A stretch of 64,000 nt of DNA, from IMG/VR virus record IMGVR_UViG_3300044695_001846, positions 1 through 64,000 of that record. One strand, given 5' to 3'. Below are positions 1-64,000 of this stretch, piece after piece. The translations under genes were made by a program, and so were the position numbers. The notes under the pieces are model-generated. The model had not been told where the DNA came from. It ran no database searches and was given only the letters and a program-made list of their open reading frames with translations. This DNA comes from a virus. Lineage: Duplodnaviria; Caudoviricetes. How positions within the stretch are numbered: position 1 is the stretch's first letter; every line of letters starts with the position of its first letter.

Positions 1-191
1 GCATCCATTATTATCTTTTATAACATATTGACAATATAGACATATATCTTCATATAGGGGAATCTCTGCATATTTATAAATCCCCCAAAAAATCCTACAT
101 ATATAACGGAGTTATAAGGTGTTGATGGATATACTATTTTGCCGAATTTTTGCGTTTTTAATTTGCGGATTTTTTGCGAGTTTTTTAAAAA

Positions 192-200
192 TGGTATAAT
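192..200 (+). promoter_or_regulatory. Extended -10 promoter TGGTATAAT (probably leaderless)
   Basis: 8 nt upstream of ATG 209, no SD; same motif recurs across the window. Confidence 0.7.
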
Positions 201-208
201 TAAGCATT

Positions 209-709
209 ATGGCAACAACAAGAGTGTTTAGACTTCCTAGCAATACCCAGCTTAATTCATATTTAACCCAGGCATCTGCTTCAACAACATATTTAACACA
301 GGCTTCTGCTTCTACTACATATGTTAAAAAATCAGGTGCAAATTATGCTATATCAAATGCTACAAGCACTACGGTAAATAGTGCTACTCCAACAATAATT
401 GCATCATTAACCATAACAACAAATGGAAGACCTATATTTTTAAATTCTACTGGAGATATGAATCCTACTGGTGGATCGGGGTGGAACTATTTGCAACTAT
501 ATAGAGATGCTACTGCAATAGGAAAATTTATAATTATTGAAGCATCAGCAGACACTAATAATCAAGGATATGCTTTAACTCATATTGATACCCCAGCTGC
601 TGGAACTTACACTTATACTGTAAGAGCTAATCGAGGATCTGGAACTACCATATATGGAGAAACTGGTAATAGTCAGGCTCCAACATTAATAGCAATAGAA
701 TTGTTTTAG
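209..709 (+). CDS. Small tail fibre/virion accessory protein with TYLTQASAS repeats
   Basis: Two YLTQASASTTY repeats followed by a beta-rich C-terminal domain (DTPAAGTYTYTV); preceded by TGGTATAAT. Confidence 0.6.
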   Translation: MATTRVFRLPSNTQLNSYLTQASASTTYLTQASASTTYVKKSGANYAISNATSTTVNSATPTIIASLTITTNGRPIFLNSTGDMNPTGGSGWNYLQLYRDATAIGKFIIIEASADTNNQGYALTHIDTPAAGTYTYTVRANRGSGTTIYGETGNSQAPTLIAIELF

Positions 710-739
710 TTTTTTTATATAATGATATAATTAATTATT

Positions 740-1591
740 ATGGCAACTAAAATTCAATTAAGAAGAGATAGTTCAGCAGATTGGACTACTATTAATCCCG
801 TCCTTTCTGAAGGTGAAATTGGATTTGAAACAAATACTGGAAAATTTAAAATTGGAAATGGATCTAGTGCATGGTCTGCTTTAAGTTACTTTGGTGGAGA
901 AGTTGATTTATCAACATATTTAACTATTTCTTCTGCTTCTACTACATACCTAACCCAGGCTTCAGCTTCTGCTACATATTTAGCTCAATCTTCTGCTTCT
1001 ACTACATACCTAACCCAGGCTTCAGCTTCTGCTACATATTTAGCTCAATCTTCTGCAACTTCTCCAGCATACCTACCCTTTGTCTCTGGTTCATATTATA
1101 AAAGCCCAGGAGCAAATAACAGCGGAATTTCATGTAATTTAAATTCTACAAATTTTGGACACTTTTATGTAGGACAAACTACATCATTTGACAGAATTGG
1201 ATGTTCAACTGGAACAGTCACTACTGCTGGAACTGCAAGACTTGGAATTTATACAGATTCAGGTGGTAAACCAGGAACTTTAGTTTTAGATGCTGGAACG
1301 GTTGCTTATTCTACAAACAATACTGCATATTTAATTACTATTAATCAAAGTTTAACTCCTGGATGGTATTGGCTAGCACATAATATGCAATCTGGAAGTT
1401 CTCTTTTTTTTGGAAGTGGTGGAAATCAAACTAGTATACAGGGTGTACAAAGAATGGGTTCAACAAATCCATTTACAAATATGGTAGCTGGTTATGAACA
1501 ATCATCAGTTACTGGAGCATTTCCAGCTTCAGCATCTGCAGCATTTTCAACAACTAATGGAATTGTATCAGCATATTTGAGGGCAACATAA
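740..1591 (+). CDS. Tail fibre protein with Mtd/hyaluronidase-type N-terminal module
   Basis: N-terminal KIQLRRDSSADW..NPVLSEGEIGFETNTGKFKIGNG is typical of Mtd-like fibre N-termini; SAS repeats; C-terminal ARLGIY..GKPGTLVLDAG domain. Confidence 0.75.
   Translation: MATKIQLRRDSSADWTTINPVLSEGEIGFETNTGKFKIGNGSSAWSALSYFGGEVDLSTYLTISSASTTYLTQASASATYLAQSSASTTYLTQASASATYLAQSSATSPAYLPFVSGSYYKSPGANNSGISCNLNSTNFGHFYVGQTTSFDRIGCSTGTVTTAGTARLGIYTDSGGKPGTLVLDAGTVAYSTNNTAYLITINQSLTPGWYWLAHNMQSGSSLFFGSGGNQTSIQGVQRMGSTNPFTNMVAGYEQSSVTGAFPASASAAFSTTNGIVSAYLRAT
929..1056 (+). repeat. 60-bp tandem repeat (about 2.1 copies) encoding SSASTTYLTQASASATYLAQ
   Basis: Identical 60-nt units at 929-988 and 989-1048, with a partial third copy. 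Confidence 0.95.
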
Positions 1592-1677
1592 TGGCTCAAC
1601 AAATTACTTACGGGATAGGTGGTTATGACCCATCAAAGCCAAATGACAATATTGTAGAAGTTATTGAAATAGACTAA
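1591..1677 (+). CDS. Small 28-aa protein MAQQITYGIGGYDPSKPNDNIVEVIEID (not in ORF track); putative fibre partner
   Basis: ATG overlaps the stop of the upstream fibre gene (TAATG coupling); translated by hand. Confidence 0.6.
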   Translation: MAQQITYGIGGYDPSKPNDNIVEVIEID

Positions 1678-1716
1678 TTAGCATAGTAGTTTATATAATG
1701 ATATAATAAGAATACT

Positions 1717-3354
1717 ATGGCTACAATATTTCCTGGATCCGCCTCTGTTGGTCAAATTTTTGACGGATATGAATTTAATGGAACTGCCTGGGATATTGTT
1801 GGTATTGATTTAACTGCTGATTACCCTGAAATTATTGATGGAAAAATATCTGCAAGCGTTATTCCTAGCACTTTTGCAACAACTTCATATGTAAATCAAC
1901 AAGTTGGAAATATTAATTTATCCCCATATTTAACACAATCTTCTGCTTCTACTACATATATTACACAAGCTTCTGCAAGTACAACATATGCTACAAAGAC
2001 TGAATTAAACAACATTGATTTAAGTTCCGCTTCTGCAGCAGCAGTTGCAGCAATTGTTGATTCAGCTCCATCCACATTAAATACTCTAAATGAACTTGCA
2101 GCAGCACTAGGTGATGATGCAAACTATGCATCCACAATTACAACAGCACTTGGAAATAAATTAGATACATCTACAGCAAGTTCTACATATCAGCCACTTA
2201 ATGGTGCTTTATCAACACTCTCTAGTACATTTGGAAATATTACTATTCAAAGTGGAATAGTTAATTTTGCAAACTATGGAATGGGAATGATATCCTGGTC
2301 ACTAGACACTAACACCTATTTAACAGAGATATCTGCTTCTACTACATATGCTCCAATAGTTCCAGCAGTACAAACAGGTTTCCGTAATGCCATTATTAAT
2401 GGTGGTATGGATATCTGGCAACGAGGCACATCAATTACTCCAACTAATGGTGGTTACAACGCAGATAGATGGTTAACTTGGCTAGATGGTTCTGGCTCAA
2501 CTCGCCTTATCACTCAGCAATCTTTTACCCCTGGAGCAGGAGAAATTTCAGGATACGAACCAAAATACTTTTTAAGATACAATCAGTCTGTTGCTGGCTC
2601 TGGAGCGACTTATAATTACTTGTTACAAAAGATTGAAGACGTAAGAACTTTTGCTGGTCAAACAATTTCAATTTCATTTTGGGCTAAAACTGCCGCTAAC
2701 ACTACAATTCCAGGAATTTTAATTGGTCAAGCTTATGGCTCTGGTGGTTCACCATCTTCTTTTCAGTACACAACAGTTGCTACAAGCGTAGCGGTTACAA
2801 CTTCTTGGACTAAGTTTACTTACACAGTTACCGTTCCGTCTTTATCTGGAAAAACATTAGGAACCAATCCAGATTCATCGCTACACATATTCTTTTCTTT
2901 ACCAATAAATGCAACCTTTACATTTGATGTGTGGGGTGTACAAGTGGAAGCAGGTTCAGTAGCCACACCATTTGAACAACGTCCTATTGGTACAGAGTTA
3001 TCACTATGTCAGAGGTATTACTGGCGTAAAACTGCAGAAGGTGCTGCCAACGCAGGTGCAGCATTTGGTTCTGGCGTATGCACTACTGGAACAAGTAGTT
3101 TTATAGAGTTTTATTTTCCAGTTCAAATGCGGACTATTCCAACAATGGCAATAAGTTCGGGTAACTTAGTTTTAACAGACTCAGTTACCTACAATCTTGG
3201 AAGCGTGTCAATCGCATCTCAAATTTACAACAGCACAACTACGGGAAGAATTACTTTTAGTCATGCTGGAACTGGAACAGCATTTCGTCCCCACGTTTTA
3301 GCAGCAAACACAACAACAAGTGCGGCTTGGGTAGATGCGAGTGCGGAACTATAA
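1717..3354 (+). CDS. Tail fibre protein with C-terminal carbohydrate-binding-like domain
   Basis: SAPSTLNTLNELAAALGDD fibre motif; RNAIINGGMDIWQRGT...GVQVEAGSVATPFEQRPIGTELSLCQRYY module. Confidence 0.8.
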   Translation: MATIFPGSASVGQIFDGYEFNGTAWDIVGIDLTADYPEIIDGKISASVIPSTFATTSYVNQQVGNINLSPYLTQSSASTTYITQASASTTYATKTELNNIDLSSASAAAVAAIVDSAPSTLNTLNELAAALGDDANYASTITTALGNKLDTSTASSTYQPLNGALSTLSSTFGNITIQSGIVNFANYGMGMISWSLDTNTYLTEISASTTYAPIVPAVQTGFRNAIINGGMDIWQRGTSITPTNGGYNADRWLTWLDGSGSTRLITQQSFTPGAGEISGYEPKYFLRYNQSVAGSGATYNYLLQKIEDVRTFAGQTISISFWAKTAANTTIPGILIGQAYGSGGSPSSFQYTTVATSVAVTTSWTKFTYTVTVPSLSGKTLGTNPDSSLHIFFSLPINATFTFDVWGVQVEAGSVATPFEQRPIGTELSLCQRYYWRKTAEGAANAGAAFGSGVCTTGTSSFIEFYFPVQMRTIPTMAISSGNLVLTDSVTYNLGSVSIASQIYNSTTTGRITFSHAGTGTAFRPHVLAANTTTSAAWVDASAEL

Positions 3355-3373
3355 TGGCTTGTAGAACAATATA

Positions 3374-3601
3374 CTAAATATTACTACTTGCAGACTTTTC
3401 ATTAATAGTATCTAATTCATTTACAATCTTATAAGCCCATTGAGTAATTGAATATTCATATTTATTATAATGATGACCACAAAACATTAATTCCCCTGAA
3501 ACTCCAGTAGCAAGTACAAATGCTTGAGCACCACATCTATCACAACGATCTGCAATTTTTAATACTTTATCTTCTTGCTTTTTTACTTTTGTTTCAGGCA
3601 T
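3374..3601 (-). CDS. Small Zn-binding protein of an actinobacterial family (DRCDRCGAQA...LMFCGHH)
   Basis: CxxC...CxHH motif resembling a conserved small actinobacterial protein; AGGAG RBS on the minus strand at about 3609-3613. Confidence 0.7.
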   Translation of the reverse strand: MPETKVKKQEDKVLKIADRCDRCGAQAFVLATGVSGELMFCGHHYNKYEYSITQWAYKIVNELDTINEKSASSNI

Positions 3602-3671
3602 TTATTAACTCCTATGTTATTCATATGTTATAATTGTCATTAAGTCTTACTTTGGAGTATACCATAAAATA

Positions 3672-3986
3672 GTGAATAATTCAATATCTATGTTTGTTGA
3701 AAACTGGCAAATGTTTTTATCTCTTACCGCCATTCTAGGCGTTGGTTATGCAACCGTAAGAAAATTTGAAAGAATTCTTGGTAAAGATGAAAAGGGTAGA
3801 ACTATTGCAGATAGACTAGATCGTGTAGAGCATCAGATATTTCCAAATGGTGGCTCAAGCCTTGCAGACAAGGTAAACAATCTTGGATCTAATCAAGGTG
3901 AAATTAAAGCAGATGTTAAGCAATTAACTGGAGAAGTAAAAGTAATTCACGATGTTTTAGTAGCATATATTGCAGATAAGAAATAA
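3672..3986 (+). CDS. Membrane protein, DUF2746-like (possibly lysis-associated)
   Basis: One N-terminal TM helix, then PNGGSSL motif and coiled coil, as in actinophage DUF2746-type proteins; start could be ATG 3690. Confidence 0.55.
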   Translation: MNNSISMFVENWQMFLSLTAILGVGYATVRKFERILGKDEKGRTIADRLDRVEHQIFPNGGSSLADKVNNLGSNQGEIKADVKQLTGEVKVIHDVLVAYIADKK

Positions 3987-4025
3987 AATAGTTTGGTATA
4001 ATAAGAAAGTAAGAAATAAATAGGA

Positions 4026-4379
4026 GTGCCCAACATGACCCCAGGGCTTGTAAACTTTGTTTGTCCTCAAGGTAGTACCTTTAGAAGGACTTTAACATAC
4101 TCCCTGGATGATCTTCCTATTAATTTATCTGGATATTCTTCAAGATTACAAGTAAGGCAAGCATATTATTCTGATGATCCAATTGTTTCCCTAGTTTCTG
4201 GAAGTGGAATTACTATTGGAGGATCTGCAGGAACTATTGATATATTCATTGCAGCAAGTGCTACATCTAATTTTCCTGCAGGAAATCACGTTTATGATTT
4301 AGAAATAATCAGCCCATCAAACATTGTTGATAGATTAATCGAAGGTACATTCAATGTAACCCCAGAGGTAACAAGGTAA
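4026..4379 (+). CDS. Virion adaptor protein (BppU N-terminal-like)
   Basis: QGSTF...PINLSGYSSRLQVR...YDLEI...RLIEGTFNVTPEVTR signature; AGGAG RBS. Confidence 0.65.
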   Translation: MPNMTPGLVNFVCPQGSTFRRTLTYSLDDLPINLSGYSSRLQVRQAYYSDDPIVSLVSGSGITIGGSAGTIDIFIAASATSNFPAGNHVYDLEIISPSNIVDRLIEGTFNVTPEVTR

Positions 4380-4825
4380 TGGCAGAATTAAAAGTAGAAA
4401 TTGATCAAATTGTAAATAATATAACAATTGATGAAGAAAATGTAGTTATTGAATTAGGAACTTCTGGTCCACAAGGTGGAAGAGGGACTGGAATTCTTAA
4501 TGGCATAACGGCTCCAAATAATACTATTGGTATTGTTGGAGATTTTTTCTTAAATACAACAAACATGAATTTGTATGGTCCAAAAACAGATTCAGGTTGG
4601 GGAACTCCAACAGATTTAGTAGGAAGTCAAGAACTTGGTTATGTTCACATTCAATCAGTACCCTCTGCGGTATGGAACGTAACACACGGATTAGGGTTTA
4701 CCCCTAATATTACAGTAGTTGATACAGCAGGAACAGTTGTTGAGGGGTCATATAACTATCCAAATTCAAGTACTGTAGTTTTGTCCTTTATCGGAGCATT
4801 TTCGGGAAGGGCGTATTTATCGTAA
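4379..4825 (+). CDS. Virion/fibre-associated protein with short collagen-like GPQGGRG motif
   Basis: GPQGGRG, G..GDFFLN...LYGPK and C-terminal WNVTHGLG..P.ITVVD domain. Confidence 0.6.
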   Translation: MAELKVEIDQIVNNITIDEENVVIELGTSGPQGGRGTGILNGITAPNNTIGIVGDFFLNTTNMNLYGPKTDSGWGTPTDLVGSQELGYVHIQSVPSAVWNVTHGLGFTPNITVVDTAGTVVEGSYNYPNSSTVVLSFIGAFSGRAYLS

Positions 4826-4843
4826 TGAAGGAGGTGAAAATAT

Positions 4844-6289
4844 ATGTCTAGAAAATTTTTAACAAGTATTGATTTAAATCGTAATGAATTGCAAAACGGT
4901 GTTATCCATAATTTGGCTACAGATCCAGGTTCTGGAGTTGCTGGTCAAGTTTACTTTAACACTGTTGACAACACGTTAAAAGTATATACTGGATCATCTT
5001 GGGAAGCCGTTGGGTCTACTGAATTTATTGGTGATGCAGTAAATGATTTACTTGATAGTGGAGCTGGAATTTCATTAAACTATAATGATGCTGGAAATTC
5101 TCTTACAATTGCAAACACTGGCGTAACTAGCATTGCTGGTACAGCTAACGAAGTATCTGTAAGCGGATCTGCTGGTGCAGTAACAGTAAGTCTTCCAAAC
5201 TCTATTACAGTAGATGTGACTGGTGCTTTAACTGGTAATGCAAGTACTGCTAGCACTTTGCAGACACCTAGATCTATTGGTCTTGGTGGATCTTTAAGTG
5301 GTAGTGTTAGTTTTGATGGAAGTCAGAACGTAACAATTACAGCAGATATCGTAGCAGATTCAGTTGCTCTTGGTGCAGATACAACTGGTGATTATGTAGC
5401 AGGTGCAAGTGCATCTGGTGCAGGTATCAGTGTAACTGGTTCAGGTGGTGAAGGTTCAACTCTAACGATTTCTAACACTGGTGTTACATCTCTTTCAGGA
5501 ACAGCTAATGAAGTAACTGTTTCAGGATCTGCTGGAGCAATTACAATTGGTCTTCCAGATGATGTAACAATTGGAGGAAATCTTGGTGTAACTGGAAATC
5601 TAACTGTAAGTGGAAGCGTAACAACTTTAAATACAGAAACTTTGCTAGTTGAGGATAATCAAATTACCCTTAATAGCAATGTAACTGGAGTTCCTGCAGC
5701 AAATGCAGGTCTTGAAGTTGAGCGTGGTGATTCAACCAATGCTTCTTTAATTTGGAATGAATCATCTGATAAATGGTCAGCTGGACTTCTTGGTAGCGAA
5801 ACTGCTATCTCTCTTGAAGGTCACGTCCATGCAACATCTGATATAACTGGATTACAGGAGTATGTTGAAGATACAGTTGGCACAATGCTAACAGACTCTT
5901 CAACAGTTGATTTCACATATTCAGATAATTCTGGAAGTGCTGGAACATTCACTGCTGGTATCATTACAGCTTCAACAAGCTATTTGACAACTGGTAGTGG
6001 TCTTGCTGTTGATATTTCTTCTGTAGAGTCAAAGTTAATAACTGATGGATTCCCAAAGAAATATGCAGCTAATAACACATCGCTAACATCAACTAGTGGA
6101 GTATGTACCTGGACTGTAACACACAACCTTGCAACTAAGGATGTAACAGTTCAAGTATATGAAGTTGCTGCTGATTATAATCAGGTAGAAGTAGATGTAC
6201 AACATACATCAACATCTGCTATAACTATTAAAATTAATAGTGCAACAACAATTGCTGCTGACACATATCGTGTTGTAGTAATTGGATAA
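4844..6289 (+). CDS. Tail fibre protein
   Basis: Gly/Ser/Thr-rich repeats (NTGVTSxxGTANEV twice), VEDNQITLN..AGLEVERG motif, C-terminal THNL domain; GGAGG RBS. Confidence 0.75.
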   Translation: MSRKFLTSIDLNRNELQNGVIHNLATDPGSGVAGQVYFNTVDNTLKVYTGSSWEAVGSTEFIGDAVNDLLDSGAGISLNYNDAGNSLTIANTGVTSIAGTANEVSVSGSAGAVTVSLPNSITVDVTGALTGNASTASTLQTPRSIGLGGSLSGSVSFDGSQNVTITADIVADSVALGADTTGDYVAGASASGAGISVTGSGGEGSTLTISNTGVTSLSGTANEVTVSGSAGAITIGLPDDVTIGGNLGVTGNLTVSGSVTTLNTETLLVEDNQITLNSNVTGVPAANAGLEVERGDSTNASLIWNESSDKWSAGLLGSETAISLEGHVHATSDITGLQEYVEDTVGTMLTDSSTVDFTYSDNSGSAGTFTAGIITASTSYLTTGSGLAVDISSVESKLITDGFPKKYAANNTSLTSTSGVCTWTVTHNLATKDVTVQVYEVAADYNQVEVDVQHTSTSAITIKINSATTIAADTYRVVVIG

Positions 6290-6302
6290 AGTATAATATA
6301 GT

Positions 6303-6338
6303 ATGTGGGGGGCTAGATTAAACCCTAGCCCCTCATAT
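6303..6338 (+). other. GC-rich stem-loop in the leader of the long fibre gene
   Basis: GGGGCTAG (6309-6316) pairs with CTAGCCCC (6325-6332), extendable with GU pairs; no U-tract; just downstream of TATAAT 6292-6297. Confidence 0.7.
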
Positions 6339-6350
6339 TAGAAGGAAAAA

Positions 6351-9300
6351 ATGGCAAAGAAATTTTTAAGTACTTTAAAGATAGTTAATCTACCTTCAGA
6401 TCCTATAAGTGGATCCGAGGGAGAACTATACTTTAATACTTCAGCATCAGTAGCAAAGGTTTACCAAGCAGGAGCTTGGTCAGTCCTTGGTGCAGGTGCT
6501 GGCGGTGGAACTACCGTTAGCACAACAGAACCACCTTCTCCAGAAATTGGGGATTCCTGGTATAAAAATGATACTGGTGAATTTTATGTATATGATGGAA
6601 CTTATTGGGTAGAAGTAAATGGAGTTATTGAAGGAGAAAGTAATCTATATACTCTTTCAGATGTAACTATTACAAATCCTACAAATAATGAAGTGTTAGC
6701 ATATGATTCTTCAGGATCTATTTGGATTAATCAAACAGCAAGTGAAACTGGATTATTAACAGAAGAATCTGCTTCTTCTACATATCTTACACAACTATCT
6801 GCTTCTATGAATTATTTAACATCTGACGATGCTATTATGCTATATCAGCCAATAAGTGTAAGACTTTTTAACTTAACTGGCTTAGAAAATGTAGAAGGAT
6901 TTTTAAGAACTGATGGTGGTCTTGGATGGGGAGTAGATACTGCAACTTATTTAACAACTTGGAGTGCATCTTCAACTTATTTAACTCAAGCAGATGCTTC
7001 TAGTGTTTATTTAACACAAACAAATGCAGCAAATACTTATCTAACTCCTGCAACTAGTGCTTCAATATATCAACCATTAGATGCAGACTTGACTACAATT
7101 GCAGCACTATCAGGATCTTCAGGGTTTTTAAAGAAAAATATTTTTGATAATTGGGTAATAGATAGTAACACATATTTAACAACTTATGATGCTTCAACTC
7201 TTTATCAAACAACTGGAGATTATGCAACAATTAGTGGAGTTGAAACTTTATCAAATAAGACTATGAGTTCCGCTTTTATTGATGGAACTTTGACATTTAA
7301 TGACATAGATCATGATCACACTATTTCCTCAGCATCAAATAATTTTACAATTAATGCACATCAAGATCTTTATTTAACTACAACTACTGGAAGCATTGTT
7401 TTACAACCAGATGAATTTGTAAAAATATATGATGAACATGTTGCTACACAAGAATGGGTAGATTTTCAAGACTACTTAACACAGGTTAGTGCCTCTACAA
7501 TATATCAGCCAATTGGATCATATTCTACAACTTCTCATAATCATACTTTAGATAGTCTTTCAAATGTTGTAATTACTGGAACTCCATCAGATGGACAGGC
7601 AATTGTTTGGGATACGTCTACTTCAAAATGGGTAAATGAAACAATAGCTTCAGGATCTTCTTATCCAGATCAAACTGGTAACAATGGAAAATTTTTACAA
7701 ACAAATGGTGCAAGTGTATCTTGGCAAAATGTTGATCTAAGTTCTAAGCAAAACTACTCAGTAGTCCTTGACACATTAGGATCATCATACGTTAGTCTAG
7801 GAGAAGGATCTGGGTTCTTAAAATATACTAGAGGTTTCCTGGGAAGTTCACCAACATGGTCATTAGATACAGCTACATATTTAACATCATATACAGAAAC
7901 ATCCACATTAGAAGATGTAACTGATCGTGGAGCAACATCATCAAATGCAATTACTATTAGCAATACAACAGAGGCTACTAATGCTACTACAGGTGCTTTA
8001 ATTGTGTCTGGTGGTGTTGGCGTAGCAAAAGATCTTTGGATTGATGGAAATTTACATGTTGCTGGAACTACAACAACTGAAAACACTAAAACAGTAGCAA
8101 CTCATGATAATTTAATTTATTTAAATGCTGCTTTAGATTCAACTATTACAAATGCTGTATATTCAAGTGGATCTATTATTTATACTGCAGATAATTTGTA
8201 TGTTGCTGAAATGGATATTAGAATTACTGGAGTAAGTCCATCAGCATTTAATATATCTTCTGGAGATTTATTAACAGTTGCTTCTGCAACCCCTACACAG
8301 TTTGTTGTTATAAAATCAGATCCAGGAGCATCTTATATTTCTGGTGGAACTGCACACGCAAAAGAAGAGGCTGATCCAGATTTAGGATTTTCAGGTGGAT
8401 ATTATGATGCAGGTTATGCTCACGCAGGTTTATTTAGAGACGCATCTGATGGAGTATTTAAATTCTTCCAAGGATATACCCCAGAACCAGATGAAGCGGT
8501 AAATATTGACACTACTCACGCATCATTTGCATTTGCAGACATACAAATAAGAAATATAAAGCCACAGGGATCTGGTCAAAATGATAACTTTGGAATTGGT
8601 TATAATGCAACATTTAATGCTACTGGATTTGCAAATTTTGGTATAGGGCAAAATGCTTTTAGTGGTGGAAGTGGAACAAACAACTTTGCAATTGGCGATA
8701 ACTCCTTGGAAAATAATACTGGAGGAAGGAACTTTGCATTTGGTGGTTCTGCATTAACTAATAATACTGGAGACTATAATTATGCAATCGGTAAAGATTC
8801 TTTACAAAATAATAGTGGATGGGATAACTACAGTATTGGACCTGCTCTTTATGGAAATACTGGAGACTGGAATTATGCAGTAGGAACTAATTCTTTGCAG
8901 AGTAATACTGGAGACTATAATTTTGCATTTGGGTATCAGGCTGGTCTTAATAATACTGGTTCATACAATGTTTATATTGGTAAATCAGAAGGTCTTTCAA
9001 CAAGTAATAATATAGTTATTGCAGATAATGAAGGCAATATAAGAGCACAATATTTATCTGCAAGTTCTGGATGGACTTTAGGAACAGTTGTTTCTGGAAC
9101 CTGGAATGGATCAGCAATTGGATATCAATACGGTGGAACAGGTCTTACTTCTTTAGGTAGTGCTGGCTATGTTCTTGCAGTAAATGCAACAGTTGACGGT
9201 CTTGAATGGGTAGAAATCACTGGTGGTGGATCATCATTTACCAATTCTTCAGAACTTGCAGCATTATTATCAGATGAAACTGGAAGTGGATCTGTAGTAT

Positions 9301-9707
9301 TTTCTAATTCACCAACTCTTACTACTCCAAATATTGGAGCAGCAACTGGAACCTCTTTGACCACAACTGGAAATGTTATTTCACATGTTGATATTTCAAC
9401 ACCTACATTTGTTACAAATTCATATACCATCACATCTACTGATGATGGAAAACTTTTAATGCTAAATAATTCTACAACAGCTGGAAATCTTTTGATTCCA
9501 ACAGATGCGACTTTTAATTTCCCAATTGGAACACAGATAAACATTGTTCAGGCAGGAACTGGTCTAATTACTGTAGCAGCAGTAACTCCAGCAACAACAA
9601 CAGTAAATGCTACTCCTGGTAAAAAACTTAGAGCACAATGGTCTTCAGCAGCAATTGTTAAAACTGCAGCAAATACTTGGTTATTGATGGGAGACCTAAC
9701 GGTATAA
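6351..9707 (+). CDS. Long tail fibre/adhesin protein (1118 aa)
   Basis: Mosaic of fibre motifs: TYLT/SAS repeats, GALIVSGGVGVAKDL, N.AIG..SL..NTG (YadA-like head repeats), C-terminal FPIGTQI...TWLLMGDL domain. Confidence 0.8.
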   Translation: MAKKFLSTLKIVNLPSDPISGSEGELYFNTSASVAKVYQAGAWSVLGAGAGGGTTVSTTEPPSPEIGDSWYKNDTGEFYVYDGTYWVEVNGVIEGESNLYTLSDVTITNPTNNEVLAYDSSGSIWINQTASETGLLTEESASSTYLTQLSASMNYLTSDDAIMLYQPISVRLFNLTGLENVEGFLRTDGGLGWGVDTATYLTTWSASSTYLTQADASSVYLTQTNAANTYLTPATSASIYQPLDADLTTIAALSGSSGFLKKNIFDNWVIDSNTYLTTYDASTLYQTTGDYATISGVETLSNKTMSSAFIDGTLTFNDIDHDHTISSASNNFTINAHQDLYLTTTTGSIVLQPDEFVKIYDEHVATQEWVDFQDYLTQVSASTIYQPIGSYSTTSHNHTLDSLSNVVITGTPSDGQAIVWDTSTSKWVNETIASGSSYPDQTGNNGKFLQTNGASVSWQNVDLSSKQNYSVVLDTLGSSYVSLGEGSGFLKYTRGFLGSSPTWSLDTATYLTSYTETSTLEDVTDRGATSSNAITISNTTEATNATTGALIVSGGVGVAKDLWIDGNLHVAGTTTTENTKTVATHDNLIYLNAALDSTITNAVYSSGSIIYTADNLYVAEMDIRITGVSPSAFNISSGDLLTVASATPTQFVVIKSDPGASYISGGTAHAKEEADPDLGFSGGYYDAGYAHAGLFRDASDGVFKFFQGYTPEPDEAVNIDTTHASFAFADIQIRNIKPQGSGQNDNFGIGYNATFNATGFANFGIGQNAFSGGSGTNNFAIGDNSLENNTGGRNFAFGGSALTNNTGDYNYAIGKDSLQNNSGWDNYSIGPALYGNTGDWNYAVGTNSLQSNTGDYNFAFGYQAGLNNTGSYNVYIGKSEGLSTSNNIVIADNEGNIRAQYLSASSGWTLGTVVSGTWNGSAIGYQYGGTGLTSLGSAGYVLAVNATVDGLEWVEITGGGSSFTNSSELAALLSDETGSGSVVFSNSPTLTTPNIGAATGTSLTTTGNVISHVDISTPTFVTNSYTITSTDDGKLLMLNNSTTAGNLLIPTDATFNFPIGTQINIVQAGTGLITVAAVTPATTTVNATPGKKLRAQWSSAAIVKTAANTWLLMGDLTV

Positions 9708-9708
9708 T
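9701..9708 (+). promoter_or_regulatory. -10 promoter GGTATAAT driving the Cys-ladder operon (probably leaderless)
   Basis: TATAAT 9703-9708, 6 nt before ATG 9715, no SD. Confidence 0.6.
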
Positions 9709-9714
9709 AATATT

Positions 9715-10758
9715 ATGAGATTAAGGAATATTGGATCAGTTGCAGGATCAACGCTAAAAATATTTAGAGATACCTTTAATAGAGCTAACCAAACTGGTAT
9801 TGGAACATCCTCTGATGGATCAACATGGAATATAATTAGAGGTTCTTTTAATATTACTTCCAATAAAGCAGATGGTCAAACTCCAGCAAATTATCCATTA
9901 GCTTCAGTTGATATGCCAAAAGAAGAAGTCACCATTAGCTTAAGTGGTGTTACGCAAGGTTCAACTGCAGCACTATGGGTTACAGATAGTGGAAACTGGT
10001 TTGGAGTTGGAATTGATCAAGAAACTATAAGCTGTAATTGTCAAACATGTACAACTCCTGGAAACTGTGCTTCAACTAACTATCAGTGCAATTCAGGAGA
10101 TTATCCATGTACTGTAGCCAACTATGCTTGTAATGTTGCTAACTATGCATGTAATGGTGGAAGCTATTTCTGCGATGTTGTTGGAAATAGATTCTGTAGA
10201 TCCTATACTACTCCTTGTAACATGATGAGTACGCCATTTAGTCCATGCACTGCTTGGTCTAGAGTATGTAATGGTGGATATAATACTGGAAACTGCAATG
10301 GTTCAAACTCTATGTTTACATGCAATGTTTATGCTTGGACATGTAATGCATACGCTTGGACATGTAATACTTGGGCTTTTAACTGTAATTCAGCTTCATA
10401 TCCATGTGCTTCTTTTAATGCAGCTACTTTTTATACATGCAATTGTCAAACATGCTATCCTCAATATATTAGATTTATACAATCTGTTGCAAACACAATT
10501 ACACAGTTAACCAGCTGGACAGTTGCAAGTGTTATTCAATCTTTTAAGGTAATTATATCTTCTATAAATCCAGCAAAAACTTCTGGAACTGCTACAATTA
10601 AACCTTATTCAGATACTAATCTTTCTACACAAATTGGATCAGATTTAACTTATACCCCAACTGGAGTTGCAATTAATGCAAAATATGGTATAATGATTAA
10701 GCCTTCAAGTTATTCTCAAGGAACAACCATTGATGAAATAACTATAGAGACCAACTAG
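9715..10758 (+). CDS. Putative virion/receptor-binding protein with a 22-Cys insert in a beta-sandwich-like domain
   Basis: N-terminal DTFNRAN...GTSSDGSTW motif; central Cys repeat, mostly 7-residue spacing, flanked by CNCQTC; first gene after promoter GGTATAAT. Confidence 0.55.
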   Translation: MRLRNIGSVAGSTLKIFRDTFNRANQTGIGTSSDGSTWNIIRGSFNITSNKADGQTPANYPLASVDMPKEEVTISLSGVTQGSTAALWVTDSGNWFGVGIDQETISCNCQTCTTPGNCASTNYQCNSGDYPCTVANYACNVANYACNGGSYFCDVVGNRFCRSYTTPCNMMSTPFSPCTAWSRVCNGGYNTGNCNGSNSMFTCNVYAWTCNAYAWTCNTWAFNCNSASYPCASFNAATFYTCNCQTCYPQYIRFIQSVANTITQLTSWTVASVIQSFKVIISSINPAKTSGTATIKPYSDTNLSTQIGSDLTYTPTGVAINAKYGIMIKPSSYSQGTTIDEITIETN

Positions 10759-10768
10759 GAGAACTTTT

Positions 10769-11029
10769 ATGACAGAACAAAATGATCTACCAGATGTTCC
10801 AGATTTAGTTGCACCAAAGCATGATGTGACTGCATTTCCTTATGATATTGCCGTAATTATTGATGATACTGTTTTTCAAATAATGAATGTTGATGGTCAA
10901 CAGGCTGCACAGTTTTTATCCCAGCCAAGATTTGTAAGAATTCTTCCTGGAGATCTTGCTAAAATTGGTTGGAAATATATTGACGGAAAATTTTCTTATC
11001 CAGGTGAATCTAATATAGAAGGATTCTAG
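10769..11029 (+). CDS. Small hypothetical protein (paralogue of 11749-12072)
   Basis: AVIIDDTVFQIM...AAQFLSQP...IGWKY; GGAG RBS. Confidence 0.7.
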   Translation: MTEQNDLPDVPDLVAPKHDVTAFPYDIAVIIDDTVFQIMNVDGQQAAQFLSQPRFVRILPGDLAKIGWKYIDGKFSYPGESNIEGF

Positions 11030-11041
11030 TAGGGGCGTATT

Positions 11042-11749
11042 TTGAAACTAATACATTTTATATGCTCAGAATCAATGGAAATTGGTAAGCCAGATTTAAT
11101 TAAAAAATTTATTCCTGAATGGTATAAAAAAGCGGAAACACATTTTTCTTCAGAAGAAGATTTGGCTATTGAAGAAGGAACTCAAAAAACAAGTGCTGGG
11201 CTAAAAACTTGTGTTCCATTTTTAGATGCAATGATATCTGGGTATGCATTAGTTGTGCCATTTGATATATATGTTGGAAAAACTAAAGATGGAGATCTTG
11301 ACATGAAGTGGAATGCTCCACAAGGTTGGGAAAATTTTGTTGAAGAAAGACCAAAAGAGTCTGGATCCACAATGCCAAGACCAGCAGGACATGCACCCAA
11401 TCATATGGTTTGGTCAGGTAGATGGGGTATTAAGGTTCCAAGAGGATACAGCGTTTTGGTGACTCATCCTTTAAATAGACAAGACTTGCCTTTTACAACA
11501 TCTTCTGCAATAATGGATAGCGATAAGTTTTTTGGAAATGGAAACATTCCATTCTTTATAAAAGAAGATTTTGTAGGAGTTATAGAAAAAGGAACTCCTT
11601 TTGCTCAAATTATTCCAATTAAAAGAAAGAGATGGAAAATGATTCATAACTCTGCTTTAAAAGATGCTATTCAAAAGCATGGACACGATGTTAGAAAAAA
11701 AGAAGGAACTTATAAGAAAAAATATTGGACTAGGAAGGAATATTTTTAA
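11042..11749 (+). CDS. dUTPase-fold-like (DUF6065-like) protein with CVP motif, paralogue 1
   Basis: KTCVPFLDAMISGY...IKVPRGYSVLVTHP...IMDSD...IEKGTPFAQIIP; TTG start. Confidence 0.55.
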   Translation: MKLIHFICSESMEIGKPDLIKKFIPEWYKKAETHFSSEEDLAIEEGTQKTSAGLKTCVPFLDAMISGYALVVPFDIYVGKTKDGDLDMKWNAPQGWENFVEERPKESGSTMPRPAGHAPNHMVWSGRWGIKVPRGYSVLVTHPLNRQDLPFTTSSAIMDSDKFFGNGNIPFFIKEDFVGVIEKGTPFAQIIPIKRKRWKMIHNSALKDAIQKHGHDVRKKEGTYKKKYWTRKEYF

Positions 11750-12072
11750 TGTCAGGTAGTCACGATCATAGTGAAAATATAAGAGTTTTAACTACTAGGG
11801 AAATTGTTAGAGACTTTTTTACTAGAAGAAGAAAATATCGTAGTAAAATTTCTTTAGATTCAAATGCTATTCCACCAGCCCCACCAGAGTCTAAGATAAA
11901 TTATTTAGCAATTATTTTAGATGGAGAAGTTCAGGAAATTATGAGAGCACAAAATAGATTAGCTGCCTTACTCTTAAGTCAGCCACTAATTGTAGAATTT
12001 GATCCTGAACAGGTTAAGCCAAATATTGGATGGTCTTATAAAGAAGAAGAATTTTCTCAATATGGGGAATAA
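11749..12072 (+). CDS. Small hypothetical protein (paralogue of 10769-11029)
   Basis: AIILDGEVQEIM...AALLLSQP...IGWSY; translationally coupled. Confidence 0.7.
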   Translation: MSGSHDHSENIRVLTTREIVRDFFTRRRKYRSKISLDSNAIPPAPPESKINYLAIILDGEVQEIMRAQNRLAALLLSQPLIVEFDPEQVKPNIGWSYKEEEFSQYGE

Positions 12073-12724
12073 GATTATTACATTTACATCTTGTGTTCCA
12101 GAAATAGATGTACCCCATCCTTTTCCAGCTAGTAGGCTTGTTCCAGAATGGTATAGAAAATTGCCAGGTGCTGCAGATAAGATAGAAACAGTTAAGAAAT
12201 GTGTTCCAGTCTTAGATGCCCTAACCTCTGGATATATGATTACTTTGCCTGTAGATGTTCACTTTAATGGAGAAGAAAGATCTTTCTGGTATGACTCTCC
12301 TTTTGAAATTAATTCTAATCACTACTTATCGCAGACACAGGGGGTTGATATTGGAGATGAATTCCATGAACAACCACATAAATGGATTAATCAATGGCTA
12401 ATTGAAACTCCAAAAGGATATAGCTGTTTATTTATTCATCCGTTAAATAGAGCAGATCTTCCCTTTAAATCTTTTACTGGAATTGTTGATACAGACAAGC
12501 ATCCAATTATAATTAATTTTCCATTTGTTATGAAAAAAGATTTTTCTGGAGTTATCCCAGCAGGGACTCCAATAATTCAAATTATCCCATTTAAAAGAGA
12601 TGATTGGTCTATGAATGTAGTTGATGATAAACAATTTAAAGAACATCCAGAAGCTCATGAAGTAGAGAATCCACCATTTAACTGGTATAAAAGAAGATGG
12701 TGGACCAGAAAGACTTATACATAA
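12062..12724 (+). CDS. dUTPase-fold-like (DUF6065-like) protein with CVP motif, paralogue 2
   Basis: KKCVPVLDALTSGY...ETPKGYSCLFIHP...GIVDTD...IPAGTPIIQIIP; ATG 12062 preferred over the track start. Confidence 0.55.
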   Translation: MGNKIITFTSCVPEIDVPHPFPASRLVPEWYRKLPGAADKIETVKKCVPVLDALTSGYMITLPVDVHFNGEERSFWYDSPFEINSNHYLSQTQGVDIGDEFHEQPHKWINQWLIETPKGYSCLFIHPLNRADLPFKSFTGIVDTDKHPIIINFPFVMKKDFSGVIPAGTPIIQIIPFKRDDWSMNVVDDKQFKEHPEAHEVENPPFNWYKRRWWTRKTYT

Positions 12725-13689
12725 TGGAAAGCATTTATATTGCCATCCCTTCAATGGCTGATACTGAAACAAGTGCCACTATAAAAAATGCCATAGAATC
12801 TGCAGAATATCCAGATAGAGTTTTTATTGGAGTTTCTTTTAAAGACTTGAATAAAAAAGAGTATAAGAGAGTGCTTTCTCTAAAAGAAAAGTATCCAAAT
12901 ATTTCTGTAGAGTTTATAAAACTTAAAAAAAGAAAAGTTTCAGAGTATGGCACTGGAGATGGTAGATTTAGAGCACAGCAAATGTACTCTAATCAAGATT
13001 ATATGCTTCAGGTAGATTCTCACACCTATTTTGATAAAAACTGGGATTCTTATTTAATAAAACTATTTAAAGAATTTAAAAATCAAAGCAACATAGAAAA
13101 GTTTGTTTTAACTTCATACATTCCATACTATTCATACCAGCCAGAAAGATCTAGACACCCTGGAGAGTTTTCTTTACCAAGATACCCTCATTTAATTGTT
13201 GATGATTTTTTCTTAAGGTATTTGCCAAAATGGGATGATAATCCAATTCCAGAAAATTCTAAATTAGACAAGTTTGTTCCATGTGTAAAATTTAACGGAG
13301 CCTTTGCTTTTGGAGATAAAAACTTTGTCAACAATACTGGTGTATTCAAAGATGCAATATTTTATGATGAAGAGTTAATTCAAAGCATTAATTTGATTGG
13401 AAATGATTTTGCTTTGGTATTTTTGAATATAAAAGATTTTCCAATAGCACACCTATACTCTGAAGATATAAATGAATTTGGTGGAGAAAGAACATATTTT
13501 GGAGACCTTCTGAGTGCAAGAAAACAAGAAGAGGTTGCAGACAAAGCAATATCTAACTACTTAAACTTTATAGCAAATCCAGAAAACAAAGAGCTAGTTG
13601 CAAAATATGAAAAATATGCTAAAATGGATTGTAGACGTGGACCGCTTTTAAGCAACTATATCCCAAAAGATTTTATTGTTAAGGAATGA
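12724..13689 (+). CDS. Glycosyltransferase, GT60-like (Skp1-hydroxyproline GlcNAc-transferase family)
   Basis: SIYIAIPSMADTET..TI..A...A.YPDRVFIGV and YMLQVDSHTYFDKNWD (DSH motif); start coupled at TAATG 12724. Confidence 0.7.
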   Translation: MESIYIAIPSMADTETSATIKNAIESAEYPDRVFIGVSFKDLNKKEYKRVLSLKEKYPNISVEFIKLKKRKVSEYGTGDGRFRAQQMYSNQDYMLQVDSHTYFDKNWDSYLIKLFKEFKNQSNIEKFVLTSYIPYYSYQPERSRHPGEFSLPRYPHLIVDDFFLRYLPKWDDNPIPENSKLDKFVPCVKFNGAFAFGDKNFVNNTGVFKDAIFYDEELIQSINLIGNDFALVFLNIKDFPIAHLYSEDINEFGGERTYFGDLLSARKQEEVADKAISNYLNFIANPENKELVAKYEKYAKMDCRRGPLLSNYIPKDFIVKE

Positions 13690-13690
13690 T

Positions 13691-14002
13691 ATGAACGATT
13701 TGCCAGAAGTGCCAGATTTAGTATATCCAAAACCAACTGAGGATGTTTCAAAAAAAACAAAGAGACCAGTAAGACCTTGGGACATATTTAATAAAAACAT
13801 TGAAAAAGTAGTTGATAATGTTCAGCAAGAAAGAATGTCTATATGCCTACAGTGTCCTAGATTAATAAAAGCAACCAGGCAATGCAAAGAGTGTGGATGT
13901 TTTATGGACGCAAAAACCAAACTTTTTGATGCAGAATGTCCATTAGGAAAATGGAATAACGTAGTGGTCAGTGTAGACCAGTTTGATTATAAAAAGGATT
14001 AA
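13691..14002 (+). CDS. Small Cys-rich metal-binding protein (DUF6171-like)
   Basis: RMSICLQC...QCKECGCFM..KT....CPLGKW; AAGGA RBS before ATG 13691. Confidence 0.65.
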   Translation: MNDLPEVPDLVYPKPTEDVSKKTKRPVRPWDIFNKNIEKVVDNVQQERMSICLQCPRLIKATRQCKECGCFMDAKTKLFDAECPLGKWNNVVVSVDQFDYKKD

Positions 14003-14005
14003 GAC

Positions 14006-14752
14006 ATGGTTGATGTAAAGCTAATAACTGGAGATGCAACAAACCTGTCCTTTATTGAAAGTAACTCAATAGATTTAATTATTGCAGCACCCCCATTCAT
14101 TAATAGAGATTCTACTGGATATGGTGGAGATCCAAAGAAACAAATAAACTTTAATTCTAAAAAAATGTTAAAGCTTCTTTTAAAAAGTACAAAAGAAATG
14201 GAAAGAGTTTTAAAGCCAACTGGAAGTATTTGGATTGAAATTTCTCCAGAAGATGCTTTAATGCATAGATATATCGTTGAGGTTTTGGATAAAACAAATT
14301 TAAAGAATCCTAACACAATTGTTCATAAAGTTTTAGATGATGAAAGTAAGTCTAATATAGATGAGGTAATTTATAAAGATTGGTTTTTATGGTTTCATCT
14401 TGTAAAAGATGTTAATAACTTTTATTCTAATCCGTTTAAAGTAAAAAAATTTAGAGATCCTGTCTGGTATTTAAACAATACAAATAGAGAAGATTTAGTT
14501 GATAAAACATTAAAGCTTACTTATCCTAAAATTATTAATTATACTGTTGTAAAAGATATTCCAGAAAGGTTTATAGAAATGTACACCAAGGAAAAGGCTG
14601 TAGTTCTAGACCCGTTTGGTGGAAGTGGAACTGTTGCTGCTGTAGCATATAGTATGAATAGAAATGGAATAAGCGTTGACGTTTCTGAAGAACAAACAGA
14701 CGTGGCTAGAAAAAGAATAGATTTAGTAAAGGCTATGGAAAAAGATGTTTAA
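14006..14752 (+). CDS. N4/N6 DNA methyltransferase-like protein (beta class) with atypical catalytic motif
   Basis: SIDLIIAAPPF at motif IV position; VLDPFGGSGT SAM-binding motif. Confidence 0.7.
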   Translation: MVDVKLITGDATNLSFIESNSIDLIIAAPPFINRDSTGYGGDPKKQINFNSKKMLKLLLKSTKEMERVLKPTGSIWIEISPEDALMHRYIVEVLDKTNLKNPNTIVHKVLDDESKSNIDEVIYKDWFLWFHLVKDVNNFYSNPFKVKKFRDPVWYLNNTNREDLVDKTLKLTYPKIINYTVVKDIPERFIEMYTKEKAVVLDPFGGSGTVAAVAYSMNRNGISVDVSEEQTDVARKRIDLVKAMEKDV

Positions 14753-15470
14753 TAAAAAATATATAGAGATAAGTAGAATTTCAGACTCCTCTGTTTTTGA
14801 AATAATCCCAAATAAGGTTAAAAGAAAATGGATGGATAAAACAGATGGAAATGCTTATCAGTGCGTTCCAATGAATGTTGCAAATTCTTACGGATGGACA
14901 GTTCTTTCTCCAGGAAGGTTTTCCGCAACTTGGGATGGTGGAGACGCTAAGCATTCTTTAAGAGTTGAACTTGAAAGAGATAGTCCTTTTAGATTTGCAG
15001 CTTCAGAATTTGGACACGGAATACTTTCAATAGTCCCAGACTTTATAGTAAGAACATCAAAGAATGTTTCATTGTATGTTAGAGGTATTCCAAATCAGAT
15101 AGCAATAGGTTTACAGCCTTTTGATGGAATAGTTGAAACAGACTGGCTTCCTTTTACCTTTACCTTTAACTATAAATTTGTTAAACCTGGTAAGTTAACA
15201 ATTGAAAAAGATCAGCCTCTATTTACCTTTTTTCCAATTGAAAGAGGGTACATAGAAAGTTTTGAAACAAGAGAATCTTTTCTATATAAAGATAAAGAGT
15301 TCTACGAAGACTATTTAAAGTATTCAGATCTTAGAGAATTGCAACAGTCTGGAAAGCCAGTAAAAGATTCTGGAGCATATTTAAAGGGTAGGCTTGAAGA
15401 CAAAGAGTTTGATATACTTAATCACACTAAAAAGGTAAGCCTTAAAGGGTTTAAGAAAGAAGAAGAATGA
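14745..15470 (+). CDS. DUF6065-like protein with CVP motif, paralogue 3
   Basis: RKWMD....AYQCVPMNVANSYGW...GIVETDWLPFTFTFNY...IEKDQPLFTFFP. Confidence 0.6.
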   Translation: MFNKKYIEISRISDSSVFEIIPNKVKRKWMDKTDGNAYQCVPMNVANSYGWTVLSPGRFSATWDGGDAKHSLRVELERDSPFRFAASEFGHGILSIVPDFIVRTSKNVSLYVRGIPNQIAIGLQPFDGIVETDWLPFTFTFNYKFVKPGKLTIEKDQPLFTFFPIERGYIESFETRESFLYKDKEFYEDYLKYSDLRELQQSGKPVKDSGAYLKGRLEDKEFDILNHTKKVSLKGFKKEEE

Positions 15471-16378
15471 TGCCAAGATATCTTATAACAGGTGGTCCAG
15501 GTTCGCTAGGAAAAGAAATTTGCAAGAGCCTTTTGAACCTTTGTGACACTAAAGAGATTATTATGTTTTCTAGAAATGAAACTAAGCAGTTTGAATCTTC
15601 TATGTCTATTAATGATGACAGAGTTAAGTATGTAGTTGGAGACATAAAAAACTATGACTCTCTATTTACCATAATGAAAGGTGTAGACTATGTTTTTCAT
15701 GCTGCAGCTTTAAAGCACATAGATTTGGCAGAAAAATCTCCAGATGAAACTATTAAAATAAATGTTTTAGGAACAAGTAATGTTGTAAATGCAGCAATTC
15801 AAAATGGAGTAAAGAAGGTACTACTCGTATCAACAGACAAGTCTTGTATTCCAACAAGTATCTATGGAGTCAGTAAACTTTTGTCTGAAAGGAATGTAAT
15901 ACTTTCTAATGGACTTTCTGATACAAAATTTTCTGTAGTAAGGTTCGGCAACTTAATTGGAAGCAATGGATCAATTTTTCAAAAATGGAAAATTATAAAA
16001 GATAGTGATCAAAGAATTACTGTAACTCATAAAGATATGACAAGATTTTTTATTAGAAGTTCTGAAGCTGCTATGTGGTCTGTTAAATTTATTAAGGAAA
16101 TGGTTGGCGGAGAACTTTTTGTTCCTAAAATGAAGAGTGCAAACGTTTATGATATTGCTAAGTCTTTTGTATCTGAGTCTCAAATAGATATAACTGGAAC
16201 TAGGTCTGGAGAAAAGCTTGATGAGGATATCCTGTCTAGCCTGGAACTTGGCACAGTAGAAGATCTTGGAGAATTTTTTATTTTGCACAATGATAATAAG
16301 GTTAACAATTTTTCATATAATAGTAAAAATAATAAATACTGGTATTCTGGAAAAGAAATAGAAAGTTTTTTTGATTAG
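15467..16378 (+). CDS. UDP-GlcNAc 4,6-dehydratase-like SDR (PseB/FlaA1/CapD family)
   Basis: LITGGPGSLG, HAAALKH, STDK, YGVSK, VRFGNLIGSNGS, MTRFF, GEKL.E motifs. Confidence 0.85.
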   Translation: MMPRYLITGGPGSLGKEICKSLLNLCDTKEIIMFSRNETKQFESSMSINDDRVKYVVGDIKNYDSLFTIMKGVDYVFHAAALKHIDLAEKSPDETIKINVLGTSNVVNAAIQNGVKKVLLVSTDKSCIPTSIYGVSKLLSERNVILSNGLSDTKFSVVRFGNLIGSNGSIFQKWKIIKDSDQRITVTHKDMTRFFIRSSEAAMWSVKFIKEMVGGELFVPKMKSANVYDIAKSFVSESQIDITGTRSGEKLDEDILSSLELGTVEDLGEFFILHNDNKVNNFSYNSKNNKYWYSGKEIESFFD

Positions 16379-16386
16379 GAGGAAGT

Positions 16387-16524
16387 ATGATTAGCAAAAG
16401 ATTTTCAGTTGTAAGTGCATGTAACTTGTGCTTAGAAACAATCTCAAAGTTTATTAGCAAGCCAAAAGAGGATAGTAAAAAGAATCCAAACTGCAAGTGC
16501 AAACAATGTAAATGCTCTAAATAA
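16387..16524 (+). CDS. 45-aa Cys/Lys-rich peptide, metallothionein-like (not in ORF track)
   Basis: Strong AGGAGG RBS at 16377-16382; MISKRFSVVSACNLCLETISKFISKPKEDSKKNPNCKCKQCKCSK. Confidence 0.55.
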   Translation: MISKRFSVVSACNLCLETISKFISKPKEDSKKNPNCKCKQCKCSK

Positions 16525-16535
16525 AAGGAATTTAA

Positions 16536-16946
16536 ATGAACGAAGTAGTTTTAGTAGATATTGATGGTACTGTCGCTAATATGGTAAATAGAAGTCCTTA
16601 TGAGTACGATAAAGTTGGGTCAGACTTGCCAAATAAAGATGTTATAAATGTTGTTGAATGTTTGTGGAAGTCTAGCAAAACTATAATTTATATAACTGGT
16701 CGTGAAGATTCTTGTTATGAGGAAACTTATAAATGGCTAGTTGAAAATTGCCCACCCTTTTCTAATTTGTATATGCGTAAAACTGGAGACTATAGAAAAG
16801 ATGTAGAAATAAAAAAAGAGATTTATGACAATAATATTAAAAACGTGTTTGACGTATTGTGCGTATTAGATGATCGTAAATCAGTGGTTGACATGTGGAG
16901 AAGTTTGGGGCTAACCTGCTTGCAAGTTAATGACGGAGATTTTTAA
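16536..16946 (+). CDS. HAD phosphatase (polynucleotide kinase/PseT 3'-phosphatase-like domain)
   Basis: VDIDGT, ITGR, MRKTGDYRKD..IK, LDDR...VDMWRSLGL.C.QV..GDF. Confidence 0.85.
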   Translation: MNEVVLVDIDGTVANMVNRSPYEYDKVGSDLPNKDVINVVECLWKSSKTIIYITGREDSCYEETYKWLVENCPPFSNLYMRKTGDYRKDVEIKKEIYDNNIKNVFDVLCVLDDRKSVVDMWRSLGLTCLQVNDGDF

Positions 16947-17656
16947 TGTATAGTGGAAAAAAAATACATCATTTTTATCACATAGGATCTTCGGGACAGT
17001 GGCTTCAACCACTTTCTGAACATATCCATGCTTTAAAAAGATATGGGCTTTTAGATATACTAGATAGCTTAAATTTTGGAATTATTGGATTGCATGAAAA
17101 TAGAAAAGCTGTAAAAGAATACTTAAGCAGTCAGCTTGATAATTTTAACATTGTTGCAGAAGCTGACGAAGGTTGGGAGCAAGTTACCTTAAAGCCTCTT
17201 TATGAATTTGCTTTAAAAAATGACGGTTATATTTTTTATGCTCATACAAAAGCCTCAAACAATCATAATCTTTATGGGGTAAAGCACAGAAGATCAATGA
17301 CCTATTTTAACATCGTAAACTGGAAAGATTGTGTAGAAAAATTAGATGAAGGTTATACCCTAGCTGGAGTTCATTATTGTCAAATGTATTTATTAAAAGA
17401 TGCCTATGGAAATGAATTAGACCTTCCAGGAGAAACTAGATATGAATACACAAAAAAATATGATGGGTTTTACTTAGGCAATTTTTGGTGGGCTACATCT
17501 AATGGAATAAAAACTTTAAATCCTTGTAAAAATGAGTATAGGCAAGATGCTGAGTTTTGGATAGCTCAAATAAAAATAGAAGATAAGGCAGCCTATGACT
17601 TTCATCCTATAAATAATCTTGTAGAACATGAAGATCAGTTTGTAACTAAATGGTAA
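16946..17656 (+). CDS. Putative glycosyltransferase-like protein
   Basis: HFYHI...EQVTL...FYAHTK...GNFWWA pattern seen in phage/giant-virus sugar-modification clusters; located in a glycosylation-gene cluster. Confidence 0.45.
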   Translation: MYSGKKIHHFYHIGSSGQWLQPLSEHIHALKRYGLLDILDSLNFGIIGLHENRKAVKEYLSSQLDNFNIVAEADEGWEQVTLKPLYEFALKNDGYIFYAHTKASNNHNLYGVKHRRSMTYFNIVNWKDCVEKLDEGYTLAGVHYCQMYLLKDAYGNELDLPGETRYEYTKKYDGFYLGNFWWATSNGIKTLNPCKNEYRQDAEFWIAQIKIEDKAAYDFHPINNLVEHEDQFVTKW

Positions 17657-17689
17657 AAACTCTACATTCTATACAAAATATACTAAACA

Positions 17690-17698
17690 TGGTATAAT
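17690..17698 (+). promoter_or_regulatory. Extended -10 promoter TGGTATAAT
   Basis: Intergenic, upstream of AAAGGTG RBS and ATG 17717. Confidence 0.7.
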
Positions 17699-17716
17699 AT
17701 TGAAAGGTGATTAACT

Positions 17717-18079
17717 ATGGCATTTCCAGGTACATATAATTTTAACTATTACAATGGAGACTCTTTTGAGTTCTTTGTTTATCCTAAAACCTCTAATGGT
17801 CAAGTTTTTGATAATTTAGGAAATTACTCTGCAAAATTTACAATTGCTACCGCCAGAGGTTCTGAAGAAGCTATAGTTTTATCATCAACTGCAAGTACAC
17901 AGATGTTGGCAACAATTGAAGATGATGACCACGTTGTTTGTGAAATATTACCTGCAGGTGGAGCAACTTTGCAAAGCTCATCTTATGTTTATGACGTTCA
18001 AATACAAAACGCAGGTACTGGAAAAGTTTATACTTTATTAACTGGAACAATATCTGTTACTCAGGATATAGCAGGATAA
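17717..18079 (+). CDS. Virion adaptor protein (BppU-like, paralogue of 4026-4379)
   Basis: PGTYNF..Y.GDSF...YVYDVQI...TLLTGTISVTQDI. Confidence 0.6.
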   Translation: MAFPGTYNFNYYNGDSFEFFVYPKTSNGQVFDNLGNYSAKFTIATARGSEEAIVLSSTASTQMLATIEDDDHVVCEILPAGGATLQSSSYVYDVQIQNAGTGKVYTLLTGTISVTQDIAG

Positions 18080-18082
18080 AAA

Positions 18083-18670
18083 ATGGCTTTAACAACAGTC
18101 GTGTCAAATGAAGATTTAGTGGTTTTAGGACCACCTTCTTCTGTTTCAGTTTCTGTTGACATTGGTCCAAAGGGTGAACGTGGTGCTAGTTTTTACACTG
18201 GCTTTGGAGATCCTAATACTAATTCTCTATTCTATAGCACTTCAGATATTCCAAAAGTTGGAGATCTTTATTTAAGAAGAGATCTTGGTGCAAACTATGG
18301 TGTTATTTATAGATTAGTTACAGTTACTGGTGGTACTTCGTGGCAATCAGTTTTAAAATTTCAGCCAGTAACTTATAACCTATCTGATAGACCATCTTTT
18401 AATTCTGGAGTTGCATCTGTAACTTTTCCTTTAGAAGATTTTTATTTTAATGCCCCAATAGATTTAAATGTAGAAGATATTATAATCCAGGCTACAGTAG
18501 AATTAGACAATCCTGTAATGCTTTCAATATCAAATAAAGAAATTAAAACTGTCTCTTCGGTAAAAAGTTTGATAACAGAAATAACTGCTGCACAGCTTAA
18601 CGCTGGATCTATTTCAATGTTAAGTGGATCTGCAGCATTAATAAATCTAGGATATTCATTAGGAGTTTAA
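18083..18670 (+). CDS. Virion protein with GPKGERG collagen-like motif (paralogue of 4379-4825)
   Basis: DIGPKGERG...GDP...VGDLYL. Confidence 0.55.
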   Translation: MALTTVVSNEDLVVLGPPSSVSVSVDIGPKGERGASFYTGFGDPNTNSLFYSTSDIPKVGDLYLRRDLGANYGVIYRLVTVTGGTSWQSVLKFQPVTYNLSDRPSFNSGVASVTFPLEDFYFNAPIDLNVEDIIIQATVELDNPVMLSISNKEIKTVSSVKSLITEITAAQLNAGSISMLSGSAALINLGYSLGV

Positions 18671-18671
18671 A

Positions 18672-19355
18672 ATGGCAGAAGATATTAGTTTAAGTAAAAA
18701 AGGTTCTCCCTGGACAATTGATTTTGATACAAAAATTCCAACACTTGGAGAAAATGCAAACATTCAAGACGCATTAAAAATATTTTATTTTGGAAATTCC
18801 CTTGCAAATGAAACTTATGAGAATAAAAGTATTTATCAACATTTTTTAACAATTGAATCACTTACAGATTCTTTAAGTACTGATATTTTTAATCATGACG
18901 ATACCGATACTGATACACATGGTATTGGGGCAGATAATAGCGTAGTTGGAACTGGAACTACACAAACTCTAACAAATAAAACTCTAACATTGCCAAAGAT
19001 TAATGAGAACGTTGCTCTTACTGCTACAGCTACAGAATTAAATATCCTAGATGGTGCAACACTTTCTGTTATAGAATTAAACAAGCTTGATGGAGTAAAT
19101 TCTAGCACTGCTGATTTAAATGTCTTGTTTGGAGTTTCAGCCAGCATCTCTTCAACACAACTAAACTATTTGTCTAGTGCTAGTGCAAATATTCAAACAC
19201 AACTTAATACAAAGTCTCCATTGGCATCTCCAACTTTTACAGGGTCTGTAAATTTGCCAGACGATACAAGTTTTGGTGGAAAAAGATTATTTATACAGGC
19301 AACACAGCCTTTATCTGCTGACAATGGAGATGTCTGGATTAAGATAGGTAGTTAA
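18672..19355 (+). CDS. Tail fibre-like protein
   Basis: TQTLTNKTLT, ATATELNILDG repeats, KSPLASPTFTG, C-terminal P...GDVWI. Confidence 0.7.
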   Translation: MAEDISLSKKGSPWTIDFDTKIPTLGENANIQDALKIFYFGNSLANETYENKSIYQHFLTIESLTDSLSTDIFNHDDTDTDTHGIGADNSVVGTGTTQTLTNKTLTLPKINENVALTATATELNILDGATLSVIELNKLDGVNSSTADLNVLFGVSASISSTQLNYLSSASANIQTQLNTKSPLASPTFTGSVNLPDDTSFGGKRLFIQATQPLSADNGDVWIKIGS

Positions 19356-19356
19356 A

Positions 19357-20769
19357 ATGCCAACATATAATATTGGTGATAACAGTGGTGGATATTATAA
19401 TTACCGTGGAACAAATGTAGATCCAAACGTAGTTGGCTCTTCCGTTGCTACAGGAAACTGGGTAGTATCAAGCTTTACAATTCAAGCTGCTTCAAATTCA
19501 GCAGTTCCTGGATCAAATATTTATGGACTTATTTGGAATTCAGCAGGTACTAAAATCTGGGAATCTGGTGCAGTAGATATGGCTGGATCAGACAATACCC
19601 CACCATTTGCCTCAAGAACGTTTTCTCCTAACATTTATTTAGCAGCAGGAACTTATTACTTTGGATTTTCTAAGTCAGACTCAGCAGCAGTAAACTGGGA
19701 TTGTATAAATGGAAATAATACTAGCCGTACAGGAAATAGTTTTGTTGGAAATCTAACCTCTAGTGGAACTGGAACCGTCTATCGTAGGCTTTGTGGAAAA
19801 ATAAATTATACAGATGTCTATGCTCCAACAATGTCTTCTTGTACTGCAACTGCAAATATTGGGTCCATATCTGTTTCATGGGCAGCATCTTCTGACGGAG
19901 GAACGGGAATTACCTCTTACGCAGTTTATAGAAATAATGATCCTAATCAACTTATTTATAATAGTACAGGAACATCTTTAACAGATAATGTTGGAAATGG
20001 TGTTGGAGCATACTACGTTGTTTACGCCTACAATGCAGTTGGTGTATCTAATGCAGCAGTTTCTTCAACAGCTACAACTCCAAGCGTTCCAACGATGTCT
20101 TCTTGTACTGCAACTGCAAACGTAGGGTCTATTTCTGTATCTTGGGCAGCATCTTCTAACGGAGGAAATGCAATTGATTATTATCACGTTTATAGAAATG
20201 GATCCTACTTGGGTCAATATACAGGAACATCTTTAACAGATAATGTTGGAAATGGTTTTACAGCTTATTATCAAGCTTATGCTCATAATGGTGTAGGATG
20301 GTCTGGTGCTGCAACTTCATCAACAGTTACTACTCCAGTTCCTACAGGTTCCCCAGCAACTTTAGTTGCAGTACCAGATGTAACACAAGTAGTTTTAACA
20401 TGGACAGCCCCTGCTGGTGTACCAACATCTCCAATAACTTCTTATAAACTAGAATTTTCTACAGATAACACAAACTGGACTCAAATATATAATGCTCTTT
20501 CTCCTTTAACTTACACACATACTGAACGTATTCCAGCAACTTTATATTATTATAGAGTTTCTGCAATATCTGCTCCTGGTGCTAGTCCTTTTAACAATGC
20601 TCAAGCTGAAACTATTGGGGGATATGTAAGATACTTTGATAATTTAGGATTTGTTGATTATGTTTTACCAGAATATTATAGTTCTTCTGCAAGTGCCTGG
20701 AAAAAAGCATCTGCCTTTTCATACGAAGATGGTATTTGGGTTCCTGGAGACTACCCTCCAGCAACTTGA
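19357..20769 (+). CDS. Fibronectin type III repeat virion protein
   Basis: Three FN3-like units (VSW..S.DGG..IT.Y; LTWTAP...ITSYK..YYYRVSA); first two are a duplication with about 264-bp period. Confidence 0.8.
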   Translation: MPTYNIGDNSGGYYNYRGTNVDPNVVGSSVATGNWVVSSFTIQAASNSAVPGSNIYGLIWNSAGTKIWESGAVDMAGSDNTPPFASRTFSPNIYLAAGTYYFGFSKSDSAAVNWDCINGNNTSRTGNSFVGNLTSSGTGTVYRRLCGKINYTDVYAPTMSSCTATANIGSISVSWAASSDGGTGITSYAVYRNNDPNQLIYNSTGTSLTDNVGNGVGAYYVVYAYNAVGVSNAAVSSTATTPSVPTMSSCTATANVGSISVSWAASSNGGNAIDYYHVYRNGSYLGQYTGTSLTDNVGNGFTAYYQAYAHNGVGWSGAATSSTVTTPVPTGSPATLVAVPDVTQVVLTWTAPAGVPTSPITSYKLEFSTDNTNWTQIYNALSPLTYTHTERIPATLYYYRVSAISAPGASPFNNAQAETIGGYVRYFDNLGFVDYVLPEYYSSSASAWKKASAFSYEDGIWVPGDYPPAT

Positions 20770-20825
20770 TAATTTTACATATTTAATGTATAATCTATTT
20801 AAGTACTATAGACAGGAGAAATAAA

Positions 20826-21089
20826 ATGGTACTAAAACTAACAAAGTCACAAAAAGAAATGTTGCAATCCTATGGTCGCTCATTTCTAGGTGCAGCACTT
20901 GCACTATATATGGCAGGTAATACAGATGCATACACATATGTCTATGCTTTTGTAGCAGCATTTGCTCCAGTTGCAATTCGTTTCTTTAATAAGAATGACA
21001 TCGCATTTGGAAAAATTTCAGGAAGTTCAACTTCTGAAGAGGTTGCAACAGAAGCTGTAAAAGCAATTAAAAAAGTTACAAAGAAATAA
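20826..21089 (+). CDS. Putative holin / small membrane protein
   Basis: SYGRSFLGAALALY and YAFVAAFAPVAIR hydrophobic helices, basic C-terminus; AGGAG RBS. Confidence 0.55.
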   Translation: MVLKLTKSQKEMLQSYGRSFLGAALALYMAGNTDAYTYVYAFVAAFAPVAIRFFNKNDIAFGKISGSSTSEEVATEAVKAIKKVTKK

Positions 21090-21099
21090 ATAACTTAGT

Positions 21100-22188
21100 A
21101 TGGCTAAACCAACAGTATCATTTTTAACTTATGATTGGACCTTTGGGGTCAAGCCACTACAGCCTAACGGTTGTGGATGGTATAGATGCTATCTTCCAAT
21201 GAAAGAGTTATCCAATCATGGGTGGGAAGCAGGTTTGGGAATTCCAGGATTTAATCCAGAACACGGATTTGGAATTTTAATACCTGATGAGAAAGCTATC
21301 CATGGTTGGGATATTGTTGTTTTAAAACTTATTATGTTAGAAAGATGTGTTGATCAAGTAAGACAGGCAAGAGAATTTGGTCAAAAGATAGTTGTTGATA
21401 TTGATGATTTTATGGAGGGTTTAGAAGAAACTAACCTTGCATATAAAACTACATCTGCAGAATCTAATCCAAATAATAATCGTGATCATTATATAAAAAT
21501 TATTGCACAGGCAGATGCTTTAATTGTTTCTACACCATTCCTAAAAGACTATTATGAAAAAACATATCCAGGAAAGCCAGTGTTTGTGGTTAGAAATGGA
21601 ATTGATATCCATAGATGGAAAATGAGAAATGATCATAGAAGGTATCTCCCACATTTTGGTTGGGTTGGTGCTACACCATGGAGAAGTGGAGATCTTGAAA
21701 CACTTCAACCATTCTTTGGTGAATTTATTAAACAAAAACATTTAAAATTTCATCACGCTGGAAACGTAATTAATGCCCCAAGAGCATCTGACCAACTTGG
21801 TATTGATAAAAACCTTTCTACTATTGAACCAATGAGAACAATGCTTGAGGTTCCAGAACTATACAGAAAAATTGATATTGGAATTGTTCCTTTAAGAGAT
21901 GTTCCATTTAATCATGCAAAATCTTATTTAAAGGGTCTTGAGTACGCAGCGTCTGGTGTTCCTTTTATTGCACAAGCGTTGCCAGAATATCAATTACTTG
22001 CTGATGGTGGAGTTGGAAGAGTTGCAACTACTGCAGATGAATGGCTAGGGCACATGGAAGAATTGTTAGATCCAAATGTTAGAAAACTTGAAAGAGAAAA
22101 GAATTTTGAATTAGTTAGAGATAACTTCTCTATGGATCAGCGTGGACATGATTGGGCAGAAGTCTTAAATCAAATTTATGATATATAA
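21100..22188 (+). CDS. Glycosyltransferase, GT-B fold (GT4-like)
   Basis: GCGWYRC..P, VVDIDD, ADALIVST..L, DIGIVPL...FNHAKSYLKGLEYAASGVPFIA. Confidence 0.8.
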   Translation: MAKPTVSFLTYDWTFGVKPLQPNGCGWYRCYLPMKELSNHGWEAGLGIPGFNPEHGFGILIPDEKAIHGWDIVVLKLIMLERCVDQVRQAREFGQKIVVDIDDFMEGLEETNLAYKTTSAESNPNNNRDHYIKIIAQADALIVSTPFLKDYYEKTYPGKPVFVVRNGIDIHRWKMRNDHRRYLPHFGWVGATPWRSGDLETLQPFFGEFIKQKHLKFHHAGNVINAPRASDQLGIDKNLSTIEPMRTMLEVPELYRKIDIGIVPLRDVPFNHAKSYLKGLEYAASGVPFIAQALPEYQLLADGGVGRVATTADEWLGHMEELLDPNVRKLEREKNFELVRDNFSMDQRGHDWAEVLNQIYDI

Positions 22189-22195
22189 TAGTCTT

Positions 22196-22726
22196 ATGGC
22201 TAAGATATATATAAAAAGTGATGAATATTCGGAACCAGTTAAAACTTTTTTAAAAAGATATATTAGACAAGAGACTCCTCATAACCTAGCAGTTCATGAA
22301 CAAAATGCTGACATATGCATTAGTCTTTTTACACCAGAATATCCAGCAGAACAAAGATTTTTTGCATATCTTTATAATAATGATCAAAGCATGGAAGAGC
22401 TTGCAAATAAAATTTATTATCAATGTTCTAAAGCTGAAATTATGCATAATAAACTTTCTAAAAGATCTATTCCAAGAGAGCAGTACGACATAGATTTTAA
22501 ATGCCCTACGCTTTGCATTAACTTGACAAATGATTCTATAGAAATTGATGAAGAAGTTTATGCAATAGTAATTGGTCAAGGTCTAGTTTCCTATCTTAAT
22601 CCTGGAACTGTCTTTGATACATTTTCAGTAAAAGATAAAATTAAAAAACCAGGGGATAAAAGTTTTGTTAATAGAAAGTATGTTCAACAGCCAACAAATA
22701 ATTCAAAACTTTTATTTAAGAAGTAG
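22196..22726 (+). CDS. Degenerate N-acetylmuramoyl-L-alanine amidase (Amidase_3)-like protein
   Basis: ADICISL / ELANKI / CPTLCINL / AIVIGQGLVSY parallel Amidase_3 blocks but lack the catalytic His/Glu; ATG 22196 lies 6 nt after TATAAT. Confidence 0.4.
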   Translation: MAKIYIKSDEYSEPVKTFLKRYIRQETPHNLAVHEQNADICISLFTPEYPAEQRFFAYLYNNDQSMEELANKIYYQCSKAEIMHNKLSKRSIPREQYDIDFKCPTLCINLTNDSIEIDEEVYAIVIGQGLVSYLNPGTVFDTFSVKDKIKKPGDKSFVNRKYVQQPTNNSKLLFKK

Positions 22727-22937
22727 ATAGAGAAATATATCCTTTAATTCTTTCTATCAAATTGATTCCTGGATAAAAAGATGATCTGCATCCAAGGCAG
22801 TAAAAGAAAACTTTATCACTACTGTCAACTCTAGAAATAATAGTATCGTCAGGATCAAACTGACATTCTATTTTCAATGCTTTATTATTTTTTACAAGAT
22901 CGTTATAATGATTTACTTCTTGAATTGTTAGATTCAT
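22716..22937 (-). CDS. Small hypothetical protein, possible Zn ribbon
   Basis: 73-aa ORF with FYCLGC; AGGAG RBS on the minus strand at about 22945-22949. Confidence 0.6.
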   Translation of the reverse strand: MNLTIQEVNHYNDLVKNNKALKIECQFDPDDTIISRVDSSDKVFFYCLGCRSSFYPGINLIERIKGYISLSTS

Positions 22938-23003
22938 TTGCTTCTCCTTGAATAGTCGTGTAGAATGTATCTATTACATTTTATCAGAAGGACGTGTTAC
23001 AAA

Positions 23004-24947
23004 ATGTCATTTATTGACTCCAACGGATCTATAACAGATCCATACCGCAACTTTATTCATATCTCAAGGTACGCTCGCTGGATTGAAAGCGAAAACCGTA
23101 GAGAGACCTGGCAGGAGACGGTTGACAGATATTGTAACTTTATGAGAGATCATCTTGTTCTTAATCATGGATATAGTCCAAATGCAAAAGTTTTTAATGA
23201 AGTTAGAGAAGCAATCCTAAACCATCACATAATGCCATCTATGAGGGCACTGATGACCGCTGGACCTGCTTTAGAAAGAGATCATATCGCAGCATACAAT
23301 TGTTCTTTCATTGCTGTAGATAGCCCTAGAGCCTTTGACGAGGCTATGTACATTTTAATGAATGGAACTGGTGTTGGCTTTAGCGTTGAGCAAAAGTACA
23401 TTAATCAACTTCCAGTTATTTCAGAATCATTTTTTCAAACAGATACAACTATTGTTATTGATGATTCAAAGCTTGGTTGGGCAAAAGCTTATAAAGAATT
23501 AATTGCCCTTCTTTATCAAGGTCAAATTCCAAACTGGGATACCTCAAAGGTAAGACCATCTGGTGCAAGACTAAAAACTTTTGGTGGTCGTGCTTCTGGT
23601 CCTGAGCCTTTAGTTGACTTGTTTAACTTTACAATTGAAACCTTTAAGATGGCTTCAGGAAGAAGACTTAAGTCAATTGAAGCACATGACATTATGTGTA
23701 AAGTTGGAGAAGTTGTTGTTGTTGGTGGAGTTCGTAGAAGTGCTTTAATTTCTCTTTCTAACTTAGATGATTTTGAAATGGCAAAGGCAAAGAGTGGACA
23801 ATGGTGGGAAGGAAATTCTCAAAGAGCCCTGGCAAATAACTCTGCTGTTTATAATTCAAAGCCAAATACTGCACAGTTCCTTCGTGAATGGCGTAACCTT
23901 TACGAATCAAAGTCAGGAGAACGTGGAATCTATAACATGGACTCTGTTCGTAAGCATATTGATAAGTTTGGTCGTAGAGATTCAAGCCTTGTTGGTGGAA
24001 CAAATCCTTGTGGAGAAATTCTTCTTCGTCCAAATGAATTTTGTAATTTAACCGAGGTTGTAATTGATGCAACTGATACAAAAGAAACCCTGCTTGAAAA
24101 AATTAGACTTGCTACTATTTTAGGAACATGGCAATCTACTTTGACTAACTTTAAGTACATTAGAAAAACTTGGAGAGACAACTGTGAAGAAGAAAGACTT
24201 CTTGGGGTGTCTTTGACAGGCATTTATGGAAATAAGATTACTGCTACAAATGGAAAAGCTCTTGAGGCACTTCTTGATGAGATGAGAGATCTATCTGTTT
24301 CAGTAAATGAAAAAGAGGCTAAGTCTTTAAATATTAATCCATCAGTATCAATTACTTGTGTAAAGCCTTCAGGAACTGTCTCACAGCTTACAGGAGTATC
24401 CTCTGGCATCCACCCATGGTATTCAGAATACTATGTAAGAAGTGTTAGAGCAGATAACAAAGATCCTTTAACACAGTTCTTGAAAGATTCTGGAATTCCA
24501 TTTGAGCCAGACGTTATGAAGCCAGAAGTTACAACAGTATTCTACTTCCCAATCAAGGCTCCAAAAAATGCAGTTCTAACAAAAGACTTAACTGCAATTG
24601 ATCATCTTGAAATGTGGAAGACTTATCGTACACACTGGACAGAACATAATCCTAGCGTTACTGTAAATGTTGAAGAAGATGAATGGATGCGTGTTGGTGC
24701 TTGGGTGTTTGATAACTTTGATTCAATTGGTGGAGTTTCATTTCTTCCATCAGTTGAGCATTCTTACAAGCAAGCCCCATATCAGGAAATTTCAAAAGAA
24801 GATTATGAGTCGTGGGTAAAAAAGATGCCTGACTCAATTAGGTGGGAAATGCTTTCGTTGTATGAAACAACAGATGGAACAACTGGAAGTCAAGAGCTAT
24901 CCTGTGTTGCTGGAGCATGTGAGATTGTAGATATTTCAAGCAATTAA
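23004..24947 (+). CDS. nrdJ: Class II (adenosylcobalamin-dependent) ribonucleotide reductase
   Basis: YNC, GGVRRSA, TNPCGE, TCVKPSGT, EHNPSVT and C-terminal CVAGAC; no beta-subunit gene nearby; ATG 23004 preferred (GAAGGA upstream). Confidence 0.9.
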   Translation: MSFIDSNGSITDPYRNFIHISRYARWIESENRRETWQETVDRYCNFMRDHLVLNHGYSPNAKVFNEVREAILNHHIMPSMRALMTAGPALERDHIAAYNCSFIAVDSPRAFDEAMYILMNGTGVGFSVEQKYINQLPVISESFFQTDTTIVIDDSKLGWAKAYKELIALLYQGQIPNWDTSKVRPSGARLKTFGGRASGPEPLVDLFNFTIETFKMASGRRLKSIEAHDIMCKVGEVVVVGGVRRSALISLSNLDDFEMAKAKSGQWWEGNSQRALANNSAVYNSKPNTAQFLREWRNLYESKSGERGIYNMDSVRKHIDKFGRRDSSLVGGTNPCGEILLRPNEFCNLTEVVIDATDTKETLLEKIRLATILGTWQSTLTNFKYIRKTWRDNCEEERLLGVSLTGIYGNKITATNGKALEALLDEMRDLSVSVNEKEAKSLNINPSVSITCVKPSGTVSQLTGVSSGIHPWYSEYYVRSVRADNKDPLTQFLKDSGIPFEPDVMKPEVTTVFYFPIKAPKNAVLTKDLTAIDHLEMWKTYRTHWTEHNPSVTVNVEEDEWMRVGAWVFDNFDSIGGVSFLPSVEHSYKQAPYQEISKEDYESWVKKMPDSIRWEMLSLYETTDGTTGSQELSCVAGACEIVDISSN

Positions 24948-24983
24948 AACCCTCTTTGTGATAAAATAGATTAGAGGTACTCA

Positions 24984-27900
24984 ATGTCTTACAAAAATGC
25001 AAATCTTTATGCTTCAAGAGTGTTTGCAGAGCACCCAATTGCTTTATGGTCCTTAGATGAAGATTACTTTTTTCTTTCATTAGTTCCTGAAAGTGATAAA
25101 AAGATTACTGATTCTACATGGTCAATTTCTGGGGGACAATACTCTTCATCAACAACTTTTCCAGAAAATGCACCAATTATAGGAGACTATACTAGTAAAT
25201 TTTTTATTCCAACATCTTCTAGTTCTCAGTACATTGACATAATTGGGGATCCTATAGTTTATCAAGATTCTATTGATGAGGCTAAAGGAAGTATTTGTTT
25301 TAGCTTAAATGTCTTTGCTCCAGTTGGAAAAAATGTTGCAACCTACGATATAGGGTTTATTGTAGGAGGGCAAAGATACTATTTAAATCATACAGTTGAA
25401 TCAGAAGGATCCTGGCAAAAAATTTCTTATACAAAACAAATTACTTCAACAGAAAATTTGACACCATTCATAAAAATAAACTATAGTGACAATTTAGAAA
25501 CGGGAGAAGTAAATTCTCCTGTGTATATAAATGGGCTGTCTGTAGGACAATGGTCAGAACCGTATAATCATAAAAATACTGGAGTTTTTTCAGAAGAGTT
25601 GCCAGAGAGCCTAACATCCTTACTTCCCTATGCTGGATTTTTAAAAGGATTAAGGTTAGACGCTTATGGATTTAATGATTTAGACGATGCTTATATTATT
25701 CAAGAAAGAAAAAGACTTCTTGCAGAAAAAGCAAATGTTCCTATGGTGTATGGATCAAGAAACAATGTTTCAATATTTTCAAAAAATTCACTAGAAGTAT
25801 TTGAAGACTTTGCAAGTGGCGGATCTTCTTTTGAATCTGTATTTATAGATTTAATAGATGGAGGATCCTCTAGTGCTACCTTTACAAGTTCTGTTGATGC
25901 AGGAACTTCTTCTTATCTAAATGAAGATATTTTGCTTCCATCAATTATTTTTCCAGGAAAAGGATTTTTAAACAATTCTGGAAAGTACACAAACCTAACT
26001 GCAGAATTCTGGTTAAGAATAAACAATGAAAGTGTTTCTCCAGTTAGAATATTTGGACCACTTACTTCAGATGATGGAATTTATGTAGAGTCAAGTTTTA
26101 TTACAATAATAGTTGGAAAGCACGTTAAGTCATACTTTATTGGAAGTTGGTATAGACCAATGCTTGTTCATTTTAATCAAAGTCCAAATGAAATATCCTT
26201 AATGATAAATGGAGAAAAAATTATATCTATACCAGTTGACTTAGAGCTTATAGAAAGTCTGACATCAGAGTCTGAAGATTTCTTAGCATTTTTTGGGGAC
26301 GATAAAATTTCTATTTTTGAAATAGATTGTTTTTCAATATTTCCATATATAGTATCAGAACAAATTGCAAAAAGAAGATATGTTTATGGTCAAGGAGTAG
26401 AGGAGCAAGACAGCCTCCTGGAAAATATTAATGGAGATCTTCATCAAATTGATTTTGCTTTTTCTGGATACGGCTCAACAATTAGTTATCCAGATAGAAC
26501 TCAGTGGGACAGTGGGTACTTTAATAACTTAAAGGTAGACTCGTCAGGACTAGCTTTAATAGACTATAACTTGCCAGAAGTTTTATTTAACTATGTTTCT
26601 GCATCAGCAACGGTAACACAGCTACAAAGTGAAAACTTTTTATCCTCATTTGAATCAGACAATTTTTTAATTCAAGATGAGACCTATCCTTTTCTATCAA
26701 TGTCTCCAAGTGCAAGCTATTCAAACTACTATGGAACTCTGCATTTCTCTAAATTAAATCAATTAAATCATCCAACTTCTTCCATCTACGGAATTTTTAA
26801 AGCACCAGAAGGAATTAATCAAGAGCAAACTGTTCTATATTTTGAAAATTCTAGAAATAACGATTATTTTAAAGTAGCATTAAGTTCTGGTAGTTTGCAA
26901 TATATCTACAATGGGTCAGTTTTAACTAAGACCCCAGTGTCTGGTGGAGAATTCTTTGCAGCTGGATTTGATATAGATAAGATTTCAACAACTTACGCTT
27001 CACAAATAAAAAACTTTTTTTCAAATCCTGAAACCATATCTTTTAATGTGGCTGGATATGGTCAAAGTAAGTTCTATGGAAAAATGTTTTCTTTAACAAT
27101 TAACAACAAATTCTACACACAAAAAGATTCTTTGTTTAATGAATTTGGAATTGCAGAAAAAACCTTTACTGGAGACAAGTTTTCCTATGTTGGATCATAC
27201 ACTCTAGTTCCAAAAACTTCCAACTCTACAGTATATTTAGACATAGCATCTTCAGGATATTGGGAAAGCTCTATCCCACTTTCTTATTTTGGAAAATATA
27301 TAACTGATTCAAAAGGAAATAGAGTATATGATTTAGATTTGATTCAATTCAATATTGATGCTCCAACTAGCCCATTTATTATAGGAGATGAAGTTTCAAC
27401 AGATTTTCAAAACTCTAGTCCAGTCAAGTCATACATAACTTTACAAGAAAAAACAAATGTTGGTATGGTTCCATATACAGACTATGTTTTAACCAGGTTG
27501 ATATCTCAAGAAAGTAAGATTTTAGATTTTGATGAAGAAAACGATTTAGAAACAACAAAGTTTCTTGTATCAGATGGAACAATCGTATTCCCTCCAGACT
27601 TTATAGGAAATTTTTCAGATTACTATATAGGGGTACATATTGAGTTAAAGTCAGATGGAACAAAGACAAACAACTTAAAAGTTAAAAGAATGTCTTTTGC
27701 ATCTTTATCATTTGATGAATCAGAGTTTTTTGCAATAAATACTACTGGTGGAAGAAAGGTTTATCCAATTGTTAAGACGCAAGACCAATATGTTTATGAT
27801 CAAAAAAATCCAGTAATTATAGATATTGAGTCTAGCCCTTACTTATATCTAACAAAAAATTCTGGAATACATGTTGCACCATACTTAGAGGAAAGTGGTC

Positions 27901-28643
27901 TTGAAAGAGGAATATCTTTTCCAATTAATCCAGAGCTAAGACCTAGCTTCACAGCAGCTGGAATTCAACTATTTATGATGTTTGACAAAGAAAGACTTTT
28001 TTCTTCAAGACAGTTGTTAGGAAGAATTATTTCATCAGACAGATCTGTAGACATTGTTTTAGTTCCAGAAGAAGATCAAAAAAGAGCCTCTCTAAAGTTT
28101 TTTGACACATTTACACAGAATGAAGAAACTGGATTTAAAGCATTTTTAAATGGAAGGTTCAGCGACAATATTTTAATTAGACCTCTTGAATGGAACGTTC
28201 TTACCGTTTCTTTTGAATCCAGCTCCTTTGAATTAAATTCAAGAATTGCACAGCTAGAAATTTATTCAGGAATAGTTGTTAATAATGTTTCTATCTTTAA
28301 AAAATCTACCGAAGTTTCTAGCATATCAGAATCTTCAAATGAGTGGATCAATGTACTTAGAGACCTAGACGTTTATGGAGCAGCTCAGCCAGAATTTGAT
28401 TGGGACTATTGGCAGGATGATACTGAGCAGGGTGGTGTTGGATTTGCTACATGGACTAACGTTCTTAATTTCCAAAGGAATACTGCAGTAAAAATTACTA
28501 TCAATGGAGAAGGAATTTTTAATTCATATACTGGTCTTTCTTCTGTAGTATCTGATGATAATAGTATGCTCAATGTCAATTTTGACAGTATAAGACTGTT
28601 TAATGACGTAACCTGGGACACTTTTGTGACAAAACCTGTATAG
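24984..28643 (+). CDS. Large virion structural protein with concanavalin A/LamG-like domains
   Basis: AEHPIALWSLDE N-terminus, LTAEFWLRI and LMINGE LamG-like strands; upstream of the portal. Confidence 0.55.
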   Translation: MSYKNANLYASRVFAEHPIALWSLDEDYFFLSLVPESDKKITDSTWSISGGQYSSSTTFPENAPIIGDYTSKFFIPTSSSSQYIDIIGDPIVYQDSIDEAKGSICFSLNVFAPVGKNVATYDIGFIVGGQRYYLNHTVESEGSWQKISYTKQITSTENLTPFIKINYSDNLETGEVNSPVYINGLSVGQWSEPYNHKNTGVFSEELPESLTSLLPYAGFLKGLRLDAYGFNDLDDAYIIQERKRLLAEKANVPMVYGSRNNVSIFSKNSLEVFEDFASGGSSFESVFIDLIDGGSSSATFTSSVDAGTSSYLNEDILLPSIIFPGKGFLNNSGKYTNLTAEFWLRINNESVSPVRIFGPLTSDDGIYVESSFITIIVGKHVKSYFIGSWYRPMLVHFNQSPNEISLMINGEKIISIPVDLELIESLTSESEDFLAFFGDDKISIFEIDCFSIFPYIVSEQIAKRRYVYGQGVEEQDSLLENINGDLHQIDFAFSGYGSTISYPDRTQWDSGYFNNLKVDSSGLALIDYNLPEVLFNYVSASATVTQLQSENFLSSFESDNFLIQDETYPFLSMSPSASYSNYYGTLHFSKLNQLNHPTSSIYGIFKAPEGINQEQTVLYFENSRNNDYFKVALSSGSLQYIYNGSVLTKTPVSGGEFFAAGFDIDKISTTYASQIKNFFSNPETISFNVAGYGQSKFYGKMFSLTINNKFYTQKDSLFNEFGIAEKTFTGDKFSYVGSYTLVPKTSNSTVYLDIASSGYWESSIPLSYFGKYITDSKGNRVYDLDLIQFNIDAPTSPFIIGDEVSTDFQNSSPVKSYITLQEKTNVGMVPYTDYVLTRLISQESKILDFDEENDLETTKFLVSDGTIVFPPDFIGNFSDYYIGVHIELKSDGTKTNNLKVKRMSFASLSFDESEFFAINTTGGRKVYPIVKTQDQYVYDQKNPVIIDIESSPYLYLTKNSGIHVAPYLEESGLERGISFPINPELRPSFTAAGIQLFMMFDKERLFSSRQLLGRIISSDRSVDIVLVPEEDQKRASLKFFDTFTQNEETGFKAFLNGRFSDNILIRPLEWNVLTVSFESSSFELNSRIAQLEIYSGIVVNNVSIFKKSTEVSSISESSNEWINVLRDLDVYGAAQPEFDWDYWQDDTEQGGVGFATWTNVLNFQRNTAVKITINGEGIFNSYTGLSSVVSDDNSMLNVNFDSIRLFNDVTWDTFVTKPV

Positions 28644-28646
28644 TCG

Positions 28647-28655
28647 TGGTACAAT
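28647..28655 (+). promoter_or_regulatory. Extended -10 promoter TGGTACAAT for the head operon
   Basis: 6 nt before ATG 28662. Confidence 0.65.
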
Positions 28656-28661
28656 AATGTC

Positions 28662-29033
28662 ATGGATTATCTAGAAGGATTACAAAAACTGCCAAACAAG
28701 CCAAAAGTAAGCTACGTTGAAAACGATGCTGAATATGGTCTATATGTTTGGAAAACAGAAACAGGCAGAGTATTTGGAGATGGAGATGGAAGTTTTATGA
28801 ACATTCCAGCCAGAAAATATGATTTAACTGCTATTAATAGAATTACACAAGCTGCAGCACATTACGGAGCTGGTCCAGGCAAGGCAGTATTTATGCCAGG
28901 AGTTACAAGAATTACAGAAGAAGAGCATTCTGTTCAAATTGACAGAATGAAGCAGGGCTATATTCCAAGTGAATTCGATACTGGTGCTTTTGCTGATGCT
29001 GCAAGGGGGCTAAAAGAGCATGGAAATGACTAA
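28662..29033 (+). CDS. Hypothetical protein upstream of the portal
   Basis: 123-aa ORF starting 6 nt after TGGTACAAT. Confidence 0.7.
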   Translation: MDYLEGLQKLPNKPKVSYVENDAEYGLYVWKTETGRVFGDGDGSFMNIPARKYDLTAINRITQAAAHYGAGPGKAVFMPGVTRITEEEHSVQIDRMKQGYIPSEFDTGAFADAARGLKEHGND

Positions 29034-30579
29034 TGAAGTAATTGCTAGAATTGATAATCTAGACAAGAATAAGCCATCTGCAAATAAAACAGATGACTTT
29101 ATGACAGAATCAGATCTTGTAAAAAGTTTTGATGGAATTGATGCAAACTTTAAACGCAGAATTACAAGAATGAACAAGGCTTACACTGGTCAAGATGGTG
29201 TAAAGTCTAAGCAATTATTTCCAGAGCAAGACGTAACCACAGCCTATGGTCTTTTTGATGTCGTGTTGCCACCTTATAATCTTGACGAACTAGCATTCTT
29301 TTTTGATAATTCATTTGCAAACCATGCTGCAATTAATGCAAAAGTTGCAAACACAGTTGGTCTTGGATATGGGTTTATAATGTCTGACATTGTTAAAGCA
29401 AGAATAGAAGAGATTGAAGACACAAATCAAAGAGTTAGGGCTCAGAGAAAAGTTGAAAGAGCTAAGTCTGAATTAGGTAATTGGCTTGAAGAACTAAATG
29501 ATGAAGATACCTTTACCCATGTCCTTGAAAAAGCAATGACAGATTATGAAGCAACTGGTAATGGATACATTGAAATTGGAAGAAAGAATACTGGGGAGAT
29601 TGGGTATATCGGTCATATCCCTGCAACAACAGTTCGTGTAAGACGTATGCGTGATGGATATGTTCAGATTGTAAATCAAAGAGTAGTCTTCTTTAAAAAC
29701 TTTCAAGACAAAAAAACAGTAAATCCAGTAACTACAGATCAAAGACCAAATGAACTTATTCATATTAAAAAGTATAGTCCTAAGAATACATACTATGGAG
29801 TTCCAGATGTTGTGTCTGCTGCAACCTCAGTAGTTGGAGACCAACTTGCTGCAAGATATAATATTGATTATTTTGAGAATAAAGCAGTGCCAAGATACAT
29901 TGTTACACTAAAGGGTGCAAAGCTAAGTTCAGAAGCAGAAGATAAGTTGTTTAGATTCCTACAGTCTGGTCTTCGTGGACAGAATCATAGAACTCTTTAC
30001 ATCCCACTTCCTGGAGACGGTCCAGACAACAAAGTTGAATTTAAAATGGAACCAGTTGAAAATGGAATTCAAGAAGGATCATTTGATAAATACAGAACTT
30101 CAAATGTTCATGATATTCTTATGGCACACCAGGTTCCAATTTCTAAAGTTGGTTCAGATCCTGGTAGTTCGATTGCATCAGCACTCGTATCTGATAGAAC
30201 ATTTAAAGAACAGGTAGCAAGACCAGCTCAAAAGAATTTAGAAAAAACAATCAATAAGCTTATTAAAGAAAAGACAGACATTCTTTTGCTAAAGTTTAAT
30301 GAATTAACTTTGACTGATGAAAATACTCAGAGTCAAATTGATGAAAGATATCTAAGAGCACAAGTTGTTGTTCCAAATGATATTAGACCTAGACTTGGAC
30401 TCCCAGTAGTTCCACAAGGAGACGCTCCAGTAGTTATGACCCCTCAACAACGTGCAGAGCAAAATGCTCAAATGTCTGGAACAAGACAAAGAGATCAACA
30501 AAGAACGGACCAAGCTTCAGATTCAACTGCAACGACAACAGGAAGAAATCCTGGTGGCGAAGGAAGATCTGTAGTATAA
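29020..30579 (+). CDS. Portal protein
   Basis: DYEATGNGYIE, HIPATTVR, NELIHIK.YSP.NTYYGVP, YFENKAVP; position before protease and capsid. Confidence 0.9.
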   Translation: MEMTNEVIARIDNLDKNKPSANKTDDFMTESDLVKSFDGIDANFKRRITRMNKAYTGQDGVKSKQLFPEQDVTTAYGLFDVVLPPYNLDELAFFFDNSFANHAAINAKVANTVGLGYGFIMSDIVKARIEEIEDTNQRVRAQRKVERAKSELGNWLEELNDEDTFTHVLEKAMTDYEATGNGYIEIGRKNTGEIGYIGHIPATTVRVRRMRDGYVQIVNQRVVFFKNFQDKKTVNPVTTDQRPNELIHIKKYSPKNTYYGVPDVVSAATSVVGDQLAARYNIDYFENKAVPRYIVTLKGAKLSSEAEDKLFRFLQSGLRGQNHRTLYIPLPGDGPDNKVEFKMEPVENGIQEGSFDKYRTSNVHDILMAHQVPISKVGSDPGSSIASALVSDRTFKEQVARPAQKNLEKTINKLIKEKTDILLLKFNELTLTDENTQSQIDERYLRAQVVVPNDIRPRLGLPVVPQGDAPVVMTPQQRAEQNAQMSGTRQRDQQRTDQASDSTATTTGRNPGGEGRSVV

Positions 30580-30628
30580 TATAACAATATTATAAAATAT
30601 AAAAAAATACATATATAATAGGAATAAC

Positions 30629-32026
30629 ATGACTAATTTAAGCAAGGCTTATTGGACATCAGATAACGATGATATCAAGTTATCAATGCCAATCGCTAAA
30701 GTAGATGTAGAGCGTAGAATCGTTTCTGGATTTGCTACGCTTGATAACATTGACAAGCAAGCAGACATTGTTCCTACTGATGTAAGTATAAAGGCTTTTG
30801 AAACATTCCGTGGCAACTTGAGAGAAATGCATCAGTCTATTGCAGTTGGCAAAGTTGTTAATTTTAGACAAGAAAAGTTTTTTGACAAGTCTACAGACAA
30901 ACTTTACAACGGTGTTTATGTAGACGCATATATTTCTAAAGGTGCTCAGGATACCTGGGAAAAGGTTCTTGATGGCACTCTTTCAGGTTTTTCAATTGGC
31001 GGAGTAATCAAAGATTCAGAAAATAGCTGGGATGAGAATATTGATAAGACAATTAGAATTGTTAAAGACTATGAACTTCATGAACTATCTTTAGTAGATA
31101 ATCCAGCAAATCAATTTGCAAATGTTGTGTCAATTCAGAAAGTTAATAAGGACGAACAAATTGATGGTATAATTGCAAAAGCAGATCTTGAAAATGTCTA
31201 CTGGTGTGAGAATGACGGTATCGTCAGACTTTCAGAAGTTGACGATTCAAGTTGCCCATCATGTGAAGTCAGTATGAAAAATATTGGTTTTGTTGAGACA
31301 AAGGATGTAGAGAAAGCTATGACAGTTAAATCAATTTTAAACAAGTTTATTGGTTCTACAGACCTTGCTAAATCTGAAGATGTTTCCGAAACCCCACAAA
31401 CTTCAGGCGAAACGCTTGAATCAGCGATTGACAATAATGCGTCAATTGTTAAAAACAATATAGAGGAGGAGAACAACGTGTCAGAAGATAATACAGTAGT
31501 AGAAGAGACCGTTGAAGAAGTTGCAGCTGAAGAAGCTGTTAATGAAGCTCCTGCCGAAGAAACCGTAGAAAAGTCAGTTGACGCAGTTGACGCTGTTGAG
31601 GAAACAGTAGCTAAGTCTGCTGATCCAGAAGAAGCACCTGCAGAAGAAGTTGCAGAAGAAGTTGCTTCTGATGAAGTTGAAGTTGAGAAGTCTGTTATTG
31701 CAGAAGATACAACCGATTCTGAGCTTGTAAAAGCTGTTGACGAAATTAAGGTTTCAGTAACAGAGGCAGTGAGTGAACTTGTTTCAACAATTAAGTCACT
31801 AAATGAAGAGATTGCAGACCTTAAAAAGGGTCACGCCACAGTAGCAGAAGAAGTTGCTGGAGTAAGAGGCAGTCTTGAAGAGTTTGGAAAGCGTGTGGAT
31901 GGTCTAGAAGACGATACCGCTGTCCGTAAGTCTGGCGATCTTGGCGGGATCGTTCAGGGAAATACAATAAGAAAAGGGTCTATGTGGGGTGGACGTTTCC
32001 TAAATTCCGCTGACCTATATCATTAA
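30629..32026 (+). CDS. Prohead protease (HK97-type) fused to an acidic scaffold region
   Basis: RIVSGFATLD..D, REMH, GFSIGG, ELSLVDNPAN; Glu-rich coiled-coil C-terminal half. Confidence 0.88.
   Translation: MTNLSKAYWTSDNDDIKLSMPIAKVDVERRIVSGFATLDNIDKQADIVPTDVSIKAFETFRGNLREMHQSIAVGKVVNFRQEKFFDKSTDKLYNGVYVDAYISKGAQDTWEKVLDGTLSGFSIGGVIKDSENSWDENIDKTIRIVKDYELHELSLVDNPANQFANVVSIQKVNKDEQIDGIIAKADLENVYWCENDGIVRLSEVDDSSCPSCEVSMKNIGFVETKDVEKAMTVKSILNKFIGSTDLAKSEDVSETPQTSGETLESAIDNNASIVKNNIEEENNVSEDNTVVEETVEEVAAEEAVNEAPAEETVEKSVDAVDAVEETVAKSADPEEAPAEEVAEEVASDEVEVEKSVIAEDTTDSELVKAVDEIKVSVTEAVSELVSTIKSLNEEIADLKKGHATVAEEVAGVRGSLEEFGKRVDGLEDDTAVRKSGDLGGIVQGNTIRKGSMWGGRFLNSADLYH
31478..32026 (+). CDS. Putative nested scaffolding protein from an internal in-frame GTG start
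   Basis: GAGGAGGAG at 31463-31471, 6 nt before in-frame GTG 31478 (MSEDNTVVEE...). Confidence 0.6.
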   Translation: MSEDNTVVEETVEEVAAEEAVNEAPAEETVEKSVDAVDAVEETVAKSADPEEAPAEEVAEEVASDEVEVEKSVIAEDTTDSELVKAVDEIKVSVTEAVSELVSTIKSLNEEIADLKKGHATVAEEVAGVRGSLEEFGKRVDGLEDDTAVRKSGDLGGIVQGNTIRKGSMWGGRFLNSADLYH

Positions 32027-32050
32027 GAGAAACTGGAGGTGAAATAAAAA

Positions 32051-33046
32051 ATGACAGAAAATAATGAAATTTTAGAAAAAGCGGCTGCAGCTGGTACTAT
32101 CGCATCTGGTGGTATTGGTGGAGTAAGTACTCCAGCAGCTGGAATTCTTGACAATACTAACCCAGTTGGTGATCTAGTGTCTGATGGCGGTATTTTGCAG
32201 CCTGAACAGTCACGTCAGTTTATTGAGTATATCTTTGAACAGCAGGTTCTAGCCCAAGATGGTCGTAGAGTCACAATGAGAGCTAACACAACTGAACTTG
32301 AGAAGATGAATGTTGGAGAGCGTGTAATCCGTGCAGCAGCACAGGCAGACGCAACCTACACTAACGCTGATGTACAGTTTACAAAGGTTACTCTTACAAC
32401 CAAGAAGATTCGTCTTGATTGGGAAGTTTCGACTGAAGCTCTTGAAGATAATATCGAAGGTGCTGGTCTGGAGGATCACTTGGTCCGTACAATGACCCGT
32501 GCGTTTGCTAACGATCTTGAAGATCTAGCCATCAATGGTACAGGAACTGGTACAAACAACTTCCTGAACATCCTTGAAGGTTTCGTATCAATCGAAGCCG
32601 ATGGTAATTCAGCAACTTATGGTACAACTATCGAAAGTTTGCAGGGACTTGTTCTTGCAATGCCTCGTAAGTACCGTGGTTCCCGTTCAAACATGAAGTT
32701 CTATGCAGACACTGAAACCGTTGCTGCAATAATCAACGGTCTTGGTTCTTCTGGTAACTTGAATTCAGAGCGTATCATTGAACGTGTAGTTGATGGAGTT
32801 GCTCCGTCAACTCTTGGTGCACCAATTCAATATCGTGTTCTAGGTCTTCCATTGGTTGAAGTTCCTTTGATGCCAGCTGGTTATGTATCACTTACATTCC
32901 CAGAAAACCGCATCTGGGGCTTCCAGAGAGACGTAACAGTACACCGTGAGTTCAAGCCAAAGAAGGATACAGTAGAATATACCGTATTCCTACGCTTTGG
33001 TGTAGCAGTTGAAGAAACTGATGCAGTAGCATTCATGCAAGACTAA
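32051..33046 (+). CDS. Major capsid protein (HK97 fold)
   Basis: GGILQPEQSRQFI, KKIRLDWEVSTEALEDNIEG, FANDLEDLAINGT; GGAGG RBS; strongly biased codon usage. Confidence 0.9.
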   Translation: MTENNEILEKAAAAGTIASGGIGGVSTPAAGILDNTNPVGDLVSDGGILQPEQSRQFIEYIFEQQVLAQDGRRVTMRANTTELEKMNVGERVIRAAAQADATYTNADVQFTKVTLTTKKIRLDWEVSTEALEDNIEGAGLEDHLVRTMTRAFANDLEDLAINGTGTGTNNFLNILEGFVSIEADGNSATYGTTIESLQGLVLAMPRKYRGSRSNMKFYADTETVAAIINGLGSSGNLNSERIIERVVDGVAPSTLGAPIQYRVLGLPLVEVPLMPAGYVSLTFPENRIWGFQRDVTVHREFKPKKDTVEYTVFLRFGVAVEETDAVAFMQD

Positions 33047-33060
33047 TTATAGTCACACTT

Positions 33061-33090
33061 GGAGGGGAGGCATTAATTTGTCTCCCCTTC
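33061..33090 (+). terminator. Stem-loop after the capsid gene (probable terminator)
   Basis: GGAGGGGAGGCA-TTAATT-TGTCTCCCCTTC inverted repeat; weak U-tract. Confidence 0.65.
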
Positions 33091-33126
33091 ATCTATTTAT
33101 GAATGATATAATAATATAGATGTATT

Positions 33127-33318
33127 ATGACAAAAGTTAAAGATAATCTTGTTTGTTTATTTGTAGAAAATGCAAGTATCTATGAAAAAACTCTTGGTAA
33201 ACTTAACAGAGGATATAATGTTGTAAGTAAAGAAGATGCTGATATCTGGGTTAGTAAATTCCCCAAAATTAGAGTCACATCTCCAGAGGAGGTAGCCGAA
33301 GCTTTCGGTGTTAAATAA
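33127..33318 (+). CDS. Small hypothetical head/neck protein
   Basis: 63-aa ORF coupled to the adaptor gene; downstream of TGATATAAT. Confidence 0.6.
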   Translation: MTKVKDNLVCLFVENASIYEKTLGKLNRGYNVVSKEDADIWVSKFPKIRVTSPEEVAEAFGVK

Positions 33319-34190
33319 TGGAAGTTTTAAGAATTAATGGGGGTATCCCAACAGCTTTGTTTTCAGGTCTTGTTCCAAATAGCCTGTACACCCTTGAGTA
33401 TTCAGACATTTTAACAGATGTAGTTGTTTCAGCAAGTGCTACTGCAAACGCAACTGGAGAAGTATCCTTCCTACTTAATGAAAAGTACGCATCGTATGAT
33501 GCAGTTTTAGATGCAAATGTTTATGACTATTTAGATGAAGTAGTTGTTGCTACAAATATTGATGTTGTTAGACCATACACAAACATCTCTACCCTTGCCA
33601 CAGATTTAAATAAAACTGTTACACAGGTAAAAGAAATGGAAAGAATTGCAAGGTACATCATTGATTCAGAAGTTTCTCAAGGATTTGGATATGTTAGAAA
33701 AGAAAAAGAAATTGTTGGCAATGGATCTGACTATCTAGTAGTTAATGAAAAGATTAATAAACTTTACAAGGTGTATGAAAATGGAACTCTTTTATATGAT
33801 TCAACATCAGATACTAATGAATTAAATTTTACAATTAGCAAAGATAAGACTTCTATAGTTCCACTACACGAAGAAAGCAATAAAACAGAATACCCACAGG
33901 TATGGAGAGATAGATATTTGTCTAGAGCTTTTTCTGATGGGTATGATTATGTAATTGATGCAGACTTTGGATACAAAGTAGTCCCTCAGGATATTCAAGA
34001 AGCTACAAGACTTTTGTGCTCAGACATCTCAAGTGATAATATGAAGTATCTTAATAAGTATATTGAGTCATTTGATAATGATGACTTTAAGATTAAATTT
34101 GCAAAGAACTTCAATGCTAGCACAGGAAATCTTGTAGTAGATAGAATTTTAACAAAGTATAAGAATAATATTCGTATCGGGGTGTTATAA
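33318..34190 (+). CDS. Head-tail adaptor/connector
   Basis: ERIARYIIDS, GYKVVPQDIQEAT..L, TGNLVVDRIL.KY; position after capsid. Confidence 0.7.
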   Translation: MEVLRINGGIPTALFSGLVPNSLYTLEYSDILTDVVVSASATANATGEVSFLLNEKYASYDAVLDANVYDYLDEVVVATNIDVVRPYTNISTLATDLNKTVTQVKEMERIARYIIDSEVSQGFGYVRKEKEIVGNGSDYLVVNEKINKLYKVYENGTLLYDSTSDTNELNFTISKDKTSIVPLHEESNKTEYPQVWRDRYLSRAFSDGYDYVIDADFGYKVVPQDIQEATRLLCSDISSDNMKYLNKYIESFDNDDFKIKFAKNFNASTGNLVVDRILTKYKNNIRIGVL

Positions 34191-34664
34191 ATGCTTTTTA
34201 ATTCAGCCTTTGATGATATTTTTTATCCAATGACTGCTGATATTTACTACGCAGTAGAAACACAGTCTGAATATGGAAATATGACAAGAACTTGGCAATT
34301 TGACAGAACTGTAAATTGTTCAGCAATTACTGCTACTTCTGGAGTTTTGACTGCAGAGCTAAGGGTAAAGGATAAGTTTTTAGATTATGAATCATCTTTA
34401 TTCTTTAGAACAAATGAAGATATAAGAAAAAGTACTTCTGGAAAATACTATCCAATAACAGCAACTGCAGTTACAAATATGAGAGATCCAAATGGTGATC
34501 CAGTATGGATTAATGCAGAAAATCTTAAAACAAAAGCTGAAACTGTTAAGACAAAGTATGAAGTTAAAACAATCATTCCAAGCTTTGACATGTTTCATAA
34601 CATTGGAATGTATAGAGTATTCTTAAATCGTTCAGCTAATCAAAAGTGGGATATACCAGAATGA
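34191..34664 (+). CDS. Head closure/stopper protein
   Basis: YPMTADIY....Q..YG...TW; synteny. Confidence 0.55.
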   Translation: MLFNSAFDDIFYPMTADIYYAVETQSEYGNMTRTWQFDRTVNCSAITATSGVLTAELRVKDKFLDYESSLFFRTNEDIRKSTSGKYYPITATAVTNMRDPNGDPVWINAENLKTKAETVKTKYEVKTIIPSFDMFHNIGMYRVFLNRSANQKWDIPE

Positions 34665-35350
34665 TAACAGCTAGAATCAAGGGTGATGACGTTATAAGAA
34701 TGCTTAGAAATTCTGTAGAGTATTCAAGTTCTTTTATGACAGAGTTAAAAGGAAATCAAGATATTTTAAATGCAAAAGTTGGTGAAGAATCAGTTGATGC
34801 TTTCTACGATTACCTTGATGGTCTTGCAAGGCTTCATCCAGGAATGCTACACCATGTCTACGAATGGGGGCAAGTCGGAGATCCAATGGGAAGACTCTTT
34901 GATTTAACAATGTCCCCTAATAAAACATCTGCAGTAATTACTGCTGAATTCTTAGAATCTGATGTACCATCTCCAACATCTTCAGAACCTTTTTATGACA
35001 AGGCACAAATTATGGAAGATGGAAGAACTGTAACAATTAATCAAGTTGAGGCAAAGGCACTATTCTTCGAAATAGATGGTGAAGAATTTTTTAGAAGCGG
35101 TCCAATTGTAATTGCAAATCCTGGAGGAGAAGCTACAAGAGGATCTTTCTTACAAGCATTTGATGAATTCTATGGATCTTATTTTACAGAAGTACATTTA
35201 AAGGCAATAAGATTTTATAAATATTTTTCAAATCCAAAAACATTTGAAACTTACTTTGGTTCTGCTGCTAGGGGTGGAGCTAAATCAAAAGGTAAAAAAG
35301 CTGCACTATCATGGATTATGAACGCACCAGGAGGAAGAAATGGTTTATAG
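34661..35350 (+). CDS. Neck/tail completion protein
   Basis: LHHVYEW..G...RLF and F..KA..ME.G motifs; synteny; ATG 34661 overlaps the upstream stop. Confidence 0.5.
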   Translation: MITARIKGDDVIRMLRNSVEYSSSFMTELKGNQDILNAKVGEESVDAFYDYLDGLARLHPGMLHHVYEWGQVGDPMGRLFDLTMSPNKTSAVITAEFLESDVPSPTSSEPFYDKAQIMEDGRTVTINQVEAKALFFEIDGEEFFRSGPIVIANPGGEATRGSFLQAFDEFYGSYFTEVHLKAIRFYKYFSNPKTFETYFGSAARGGAKSKGKKAALSWIMNAPGGRNGL

Positions 35351-35918
35351 ACCAGAAAATATTATCAATCTTTATGTTTGGGAACAGTTTAAAACTCACG
35401 CCCCTGCATTCTACAACCTCTATGGTCCAACTTCTGGAGGGGCAGACATTATCCCCTTTTTCCCTGCACCAGCAAACAACCTGCCAACTGCTGTAATTGA
35501 CAATGACCTACCTTATGTTATGTTTGATAAGTTTAGTAGAATCCGTGGGGGCTATAAATATTTCTACCCTATCAAGACTGACCAAATGAGATATACAATC
35601 GTTGGTGGCTCTCTGTACGACATTAACAGGAACCAGCAGGACAGGTATGCAACAACTATAAACCTTACAAGTCTTATTCAAAATATCCTAGATAGAGAAG
35701 ATGATGCAGCTCAGGATATTAATGAATTTACCAAGACTTTGCCAGATTATAACAATCCTAATTATCCAGAATTAAACAAATATTACTTCCATTGTGTTAA
35801 TGTTTACCAGTCAGGGTTTACAGATACACAACAAGATGTCTCTGATTTTATGGAATATAATCCAACTAGAGACCTTATTATCAAATATGACTATCATTCC
35901 AAACAGTTTAATGAATGA
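35340..35918 (+). CDS. Putative tail terminator
   Basis: Position immediately before the tail tube gene. Confidence 0.45.
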   Translation: MVYRPENIINLYVWEQFKTHAPAFYNLYGPTSGGADIIPFFPAPANNLPTAVIDNDLPYVMFDKFSRIRGGYKYFYPIKTDQMRYTIVGGSLYDINRNQQDRYATTINLTSLIQNILDREDDAAQDINEFTKTLPDYNNPNYPELNKYYFHCVNVYQSGFTDTQQDVSDFMEYNPTRDLIIKYDYHSKQFNE

Positions 35919-35996
35919 TAAAAACTAGGGGTATACTTAACTTAGGAAACGCCAATCTCCCCATAAATTTTAAGACTAAAAAAGAGGTGAAAAAAT

Positions 35997-36701
35997 ATGG
36001 CAACTCGTGGAAATTCCAATCAAATTATCGTTGGTGCAGCCCAACTCTTCGTTTCGAAGCAGGGTCCACTAGAATATAGTAGTGCAAGTGCTGTTTACGG
36101 CTTTAGTGCTAGTCCTAATATCTCTGGATACCCTTCAATCAGTGCCTCTGGAGCTTATGCAGATAAGCTTGAAGCAGATAGCGCAAACTGGAGAAATGTA
36201 GGCTACACAATGAACGGCTTAGAAGTACAGTTCCAACCAGACTTCGGTGAAGTCCAGGTAGATCAGCTTCTTGACGTTGCAAAGCTTTACAAGCAAGGTA
36301 TGCAGGTAAGCATGGTAACAGCATTTGCTGAAGGTACACTTGAGAACCTTCTTGTTTCTATTGCAGCAGCAAACAGTACTTATGATGCTACTGGTGCAAC
36401 CATCAATAGCTCAGGAAGACTAACTGCTGGAGAAATTCAACTTGAATTAACAGCAGGTGAGCTAGGTGAAGTTCCTGTGGAACGTGCACTTATCGCCGTT
36501 GGTCCAGGTTCTGGTGATCCATCATCAACTGGTAATGCAAAGGTAGAGCGTGTTTATGTAGGCAATCGTGTTCTCTCAATTGAGAACGTAACTGTTTCTG
36601 CAAAGCGTGATACACCTTCTATGTATGAAGTTACATTCCGTTTGCTTCCAGCATCCAATGGTTCCTATGGCAAGATCGTTGATCGTGTCGTTGGTAACTA
36701 A
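35997..36701 (+). CDS. Major tail (tube) protein
   Basis: IIVGAAQLF, VGYTMNGLE..FQPDFGEVQVDQLLD, EVTFRLLP; GAGGTG RBS; followed by terminator and chaperones. Confidence 0.8.
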   Translation: MATRGNSNQIIVGAAQLFVSKQGPLEYSSASAVYGFSASPNISGYPSISASGAYADKLEADSANWRNVGYTMNGLEVQFQPDFGEVQVDQLLDVAKLYKQGMQVSMVTAFAEGTLENLLVSIAAANSTYDATGATINSSGRLTAGEIQLELTAGELGEVPVERALIAVGPGSGDPSSTGNAKVERVYVGNRVLSIENVTVSAKRDTPSMYEVTFRLLPASNGSYGKIVDRVVGN

Positions 36702-36720
36702 AAATTAAATATAGAAACTT

Positions 36721-36756
36721 TGCCCACCCCCTAAAAAGGGTGGGCATTGTTTGTTT
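36721..36756 (+). terminator. Rho-independent terminator after the tail tube gene
   Basis: TGCCCACCC...GGGTGGGCA perfect 9-bp stem followed by TTGTTTGTTT. Confidence 0.8.
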
Positions 36757-36769
36757 AATAAGCCTTTTA

Positions 36770-36778
36770 TGATATAAT
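36770..36778 (+). promoter_or_regulatory. Extended -10 promoter TGATATAAT for the chaperone/TMP operon
   Basis: Directly after the terminator and before the AGGAGG RBS. Confidence 0.7.
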
Positions 36779-36802
36779 TGAATATAATCTATAGGAGGAT
36801 TA

Positions 36803-37138
36803 ATGGCAACCAGTATTTACGAAGTTGTAGAAGTAGAACTATTAGATGGTTCACAAATTTCTATGAAACCGCTTAAGATTTCTTTATTGAGAGATTTTAT
36901 GAAAGAGTTTCAGAAGATATCAGATCCAAAGATTTCAGAAGACAATATTAAGTCAATGGATCTTTTGTTAAACTGTGCTGTTATTGCAATGAAGCAATAC
37001 AATGCAGAGTTGGCAACTAAGGAGCAGCTAGAAGACATCATGGATCTTCCAACTGTGTACAAGGTAATTGAAGTAGCTGCAGGGATTCAGTTAAATGACC
37101 CAAACGCACTGGCAGCGGCTCTAGTTGGGACGAACTAG
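36803..37138 (+). CDS. Tail assembly chaperone (G-like)
   Basis: Between tail tube and tape measure genes; AGGAGG RBS; contains slippery site C CCA AAC. Confidence 0.8.
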   Translation: MATSIYEVVEVELLDGSQISMKPLKISLLRDFMKEFQKISDPKISEDNIKSMDLLLNCAVIAMKQYNAELATKEQLEDIMDLPTVYKVIEVAAGIQLNDPNALAAALVGTN

Positions 37139-37473
37139 ATCTAGCTGAGATAGAATCTAGAGTATTTCTTCTGGGGTTCTGGAAGAATTATTCTGAAATG
37201 GAAGAAAGCATATCTATGCCTGAACTAGTAGCAATACTAGAAGCTAAAAATAAAGAAGATTACGAAAGTAAGAAATTTATGGCAGCACTTCAGGGAGTAA
37301 ATCTTGATTCCGATTCGTCTGAAAACAAATGGGAAGAAATGAAGGCTAGAGTGTATAGCGGTGGCGCAACCTCTAACCCAAATGATATCCTGGCTCTACA
37401 AGGACATGCTGCACAACGTGCTGGCTTTGGAATTGGAAATGGGCTAGATTATGAGGTGATCTATAGTGGCTGA
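37099..37473 (+). CDS. Tail assembly chaperone extension (GT-like), reached by -1 frameshift
   Basis: The -1 frame is open from 37099 (after TGA 37096-37098) to 37473: PKRTGSGSSWDELDLAEIESRVFLLGFWKNYSEMEES... Confidence 0.75.
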   Translation, partial: PKRTGSGSSWDELDLAEIESRVFLLGFWKNYSEMEESISMPELVAILEAKNKEDYESKKFMAALQGVNLDSDSSENKWEEMKARVYSGGATSNPNDILALQGHAAQRAGFGIGNGLDYEVIYSG

Positions 37474-48600: not shown

Positions 48601-50114
48601 TAATTGGAAAAAAGGTTGATGAAAAAAATCAAATACCAGATAACGCTACAACATATTTTACAACTGATATAAATGGAGAAGCCTCCTCAATCTCTGGTGG
48701 ATCTGGAGGTCTTGGTTTTATGGTTGACAATGTAACAAAATCTGGATACTATTTTGAAATTATGTCATTGTCTAAAGACATTCTTTCTTCTTTTTCTACA
48801 GAAAAAAATAAAAATAGTGTTTTGGAAAATATTATATTCTACAAAATTCCTCCACAAAATGTAAGATATCCTCATAATGGAATTGATGCAAATGGAAATG
48901 AAAGTGAGTCTATTGTTATAAATGCAGATGGAAAAGAAAATTTTGCACAGCCTATAAAATTGTGGGGAACTTTAGCAAAAGTTCTAGTTGACGAAGGCAT
49001 GTTCTTTGGAATGGATAGAATGGCTTCTCAAGATAATCCAACAGTACACGATCTTGGAATTGAGTTTGAAAGACGTGGGTCATCTGTTAAATTTTATTTA
49101 TATTTAAACAATGTTTTAATTGCTACTGTTATTGACAATAATCCATTGCCATCAGTAACTAGCGATACAGTATTTAGCACATGTTTATTTGTTAGAGGTG
49201 GATCTAAGTGCATGTTTGAAAATATATATGCCCTAAGAAACAGAGCAATTCAATCAGAAAGTGTAACGGCAATATCTTTAGATAATTTAGGAATCTCTTC
49301 AAGAAATAGCTTGGCAGCTTTTGGAGATGATAACATATCAATTTCAGAATCATTAAGAAAGTACGCCCTTTCTGGAATTGTTCAGTCAACTTACCTTTCT
49401 TCAATTGGAACAGAAAGACCTCCAGGATTTGATATTTATTTTGAAGAGTTTGGAACTATCATGAGAGAGTGTGCATACTTTAATATCAAGTATGATCAAG
49501 CATATCCAGCAATAGTTGCAAGAATGCTTCCACCACTTAATAATGAAAAAGTTTATACGGTTTCAGGATTTTTGCCAGGATCCTATGGGGCAGAGTTTTT
49601 ATTGTTTAATAGCTCTGATAGAATAATATCTCTTGCTGATAGTTCTGCAAATAAAATAGTTATAACTGGAATTACATTTACACAAAATATATCAAATGTT
49701 CTTACAGTTGATGACTATCTTGGGGAAAGATCAAATCTGTCAGACCCAATAATTATTGATAATGTCATAAGGTCTCCACAGTTAGCACAAAAGTTCTATG
49801 ATACTATTAAGAATAGTAGATCCGTTTATGGCAAAAAATCATTTTCTTTAAACTCTTTATATGTTCAAAATGAAGATTCTGCAAAAGATTTAATGGGGTG
49901 GATGATTGATAAAACAATGAAAAGTAGAAAAGTAATTACTGTAAATACATTTGGAACTCCTCATATTCAGCTTGGAGATATTGTTAAAATAGATTATGAT
50001 TTGCCAGAGGGTGTAAAATTTGTAGAAACAGATAAAAGATTTATTGTTACTTCTATGAAGTATTCAAGATCCTCATCTGATATAAAAACTTCATTAAACT
50101 TGGTGGAGGTGTAA
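45624..50114 (+). CDS. Tail tip / baseplate hub protein (1496 aa)
   Basis: Synteny; LQRLAQSTQTAMFFDEYNNF and C-terminal PHIQLGDIVKI hub-type motif. Confidence 0.65.
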   Translation: MFFDNDLITHLKTNNSLQVDSLIIAEWNQNDLSNIENYGNYRWRPSSASVDVFRNLAPSYDPNDDGNFYTGALESKYISEYRVDSGSPLTFLTDQEEMQLFYSLKDCFKPFRPRSGINKMLFFGDLDEEKNKHVDSIRSGRRPRYYFCSKNDQFKYWTSYRKDSGVEVGVSSVIARGLNSSFGYEITDSAPFVVYKEQVAANRIVVKMQTNLADDLVLGVDGEPVVSSVIRRENLITNDELSDRSKSSIPKKWKIQYLDSENNWLNAISFDENSLRSDGSDIVPWDGYVEISYGVKIPQEYRENFHFIDYISSSVQLPANTINGEAYILLENDLDPGVLWVWNTVLNDWETSNVEYGFSLLENDDTKRTGIITSLVDPKYFLRNEIPTYRDIVFLKGLRVVVETMVSPNRTFDLIEMSPRLKADVSKYVIDFEINKDIAATDYGLPVGALVASTGQINLSNHDGAFTRLNVFNQDEKTGSIISGNLRPQTKFDFYETVLNVQGYDKFIPLKTFYSENSAESYGGFSDVSLTLRDAFFRFESEMATPIFLQNCTLTMAVAVLLDNIGFGNYIFKNITTANDPVIPFFFVEPDISVAEVLQRLAQSTQTAMFFDEYNNFCMMPKEYLIPDYSISDSNTSISERLVNLYGQKEVGSVPNIEFIAGVDSKIINDGQINYTTRYIQRDVPNLEQAQINPNDRTYSYKSAVLWELGDQDEARTINQPIGKNGYSLGAVTLNAELSSTVPFVENHQIQENIIDVGESGYLLPRFQGYLYANGEIIRYDAQEYQVTGVGTVWITNNNEYQKYFSKLAFNGKMIVTGKLRIYTEPFYQESPGASQDGLEAGVVYKNGAVSSHGRGQFGTSVTSHFHELNPYWASSKQAFRMNSSLLFSTTPTESIKYPPLLTTTAGTRSDDSAKGNAVVSGKIASLLRRTVRAENNSSTVDQLEAGTVQSSALILSGSKTSSQASIPRDLITYVYKDFSSNDFKHVGTRMRIIGKKVDEKNQIPDNATTYFTTDINGEASSISGGSGGLGFMVDNVTKSGYYFEIMSLSKDILSSFSTEKNKNSVLENIIFYKIPPQNVRYPHNGIDANGNESESIVINADGKENFAQPIKLWGTLAKVLVDEGMFFGMDRMASQDNPTVHDLGIEFERRGSSVKFYLYLNNVLIATVIDNNPLPSVTSDTVFSTCLFVRGGSKCMFENIYALRNRAIQSESVTAISLDNLGISSRNSLAAFGDDNISISESLRKYALSGIVQSTYLSSIGTERPPGFDIYFEEFGTIMRECAYFNIKYDQAYPAIVARMLPPLNNEKVYTVSGFLPGSYGAEFLLFNSSDRIISLADSSANKIVITGITFTQNISNVLTVDDYLGERSNLSDPIIIDNVIRSPQLAQKFYDTIKNSRSVYGKKSFSLNSLYVQNEDSAKDLMGWMIDKTMKSRKVITVNTFGTPHIQLGDIVKIDYDLPEGVKFVETDKRFIVTSMKYSRSSSDIKTSLNLVEV

Positions 50115-50115
50115 A

Positions 50116-51030
50116 ATGGCTATAAAAAAAGAAGGTGGTGGCTCAAGCTCTCCAAAAAAAGTAGATACTTCAGATGCAGCAGATGTAGCAAGAGCTAAGA
50201 AAGCGGCAGCAGATAAAGCAAAGGCTGATAAGATAGCAGCAGATGCAGCAGCAGAAAGGCAGAGGTTAGCAGATGCGGCAGCAGCAGCAGAAAGGCAGAG
50301 GTTAGCAGATGCGGCAGCAGCAGCAGAAAGGCAGAGGTTGGCAGATGCAGCAGCAGCAGAGGCAGCAAGGGTTGCAGCAGAAGCAGAAAGACAAAGACAG
50401 GTAGCGGAAGCAGCACGTCTTGCAGCTGAAGCAGCAGCAAGAGCAGAAGCAGCACGTCTTGAAGCAATTGCAAATGCAGCACGTCTTGCAGCAATTGCAG
50501 AAGCAGCAGCAAGATCTTTAAAAGGATCTTCAGATTTTGGCGTTGTTAAAAATCCAACTAGAGATGTTTTAAATATTGGTTCTTTAAATCCATCTGCAAA
50601 TGCAGCAAGACTTCAAACAATTCTTTGGGAAAATATGTCTGCAATTGAGCTTTCTGCTGTTTTAAGACATGACACGGTAGATGGAATTAGACAAAGGTAT
50701 GAAATAATTAGCAACCTATCTGAATTAAGAAAAAGATATGATGCTACAAAAGAACTTTCCGTATTAGATAAATCATCTTTACCATATTCAGAATTTACCA
50801 TTGACCTATCTTCAAAAATACCAGATTCTGCATATATTTCTAACAATGGGTTAGATTCAACTTATCAGTATGTTGATACAGATGGGGTATCGATTGTTGA
50901 AGTAGAAAAAGGATATATCTACGTTGCAAATAATGGTGACATTGTTATAGAATTAAATAATTTATTATCATCAGAAATAGCCCAGGTCCAAATAGACTCT
51001 GATGGTACAATGTATGAGGTGAATAATTAA
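50116..51030 (+). CDS. Tail-associated protein with Ala/Glu/Arg-rich helical repeat
   Basis: AERQRLADAAAA repeats in the N-terminal half; located in the tail-tip module. Confidence 0.6.
   Translation: MAIKKEGGGSSSPKKVDTSDAADVARAKKAAADKAKADKIAADAAAERQRLADAAAAAERQRLADAAAAAERQRLADAAAAEAARVAAEAERQRQVAEAARLAAEAAARAEAARLEAIANAARLAAIAEAAARSLKGSSDFGVVKNPTRDVLNIGSLNPSANAARLQTILWENMSAIELSAVLRHDTVDGIRQRYEIISNLSELRKRYDATKELSVLDKSSLPYSEFTIDLSSKIPDSAYISNNGLDSTYQYVDTDGVSIVEVEKGYIYVANNGDIVIELNNLLSSEIAQVQIDSDGTMYEVNN
50251..50358 (+). repeat. 36-bp tandem repeat (about 3 copies) encoding AERQRLADAAAA
   Basis: Unit gcagaaaggcagaggttagcagatgcggcagcagca starting at 50251, 50287 and 50323 (third copy imperfect). 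Confidence 0.9.
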
Positions 51031-52202
51031 TGATAACTAATGACGGAAAAAACATTATTGCAAAATATTTGCTAAACCAAGCCCCAGAGTTTGCTAGCCA
51101 TATTGCAATTGGTGTTGGTGGACATGCCTTACCTGTTGCCTCAGCAAGTTATTCTGCATCTGTTTCTCCAGTATTTTCTAGCACATCCAAATCTCTTGAC
51201 TTTGAAGCACTTAGAGTTCCAATTTTATCTAAAGGTCTTATTAAAGAATTAAATGAAGAAACAGATGAGTATGTTGAAAAAATTGTTTTTAAGGCAGAGC
51301 TTCCAACTGATCAAAGATTGCAAATTACAGAAATTGGACTATTTCCCTCAGACTCAAATAGTCTAGCAGAAAGGTTTGGAAGCAAAACTCTTTCATCTTT
51401 TACTAATTCTGAGCCGTGGACGTATTCAAGGTTTGGATCTGGATCTGTTGTCCCATACATTAATGAAGCACTAGACTCTTATGACGGAGAAATTTCTCCA
51501 GGAGATATAATTAGACCAGAAGTTGCTATGTTTATTAATTCAAATTCTTCAATATTTGACTACACTGATAGAAAAAATAGAAGAGAAGAGCCTAGGTACT
51601 TAGACAAATGCTTGATGGTATCTGGAGATTTTTCAAAACTTGACTCAACGTTTAATCCTTTAGCAAACTCTGCAAGTGCAGGGTATTATATTGAAAATAG
51701 TTCTGCAAGATTAAATCTAGGAAGAAATCTTCCAACAGATAAAATAAAATTAGCCATGTCTATAGTTAATACAATATCTACAGATAGTGTGGCTCCAAAT
51801 GGTAATGTTAGAATAATCCTTGAATTCATTAACAATACTGTTAATAGTCCAAAAGCTTATTTAAACATAGATCTTCCAGTAAATTATTTCTATGATGCTT
51901 TAAGTGGAGATCAGTTTAGATATAAGGTTATAACTAGAAGTATTTCAGACTTTGTAATAAGCCCATCCTTTTCTTGGAGTGAAATTGACTTGGTTAGAAT
52001 TTATGCATCTATAGACGTAGCAAATCCTAGTCTTTATAGAATAATTTTAGACGGTATTAGACTAGAAAATATTTCTACAATAAATCCATTATATTCTTTA
52101 ATAGGTGCAGAGTATATTAAAACAGATAACGGATACCCAGTTCTTAAAGAAGAAAACTCAACTAATTATATAGAGTATAGATTTGGCTTAGGAGTTTCCT
52201 AG
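51030..52202 (+). CDS. Baseplate/tail structural protein
   Basis: MITNDGKNIIAKYL...IAIGVG...ITEIGLF resembles fibre-anchoring N-terminal domains. Confidence 0.6.
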   Translation: MITNDGKNIIAKYLLNQAPEFASHIAIGVGGHALPVASASYSASVSPVFSSTSKSLDFEALRVPILSKGLIKELNEETDEYVEKIVFKAELPTDQRLQITEIGLFPSDSNSLAERFGSKTLSSFTNSEPWTYSRFGSGSVVPYINEALDSYDGEISPGDIIRPEVAMFINSNSSIFDYTDRKNRREEPRYLDKCLMVSGDFSKLDSTFNPLANSASAGYYIENSSARLNLGRNLPTDKIKLAMSIVNTISTDSVAPNGNVRIILEFINNTVNSPKAYLNIDLPVNYFYDALSGDQFRYKVITRSISDFVISPSFSWSEIDLVRIYASIDVANPSLYRIILDGIRLENISTINPLYSLIGAEYIKTDNGYPVLKEENSTNYIEYRFGLGVS

Positions 52203-52717
52203 TGGCAAGAATTACGATACCTGTTGAGCAGCTTCCACAACCAGATAAAAATGGAAATCATAATATCCAGTTTAGAATAATATCTGAAGATAGAAATAAA
52301 GCTTCTGCTTGGTCAACATTGTATACCATAAAAAGTATTGGGCAGTATAGACCCTTGCAGTCGGATGTTGACTTCATCCTTTCTGATTCAGATATCTCTT
52401 TAATTTGGGAAACTCCAACAACCTATAACTACCACCCCTCACTTGCTTCAGCCTCTATTGGACACAATCATTCAATAAGATTTAAAAAACATCCAACTGA
52501 TATTTTTGTAAAATGGGATTCTTCAAATTTTGAATACCACGAAAGAACTGATCAGGACGCTATATCAATAAGCATTCCTGAAACAGCATCTGCTTCTGTT
52601 AGAGTTATTGGAACAGTAGCAACACATGGATTTGATAGAGACACCATTTCTGATCAAATAGTAGAAGATTTGTCAAACTTATTTTTAATTTTTGACACTG
52701 GAACACAATTAATCTAA
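52202..52717 (+). CDS. Tail/baseplate protein
   Basis: FRIISEDRNKASAWS motif; coupled to the upstream gene (GTG start). Confidence 0.5.
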   Translation: MARITIPVEQLPQPDKNGNHNIQFRIISEDRNKASAWSTLYTIKSIGQYRPLQSDVDFILSDSDISLIWETPTTYNYHPSLASASIGHNHSIRFKKHPTDIFVKWDSSNFEYHERTDQDAISISIPETASASVRVIGTVATHGFDRDTISDQIVEDLSNLFLIFDTGTQLI

Positions 52718-52719
52718 AA

Positions 52720-52728
52720 TGGTATAAT
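52720..52728 (+). promoter_or_regulatory. Extended -10 promoter TGGTATAAT
   Basis: Intergenic, before AGGAG and ATG 52744. Confidence 0.7.
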
Positions 52729-52743
52729 GTATTAGGAGAAAAA

Positions 52744-53163
52744 ATGGAATTACCAGATAGAGGTCAACCACTAGATATTTCTTATCTACTGAGAATGGCT
52801 ACCGAAATTAACAACTTGAATTCAACTATTAATTCAGGAAGGACTCAATCTTCAATAAAGTATTTTGGAGAAACTGGGGTAACAGAAGTTGCAACATCTG
52901 AATTGGTAATGTATGCATCTAGCCAGCCTGTAACTGGAAACTCCACCACTGATTCTGGATTGACGACAAGGTTTGATTTTCCTTCAGGTTTTAGAAGAGC
53001 TCCAATAGTTACTGTATCTGCTCAATCAAGTTCTGACAATGTTTATTGTGTAATTAAGTCAGTGTCAGATAGGTCTTGCGAAGTTAAGCTAGTTCTTCCA
53101 GCTGGAACCACATCTTCTACTACAGCAAATATTTCCATAATTGCAATTGGCGAAAGAGCTTAG
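52744..53163 (+). CDS. Small virion protein with H-type lectin/gp53-like C-terminus
   Basis: LPDRGQPLD N-terminus; FDFPSGFRRAPIVTVS...ISIIAIG. Confidence 0.55.
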   Translation: MELPDRGQPLDISYLLRMATEINNLNSTINSGRTQSSIKYFGETGVTEVATSELVMYASSQPVTGNSTTDSGLTTRFDFPSGFRRAPIVTVSAQSSSDNVYCVIKSVSDRSCEVKLVLPAGTTSSTTANISIIAIGERA

Positions 53164-53178
53164 AAGAATTGGAATGAG

Positions 53179-53697
53179 ATGTCTAAAGACATTGACATTG
53201 GGGTCGTAAAGCCTTCAGAGAAAGTATTTTTCATTAACGGTGATCTTATAAGAGTTTTGCATATAAATCGTGCTAGCAATATAGTAAAACTATTAAACAT
53301 TACTAAAGGAAAAGATCAGAGTATGTTGTATTCTGATTTTAAAAAACATAGAAAAAGAGCATACTCAGTAATAAGTTCAGCAAAGATATTAAATAGGTCA
53401 AGAATAGCATTGCAAAAATATTATTTAAGCGGTTTGATTCCTGAGCCAGTTGGTGCTAAACTAAATGGAAAAAGAGATTTTAGAGTTATGTCATATTATT
53501 CAGAAGATACTCTTTTTGAAATAAGAGAGATTATGACAACCATACACCATGGTAGACCGAGAAAAGATGGTAATATAACGCCATCAAACGTTCCAACTGA
53601 ACAAGACTTGCGTTCTAGAATGGGAGATGCTATAATGCTTTATACGAAGACATCGGATGGGCGTTTCATTCCGACTTGGCAAGAAGAGACATGGTAG
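53179..53697 (+). CDS. Putative DNA-binding protein (MerR-like HTH)
   Basis: YSVISSAKILNRSRIALQKYYLSGLIPEP...YYSEDTL resembles a MerR-type winged HTH. Confidence 0.5.
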   Translation: MSKDIDIGVVKPSEKVFFINGDLIRVLHINRASNIVKLLNITKGKDQSMLYSDFKKHRKRAYSVISSAKILNRSRIALQKYYLSGLIPEPVGAKLNGKRDFRVMSYYSEDTLFEIREIMTTIHHGRPRKDGNITPSNVPTEQDLRSRMGDAIMLYTKTSDGRFIPTWQEETW

Positions 53698-53706
53698 GAG
53701 ACCAAA

Positions 53707-53910
53707 ATGTCAGAAACAACAAATGTTTCAGTAACACTAGGATATACACTTAATCTTGGAAATTTTCAAAGTCTAAGAATTGATATTGGAATTACAGATT
53801 TTGTTCGTAGTGGAGAAAATACAGATCAGGCTCTTGATAGAGTGTATGAGTTTGTGGAAAATAAAGTAATTCAAAAGGTTGAAGAAGCTAAGAAAGAACT
53901 AGAGGACTAG
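53707..53910 (+). CDS. Small conserved phage protein
   Basis: VTLGYTLNLGNFQSLRID motif; AGGAG RBS. Confidence 0.7.
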   Translation: MSETTNVSVTLGYTLNLGNFQSLRIDIGITDFVRSGENTDQALDRVYEFVENKVIQKVEEAKKELED

Positions 53911-54218
53911 TGGCGGATAAGAAAGATCGCTTTGCACTAATATCTAGATATAAGAAATTAACAAAAGAAAAAAACTTAAAAGAAGAAAATATAAATATCC
54001 ACATTCAGCAATGGGCTGCAGACTCGTTGATTGAATCATATGGTATAGAGCAAAGTTATGATCTAATTGATTACTATGTTGGCGTTTCTGCATCACCCAC
54101 TTGGAAGTGGTTGGTTAATAATGCTGACAAAGTATACGATGCAAAAAGAATTAAAGAAGAAGATGACGTAGCTAGAAAGTTACTCAGAGAACAAGCAAAG
54201 GAATGGCTAAATAGGTAA
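53910..54218 (+). CDS. Hypothetical protein (possible helicase loader/initiator)
   Basis: Coupled directly upstream of the helicase; function inferred from position only. Confidence 0.5.
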   Translation: MADKKDRFALISRYKKLTKEKNLKEENINIHIQQWAADSLIESYGIEQSYDLIDYYVGVSASPTWKWLVNNADKVYDAKRIKEEDDVARKLLREQAKEWLNR

Positions 54219-55432
54219 TGTCTGATTTAGAAGCAAAAGTACTATCTGCAGTTTTAAATGATAAACAGATTCATGTGCTTTTTCAAGCAAATCCAGATAC
54301 CCTATTTAGAACACATAAAGATGTTTGGGATTTTGTAAAAAATTATTATGAGCAAAATTCTACCGTTCCAACACAGTCTTTATTGGTAGAAAAGTTTAGA
54401 GACTTTCAGCCAGTAGGGGAAATTGGTACAACAAAGCATCATCTAGAAGAGTTAAGAACTCAATTTCTTGAAGACCATTTAAGAAATGCATTGATGACTA
54501 GTGCAAAGCAATTAAACGATCATCAACCAATTGAAGCTCTTAATTCGATAATTTCAAAAACATCAGATCTTAAGAGAATTAGTTCTGATGTAAGAGATAT
54601 TGATGCAACAGATGTAGAAGATGCTTCTGCACACTTTATAAACATTAAGGAGTTAAGTGAAAAAGGTATACACGGCGTTAGAACGAACTTGGCAGGTTTT
54701 GATAACTATCTACCTGGTGGCATTGCTCCTGGTCAATTTGGCATTCTTCTTGCTTACCCTGCCATTGGTAAGTCTTGGCTCGCTATTTTTATGGCTGTAC
54801 AAGCGTGGAAAGCTGGCAAGAAACCGTTAATAGTTTCTCTTGAAATGACAGAGAAGGAAGTTAGAAATCGTGTCTACACAATTATGGCTGAAGGATATTT
54901 CTCACATAGAAAATTAAGTGCAGGTATGATTGATATTGAAGGCTTTGAAAATTGGGCTAAGCAAAATTTAAAAGATAGACCACCATTCTATATCATTTCT
55001 AATGATGGTCTTGCAGATGTATCTCCTTCTGTTATTAGAGGAAAGATAGACCAGTACTCACCAGATGTTGTATTTGTTGACTATATTCAGTTGATGAATT
55101 CAAATCAAGGAAATGATAACGAAGTTGTAAAAATTAAAAATATTTCTAGAGAATTAAAAGTTCTTGCAATTTCTTCTCAAGTTCCAATAGTTGCAATTGC
55201 CTCCGCTACCCCTGATGATGCTACAGACATGAATAGTGTCCCCTCACTTGGTCAAGTAGCCTGGTCAAAGCAGCTAGCATATGATGCTGACTGGGTTTTG
55301 GCTTTGGGTCGTGCGACTGGAAGTACAATTCTTGAATGTATCTTTAGAAAAAATCGTCACGGATTTTGTGGAGAATTTATGGTAGATATTGACTTTGACT
55401 CAGGTCGCTTTATTTATAAGGATTTTGAATAA
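54218..55432 (+). CDS. dnaB: Replicative DNA helicase, DnaB-like
   Basis: Walker A AYPAIGKS, SLEM, VFVDYIQLM, ISRELKVLA, YDAD, KNRHG. Confidence 0.9.
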   Translation: MSDLEAKVLSAVLNDKQIHVLFQANPDTLFRTHKDVWDFVKNYYEQNSTVPTQSLLVEKFRDFQPVGEIGTTKHHLEELRTQFLEDHLRNALMTSAKQLNDHQPIEALNSIISKTSDLKRISSDVRDIDATDVEDASAHFINIKELSEKGIHGVRTNLAGFDNYLPGGIAPGQFGILLAYPAIGKSWLAIFMAVQAWKAGKKPLIVSLEMTEKEVRNRVYTIMAEGYFSHRKLSAGMIDIEGFENWAKQNLKDRPPFYIISNDGLADVSPSVIRGKIDQYSPDVVFVDYIQLMNSNQGNDNEVVKIKNISRELKVLAISSQVPIVAIASATPDDATDMNSVPSLGQVAWSKQLAYDADWVLALGRATGSTILECIFRKNRHGFCGEFMVDIDFDSGRFIYKDFE

Positions 55433-55448
55433 AACTGGTTAATTCCAT

Positions 55449-55457
55449 TGATATAAT
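55449..55457 (+). promoter_or_regulatory. Extended -10 promoter TGATATAAT (probably leaderless)
   Basis: 7 nt before ATG 55465. Confidence 0.65.
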
Positions 55458-55464
55458 TGATGGT

Positions 55465-55776
55465 ATGTACGCTCACAAGTCAATAAAAAGATTTAGCCTA
55501 GATGGTGAAATTTATGATGATTCCCACATCATAAGACTTAAAGAACAGTACTACAGCATGATTGTCGCTGGAATGAGATCTGATGGGTATGTTCCAAGAT
55601 ATGATATTGACACAGACTTTACAATTAGTTATAATGGTAAGACATTTAATTTTGAAATATCAATATACGGCGTATATGTAGGAAAGAGAACAGCAGAGTG
55701 TATATCAGGGATAGACAAAAACAAGCCAGTAATGGCTACTTCTACTCAGAAGATCAAGTCAGAAGAAGTCTGCTAA
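55465..55776 (+). CDS. Hypothetical protein
   Basis: 103-aa ORF starting 7 nt after TGATATAAT. Confidence 0.7.
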   Translation: MYAHKSIKRFSLDGEIYDDSHIIRLKEQYYSMIVAGMRSDGYVPRYDIDTDFTISYNGKTFNFEISIYGVYVGKRTAECISGIDKNKPVMATSTQKIKSEEVC

Positions 55777-56651
55777 CTGCAGGTATTGATGTAGTCTATG
55801 AAGTAGAATCTGACTTTATAATCTTTTGTCCATATCATAATAATTATAGATCACCTGCTGCAGAAATTTCAAAAGAAAGCGGATTATTCTATTGCTTTGG
55901 ATGTCAAGAATCTCATTCTCTTATTGAAGTAATAATGCATGTAACTAAAAGATCATATTTTGAATCTGCAAGGATGATTGATTCTAAGTCAGAGAATGTT
56001 AATTTTGTTGAAAGCATTGAGGCAAAGCTTAATAAGAAACCAGACTTTGTTGAATTTGATAATGAATTAATTAAAAGATTAAACACTTCTGCACTCAATT
56101 CACAAAGAGCTGCATCCTACTACCTTGGTAGAGGAATTACAAAAGATAGTGTTGAAAGGTATCTGCTTGGATACTCTGAGTCTCAAGACATGGTTACAAT
56201 ACCAGTACATTCGCCAGATGGAATGTGTTTAGGATTTGTTGGCAGGTCTGTAGAGGGCAAAGAGTTTAAGAATACTCCAGGACTTCCAAAAGCAAAGACA
56301 ATGTTTAATTTGTTTAGAGCAAAAAGATTTGATAAGGTATTCGTTGTAGAGTCATCATTTGATGCAATACGTTTAGAGCAAGTGGGAGCACACGCTGTAG
56401 CAACTCTAGGTGCTTCTGTTTCAGGAAAACAAAGAGAACTACTGAAACAATATTTTAATAATGTAATTATTTTAGGAGATAACGATGATGCTGGAAGAGA
56501 GATGGCTAAAAAGCTATCAAACATTCTTGGGTCAAGTGCAATAAATGCAATCCTGCCAGAATCAGTAAAAGATGTATCAGAATTATCAGATGAAGAATTA
56601 AAAAAGTTTGTGTCACAATTTGACGATCTTGTGGCTAATGTGTTACAATAG
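55698..56651 (+). CDS. dnaG: DNA primase (CHC2 Zn finger + TOPRIM)
   Basis: CPYH...FYCFGC; VVESSFDA; GDNDDAG; start uncertain. Confidence 0.88.
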   Translation: MYIRDRQKQASNGYFYSEDQVRRSLLTAGIDVVYEVESDFIIFCPYHNNYRSPAAEISKESGLFYCFGCQESHSLIEVIMHVTKRSYFESARMIDSKSENVNFVESIEAKLNKKPDFVEFDNELIKRLNTSALNSQRAASYYLGRGITKDSVERYLLGYSESQDMVTIPVHSPDGMCLGFVGRSVEGKEFKNTPGLPKAKTMFNLFRAKRFDKVFVVESSFDAIRLEQVGAHAVATLGASVSGKQRELLKQYFNNVIILGDNDDAGREMAKKLSNILGSSAINAILPESVKDVSELSDEELKKFVSQFDDLVANVLQ

Positions 56652-56691
56652 AACAACTGTCCATGTATAGGACAAAATATTAGGAGAAAAA

Positions 56692-57342
56692 ATGGCAATT
56701 GTAAAAGGGCTAAAAAATATCGAAGCAATGCTAGATAAGCCAAAATTTGAAAATAATGGTCCACGAGTAACGTGGCTTAAACTAGAAGATAATCAGAGTG
56801 TATCCGTTCGTTTTGTAAATGAACTTGATGGAGATTCACCAAGCTATGACGAAAAGAATGGTCTTGCCATTGTCGTTTCTGAGCACACAAATCCAAAAGA
56901 TTATAAGCGTAAGGCAGCTTGTTCTGCTGAAAGCGAAGGTCGTTGCTTTGGTTGTGAAATGCACAGAAAAGATATGAAGGCTGGCTGGAGATCTCGTCTA
57001 CGTTTCTACATCAATGTTTTAGTTGATGATGGTGTAAATGATCCATATGTTGCTGTATGGAGCATGGGTGTTGCAAAGTCTGCAACCTTTGATACAATTC
57101 GTGAGTATGTTCAAGATTCGCAAAGTCTTTCAAGTATGACATGGAAGCTAAAGCGAAATGGTAAGGGAACTGAGACAACCTATATTCTAATTCCAATTAA
57201 GCAGGATGAGGAAAAGTTTGATTGGTCTAAGTACGAGATCCCAGACCTTGAAGTAGTTGTAAAGGAAGTTCCTTACGCTGAGCAAGAGTCTTTCTATCTT
57301 GGCTTTGACAATCCATCTGTATCTACTTCTGTAGATTGGTAA
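56692..57342 (+). CDS. Single-stranded DNA-binding protein (gp32-like)
   Basis: WLKL.D..SV.VRF, H...C....C..C Zn motif, KRNGKGTETTY, acidic tail ending in W; between primase and polymerase. Confidence 0.7.
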   Translation: MAIVKGLKNIEAMLDKPKFENNGPRVTWLKLEDNQSVSVRFVNELDGDSPSYDEKNGLAIVVSEHTNPKDYKRKAACSAESEGRCFGCEMHRKDMKAGWRSRLRFYINVLVDDGVNDPYVAVWSMGVAKSATFDTIREYVQDSQSLSSMTWKLKRNGKGTETTYILIPIKQDEEKFDWSKYEIPDLEVVVKEVPYAEQESFYLGFDNPSVSTSVDW

Positions 57343-57346
57343 TTGT

Positions 57347-57371
57347 GGTGGGGGAGAAGTACTCCCCCACC
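57347..57371 (+). terminator. Stem-loop between SSB and polymerase genes (terminator or attenuator)
   Basis: GGTGGGGGAG-AAGTA-CTCCCCCACC perfect 10-bp stem; no U-tract. Confidence 0.65.
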
Positions 57372-57392
57372 CTATACAACTGAAAGGTTAAA

Positions 57393-64000: not shown

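Follow-up and report, generated by a model that had tools for sequence, protein, structure and literature searches.

As a rule, phages carry chaperone genes 3' of their fibre genes (Tfa, gp38, gp57A), and the fibre tips of T4 bind Fe and Zn. In T2- and S16-type phages, gp38 is a separate adhesin that docks on the fibre, and gp23 of mycobacteriophage TM4 contains a receptor-binding domain. Disulfide-bonded phage tails have precedents in Pam3, whose fibres are joined by intermolecular disulfides (PMC9942802), and in Jabs, with ~1,700 disulfides.

The locus analysed here lies in a 64,000-nt stretch of DNA (the window) from an uncultured actinobacterial phage; the predicted actinobacterial host is consistent with a WhiB gene and a Streptomyces-phage-like capsid protein. 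We read the region as the distal end of a tail fibre with its maturation factors, in which a tip protein would be a gp38-like adhesin on a scaffold folded like the TM4 gp23 domain, and a DUF6171-like protein would act as a docking element. We assign this reading a probability of roughly 0.55, and its functional links are drawn from gene neighbourhood and gene fusions.

Gene layout and promoter-like elements

6351..9707, + strand: 1118-aa tail-fibre protein, Ser/Thr-rich; PHROG tail-fibre-like matches in neighbouring genes
9701..9708, + strand: GGTATAAT, -10-like; overlaps the fibre-gene stop codon, 6 nt ahead of ATG 9715
10687..10694, + strand: second copy of GGTATAAT, within the tip gene 3' end; TTGCAA 16 nt upstream, TG extension
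17691..17698, + strand: GGTATAAT, preceding the next gene block (17717)

Thirteen plus-strand ORFs run from 9715 to 17656, spaced by 1-12 nt or overlapping by 1-14 nt if the internal ATG codons at 12062, 12724 and 13691 are taken as starts, and 60 nt of spacer precede the gene at 17717. This layout bears out the original prediction of 13 tightly packed genes led by a 22-Cys protein, as the product of the first ORF (9715) has 22 Cys. The proposal that the unit starts at 9701 does not hold, because the fibre gene, a functional partner, stops 7 nt upstream of 9715. Its last ~100 residues (~nt 9408-9707) make up a conserved domain found ahead of Cys-family tip genes; this C-terminus (~1020-1118) is common to the upstream ORFs in 53 of 71 unique cases, where an upstream ORF was counted if it ended ≤150 nt 5' of the Cys-family gene.

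The -10-like GGTATAAT motif, a putative promoter element, was found, as predicted, at the start of the block and ahead of the next one. The window contains 7 copies of it, on the plus strand only, compared to 2.55 expected, and 2 of 100 shuffles attained 7. A single promoter, as originally proposed, is contradicted by the identical motif with a better upstream hexamer inside the first gene (10667-10694). Generic sigma-70-like sites were not enriched in the region (51 seen versus 60.1 +/- 8.0 expected).

A lectin-fold tip protein with a cysteine ladder

9715..10758, + strand: tip protein and candidate adhesin, 347 aa; ConA-like lectin/CBM beta-sandwich, residues ~15-106 and 248-347
10033..10455, + strand: Cys-ladder insert, residues 107-247; all 22 Cys, CNCQTC bounding both ends

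The AF2 model of the tip scaffold (pLDDT >90) matched the receptor-binding domain of TM4 gp23 in VIA (Z 16.1, rmsd 3.0, 175 aligned), followed by a Douge baseplate chain (Z 16.0) and CBM66 (Z 15.7). By its modelled structure, the protein encoded at 9715 belongs to the lectin/CBM-fold type that serves mycobacteriophages as receptor-binding domains, and the receptor-binding role foreseen for it gains support from this fold. None of the 312 members of its family at E≤1e-3 is named.

Eleven of the 21 Cys-Cys spacings in the insert equal 7. In the four close relatives (L002-L005), all 22 Cys are retained while insert identity is 69-74%, compared to 86-91% in the flanks, which marks the insert as a hypervariable, fast-evolving segment with a conserved Cys framework. 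AF2 modelled the insert poorly (pLDDT 30-60), which makes a solenoid a conjecture. Across the family, Cys counts range from 8 to 40 and are even in 163 of 168 Cys-rich members, the most frequent spacing is again 7 (16.9% of 3019 spacings), and the residue after Cys is Asn in 30% of cases. The even counts favour disulfide pairs, and the ladder is probably disulfide-bonded.

It is unlikely that the Cys instead coordinate Zn, Fe or Cu, perhaps between the chains of an oligomeric tip, with the DUF6171-like protein and the small proteins s107 and s45 described below as metallochaperones. The cytoplasm is reducing, which would suit metal binding, as would the metals of T4 fibre tips. Against this stand the even counts, many of which cannot be divided by four (10, 14, 18, 22, 26, 30), a pattern that intrachain Cys4 sites would not give.

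A DUF6171-like protein accompanies Cys-rich tips

13691..14002, + strand: DUF6171-like six-Cys protein; phrog_13558 E 1.8e-15; longest ORF from TTG 13676

The Pfam score of this protein for DUF6171 (23.7 bits) is below the 27-bit cut-off, and we nevertheless retain the earlier description of it as Cys-rich and DUF6171-like. The invariant DUF6171 pattern is R-x3-C-x2-C-x9-C-x2-C-x-C-x-M-x2-K-x7-C-P-x3-W, and the protein shares the N-terminal DLPDVPDLVAPK motif of s86. In favour of metal ligation are the six invariant Cys of DUF6171, which include two CxxC knuckles.

When tip proteins were grouped into 60%-identity clusters, using solely loci not ascertained by DUF6171, a DUF6171 gene lay ≤6 kb downstream in 31 of 32 Cys-rich clusters compared to 1 of 7 Cys-free clusters (Fisher 1.5e-5); the exceptions were the Cys-rich cluster L034/L037, which has no DUF6171 in this range, and the Cys-free cluster L067/L076, which does. 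The reciprocal test, starting from DUF6171, found a Cys-rich ORF upstream in 37 of 53 cases and downstream in 4 of 70 (Fisher 2e-14); the loci belong to related phages, so both Fisher values overstate independence. Fifteen of the 16 misses in the reciprocal test were examined, and in 12 of these the upstream ORF is fibre-like and contains a local cluster of Cys, two (L144, L175) have no upstream Cys cluster, and one (L196) is ambiguous. The DUF6171 sample comprised the 80 loci most similar to fibre-linked queries, of 584+ relatives and 11,559 representative clusters. Co-occurrence of DUF6171-like and CVP/DUF6065-like genes with Cys-ladder genes, the check proposed originally, was positive for the core of the cassette. 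DUF6171 also occurs downstream of unrelated Cys-rich fibre proteins made of PT-linked 4-Cys modules; such modules on Pro/Thr linkers resemble extracellular disulfide domains and argue against a metal ladder. Moby, a cultured Stenotrophomonas phage, has its DUF6171 gene in a group of small genes close to spanins and RNR, and no fibre gene is near it.

DUF6171 is fused, at either end of the resulting proteins, to the tip protein and to GT60-like, 2OG oxygenase, GNAT and sulfotransferase-like domains. GT60-DUF6171 fusions were found in ORFs of 5 unique loci (L022, L024, L025, L055, L062), and the 120 listed long DUF6171 forms include 24 with PF11397, 3 with PF13640, 1 GNAT and 1 ferritin-like. 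Tip-DUF6171 fusions are represented by P0121 and P0123, identified by sequence, and P0122 and P0124 are similar in length and score. The single ferritin-like fusion and the HSHDH-type tracts in the GT-DUF6171 fusion linkers are points for metal binding. Since the fusions link DUF6171 with the Cys protein as well as with tailoring enzymes, the core can fairly be described as "substrate first, tailoring factors after". The RiPP-like organisation proposed for the locus stands only loosely, because a short precursor, a leader peptide and a protease, the features that define a RiPP cluster, are absent.

The tip-DUF6171 fusions would also imply a location in the virion, unless DUF6171 is cleaved off, and DUF6171 could then be a small structural Cys cap or linker joined by disulfides to the tip's Cys cluster. 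Its even, invariant Cys number and the intermolecular disulfides of Pam3 fibres (PMC9942802) are compatible with such a part. We consider it quite improbable, in that a structural cap would not be expected to carry glycosyltransferase, oxygenase, acetyltransferase or sulfotransferase-like domains at one terminus or the other, and the Moby copy is found among small non-structural genes.

Small paralogues and dUTPase-fold proteins behind the tip gene

10769..11029, + strand: s86 small protein; C-terminal '...IIDG.V..I......AA.FLS.P.FV......IGW.Y..G.F' domain
11749..12072, + strand: s107, s86 paralogue; basic N-terminal extension, HDH motif
11042..11749, + strand: phrog_7084 protein a, dUTPase-like fold; PHROG E 4e-39, AF2 pLDDT 82.6
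12062..12724, + strand: phrog_7084 protein b; PHROG E 1.8e-45; longest ORF from TTG 11999; aligned in A2

The s86 protein, which had no match in Pfam or PHROG, is 40% identical to s107 over 55 aa (E 2e-10), so these are paralogues as predicted, and a gene of this type is located ≤1.2 kb from DUF6171 in 45 of 73 contexts. Among 75 unique s107-type proteins, 17 carry His-rich HxH tracts, compared to 4.6% of background small ORFs, as metallochaperones might have them; the remaining 58 s107-type proteins and all 54 unique s86-type proteins have no His tracts, which weakens the metal explanation.

The genes for the dUTPase-fold proteins are interleaved with s86 and s107. The 11042 and 11999/12062 products both match phrog_7084 and are ~33% identical paralogues, to which the DUF6065 product (14745) is distantly related (hhalign E 5.7e-5 over 137 columns); protein b itself matches DUF6065 weakly (20.8 bits versus a 26.6-bit cut-off). 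The top 22 VIA rows for protein a are all dUTPases or dCTP deaminases (Z 9.3-5.2). The prediction of three dUTPase-fold-like paralogues is consistent with these results.

Close relatives of phrog_7084 follow a Cys-family gene in 36 of 37 contexts, compared to 1 of 24 for more distant members. Since 6 of 7 Cys-free clusters retain them, the dUTPase-fold genes go with the lectin scaffold rather than with the cysteines. Haloarchaeal tailed viruses have homologues that adjoin adhesin and tail-fibre genes; the one in HRTV-10 has adhesin genes on one side and an RNR gene on the other. The enzyme-like set of invariant polar residues in the dUTPase-fold proteins is more in keeping with an enzyme than with a chaperone.

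Nucleotide-metabolism enzymes with no connection to the fibre would account for the exclusive fold matches to dUTPases or dCTP deaminases, for the HRTV-10 position next to RNR, for the distant members that have no Cys-family neighbour, and for the lack of a canonical dUTPase in the record. This explanation is very improbable given the contexts directly behind Cys-family genes, the interleaving with s86/s107, and the 2-3 paralogues per module, which are unusual for a housekeeping dUTPase. Moreover, the dUTPase-fold proteins have no PF00692 match, and their comparison with the phi11 ORF taken as its dUTPase was not significant (hhalign probability 0.2).

The glycosyltransferase and lineage-specific cargo

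12724..13689, + strand: GT60-like glycosyltransferase, PF11397; Pfam 71.2 bits versus 21-bit cut-off; longest ORF from 12697
14006..14752, + strand: N6_N4-family methyltransferase, accessory; PF01555 81.9 bits; non-canonical motif IV APPF
14745..15470, + strand: DUF6065 protein, accessory; Pfam 186.9 bits
15467..16378, + strand: PseB/FnlA-like UDP-GlcNAc 4,6-dehydratase-family SDR, accessory; Polysacc_synt_2 257 bits
16387..16524, + strand: s45, 45-aa peptide, 6 Cys, accessory; L002-L005 only
16536..16946, + strand: HAD_PNKP-type phosphatase, accessory; Pfam 169 bits
16946..17656, + strand: 236-aa last-gene protein, DUF8361-like; Atlas score 0.98 to DUF8361 clusters

Most of the enzyme assignments made earlier agree with profile scores, as for the GT60-like and HAD phosphatase genes; others required revision. 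The "atypical SAM methyltransferase" does have an unusual motif IV, and it belongs to the N6_N4 DNA-methylase family. The dehydratase is supported at the family level by Polysacc_synt_2; its TIGR03589 score (254 bits) is below the equivalog cut-off of 407.75. A glycosyltransferase-like last gene was not upheld, in that no Pfam, PHROG or NCBIfam match exceeded threshold and Atlas groups the protein with DUF8361. Pfam and NCBIfam searches found no family for s45.

Among 73 DUF6171 contexts (≤6 kb), the GT60-like gene was near in 11, which excludes glycosylation as the core function; the methyltransferase was present in 3, the PseB-like SDR in 3, and the HAD and last genes in 0. DUF6065, s45, HAD and the last gene occur behind the Cys gene in close relatives only, and the PseB-like SDR is downstream of the module in L002-L005 only; the methyltransferase is likewise restricted to close relatives. 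By these counts and this restriction, the supposedly self-contained cassette splits into lineage-specific cargo and a conserved core that comprises the tip protein, the DUF6171-like protein, the s86/s107 paralogues and the two phrog_7084 dUTPase-fold proteins.

This patchiness is also what would be expected if ordinary fibre chaperones had been joined by unrelated morons whose enzymes target host envelope sugars or phage DNA, located here because fibre-proximal islands gather accessory genes, with virion proteins left chemically untailored. The usual placement of chaperone genes downstream of fibre genes, the DNA-methylase family of the methyltransferase, and the GT2-like, GT4-like and SDR enzymes scattered through the same islands favour this explanation, which we regard as rather doubtful. 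Repeated fusion of DUF6171 to the tip and to enzymes of protein-tailoring type (GT60-like, 2OG oxygenase, GNAT, sulfotransferase-like) is hard to reconcile with other enzyme targets. In addition, DNA amino-methyltransferases have D/N/S-PP-Y/F as motif IV, from which the module-linked enzymes deviate (HPPY, APPF, QAPF or SPPY in 22 relatives).

Proposed maturation of the fibre tip

In the fibre-tip reading, the tip protein would dock as a separate adhesin on the C-terminal domain of the fibre, as gp38 does, and would present as its variable binding surface a disulfide-zipped, possibly solenoid-like ladder of Cys, Asn and aromatic residues. In the reducing cytoplasm, DUF6171 would bind the nascent, Cys-bearing tip as a zinc-ribbon-like docking or holdase element; it may keep the tip thiols or pair them correctly, and may recruit tailoring enzymes to the tip, in this phage the adjacent GT60-like O-GlcNAc-type transferase. 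The dUTPase-fold pair and s86/s107 would serve the lectin scaffold, either in assembly or through uridine-nucleotide-dependent chemistry. The methyltransferase, DUF6065, PseB-like dehydratase, s45, HAD and last-gene products would be lineage-specific cargo outside the conserved system that may supply or vary the sugar decoration. The pairing of a Cys-rich tip with DUF6171 points to an undescribed maturation route for phage receptor-binding proteins.

A 13-gene run behind the fibre gene of a siphovirus-like phage

The IMG/VR record is 73.5 kb long with ~35% G+C, and the window is its first 64 kb. The window encodes a 2523-aa tape-measure protein, portal, protease, capsid, RNR, DnaB, primase, Pol III alpha and RecA; the virus is a siphovirus-like phage. 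A nucleotide search of the whole region against cultured phages gave no match. The guess that this virus is an actinophage was reasonable, because the capsid protein is ~40% identical to Streptomyces phage capsid proteins and because the record contains a WhiB-family gene (72444-72611 of the record, outside the window; 45.1 bits, over the cut-off). Together with the G+C content, these features suggest a phage of low-GC freshwater Actinobacteriota.

As a whole, the original prediction was largely right in its gene layout and in most of its family calls. The 1118-aa fibre gene stops just 7 nt upstream of position 9715, where a run of 13 ORFs begins, all on the + strand and separated by gaps of at most 12 nt or by short overlaps (9715-17656):

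9715-10758 (+), tip protein, 347 aa, Cys-rich
10769-11029 (+), s86, small paralogue
11042-11749 (+), phrog_7084a
11749-12072 (+), s107, small paralogue
12062-12724 (+), phrog_7084b (longest ORF from 11999)
12724-13689 (+), GT60-like glycosyltransferase (GT)
13691-14002 (+), DUF6171-like protein
14006-14752 (+), methyltransferase (MT)
14745-15470 (+), DUF6065 protein
15467-16378 (+), PseB-like protein
16387-16524 (+), s45, 45-aa peptide with 6 Cys
16536-16946 (+), HAD protein
16946-17656 (+), last gene

A single -10 promoter had been proposed to precede these genes. The -10-like motif GGTATAAT occurs seven times in the window by motif search, always on the + strand, compared to 2.55 expected copies (positions 193, 3995, 9701, 10687, 17691, 31166 and 52721), and five of the seven sit 6-23 nt ahead of an ORF start. 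GGTATAAT may be a phage promoter element, and the spacing of the copies at 9701 and 193 would yield leaderless or near-leaderless transcripts. Generic scans of the region showed no enrichment of promoters (51 found, 60.1 +/- 8.0 expected) or terminators (4 found, 5.7 +/- 2.2 expected), which leaves gene spacing and GGTATAAT as the sole basis for the operon boundaries.

The tip protein has a predicted lectin fold and travels with the fibre terminus

The tip protein had no family match in Pfam, PHROG or NCBIfam searches and no tblastn match in cultured phages, and a profile search of its family against PDB sequences found none either. A single word-indexed search nevertheless gathered 312 family members at E<=1e-3; the 120 listed all lack a name and a Pfam domain. 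In alignments of this family, the N- and C-terminal parts are conserved, and the Cys-rich insert between them, edged by CNCQTC-type motifs, varies in length and sequence. AF2 placed both conserved parts in one beta-sandwich (pLDDT >90) and left the insert unmodelled. Foldseek gave weak rows only (best E 0.018), and the fold was settled by a VIA search. In VIA-align, TM4 gp23 (receptor-binding domain, Z 16.1) was the best match, ahead of a baseplate chain of Douge (Z 16.0) and CBM66 (Z 15.7); legume-type lectins, CBM2 of the phage J-1 Dit and the fibre of G7C also matched. The top five rows (Z 16.1-15.0; 153-175 residues aligned) assign the model to the ConA-like lectin/CBM fold.

In 53 of 71 cases, which include a myovirus-type group, the ORF ending just upstream of the tip gene shares its last ~100 residues with the window fibre protein. 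The tip protein and the fibre terminus therefore travel as a pair. Elsewhere among fibre-like genes of the window, a 283-aa ORF (740-1591, +) scores 51.1 bits for Mtd_N, the N-terminal domain of the major tropism determinant, and its product may be another receptor-binding protein, diversified in a different way.

A cysteine ladder frames the variable insert

All 22 cysteines of the tip protein lie within residues 107-247, and 11 of the 21 Cys-Cys spacings are exactly 7 residues. Relatives whose inserts are only 69-74% identical keep all 22 cysteines, with flanks 86-91% identical. Conservation of the cysteines while the insert diverges is, at the level of sequence, the signature of a fixed framework bearing fast-evolving loops. 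Across the family, Cys-Cys spacings of 7 and 8 are the most frequent, and 30% of cysteines are followed by Asn. Cysteine counts range from 8 to 40 and are even in 163 of 168 unique Cys-rich members; these sequences are related to each other, and a binomial value calculated from them is not a true probability. Parity across so many counts is expected from intrachain disulfide pairing; it is not expected from Cys4 metal sites. Based on the modelled fold and these alignments, we define the tip proteins as a new family of putative lectin-fold adhesins, with at least 312 members in one search, that combine a cysteine framework with hypervariable loops.

DUF6171 genes mostly follow Cys-rich fibre and tip genes in the loci compared

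The window DUF6171-like protein scored 23.7 bits (23.5 bits in the genome scan), below the PF19668 gathering cut-off of 27 bits. It is a divergent DUF6171 member by transitivity, because its relatives pass the cut-off (27.9 bits for the protein of Synechococcus phage S-M1 and 31.4 bits for the homologue P0128) and because its Atlas neighbours are DUF6171 clusters (0.93). Its C-terminal ~50 residues contain a six-Cys pattern (C52, C55, C65, C68, C70 and C83) that was derived here and is not Pfam's; none of these cysteines varies across 26 sequences, nor do P84 and W88. A profile search against PDB sequences returned chance-level matches only (L28 and an NSE1 RING-like domain; E 0.27-6). Near the replication genes of the window, a 97-aa ORF (63512-63805, +) has 8 Cys in CxxC-type pairs; it looks zinc-finger-like and by eye unrelated to DUF6171.

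With 11,559 representative clusters, DUF6171 is a very large family, and its neighbour clusters in the Atlas are 92-100% viral. Among cultured phages it is found in 86 records, including Synechococcus phages such as S-M1, where the gene stands beside fibre genes; in Moby it lies amid small genes near spanins and RNR, which counts against a general fibre linkage. In S-M1 (locus L206), DUF6171 is ~3 kb after a fibre gene, and the genes directly before it encode a fibre-like protein with 9 Cys and a protein with a CPQC motif. The latter, a 147-aa product (4603-5046) immediately preceding DUF6171, has sub-threshold thioredoxin-like matches (E 0.025-0.033) and is a possible redox partner.

We compared gene neighbourhoods in IMG/VR by scanning from the Cys family (40 loci), from phrog_7084 (the best 80 of at least 572 relatives) and from DUF6171 (the best 80 of at least 584 relatives, those most like fibre-linked queries); locus ORFs were assigned by phmmer or jackhmmer with the window proteins. 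Four close relatives (L002-L005) repeat all 13 genes. Clades at ~50% identity lack PseB, s45, HAD and the last gene, and more distant clades retain only tip, s86, phrog_7084a, s107 and DUF6171, sometimes with phrog_7084b, GT or MT and in varying order. The minimal forms are tip followed by DUF6171, or by DUF6171 and then s86.

To count these associations, we used clusters at 60% identity, drawn only from loci not ascertained by DUF6171 and with at least 2.5 kb of room. DUF6171 was present within 6 kb downstream in 31 of 32 Cys-rich tip clusters compared to 1 of 7 Cys-free tip clusters (Fisher 1.5e-5). By contrast, phrog_7084 accompanied 26 of the 32 Cys-rich clusters and 6 of the 7 Cys-free ones. 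Thus, DUF6171 follows the cysteines, whereas the dUTPase-fold genes follow the scaffold. In the reciprocal test, a Cys-rich ORF was sought within 4 kb on the same strand of unique DUF6171 genes, with at least 2 kb required upstream; such an ORF was found upstream of 37 of 53 genes and downstream of 4 of 70. This test replaced a metric of the nearest upstream ORF of at least 200 aa (56/104 with at least 8 Cys), which was confounded by intervening module genes. Of the 16 misses, 15 were inspected: 11 have a long fibre-like upstream ORF bearing a local cluster of 4-19 Cys, one (L129) has a 12-Cys tip-family member overlooked by the filter, one (L196) is ambiguous, and two (L144 and L175) have no upstream Cys cluster.

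Some of the upstream proteins are unrelated to the window tip protein. They are giant fibre proteins whose 4-Cys modules (C-x11-C-x3-C-x11-C) are joined by Pro/Thr or PVT linkers, with a terminal Cys knot that in several takes the form CxxCxxxxCxxxCxxCCxxxCxC. A C-terminal stretch in L094 and L154 looks Hint-like by eye; Pfam gave no match.

Giant fibre-like proteins of 4-Cys modules with PVT/PAPT linkers, each followed by DUF6171 (locus, coordinates)
L154, 3298-5946
L185, 276-1631
L194, 3508-5667
L199, 3511-5910
L094, 5514-7478

Among 73 DUF6171 contexts, s86/s107 relatives occurred in 45, the Cys family in 35, phrog_7084/DUF6065 in 27 and GT60-like genes in 11, compared to 3 each for MT and PseB-like genes and none for HAD or the last gene. 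In spirit, the original interpretation holds for a core of four families; it was mistaken in taking the 13 genes for a single system.

DUF6171 is fused to tailoring enzymes and to the tip protein

Five unique ORFs from these loci encode a GT60-like enzyme with a C-terminal DUF6171. Of 141 DUF6171 proteins of at least 187 aa, 120 were listed, and these include 24 with PF11397, 3 with PF13640 (2OG oxygenase), 1 with GNAT and 1 with a ferritin-like domain. A Pfam scan of ten long proteins placed DUF6171 at either terminus and added one weak sulfotransferase-like partner. In two protein records, P0121 and P0123, DUF6171 is appended to a complete tip protein of the Cys family. Fusion both to tailoring enzymes and to the substrate would be the behaviour of a docking or recognition domain. 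A predicted complex of the tip protein, DUF6171 and 2 Zn scored 0.01 against a mark of 0.32, with the fold of the partner itself uncertain, and this score carries no weight for or against binding.

Two further sequence features were observed. Four proteins of 241-268 aa (P0256, P0261, P0287 and P0181) each contain three tandem DUF6171 stretches. The N-termini of s86 (10769-10810) and of the DUF6171-like protein (13691-13730) share DLP(D/E)VPDLV(A/Y)PK, with the form LPKVPDLVFP in loci L007-L014; this common motif may be a docking peptide. The s86 and s107 proteins also have a C-terminal domain in common. Neither these two nor s45 matched a family in Pfam, PHROG or NCBIfam searches. His-rich tracts are present in 17 of 75 s107-type proteins and provide the main support for a possible role of metal.

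phrog_7084 proteins have a dUTPase fold and an enzyme-like residue pattern

The AF2 model of phrog_7084a (pLDDT 82.6) matched dUTPases or dCTP deaminases in all of the top 22 VIA rows (Z 9.3-5.2), the best with Z 9.3, rmsd 3.5 and 127 aligned residues; the next row was Tlp20 (Z 4.7), unrelated rows had Z <=3.2, and Foldseek gave E 2e-4. These results assign phrog_7084a to the dUTPase fold, and herpesvirus dUTPase-related chains are among the matches (Z 6.3 and 5.7). At the sequence level, a PF00692 (dUTPase) search of the whole record gave no match, and hhalign against a phi11 ORF, annotated otherwise but which we take to be the phi11 dUTPase, gave a probability of 0.2, with no sequence similarity detected. 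The five catalytic dUTPase motifs are not recognisable as a set; by eye, GIVDTD and TPxAQ of phrog_7084 resemble what we assume to be motifs III and IV. The family has ~30 invariant residues, including K55, C57, D62, D159, D161 and Q189, in a pattern that looks enzymatic. A profile search against PDB sequences found no match, and among 5818 candidate long forms only one protein reached E<=1e-8, with no informative fusions.

For relatives of at least ~41% identity, 36 of the 37 unique contexts place the gene behind a member of the Cys family, compared to 1 of 24 for more distant ones. Homologues at ~30% identity occur in 52 cultured-virus records, mostly of haloarchaeal tailed viruses. For example, Halorubrum tailed virus 10 (HRTV-10; L203) encodes one at 6908-7744 (33% identity, E 5e-28), which adjoins a 'putative adhesin'/tail-fibre block with an RNR gene on its other side. 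The three proteins that the original prediction had grouped as paralogues differ in their match to PF19541 (DUF6065; cut-off 26.6 bits): the product of 14745-15470 scored 186.9 bits, that of 11999-12724 fell short at 20.8 bits, and that of 11042-11749 had no match. The link between DUF6065 and phrog_7084 rests only on an hhalign E of 5.7e-5.

Glycosyltransferases and accessory enzymes

The GT60-like glycosyltransferase scored 71.2 bits against PF11397 (cut-off 21 bits; E 1.4e-19) and also matched the glycosyltransferase family phrog_24687. A second glycosyltransferase a few kb downstream (21100-22188, +; GT4/GT1-like, phrog_7162) is kept in relatives at ~50% identity, and in other loci genes of the GT2-TPR and GT1 types repeatedly follow the module. 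The MT belongs to PF01555 (N6/N4; 81.9 bits, cut-off 26.7 bits). Its motif IV reads APPF, off the definition that we take to be (D/N/S)PP(Y/F) for N6/N4 amino-methyltransferases, and 21 module-linked relatives have HPPY, APPF, QAPF or SPPY. The PseB-like product is a PseB/FnlA-like SDR and a Polysacc_synt_2 member (257 bits) that falls below the TIGR03589 equivalog cut-off (254.3 bits; cut-off 407.75). The gene at 16536-16946 encodes a HAD_PNKP family protein, and the last gene is DUF8361-like by Atlas only.

Discussion

Several known systems resemble parts of this module. The gp38 adhesin of phages T2 and S16 is encoded just after the fibre gene, docks on the distal end of the fibre and needs helper genes. 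Like the tip protein, it is a separate small protein in which a conserved framework holds hypervariable binding segments, an organisation described for S16 gp38 (PMC9942802). The framework here consists of cysteines on a ConA-like lectin sandwich instead of glycine-rich motifs. Unlike the helpers of gp38, those here (DUF6171, phrog_7084 and s86/s107) match no known chaperone family: Pfam and PHROG searches with s86, s107, DUF6171 and phrog_7084 found no match to Tfa/Caudo_TAP, gp38 or gp57A, a result still compatible with an analogous role. The receptor-binding domains of TM4 gp23 and Douge, also from actinophages and also top Foldseek rows, share the beta-sandwich fold but are only 8-11% identical in structural alignments, without sequence similarity, and have no counterpart of the 140-residue Cys insert.

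Virion parts of cyanophage Pam3 carry functional disulfides although assembled in the cytoplasm (PMC9942802), as reportedly do those of the Mycobacterium abscessus phage Jabs. Such disulfides link or staple ordinary structural proteins, and the descriptions consulted mention no dedicated small Cys partner gene; here, by contrast, a dense Cys ladder is confined to one insert and has a genetically linked partner. Host-dependent methylation of a mycobacteriophage tail protein is also reported.

The module had been likened to a RiPP cluster. A RiPP cluster opens with the substrate gene, and next comes a small recognition domain (RRE) that is free or fused to tailoring enzymes. The module is alike in that a substrate gene leads and in that the small DUF6171 domain is free or fused to diverse tailoring enzymes. 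However, a RiPP-cluster organisation does not hold: the product of the first gene is a folded structural protein of 347 aa and not a leader-core peptide, and the 13 genes include no protease, exporter or RRE family. Moreover, the RRE is a winged-helix domain, whereas DUF6171 is a Cys-rich mini-domain. In the Skp1 pathway of Dictyostelium and Toxoplasma, a prolyl 4-hydroxylase and then the GT60 enzyme Gnt1 act in sequence on one protein. The DUF6171 fusion partners PF13640 and PF11397 are the two enzyme families of this pathway, but the window has no 2OG oxygenase, and kingdom and substrate differ. The herpesvirus proteins pp71 and ORF10 likewise re-use a viral dUTPase fold without recognisable catalytic motifs; unlike phrog_7084, they are tegument proteins of eukaryotic viruses, with no sequence relation or fibre context. 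Literature searches, which did not cover subscription journals, found no paper naming 'DUF6065' or 'DUF6171' and no description of the module in work on cysteine-rich tail fibres, virion glycosylation, GT60 and phage, or freshwater actinophages.

The best-supported mechanism is a gp38-like lectin-fold adhesin with a disulfide-type Cys framework whose maturation would depend on the DUF6171 partner, which would also serve as a handle for tailoring enzymes. A fuller reading, to which we assign roughly one chance in four, is that a previously undescribed, widespread phage system matures Cys-framework receptor-binding proteins and recruits tailoring enzymes, with DUF6171 as its module for recognition and thiol handling and with the dUTPase-fold proteins as new uridine-nucleotide-dependent tailoring enzymes. 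DUF6171 would bind the nascent Cys-rich tip in the reducing cytoplasm and would either guide its thiols into correct disulfide pairs or keep them as metal thiolates up to lysis. It would recruit a changeable set of enzymes, comprising an O-GlcNAc-type glycosyltransferase, a prolyl-hydroxylase-like oxygenase, a sulfotransferase and an acetyltransferase. Such a system would be the protein-scale counterpart of RiPP logic for virion adhesins.

Host range is set by receptor-binding proteins, and recent structures of heavily disulfide-bonded virions have sharpened the question of how disulfide-rich or decorated tips are made in a reducing cell. The proposed role gives one concrete, testable job to three large families for which no function has been described (DUF6171, phrog_7084/DUF6065-like and the s86/s107 domain), and the presence of DUF6171 in cultured phages such as S-M1 offers an entry point for experiments. 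Should DUF6171 indeed direct tailoring enzymes to adhesins, it would provide a handle with which to engineer or predict host range and virion surface chemistry.

Follow-up and report, generated by a model that had tools for sequence, protein, structure and literature searches.

Disulfide-stapled beta-hairpin antimicrobial peptides belong among the cystine ladder motifs. A stalk on a beta-sandwich is found in the bovine ultralong CDR H3, where the stalk is without rungs and the disulfide-bonded knob at its tip is hypervariable, and the tip of T4 gp37 is a trimer stapled by His-bound iron. In addition, some phages encode assembly helpers or accessories after the fibre gene, such as T4 gp38 and lambda Tfa. 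The cystine ladders themselves are cyclic in theta-defensins, and a ladder-like loop in Chlamydomonas HAP2 is described in PMC6327110. As for phage tails, the carbohydrate-binding module (CBM) of Douge BppU binds mycobacterial glycans, according to PMC13033339, and tail-fibre and baseplate disulfides of the aquatic phage Pam3 were seen by cryo-EM and mass spectrometry, as reported in PMC9942802. Here, we describe a phage protein that we read, with a probability of about 0.6, as part of the virion's tail-fibre module, in which a ConA-like sandwich carries a 141-residue out-and-back stalk with putative disulfide rungs.

The window analysed is a stretch of 64,000 nucleotides of a tailed phage (Caudoviricetes), positions 1 to 64,000 of the IMG/VR record IMGVR_UViG_3300044695_001846, and all features below lie on its plus strand. 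The gene for the lectin-fold protein (9715..10758, 347 aa, stop TAG at 10756-10758) begins 7 nt past the stop of the upstream tail-fibre gene. Its product has 22 Cys, all of them within aa 107-247 (nt 10033-10455) and none elsewhere, at residues 107, 109, 112, 118, 125, 132, 139, 146, 153, 161, 168, 178, 185, 194, 203, 210, 217, 224, 231, 242, 244 and 247. The Cys content of this insert is 15.6% (22/141), compared with 0.49% (96/19,760) in the 55 other tabulated ORFs of the window, and both the 1118-aa fibre and a 2523-aa protein of the same phage have zero Cys. The insert also holds 22 aromatic residues (15.6%), 5 charged residues and no His. One N-x-S/T sequon was seen by eye in the insert.

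The insert can be divided into a left, outgoing arm (Cys 1-11, aa 107-168, 10033..10218), a tip loop CNMMSTPFSPC (aa 168-178, 10216..10248) and a right, returning arm (Cys 12-22, aa 178-247, 10246..10455), the Cys spacings being 2,3,6,7,7,7,7,7,8,7|10|7,9,9,7,7,7,7,11,2,3. An earlier note, made from the sequence alone, had given this spacing list, the loop with 11 Cys on each side and a CNCQTC motif at both ends of the insert, all of which are exact on recount; the aromatic-rich heptads that it quoted are present as well. Tandem Repeats Finder places 21-bp arrays in each arm, at 10102-10167 and 10318-10368.

The flanks of the insert form the body of the protein. In the AlphaFold2 (AF2) model they make up a two-sheet jelly-roll beta-sandwich of about 200 residues with pLDDT above 90; by half, pLDDT is 78-97 over aa 11-110 in the N-terminal part (aa 1-106, 9715..10032) and 82-97 in the C-terminal part (aa 248-347, 10456..10755), and both parts contribute to the ConA-like/CBM fold matches. 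The best folds by VIA-align are CBM66 (4b1m_A, Z 15.8), the receptor-binding domain of TM4 gp23 (9n6a_A, Z 15.7) and the Douge baseplate chain 8zdo_a (residues 113-310, the BppU CBM, Z 15.5), with 148-173 aligned residues, rmsd 2.5-3.2 and sequence identity of 8-11%, followed by many legume-lectin-type and GH43-associated modules. In BFVD, the homologues are followed by actinophage minor tail proteins. The search for a curated sequence family gave nothing in Pfam (E<=0.1) or in PHROG (E<=0.01); a profile of the 26 closest relatives had no match among PDB sequences at E<=10, phmmer and hmmsearch gave nothing relevant, Foldseek against the PDB returned zero matches at E<=0.001, and the ESM Atlas had no usable match for aa 104-250. 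From the predicted model, the body can confidently be assigned to the ConA-like lectin/CBM beta-sandwiches and resembles actinophage receptor-binding modules, which bears out the suggestion of the earlier note that the insert projects from a beta-sandwich.

The spacings of the insert are mirrored about the tip loop. The spacing vector has a mirror asymmetry of 10, whereas shuffling its own spacings 200,000 times gives 25.2 on average (p = 0.0028). Relatives were counted when distinct and at least 250 aa long, which gave 271 proteins, 247 with Cys and 24 Cys-free. It should be noted that the family statistics come from related sequences, so that many of the counts are non-independent events. 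The number of Cys is even in 243 of the 247 Cys-bearing relatives and ranges from 4 to 46, while four (P0017, P0023, P0033 and P0204) have an odd number, with one arm varied alone; clustering at 50% identity leaves 126 representatives, of which 101 are even, 1 is odd and 24 are Cys-free. The relatives display 196 distinct spacing architectures, 4 of them odd, and 136 of the 189 architectures tested exceed 99% of their own shuffles in palindromic symmetry. Left and right arms agree in length (r = 0.98, 117 proteins), and long Cys-free stretches are mirrored as well (e.g. 27|32, 36|39 and 92|92). A large family has retained and elaborated the Cys pattern, which therefore lies far beyond chance.

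Could the symmetry be mere periodicity, as in a one-way beta-solenoid of the insect or grass antifreeze type? Uniform spacings are palindromic by default, and 15 of the 189 architectures do have p > 0.2 against their shuffles; moreover, the Cys-free relative P0181 weakly matches the Pfam grass antifreeze beta-roll, below threshold (E = 0.0055). However, the irregular spacings are mirrored rather than repeated (e.g. 2,3,27,14,8|18|8,14,32,2,3), the Cys counts are even, the modules pair at mirrored index and swap arms, and the two ends of the insert return to adjacent sandwich strands in the AF2 model based on 119 sequences. The solenoid is already disfavoured by the mirrored register of the sequences, and we regard it as hardly credible.

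The register of an out-and-back stalk can also be followed in the segments between the Cys. The pattern C..[VT]GNR[FYW] stands opposite C..[YW]NxG[NF] at mirrored index in 61 of 62 family cases, and the VGNR half of this two-segment module is found 42 times in the left arm and 20 times in the right arm. In the window protein, the module is represented by the segment CDVVGNRF (aa 153-160, 10171..10194) and its mirror partner CNGGYNTGN (aa 185-193, 10267..10293). At register 0, heptads ending in Pro stand opposite one another in 2 of 143 rungs that contain Pro, compared with 14-19% at a register of +/-1 (Fisher p 2e-10; 3e-6 on unique pairs). Where a Cys pair is missing, as in mirrored 14|14 rungs, it is replaced by Ala/Val and Ile in 17 of 18 cases. 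Among close relatives, the left arm shows matched indels, and the rung number is changed by +1, +2, -3 or -4 on both arms at once. Cys mirrored about a turn, the mark of a cystine ladder, is what this comparative evidence from the window and the family points to, and an out-and-back stalk in which Cys i would face Cys 23-i is well supported by it. The earlier note had asked for an alignment of homologues, in which the arms indeed match Cys for Cys and the heptad number shifts in pairs. Its proposal that the stalk grows by 21-bp units on both arms holds in part: the arrays in both arms and the paired rung changes agree with it, and the 4 of 247 one-armed cases do not.

The base of the stalk is modelled better than its length. 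Both CNCQTC motifs form a putative base clasp, the left one (aa 107-112, 10033..10050) being invariant in 26 close relatives and confidently modelled as strands E105-107/E110-114, and the right one (aa 242-247, 10438..10455) as strands E238-242/E245-247, with pLDDT 93 over aa 241-250. In the AF2 model from 119 sequences the stalk (aa 121-230) has pLDDT 37-55, and the mean pLDDT is 34 with the 26 closest sequences. Disulfides in regular antiparallel ribbons prefer non-hydrogen-bonded pairs. Since odd spacings of 5, 7, 9 and 11 occur and turn-forming residues surround each Cys, a flat two-stranded ribbon seems to fit poorly.

Disulfides are most likely the chemistry of the rungs, to judge from composition and replacement patterns. 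Alternatively, the Cys may be metal ligands in a metal-stapled needle, possibly trimeric, as in the iron-stapled six-stranded tip of T4 gp37. Such an out-and-back topology with mirrored ligands would read identically in sequence, and T4 gp37 is described in PMC7291167 as an elongated six-stranded antiparallel needle. In addition, the base has CxC opposite CxxC, an arrangement that recurs in P0170 and P0236 as nodes of four Cys and resembles metal-binding knuckles, and folding would take place in the reducing cytoplasm, since the N-terminus as read from the sequence is not signal-peptide-like. However, multiples of four are not favoured (4n Cys in 110 relatives, 4n+2 in 133), and the ladder residues contain 0.1% His, 1.7% Asp+Glu and 16% Tyr+Trp+Phe family-wide. 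Moreover, the 24 Cys-free relatives are without substitute ligands, Ala or Ile stands at lost Cys pairs, and the spacing of the base motif differs widely across the family. The Cys in fours with few aromatics that mark Cys4 zinc, Fe-S or metallothionein-like sites are not what is seen in this aromatic-rich insert, nor is the His-x-His of a gp37-type iron needle, so that metal ligation appears distinctly unlikely.

It may also be that the arms are paired with the Cys reduced or partly bonded, and that beta-structure and aromatic packing hold the stalk; the thiols would then be tolerated, serve as a redox-sensitive latch or bond to other chains. The insert is retained without any Cys in 24 of the 271 relatives, which keep its two-armed Tyr/Asn/Gly-rich repeats without His replacement, and since these relatives manage without Cys, the fold can dispense with rungs. 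The four relatives with odd Cys point the same way, as does Pam3, where PMC9942802 reports detection of only three of the six disulfides between fibre and baseplate, and fibre loss and contraction triggered by reduction. However, 22 Cys are unlikely to be neutral because Cys is otherwise avoided in the proteins of this phage, the Cys number is even almost throughout the family, and the joint loss of two Cys in favour of hydrophobic residues agrees best with a bonded pair. Taken jointly, these reduced or partly bonded states are unlikely, though not negligible. Genes for thioredoxin, glutaredoxin or radical SAM proteins were looked for and not found in the record (73.5 kb, 68% complete).

Variation within the Cys-laddered stalk is concentrated in its middle. 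Comparing seven relatives of the same architecture, 12 of the 12 non-Cys positions are variable in the left mid-stalk patch CTVANYA CNVANYA (aa 132-145, 10108..10149, inside the first 21-bp array) and 17 of 18 in the right patch CNVYAWT CNAYAWT CNTWAFN (aa 203-223, 10321..10383, overlapping the second array), which is the mirror partner of aa 125-145. The variable patches are thus at equal height on the two arms, and 1 of 9 non-Cys positions is variable in the tip loop. Consequently, the picture of a stalk-and-knob antenna in the earlier note is kept for the projection from the sandwich and given up for the knob as the variable part, the tip being conserved among close relatives. The dN/dS of the insert is 0.08-0.21, and no positive selection was detected at this coarse level. 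A diversity-generating retroelement target is not supported, with no RVT_1 match in this 68%-complete record.

The upstream tail-fibre gene (6351..9707) encodes 1118 aa and matches phrog_8780, minor tail protein, on aa 1014-1116. Its C-terminal part of about 100 aa (nt 9414-9704) is the portion conserved beside the lectin-stalk family: a fibre match is found in 67 of 78 related loci, mostly for the last ~100 aa only and at the end of the adjacent upstream ORF. Downstream (10769..12724) follow an 86-aa ORF, a DUF6065-like 235-aa ORF, a 107-aa ORF and a DUF6065-like 241-aa ORF, matched in 59, 70, 67 and 70 of the 78 loci, respectively, and the gene order is kept across these 78 viral loci. As a host lead, a WhiB-like ORF is present in the same record, and the host is probably an actinobacterium. 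The position of the lectin-stalk gene after a fibre gene with a conserved C-terminus points to host recognition, and, judged by position and predicted fold, its product is most likely located at the end of the upstream fibre or close to it and helps to recognise a host surface glycan. A complex prediction of the C-terminal 125 aa of the fibre with the lectin protein scored 0.00 in runs made without controls and carries no weight in either direction. The place directly downstream of the fibre gene is also the classical one for a fibre chaperone, and the protein might be an assembly helper or another accessory rather than a lasting, host-recognising part of the virion. Nevertheless, the lectin/CBM fold is common to virion receptor-binding modules, and a rigid, Cys-rich, variable and recombining projection is ill-suited to a cytoplasmic chaperone, which makes such a helper very unlikely.

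The family is large, with 312 homologues at E<=1e-3 and 743 cluster representatives at E<=0.001, and judging from these sequences a length-adjustable two-armed design is common to hundreds of uncultured phages. A tblastn search against 50,697 phage records gave no match, and a scan of 185,579 species genomes yielded a single contig of 2,969 bp that had been binned with an Arenimonas MAG, and thus no prophage or host lead. A search of the openly accessible literature found no description of the lectin-stalk family or of DUF6065. The 708-aa relative P0288 was examined as a possible fibre fusion and rejected: it consists of the lectin protein plus an extra C-terminal part that bears no relation to the fibre.

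We propose that the 141-residue stalk takes the place of one sandwich loop. The chain would exit via the first CNCQTC strand, run out with 11 Cys, turn at the tip loop, run back with 11 Cys and enter the second CNCQTC, and each pair of Cys i and Cys 23-i would close as a disulfide rung once the particle meets oxic water. Stacked two-segment modules would then build up a rigid rod, conserved at base clasp and tip module and variable in the middle, whose length would shift when a unit (21 bp here) is gained or lost on both arms; whole stalks would be swapped by recombination. Tentatively, and at somewhat less than even odds, this may be a protein architecture of its own, a rigid rod of interchangeable disulfide-closed modules with about 5-23 rungs that serves as a glycan-reaching specificity probe. 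In that case the particle would be built in the cytoplasm and its stalk oxidised after release, the probe would extend across the actinobacterial envelope to contact a glycan receptor, and the rungs might double as a redox latch.

If its rungs are real disulfides, the stalk would be a natural length-tunable, modular and hyper-stable rod displayed on a lectin domain. It would be relevant to the host-range biology of abundant, hardly culturable freshwater-type actinobacterial phages, to how virions assembled in the cytoplasm gain many disulfides, and to protein engineers in need of rigid spacers or display scaffolds. The comparative rules, that is, evenness, arm-swappable modules and paired loss, yield exact, testable predictions.

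How does this stalk compare with the known systems? Like the ladders of theta-defensins and HAP2, it has antiparallel segments with Cys mirrored about a turn, the bonds here being putative, and like that of HAP2 as described in PMC6327110, it is inserted in a loop of a beta-rich host protein. It does not belong among the short-peptide, about three-rung or cyclic cystine ladders, being linear and set inside a 347-aa protein. The theta-defensin and HAP2 ladders, as far as described there, have 2-3 rungs in 18-37 residues at a separation of 2 residues, whereas the 141 residues here would carry 11 rungs, and relatives as many as 23, at a separation of 5-12 residues in the stalk family; moreover, the rung number is variable and Cys-free versions exist, unlike in those ladders. 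Should the rungs prove to be disulfides, the stalk would far exceed in length any cystine ladder known, with 11 here and up to 23 in relatives versus three in theta-defensins and the HAP2 loop. The body shares a sandwich fold in the AF2 model, as well as the location in a tail module, with the Douge BppU CBM (PDB 8ZDO) and the C-terminal domain of TM4 gp23 (PDB 9N6A), and the beta-sandwich fold with CBM66 (PDB 4B1M). However, a Cys-laddered insertion is absent from the available descriptions of these three, and unlike the Douge and TM4 modules, the protein is a separate small one encoded after the fibre gene. The T4 gp37 needle, as portrayed in PMC7291167, is likewise elongated, out-and-back and regularly stapled, a shape that the stalk would share, whereas the stalk insert is without His and has no sequence relation to it. 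Finally, the bovine ultralong CDR H3 resembles the presumed form of the stalk in being a long two-stranded stalk that rises from a beta-sandwich, but the phage stalk would be laddered, and it is the middle, not the tip, that varies among its close relatives.

The stalk ORF (9715-10758, + strand, 347 aa) begins 7 nt past the stop of the 1118-aa fibre gene, and all 22 Cys of its product lie in an insert at aa 107-247 (nt 10033-10455, + strand). On re-reading of the ORF, the Cys spacings, the CNCQTC ends, the central loop CNMMSTPFSPC and the heptads described in the earlier note are all exact, and the observation of a mirrored 22-Cys insert is confirmed. The mirror symmetry of the spacing vector exceeds 99.7% of its own shuffles. 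Cys, Asn and aromatic residues each make up 15.6% of the insert, which has five charged residues and zero His, Glu, Lys, Ile or Leu. Across the 55 other tabulated ORFs of the window, Cys accounts for 96 of 19,760 residues (0.49%), and both the upstream 1118-aa fibre and a 2523-aa protein of the tail region (37466-45037; a 1496-aa ORF of this region is located at 45624-50114) have none. Each arm carries one array of 21-bp tandem repeats (10102-10167 and 10318-10368), and the segment CDVVGNRF (aa 153-160) on the outgoing arm, Cys 1-11, has CNGGYNTGN (aa 185-193) as its mirror partner.

No Pfam or PHROG family matched the stalk protein, tblastn against 50,697 phage records gave no match, and a PDB sequence search returned no relative. 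Its family is large and consists of unnamed metagenomic proteins, with 312 relatives at E<=1e-3 among candidates scored from 5.8 billion clusters (best 120 examined) and 743 representatives of 50%-identity clusters in a profile search (best 150 examined). A census was taken of the examined matches plus the window, that is, 271 distinct proteins of at least 250 aa, with shorter ones dropped as fragments and, in three proteins, an isolated N-terminal Cys over 60 residues away from the cluster left out of the count. Cys counts were even (4 to 46) in 243, odd in 4 and zero in 24; for the 126 representatives of 50%-identity clusters the corresponding numbers were 101, 1 and 24. There were 196 distinct Cys-spacing architectures, 189 of them testable by shuffling, and 136 of these were more palindromic than 99% of their own shuffles (155 at the 95% level). 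The 15 that were not (p > 0.2) failed mostly because uniform spacings are palindromic in any order. In the first 120 relatives, the two spacings of a mirrored pair differ by at most one residue in 798 of 1037 pairs, and the lengths of the left and right arms are correlated with r = 0.98, which, together with the even counts, bears out the mirrored pairing first proposed. The Cys period is clade-dependent (5, 7, 8, 9, 10, 11 or 12 residues), yet equal on both arms, and irregular spacings are mirrored as well, for example 2,3,27,14,8|18|8,14,32,2,3. Judged from these sequences, mirror symmetry is a rule of the family.

There are direct signs in the sequences that the mirrored segments touch. In 61 of 62 occurrences, a segment ending in [VT]GNR[FYW] has a C..[YW]NxG[NF]-type segment opposite it at the mirrored index. 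The [VT]GNR[FYW] segment is found 42 times on the outgoing arm and 20 times on the returning arm, and therefore one two-segment module exists in both orientations. At the mirrored register, only 2 of 143 Pro-containing rungs have a Pro-ending heptad on both sides (Fisher p 2e-10; 3e-6 on unique pairs), and this share rises to 14-19% after a shift of the register by one. In several relatives, such as P0013, two heptad types alternate on one arm in antiphase to the other. Seven distinct stalks share the exact architecture of the window. They hardly differ at the base and in the tip module (aa 153-203), but two patches are hypervariable: aa 132-145, where 12 of 12 non-Cys positions vary, and aa 203-223, where 17 of 18 do. 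The two patches mirror each other and match the 21-bp repeat arrays in position. An out-and-back topology, with Cys i opposite Cys 23-i, is thus well supported as a prediction.

In the earlier note, stalk length was suggested to change by units added to both arms. Close relatives with the same flanks carry 26, 24, 16 or 14 Cys, and alignment puts the added or lost units on both arms. Matching holds among these relatives but is not strict across the family: P0017 and P0023 are short of one heptad on one arm, P0033 is chimeric, with one arm laddered and the other not, and P0204 is a further exception. Between the window (9715-10755) and the related locus L001 (6001-7041), the insert is almost identical (dS 0.036) and both flanks are diverged (dS 0.39-0.43); in the locus L002, the insert has diverged more than the rest of the gene. 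Therefore, stalks move by recombination, and the stalk shared with L001 is a cassette that phages exchanged recently. Throughout, dN/dS is 0.08-0.21.

The rungs are likely disulfides. If the mirrored Cys were metal sites, a preference for counts divisible by four might be looked for, but 110 relatives have 4n Cys and 133 other even numbers. Moreover, the ladders contain 0.1% His and 1.7% Asp plus Glu against 16% aromatics, Cys-free relatives have Tyr/Asn/Gly-rich repeats on both arms without substitute ligands, and, of 18 mirrored double-length rungs, 17 have Ala or Val in place of one of the two missing Cys and, across from it, Ile in place of the other, although this replacement is probably one evolutionary event. 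Bonded pairs are consequently favoured over metal sites. Several points count against disulfides: no export signal was found by reading of the stalk sequence, a search of the 73.5-kb, 68%-complete record for redox enzyme genes gave none, the odd spacings suit a regular ribbon badly, and the Cys are flanked by turn-forming Asn, Gly and Pro. Family-wide, the neighbours of ladder Cys are Asn at -1 (24%) and +1 (31%), Ala/Ser/Gly at +2 (62%) and Tyr/Trp/Phe at +3 (48%). A precedent for tail disulfides in an aquatic phage is cyanophage Pam3 (PMC9942802). The stalk may be shaped as a ribbon, either flat or coiled, as two meander sheets or as an oligomeric needle. The interpretation in the earlier note is thus partly supported, with mirrored pairing and matched length change borne out, and disulfides and hairpin geometry as predictions.

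The insert is wholly or mostly without Cys in P0155, P0162, P0164, P0171, P0173, P0174, P0181, P0069 and P0124, where both arms consist of short Tyr/Asn/Gly/Pro-rich repeats, such as GSNYGxxG 8-mers in P0181 and about 10-mers in P0069. P0181 also has a sub-threshold match to a grass antifreeze beta-roll family (E 0.0055).

In the AlphaFold2 model, built with 119 relatives, both flanks (pLDDT >90) form a single beta-sandwich broken by the insert, with both CNCQTC motifs in confidently placed adjacent strands; the projection from a beta-sandwich is as anticipated. When the model was compared with structure representatives, all-against-representatives, the matches were CBM66 (Z 15.8, rmsd 2.5, 148 aligned), the C-terminal receptor-binding domain of mycobacteriophage TM4 gp23 (Z 15.7, rmsd 3.0, 173 aligned) and the baseplate of mycobacteriophage Douge (chain 8zdo_a, residues 113-310, Z 15.5, rmsd 3.2, 172 aligned), with many legume-lectin-type modules next. 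The Douge region is the carbohydrate-binding module of BppU, for which binding to mycobacterial surface glycans has been demonstrated (PMC13033339). Foldseek against PDB alone gave nothing at E<=0.001. A viral predicted-structure library gave six uncharacterised uncultured-phage proteins, then minor tail proteins of Arthrobacter, Gordonia and Mycobacterium phages. In one relative, P0288 (708 aa, cluster of P0096), about 320 further residues follow the lectin domain; they look like a glycosyltransferase from a motif in the alignment, and the protein is a genuine fusion or else the product of gene calling with read-through.

The virus record is 73.5 kb, linear and estimated to be 68% complete, and has genes for a portal, a protease, a capsid protein, a ribonucleotide reductase and several fibres. 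The closest counterparts of the head protease are in Streptomyces phages, with 127 of the 195 matching records, and in Vibrio phages, with 58. Since a WhiB-like ORF beyond the window (G000:C1:72444-72611, locus L081; PF02467, E 1e-12, above cut-off) accompanies the actinophage fold matches, the evidence points to an actinobacterial host. A scan of 185,579 species genomes found only one small contig with a relative of the stalk protein.

The gene order around the stalk gene is kept in 78 related viral-contig loci. The upstream fibre gene is matched in 67, in most of them only in its last ~100 aa, and this conserved end mostly stops at, or a few bases from, the stalk-gene start. Downstream follow a small ORF (59/78), a DUF6065-like ORF (70/78), a second small ORF (67/78) and a second DUF6065-like ORF (70/78), with a PF11397-type glycosyltransferase in 28/78, all counts being upper bounds per single gene because paralogues cross-match. 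In the window, DUF6065-type ORFs are located at 11042-11749, 11999-12724 (weak PF19541 match, E 2.9e-4) and 14745-15470 (E 5e-55). The first two each have a small paralogous ORF (86 and 107 aa) in front, a pair present downstream of the stalk gene in about 70 of the 78 loci; no paper on DUF6065 was found in the openly accessible main texts searched. The fibre region (12697-16378) also houses sugar- and DNA-modification genes, namely a PF11397 GlcNAc-type glycosyltransferase (12697-13689), an N6/N4 DNA methylase (14006-14752) and a Polysacc_synt_2 dehydratase/epimerase (15467-16378). The six Cys of a 108-aa ORF (13676-14002), at 57, 60, 70, 73, 75 and 88, form the pattern CxxC...CxxCxC, and DUF6171 is matched weakly (E 6e-5, below cut-off); the ORF may encode a small zinc-binding protein.

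The fold, the position in the tail module, the conserved C-terminus of the neighbouring fibre and the variable, recombining projection point to a part for the stalk protein in host recognition, and the target is likely a glycan. The receptor may be contacted via the tip, the aromatic stalk flanks or the sandwich. Because the tip is conserved among close relatives, a simple variable-knob model, as in the stalk-and-knob antenna suggested earlier, is disfavoured.

We rate the stalk protein as a cystine ladder, with putative disulfides, on a lectin-fold phage tail protein; the openly accessible main texts searched described no many-rung ladder in a phage protein. In structural principle, the nearest known cases are the cystine ladder of theta-defensins and the cystine-ladder-like loop of Chlamydomonas HAP2, which is an insertion with three rungs (PMC6327110). 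The closest functional relatives are the lectin-fold receptor-binding modules of actinophages. At the tip of the T4 fibre, the gp37 needle carries iron sites. Among structures at fibre tips, this out-and-back needle is the nearest analogue in architecture (PMC7291167).
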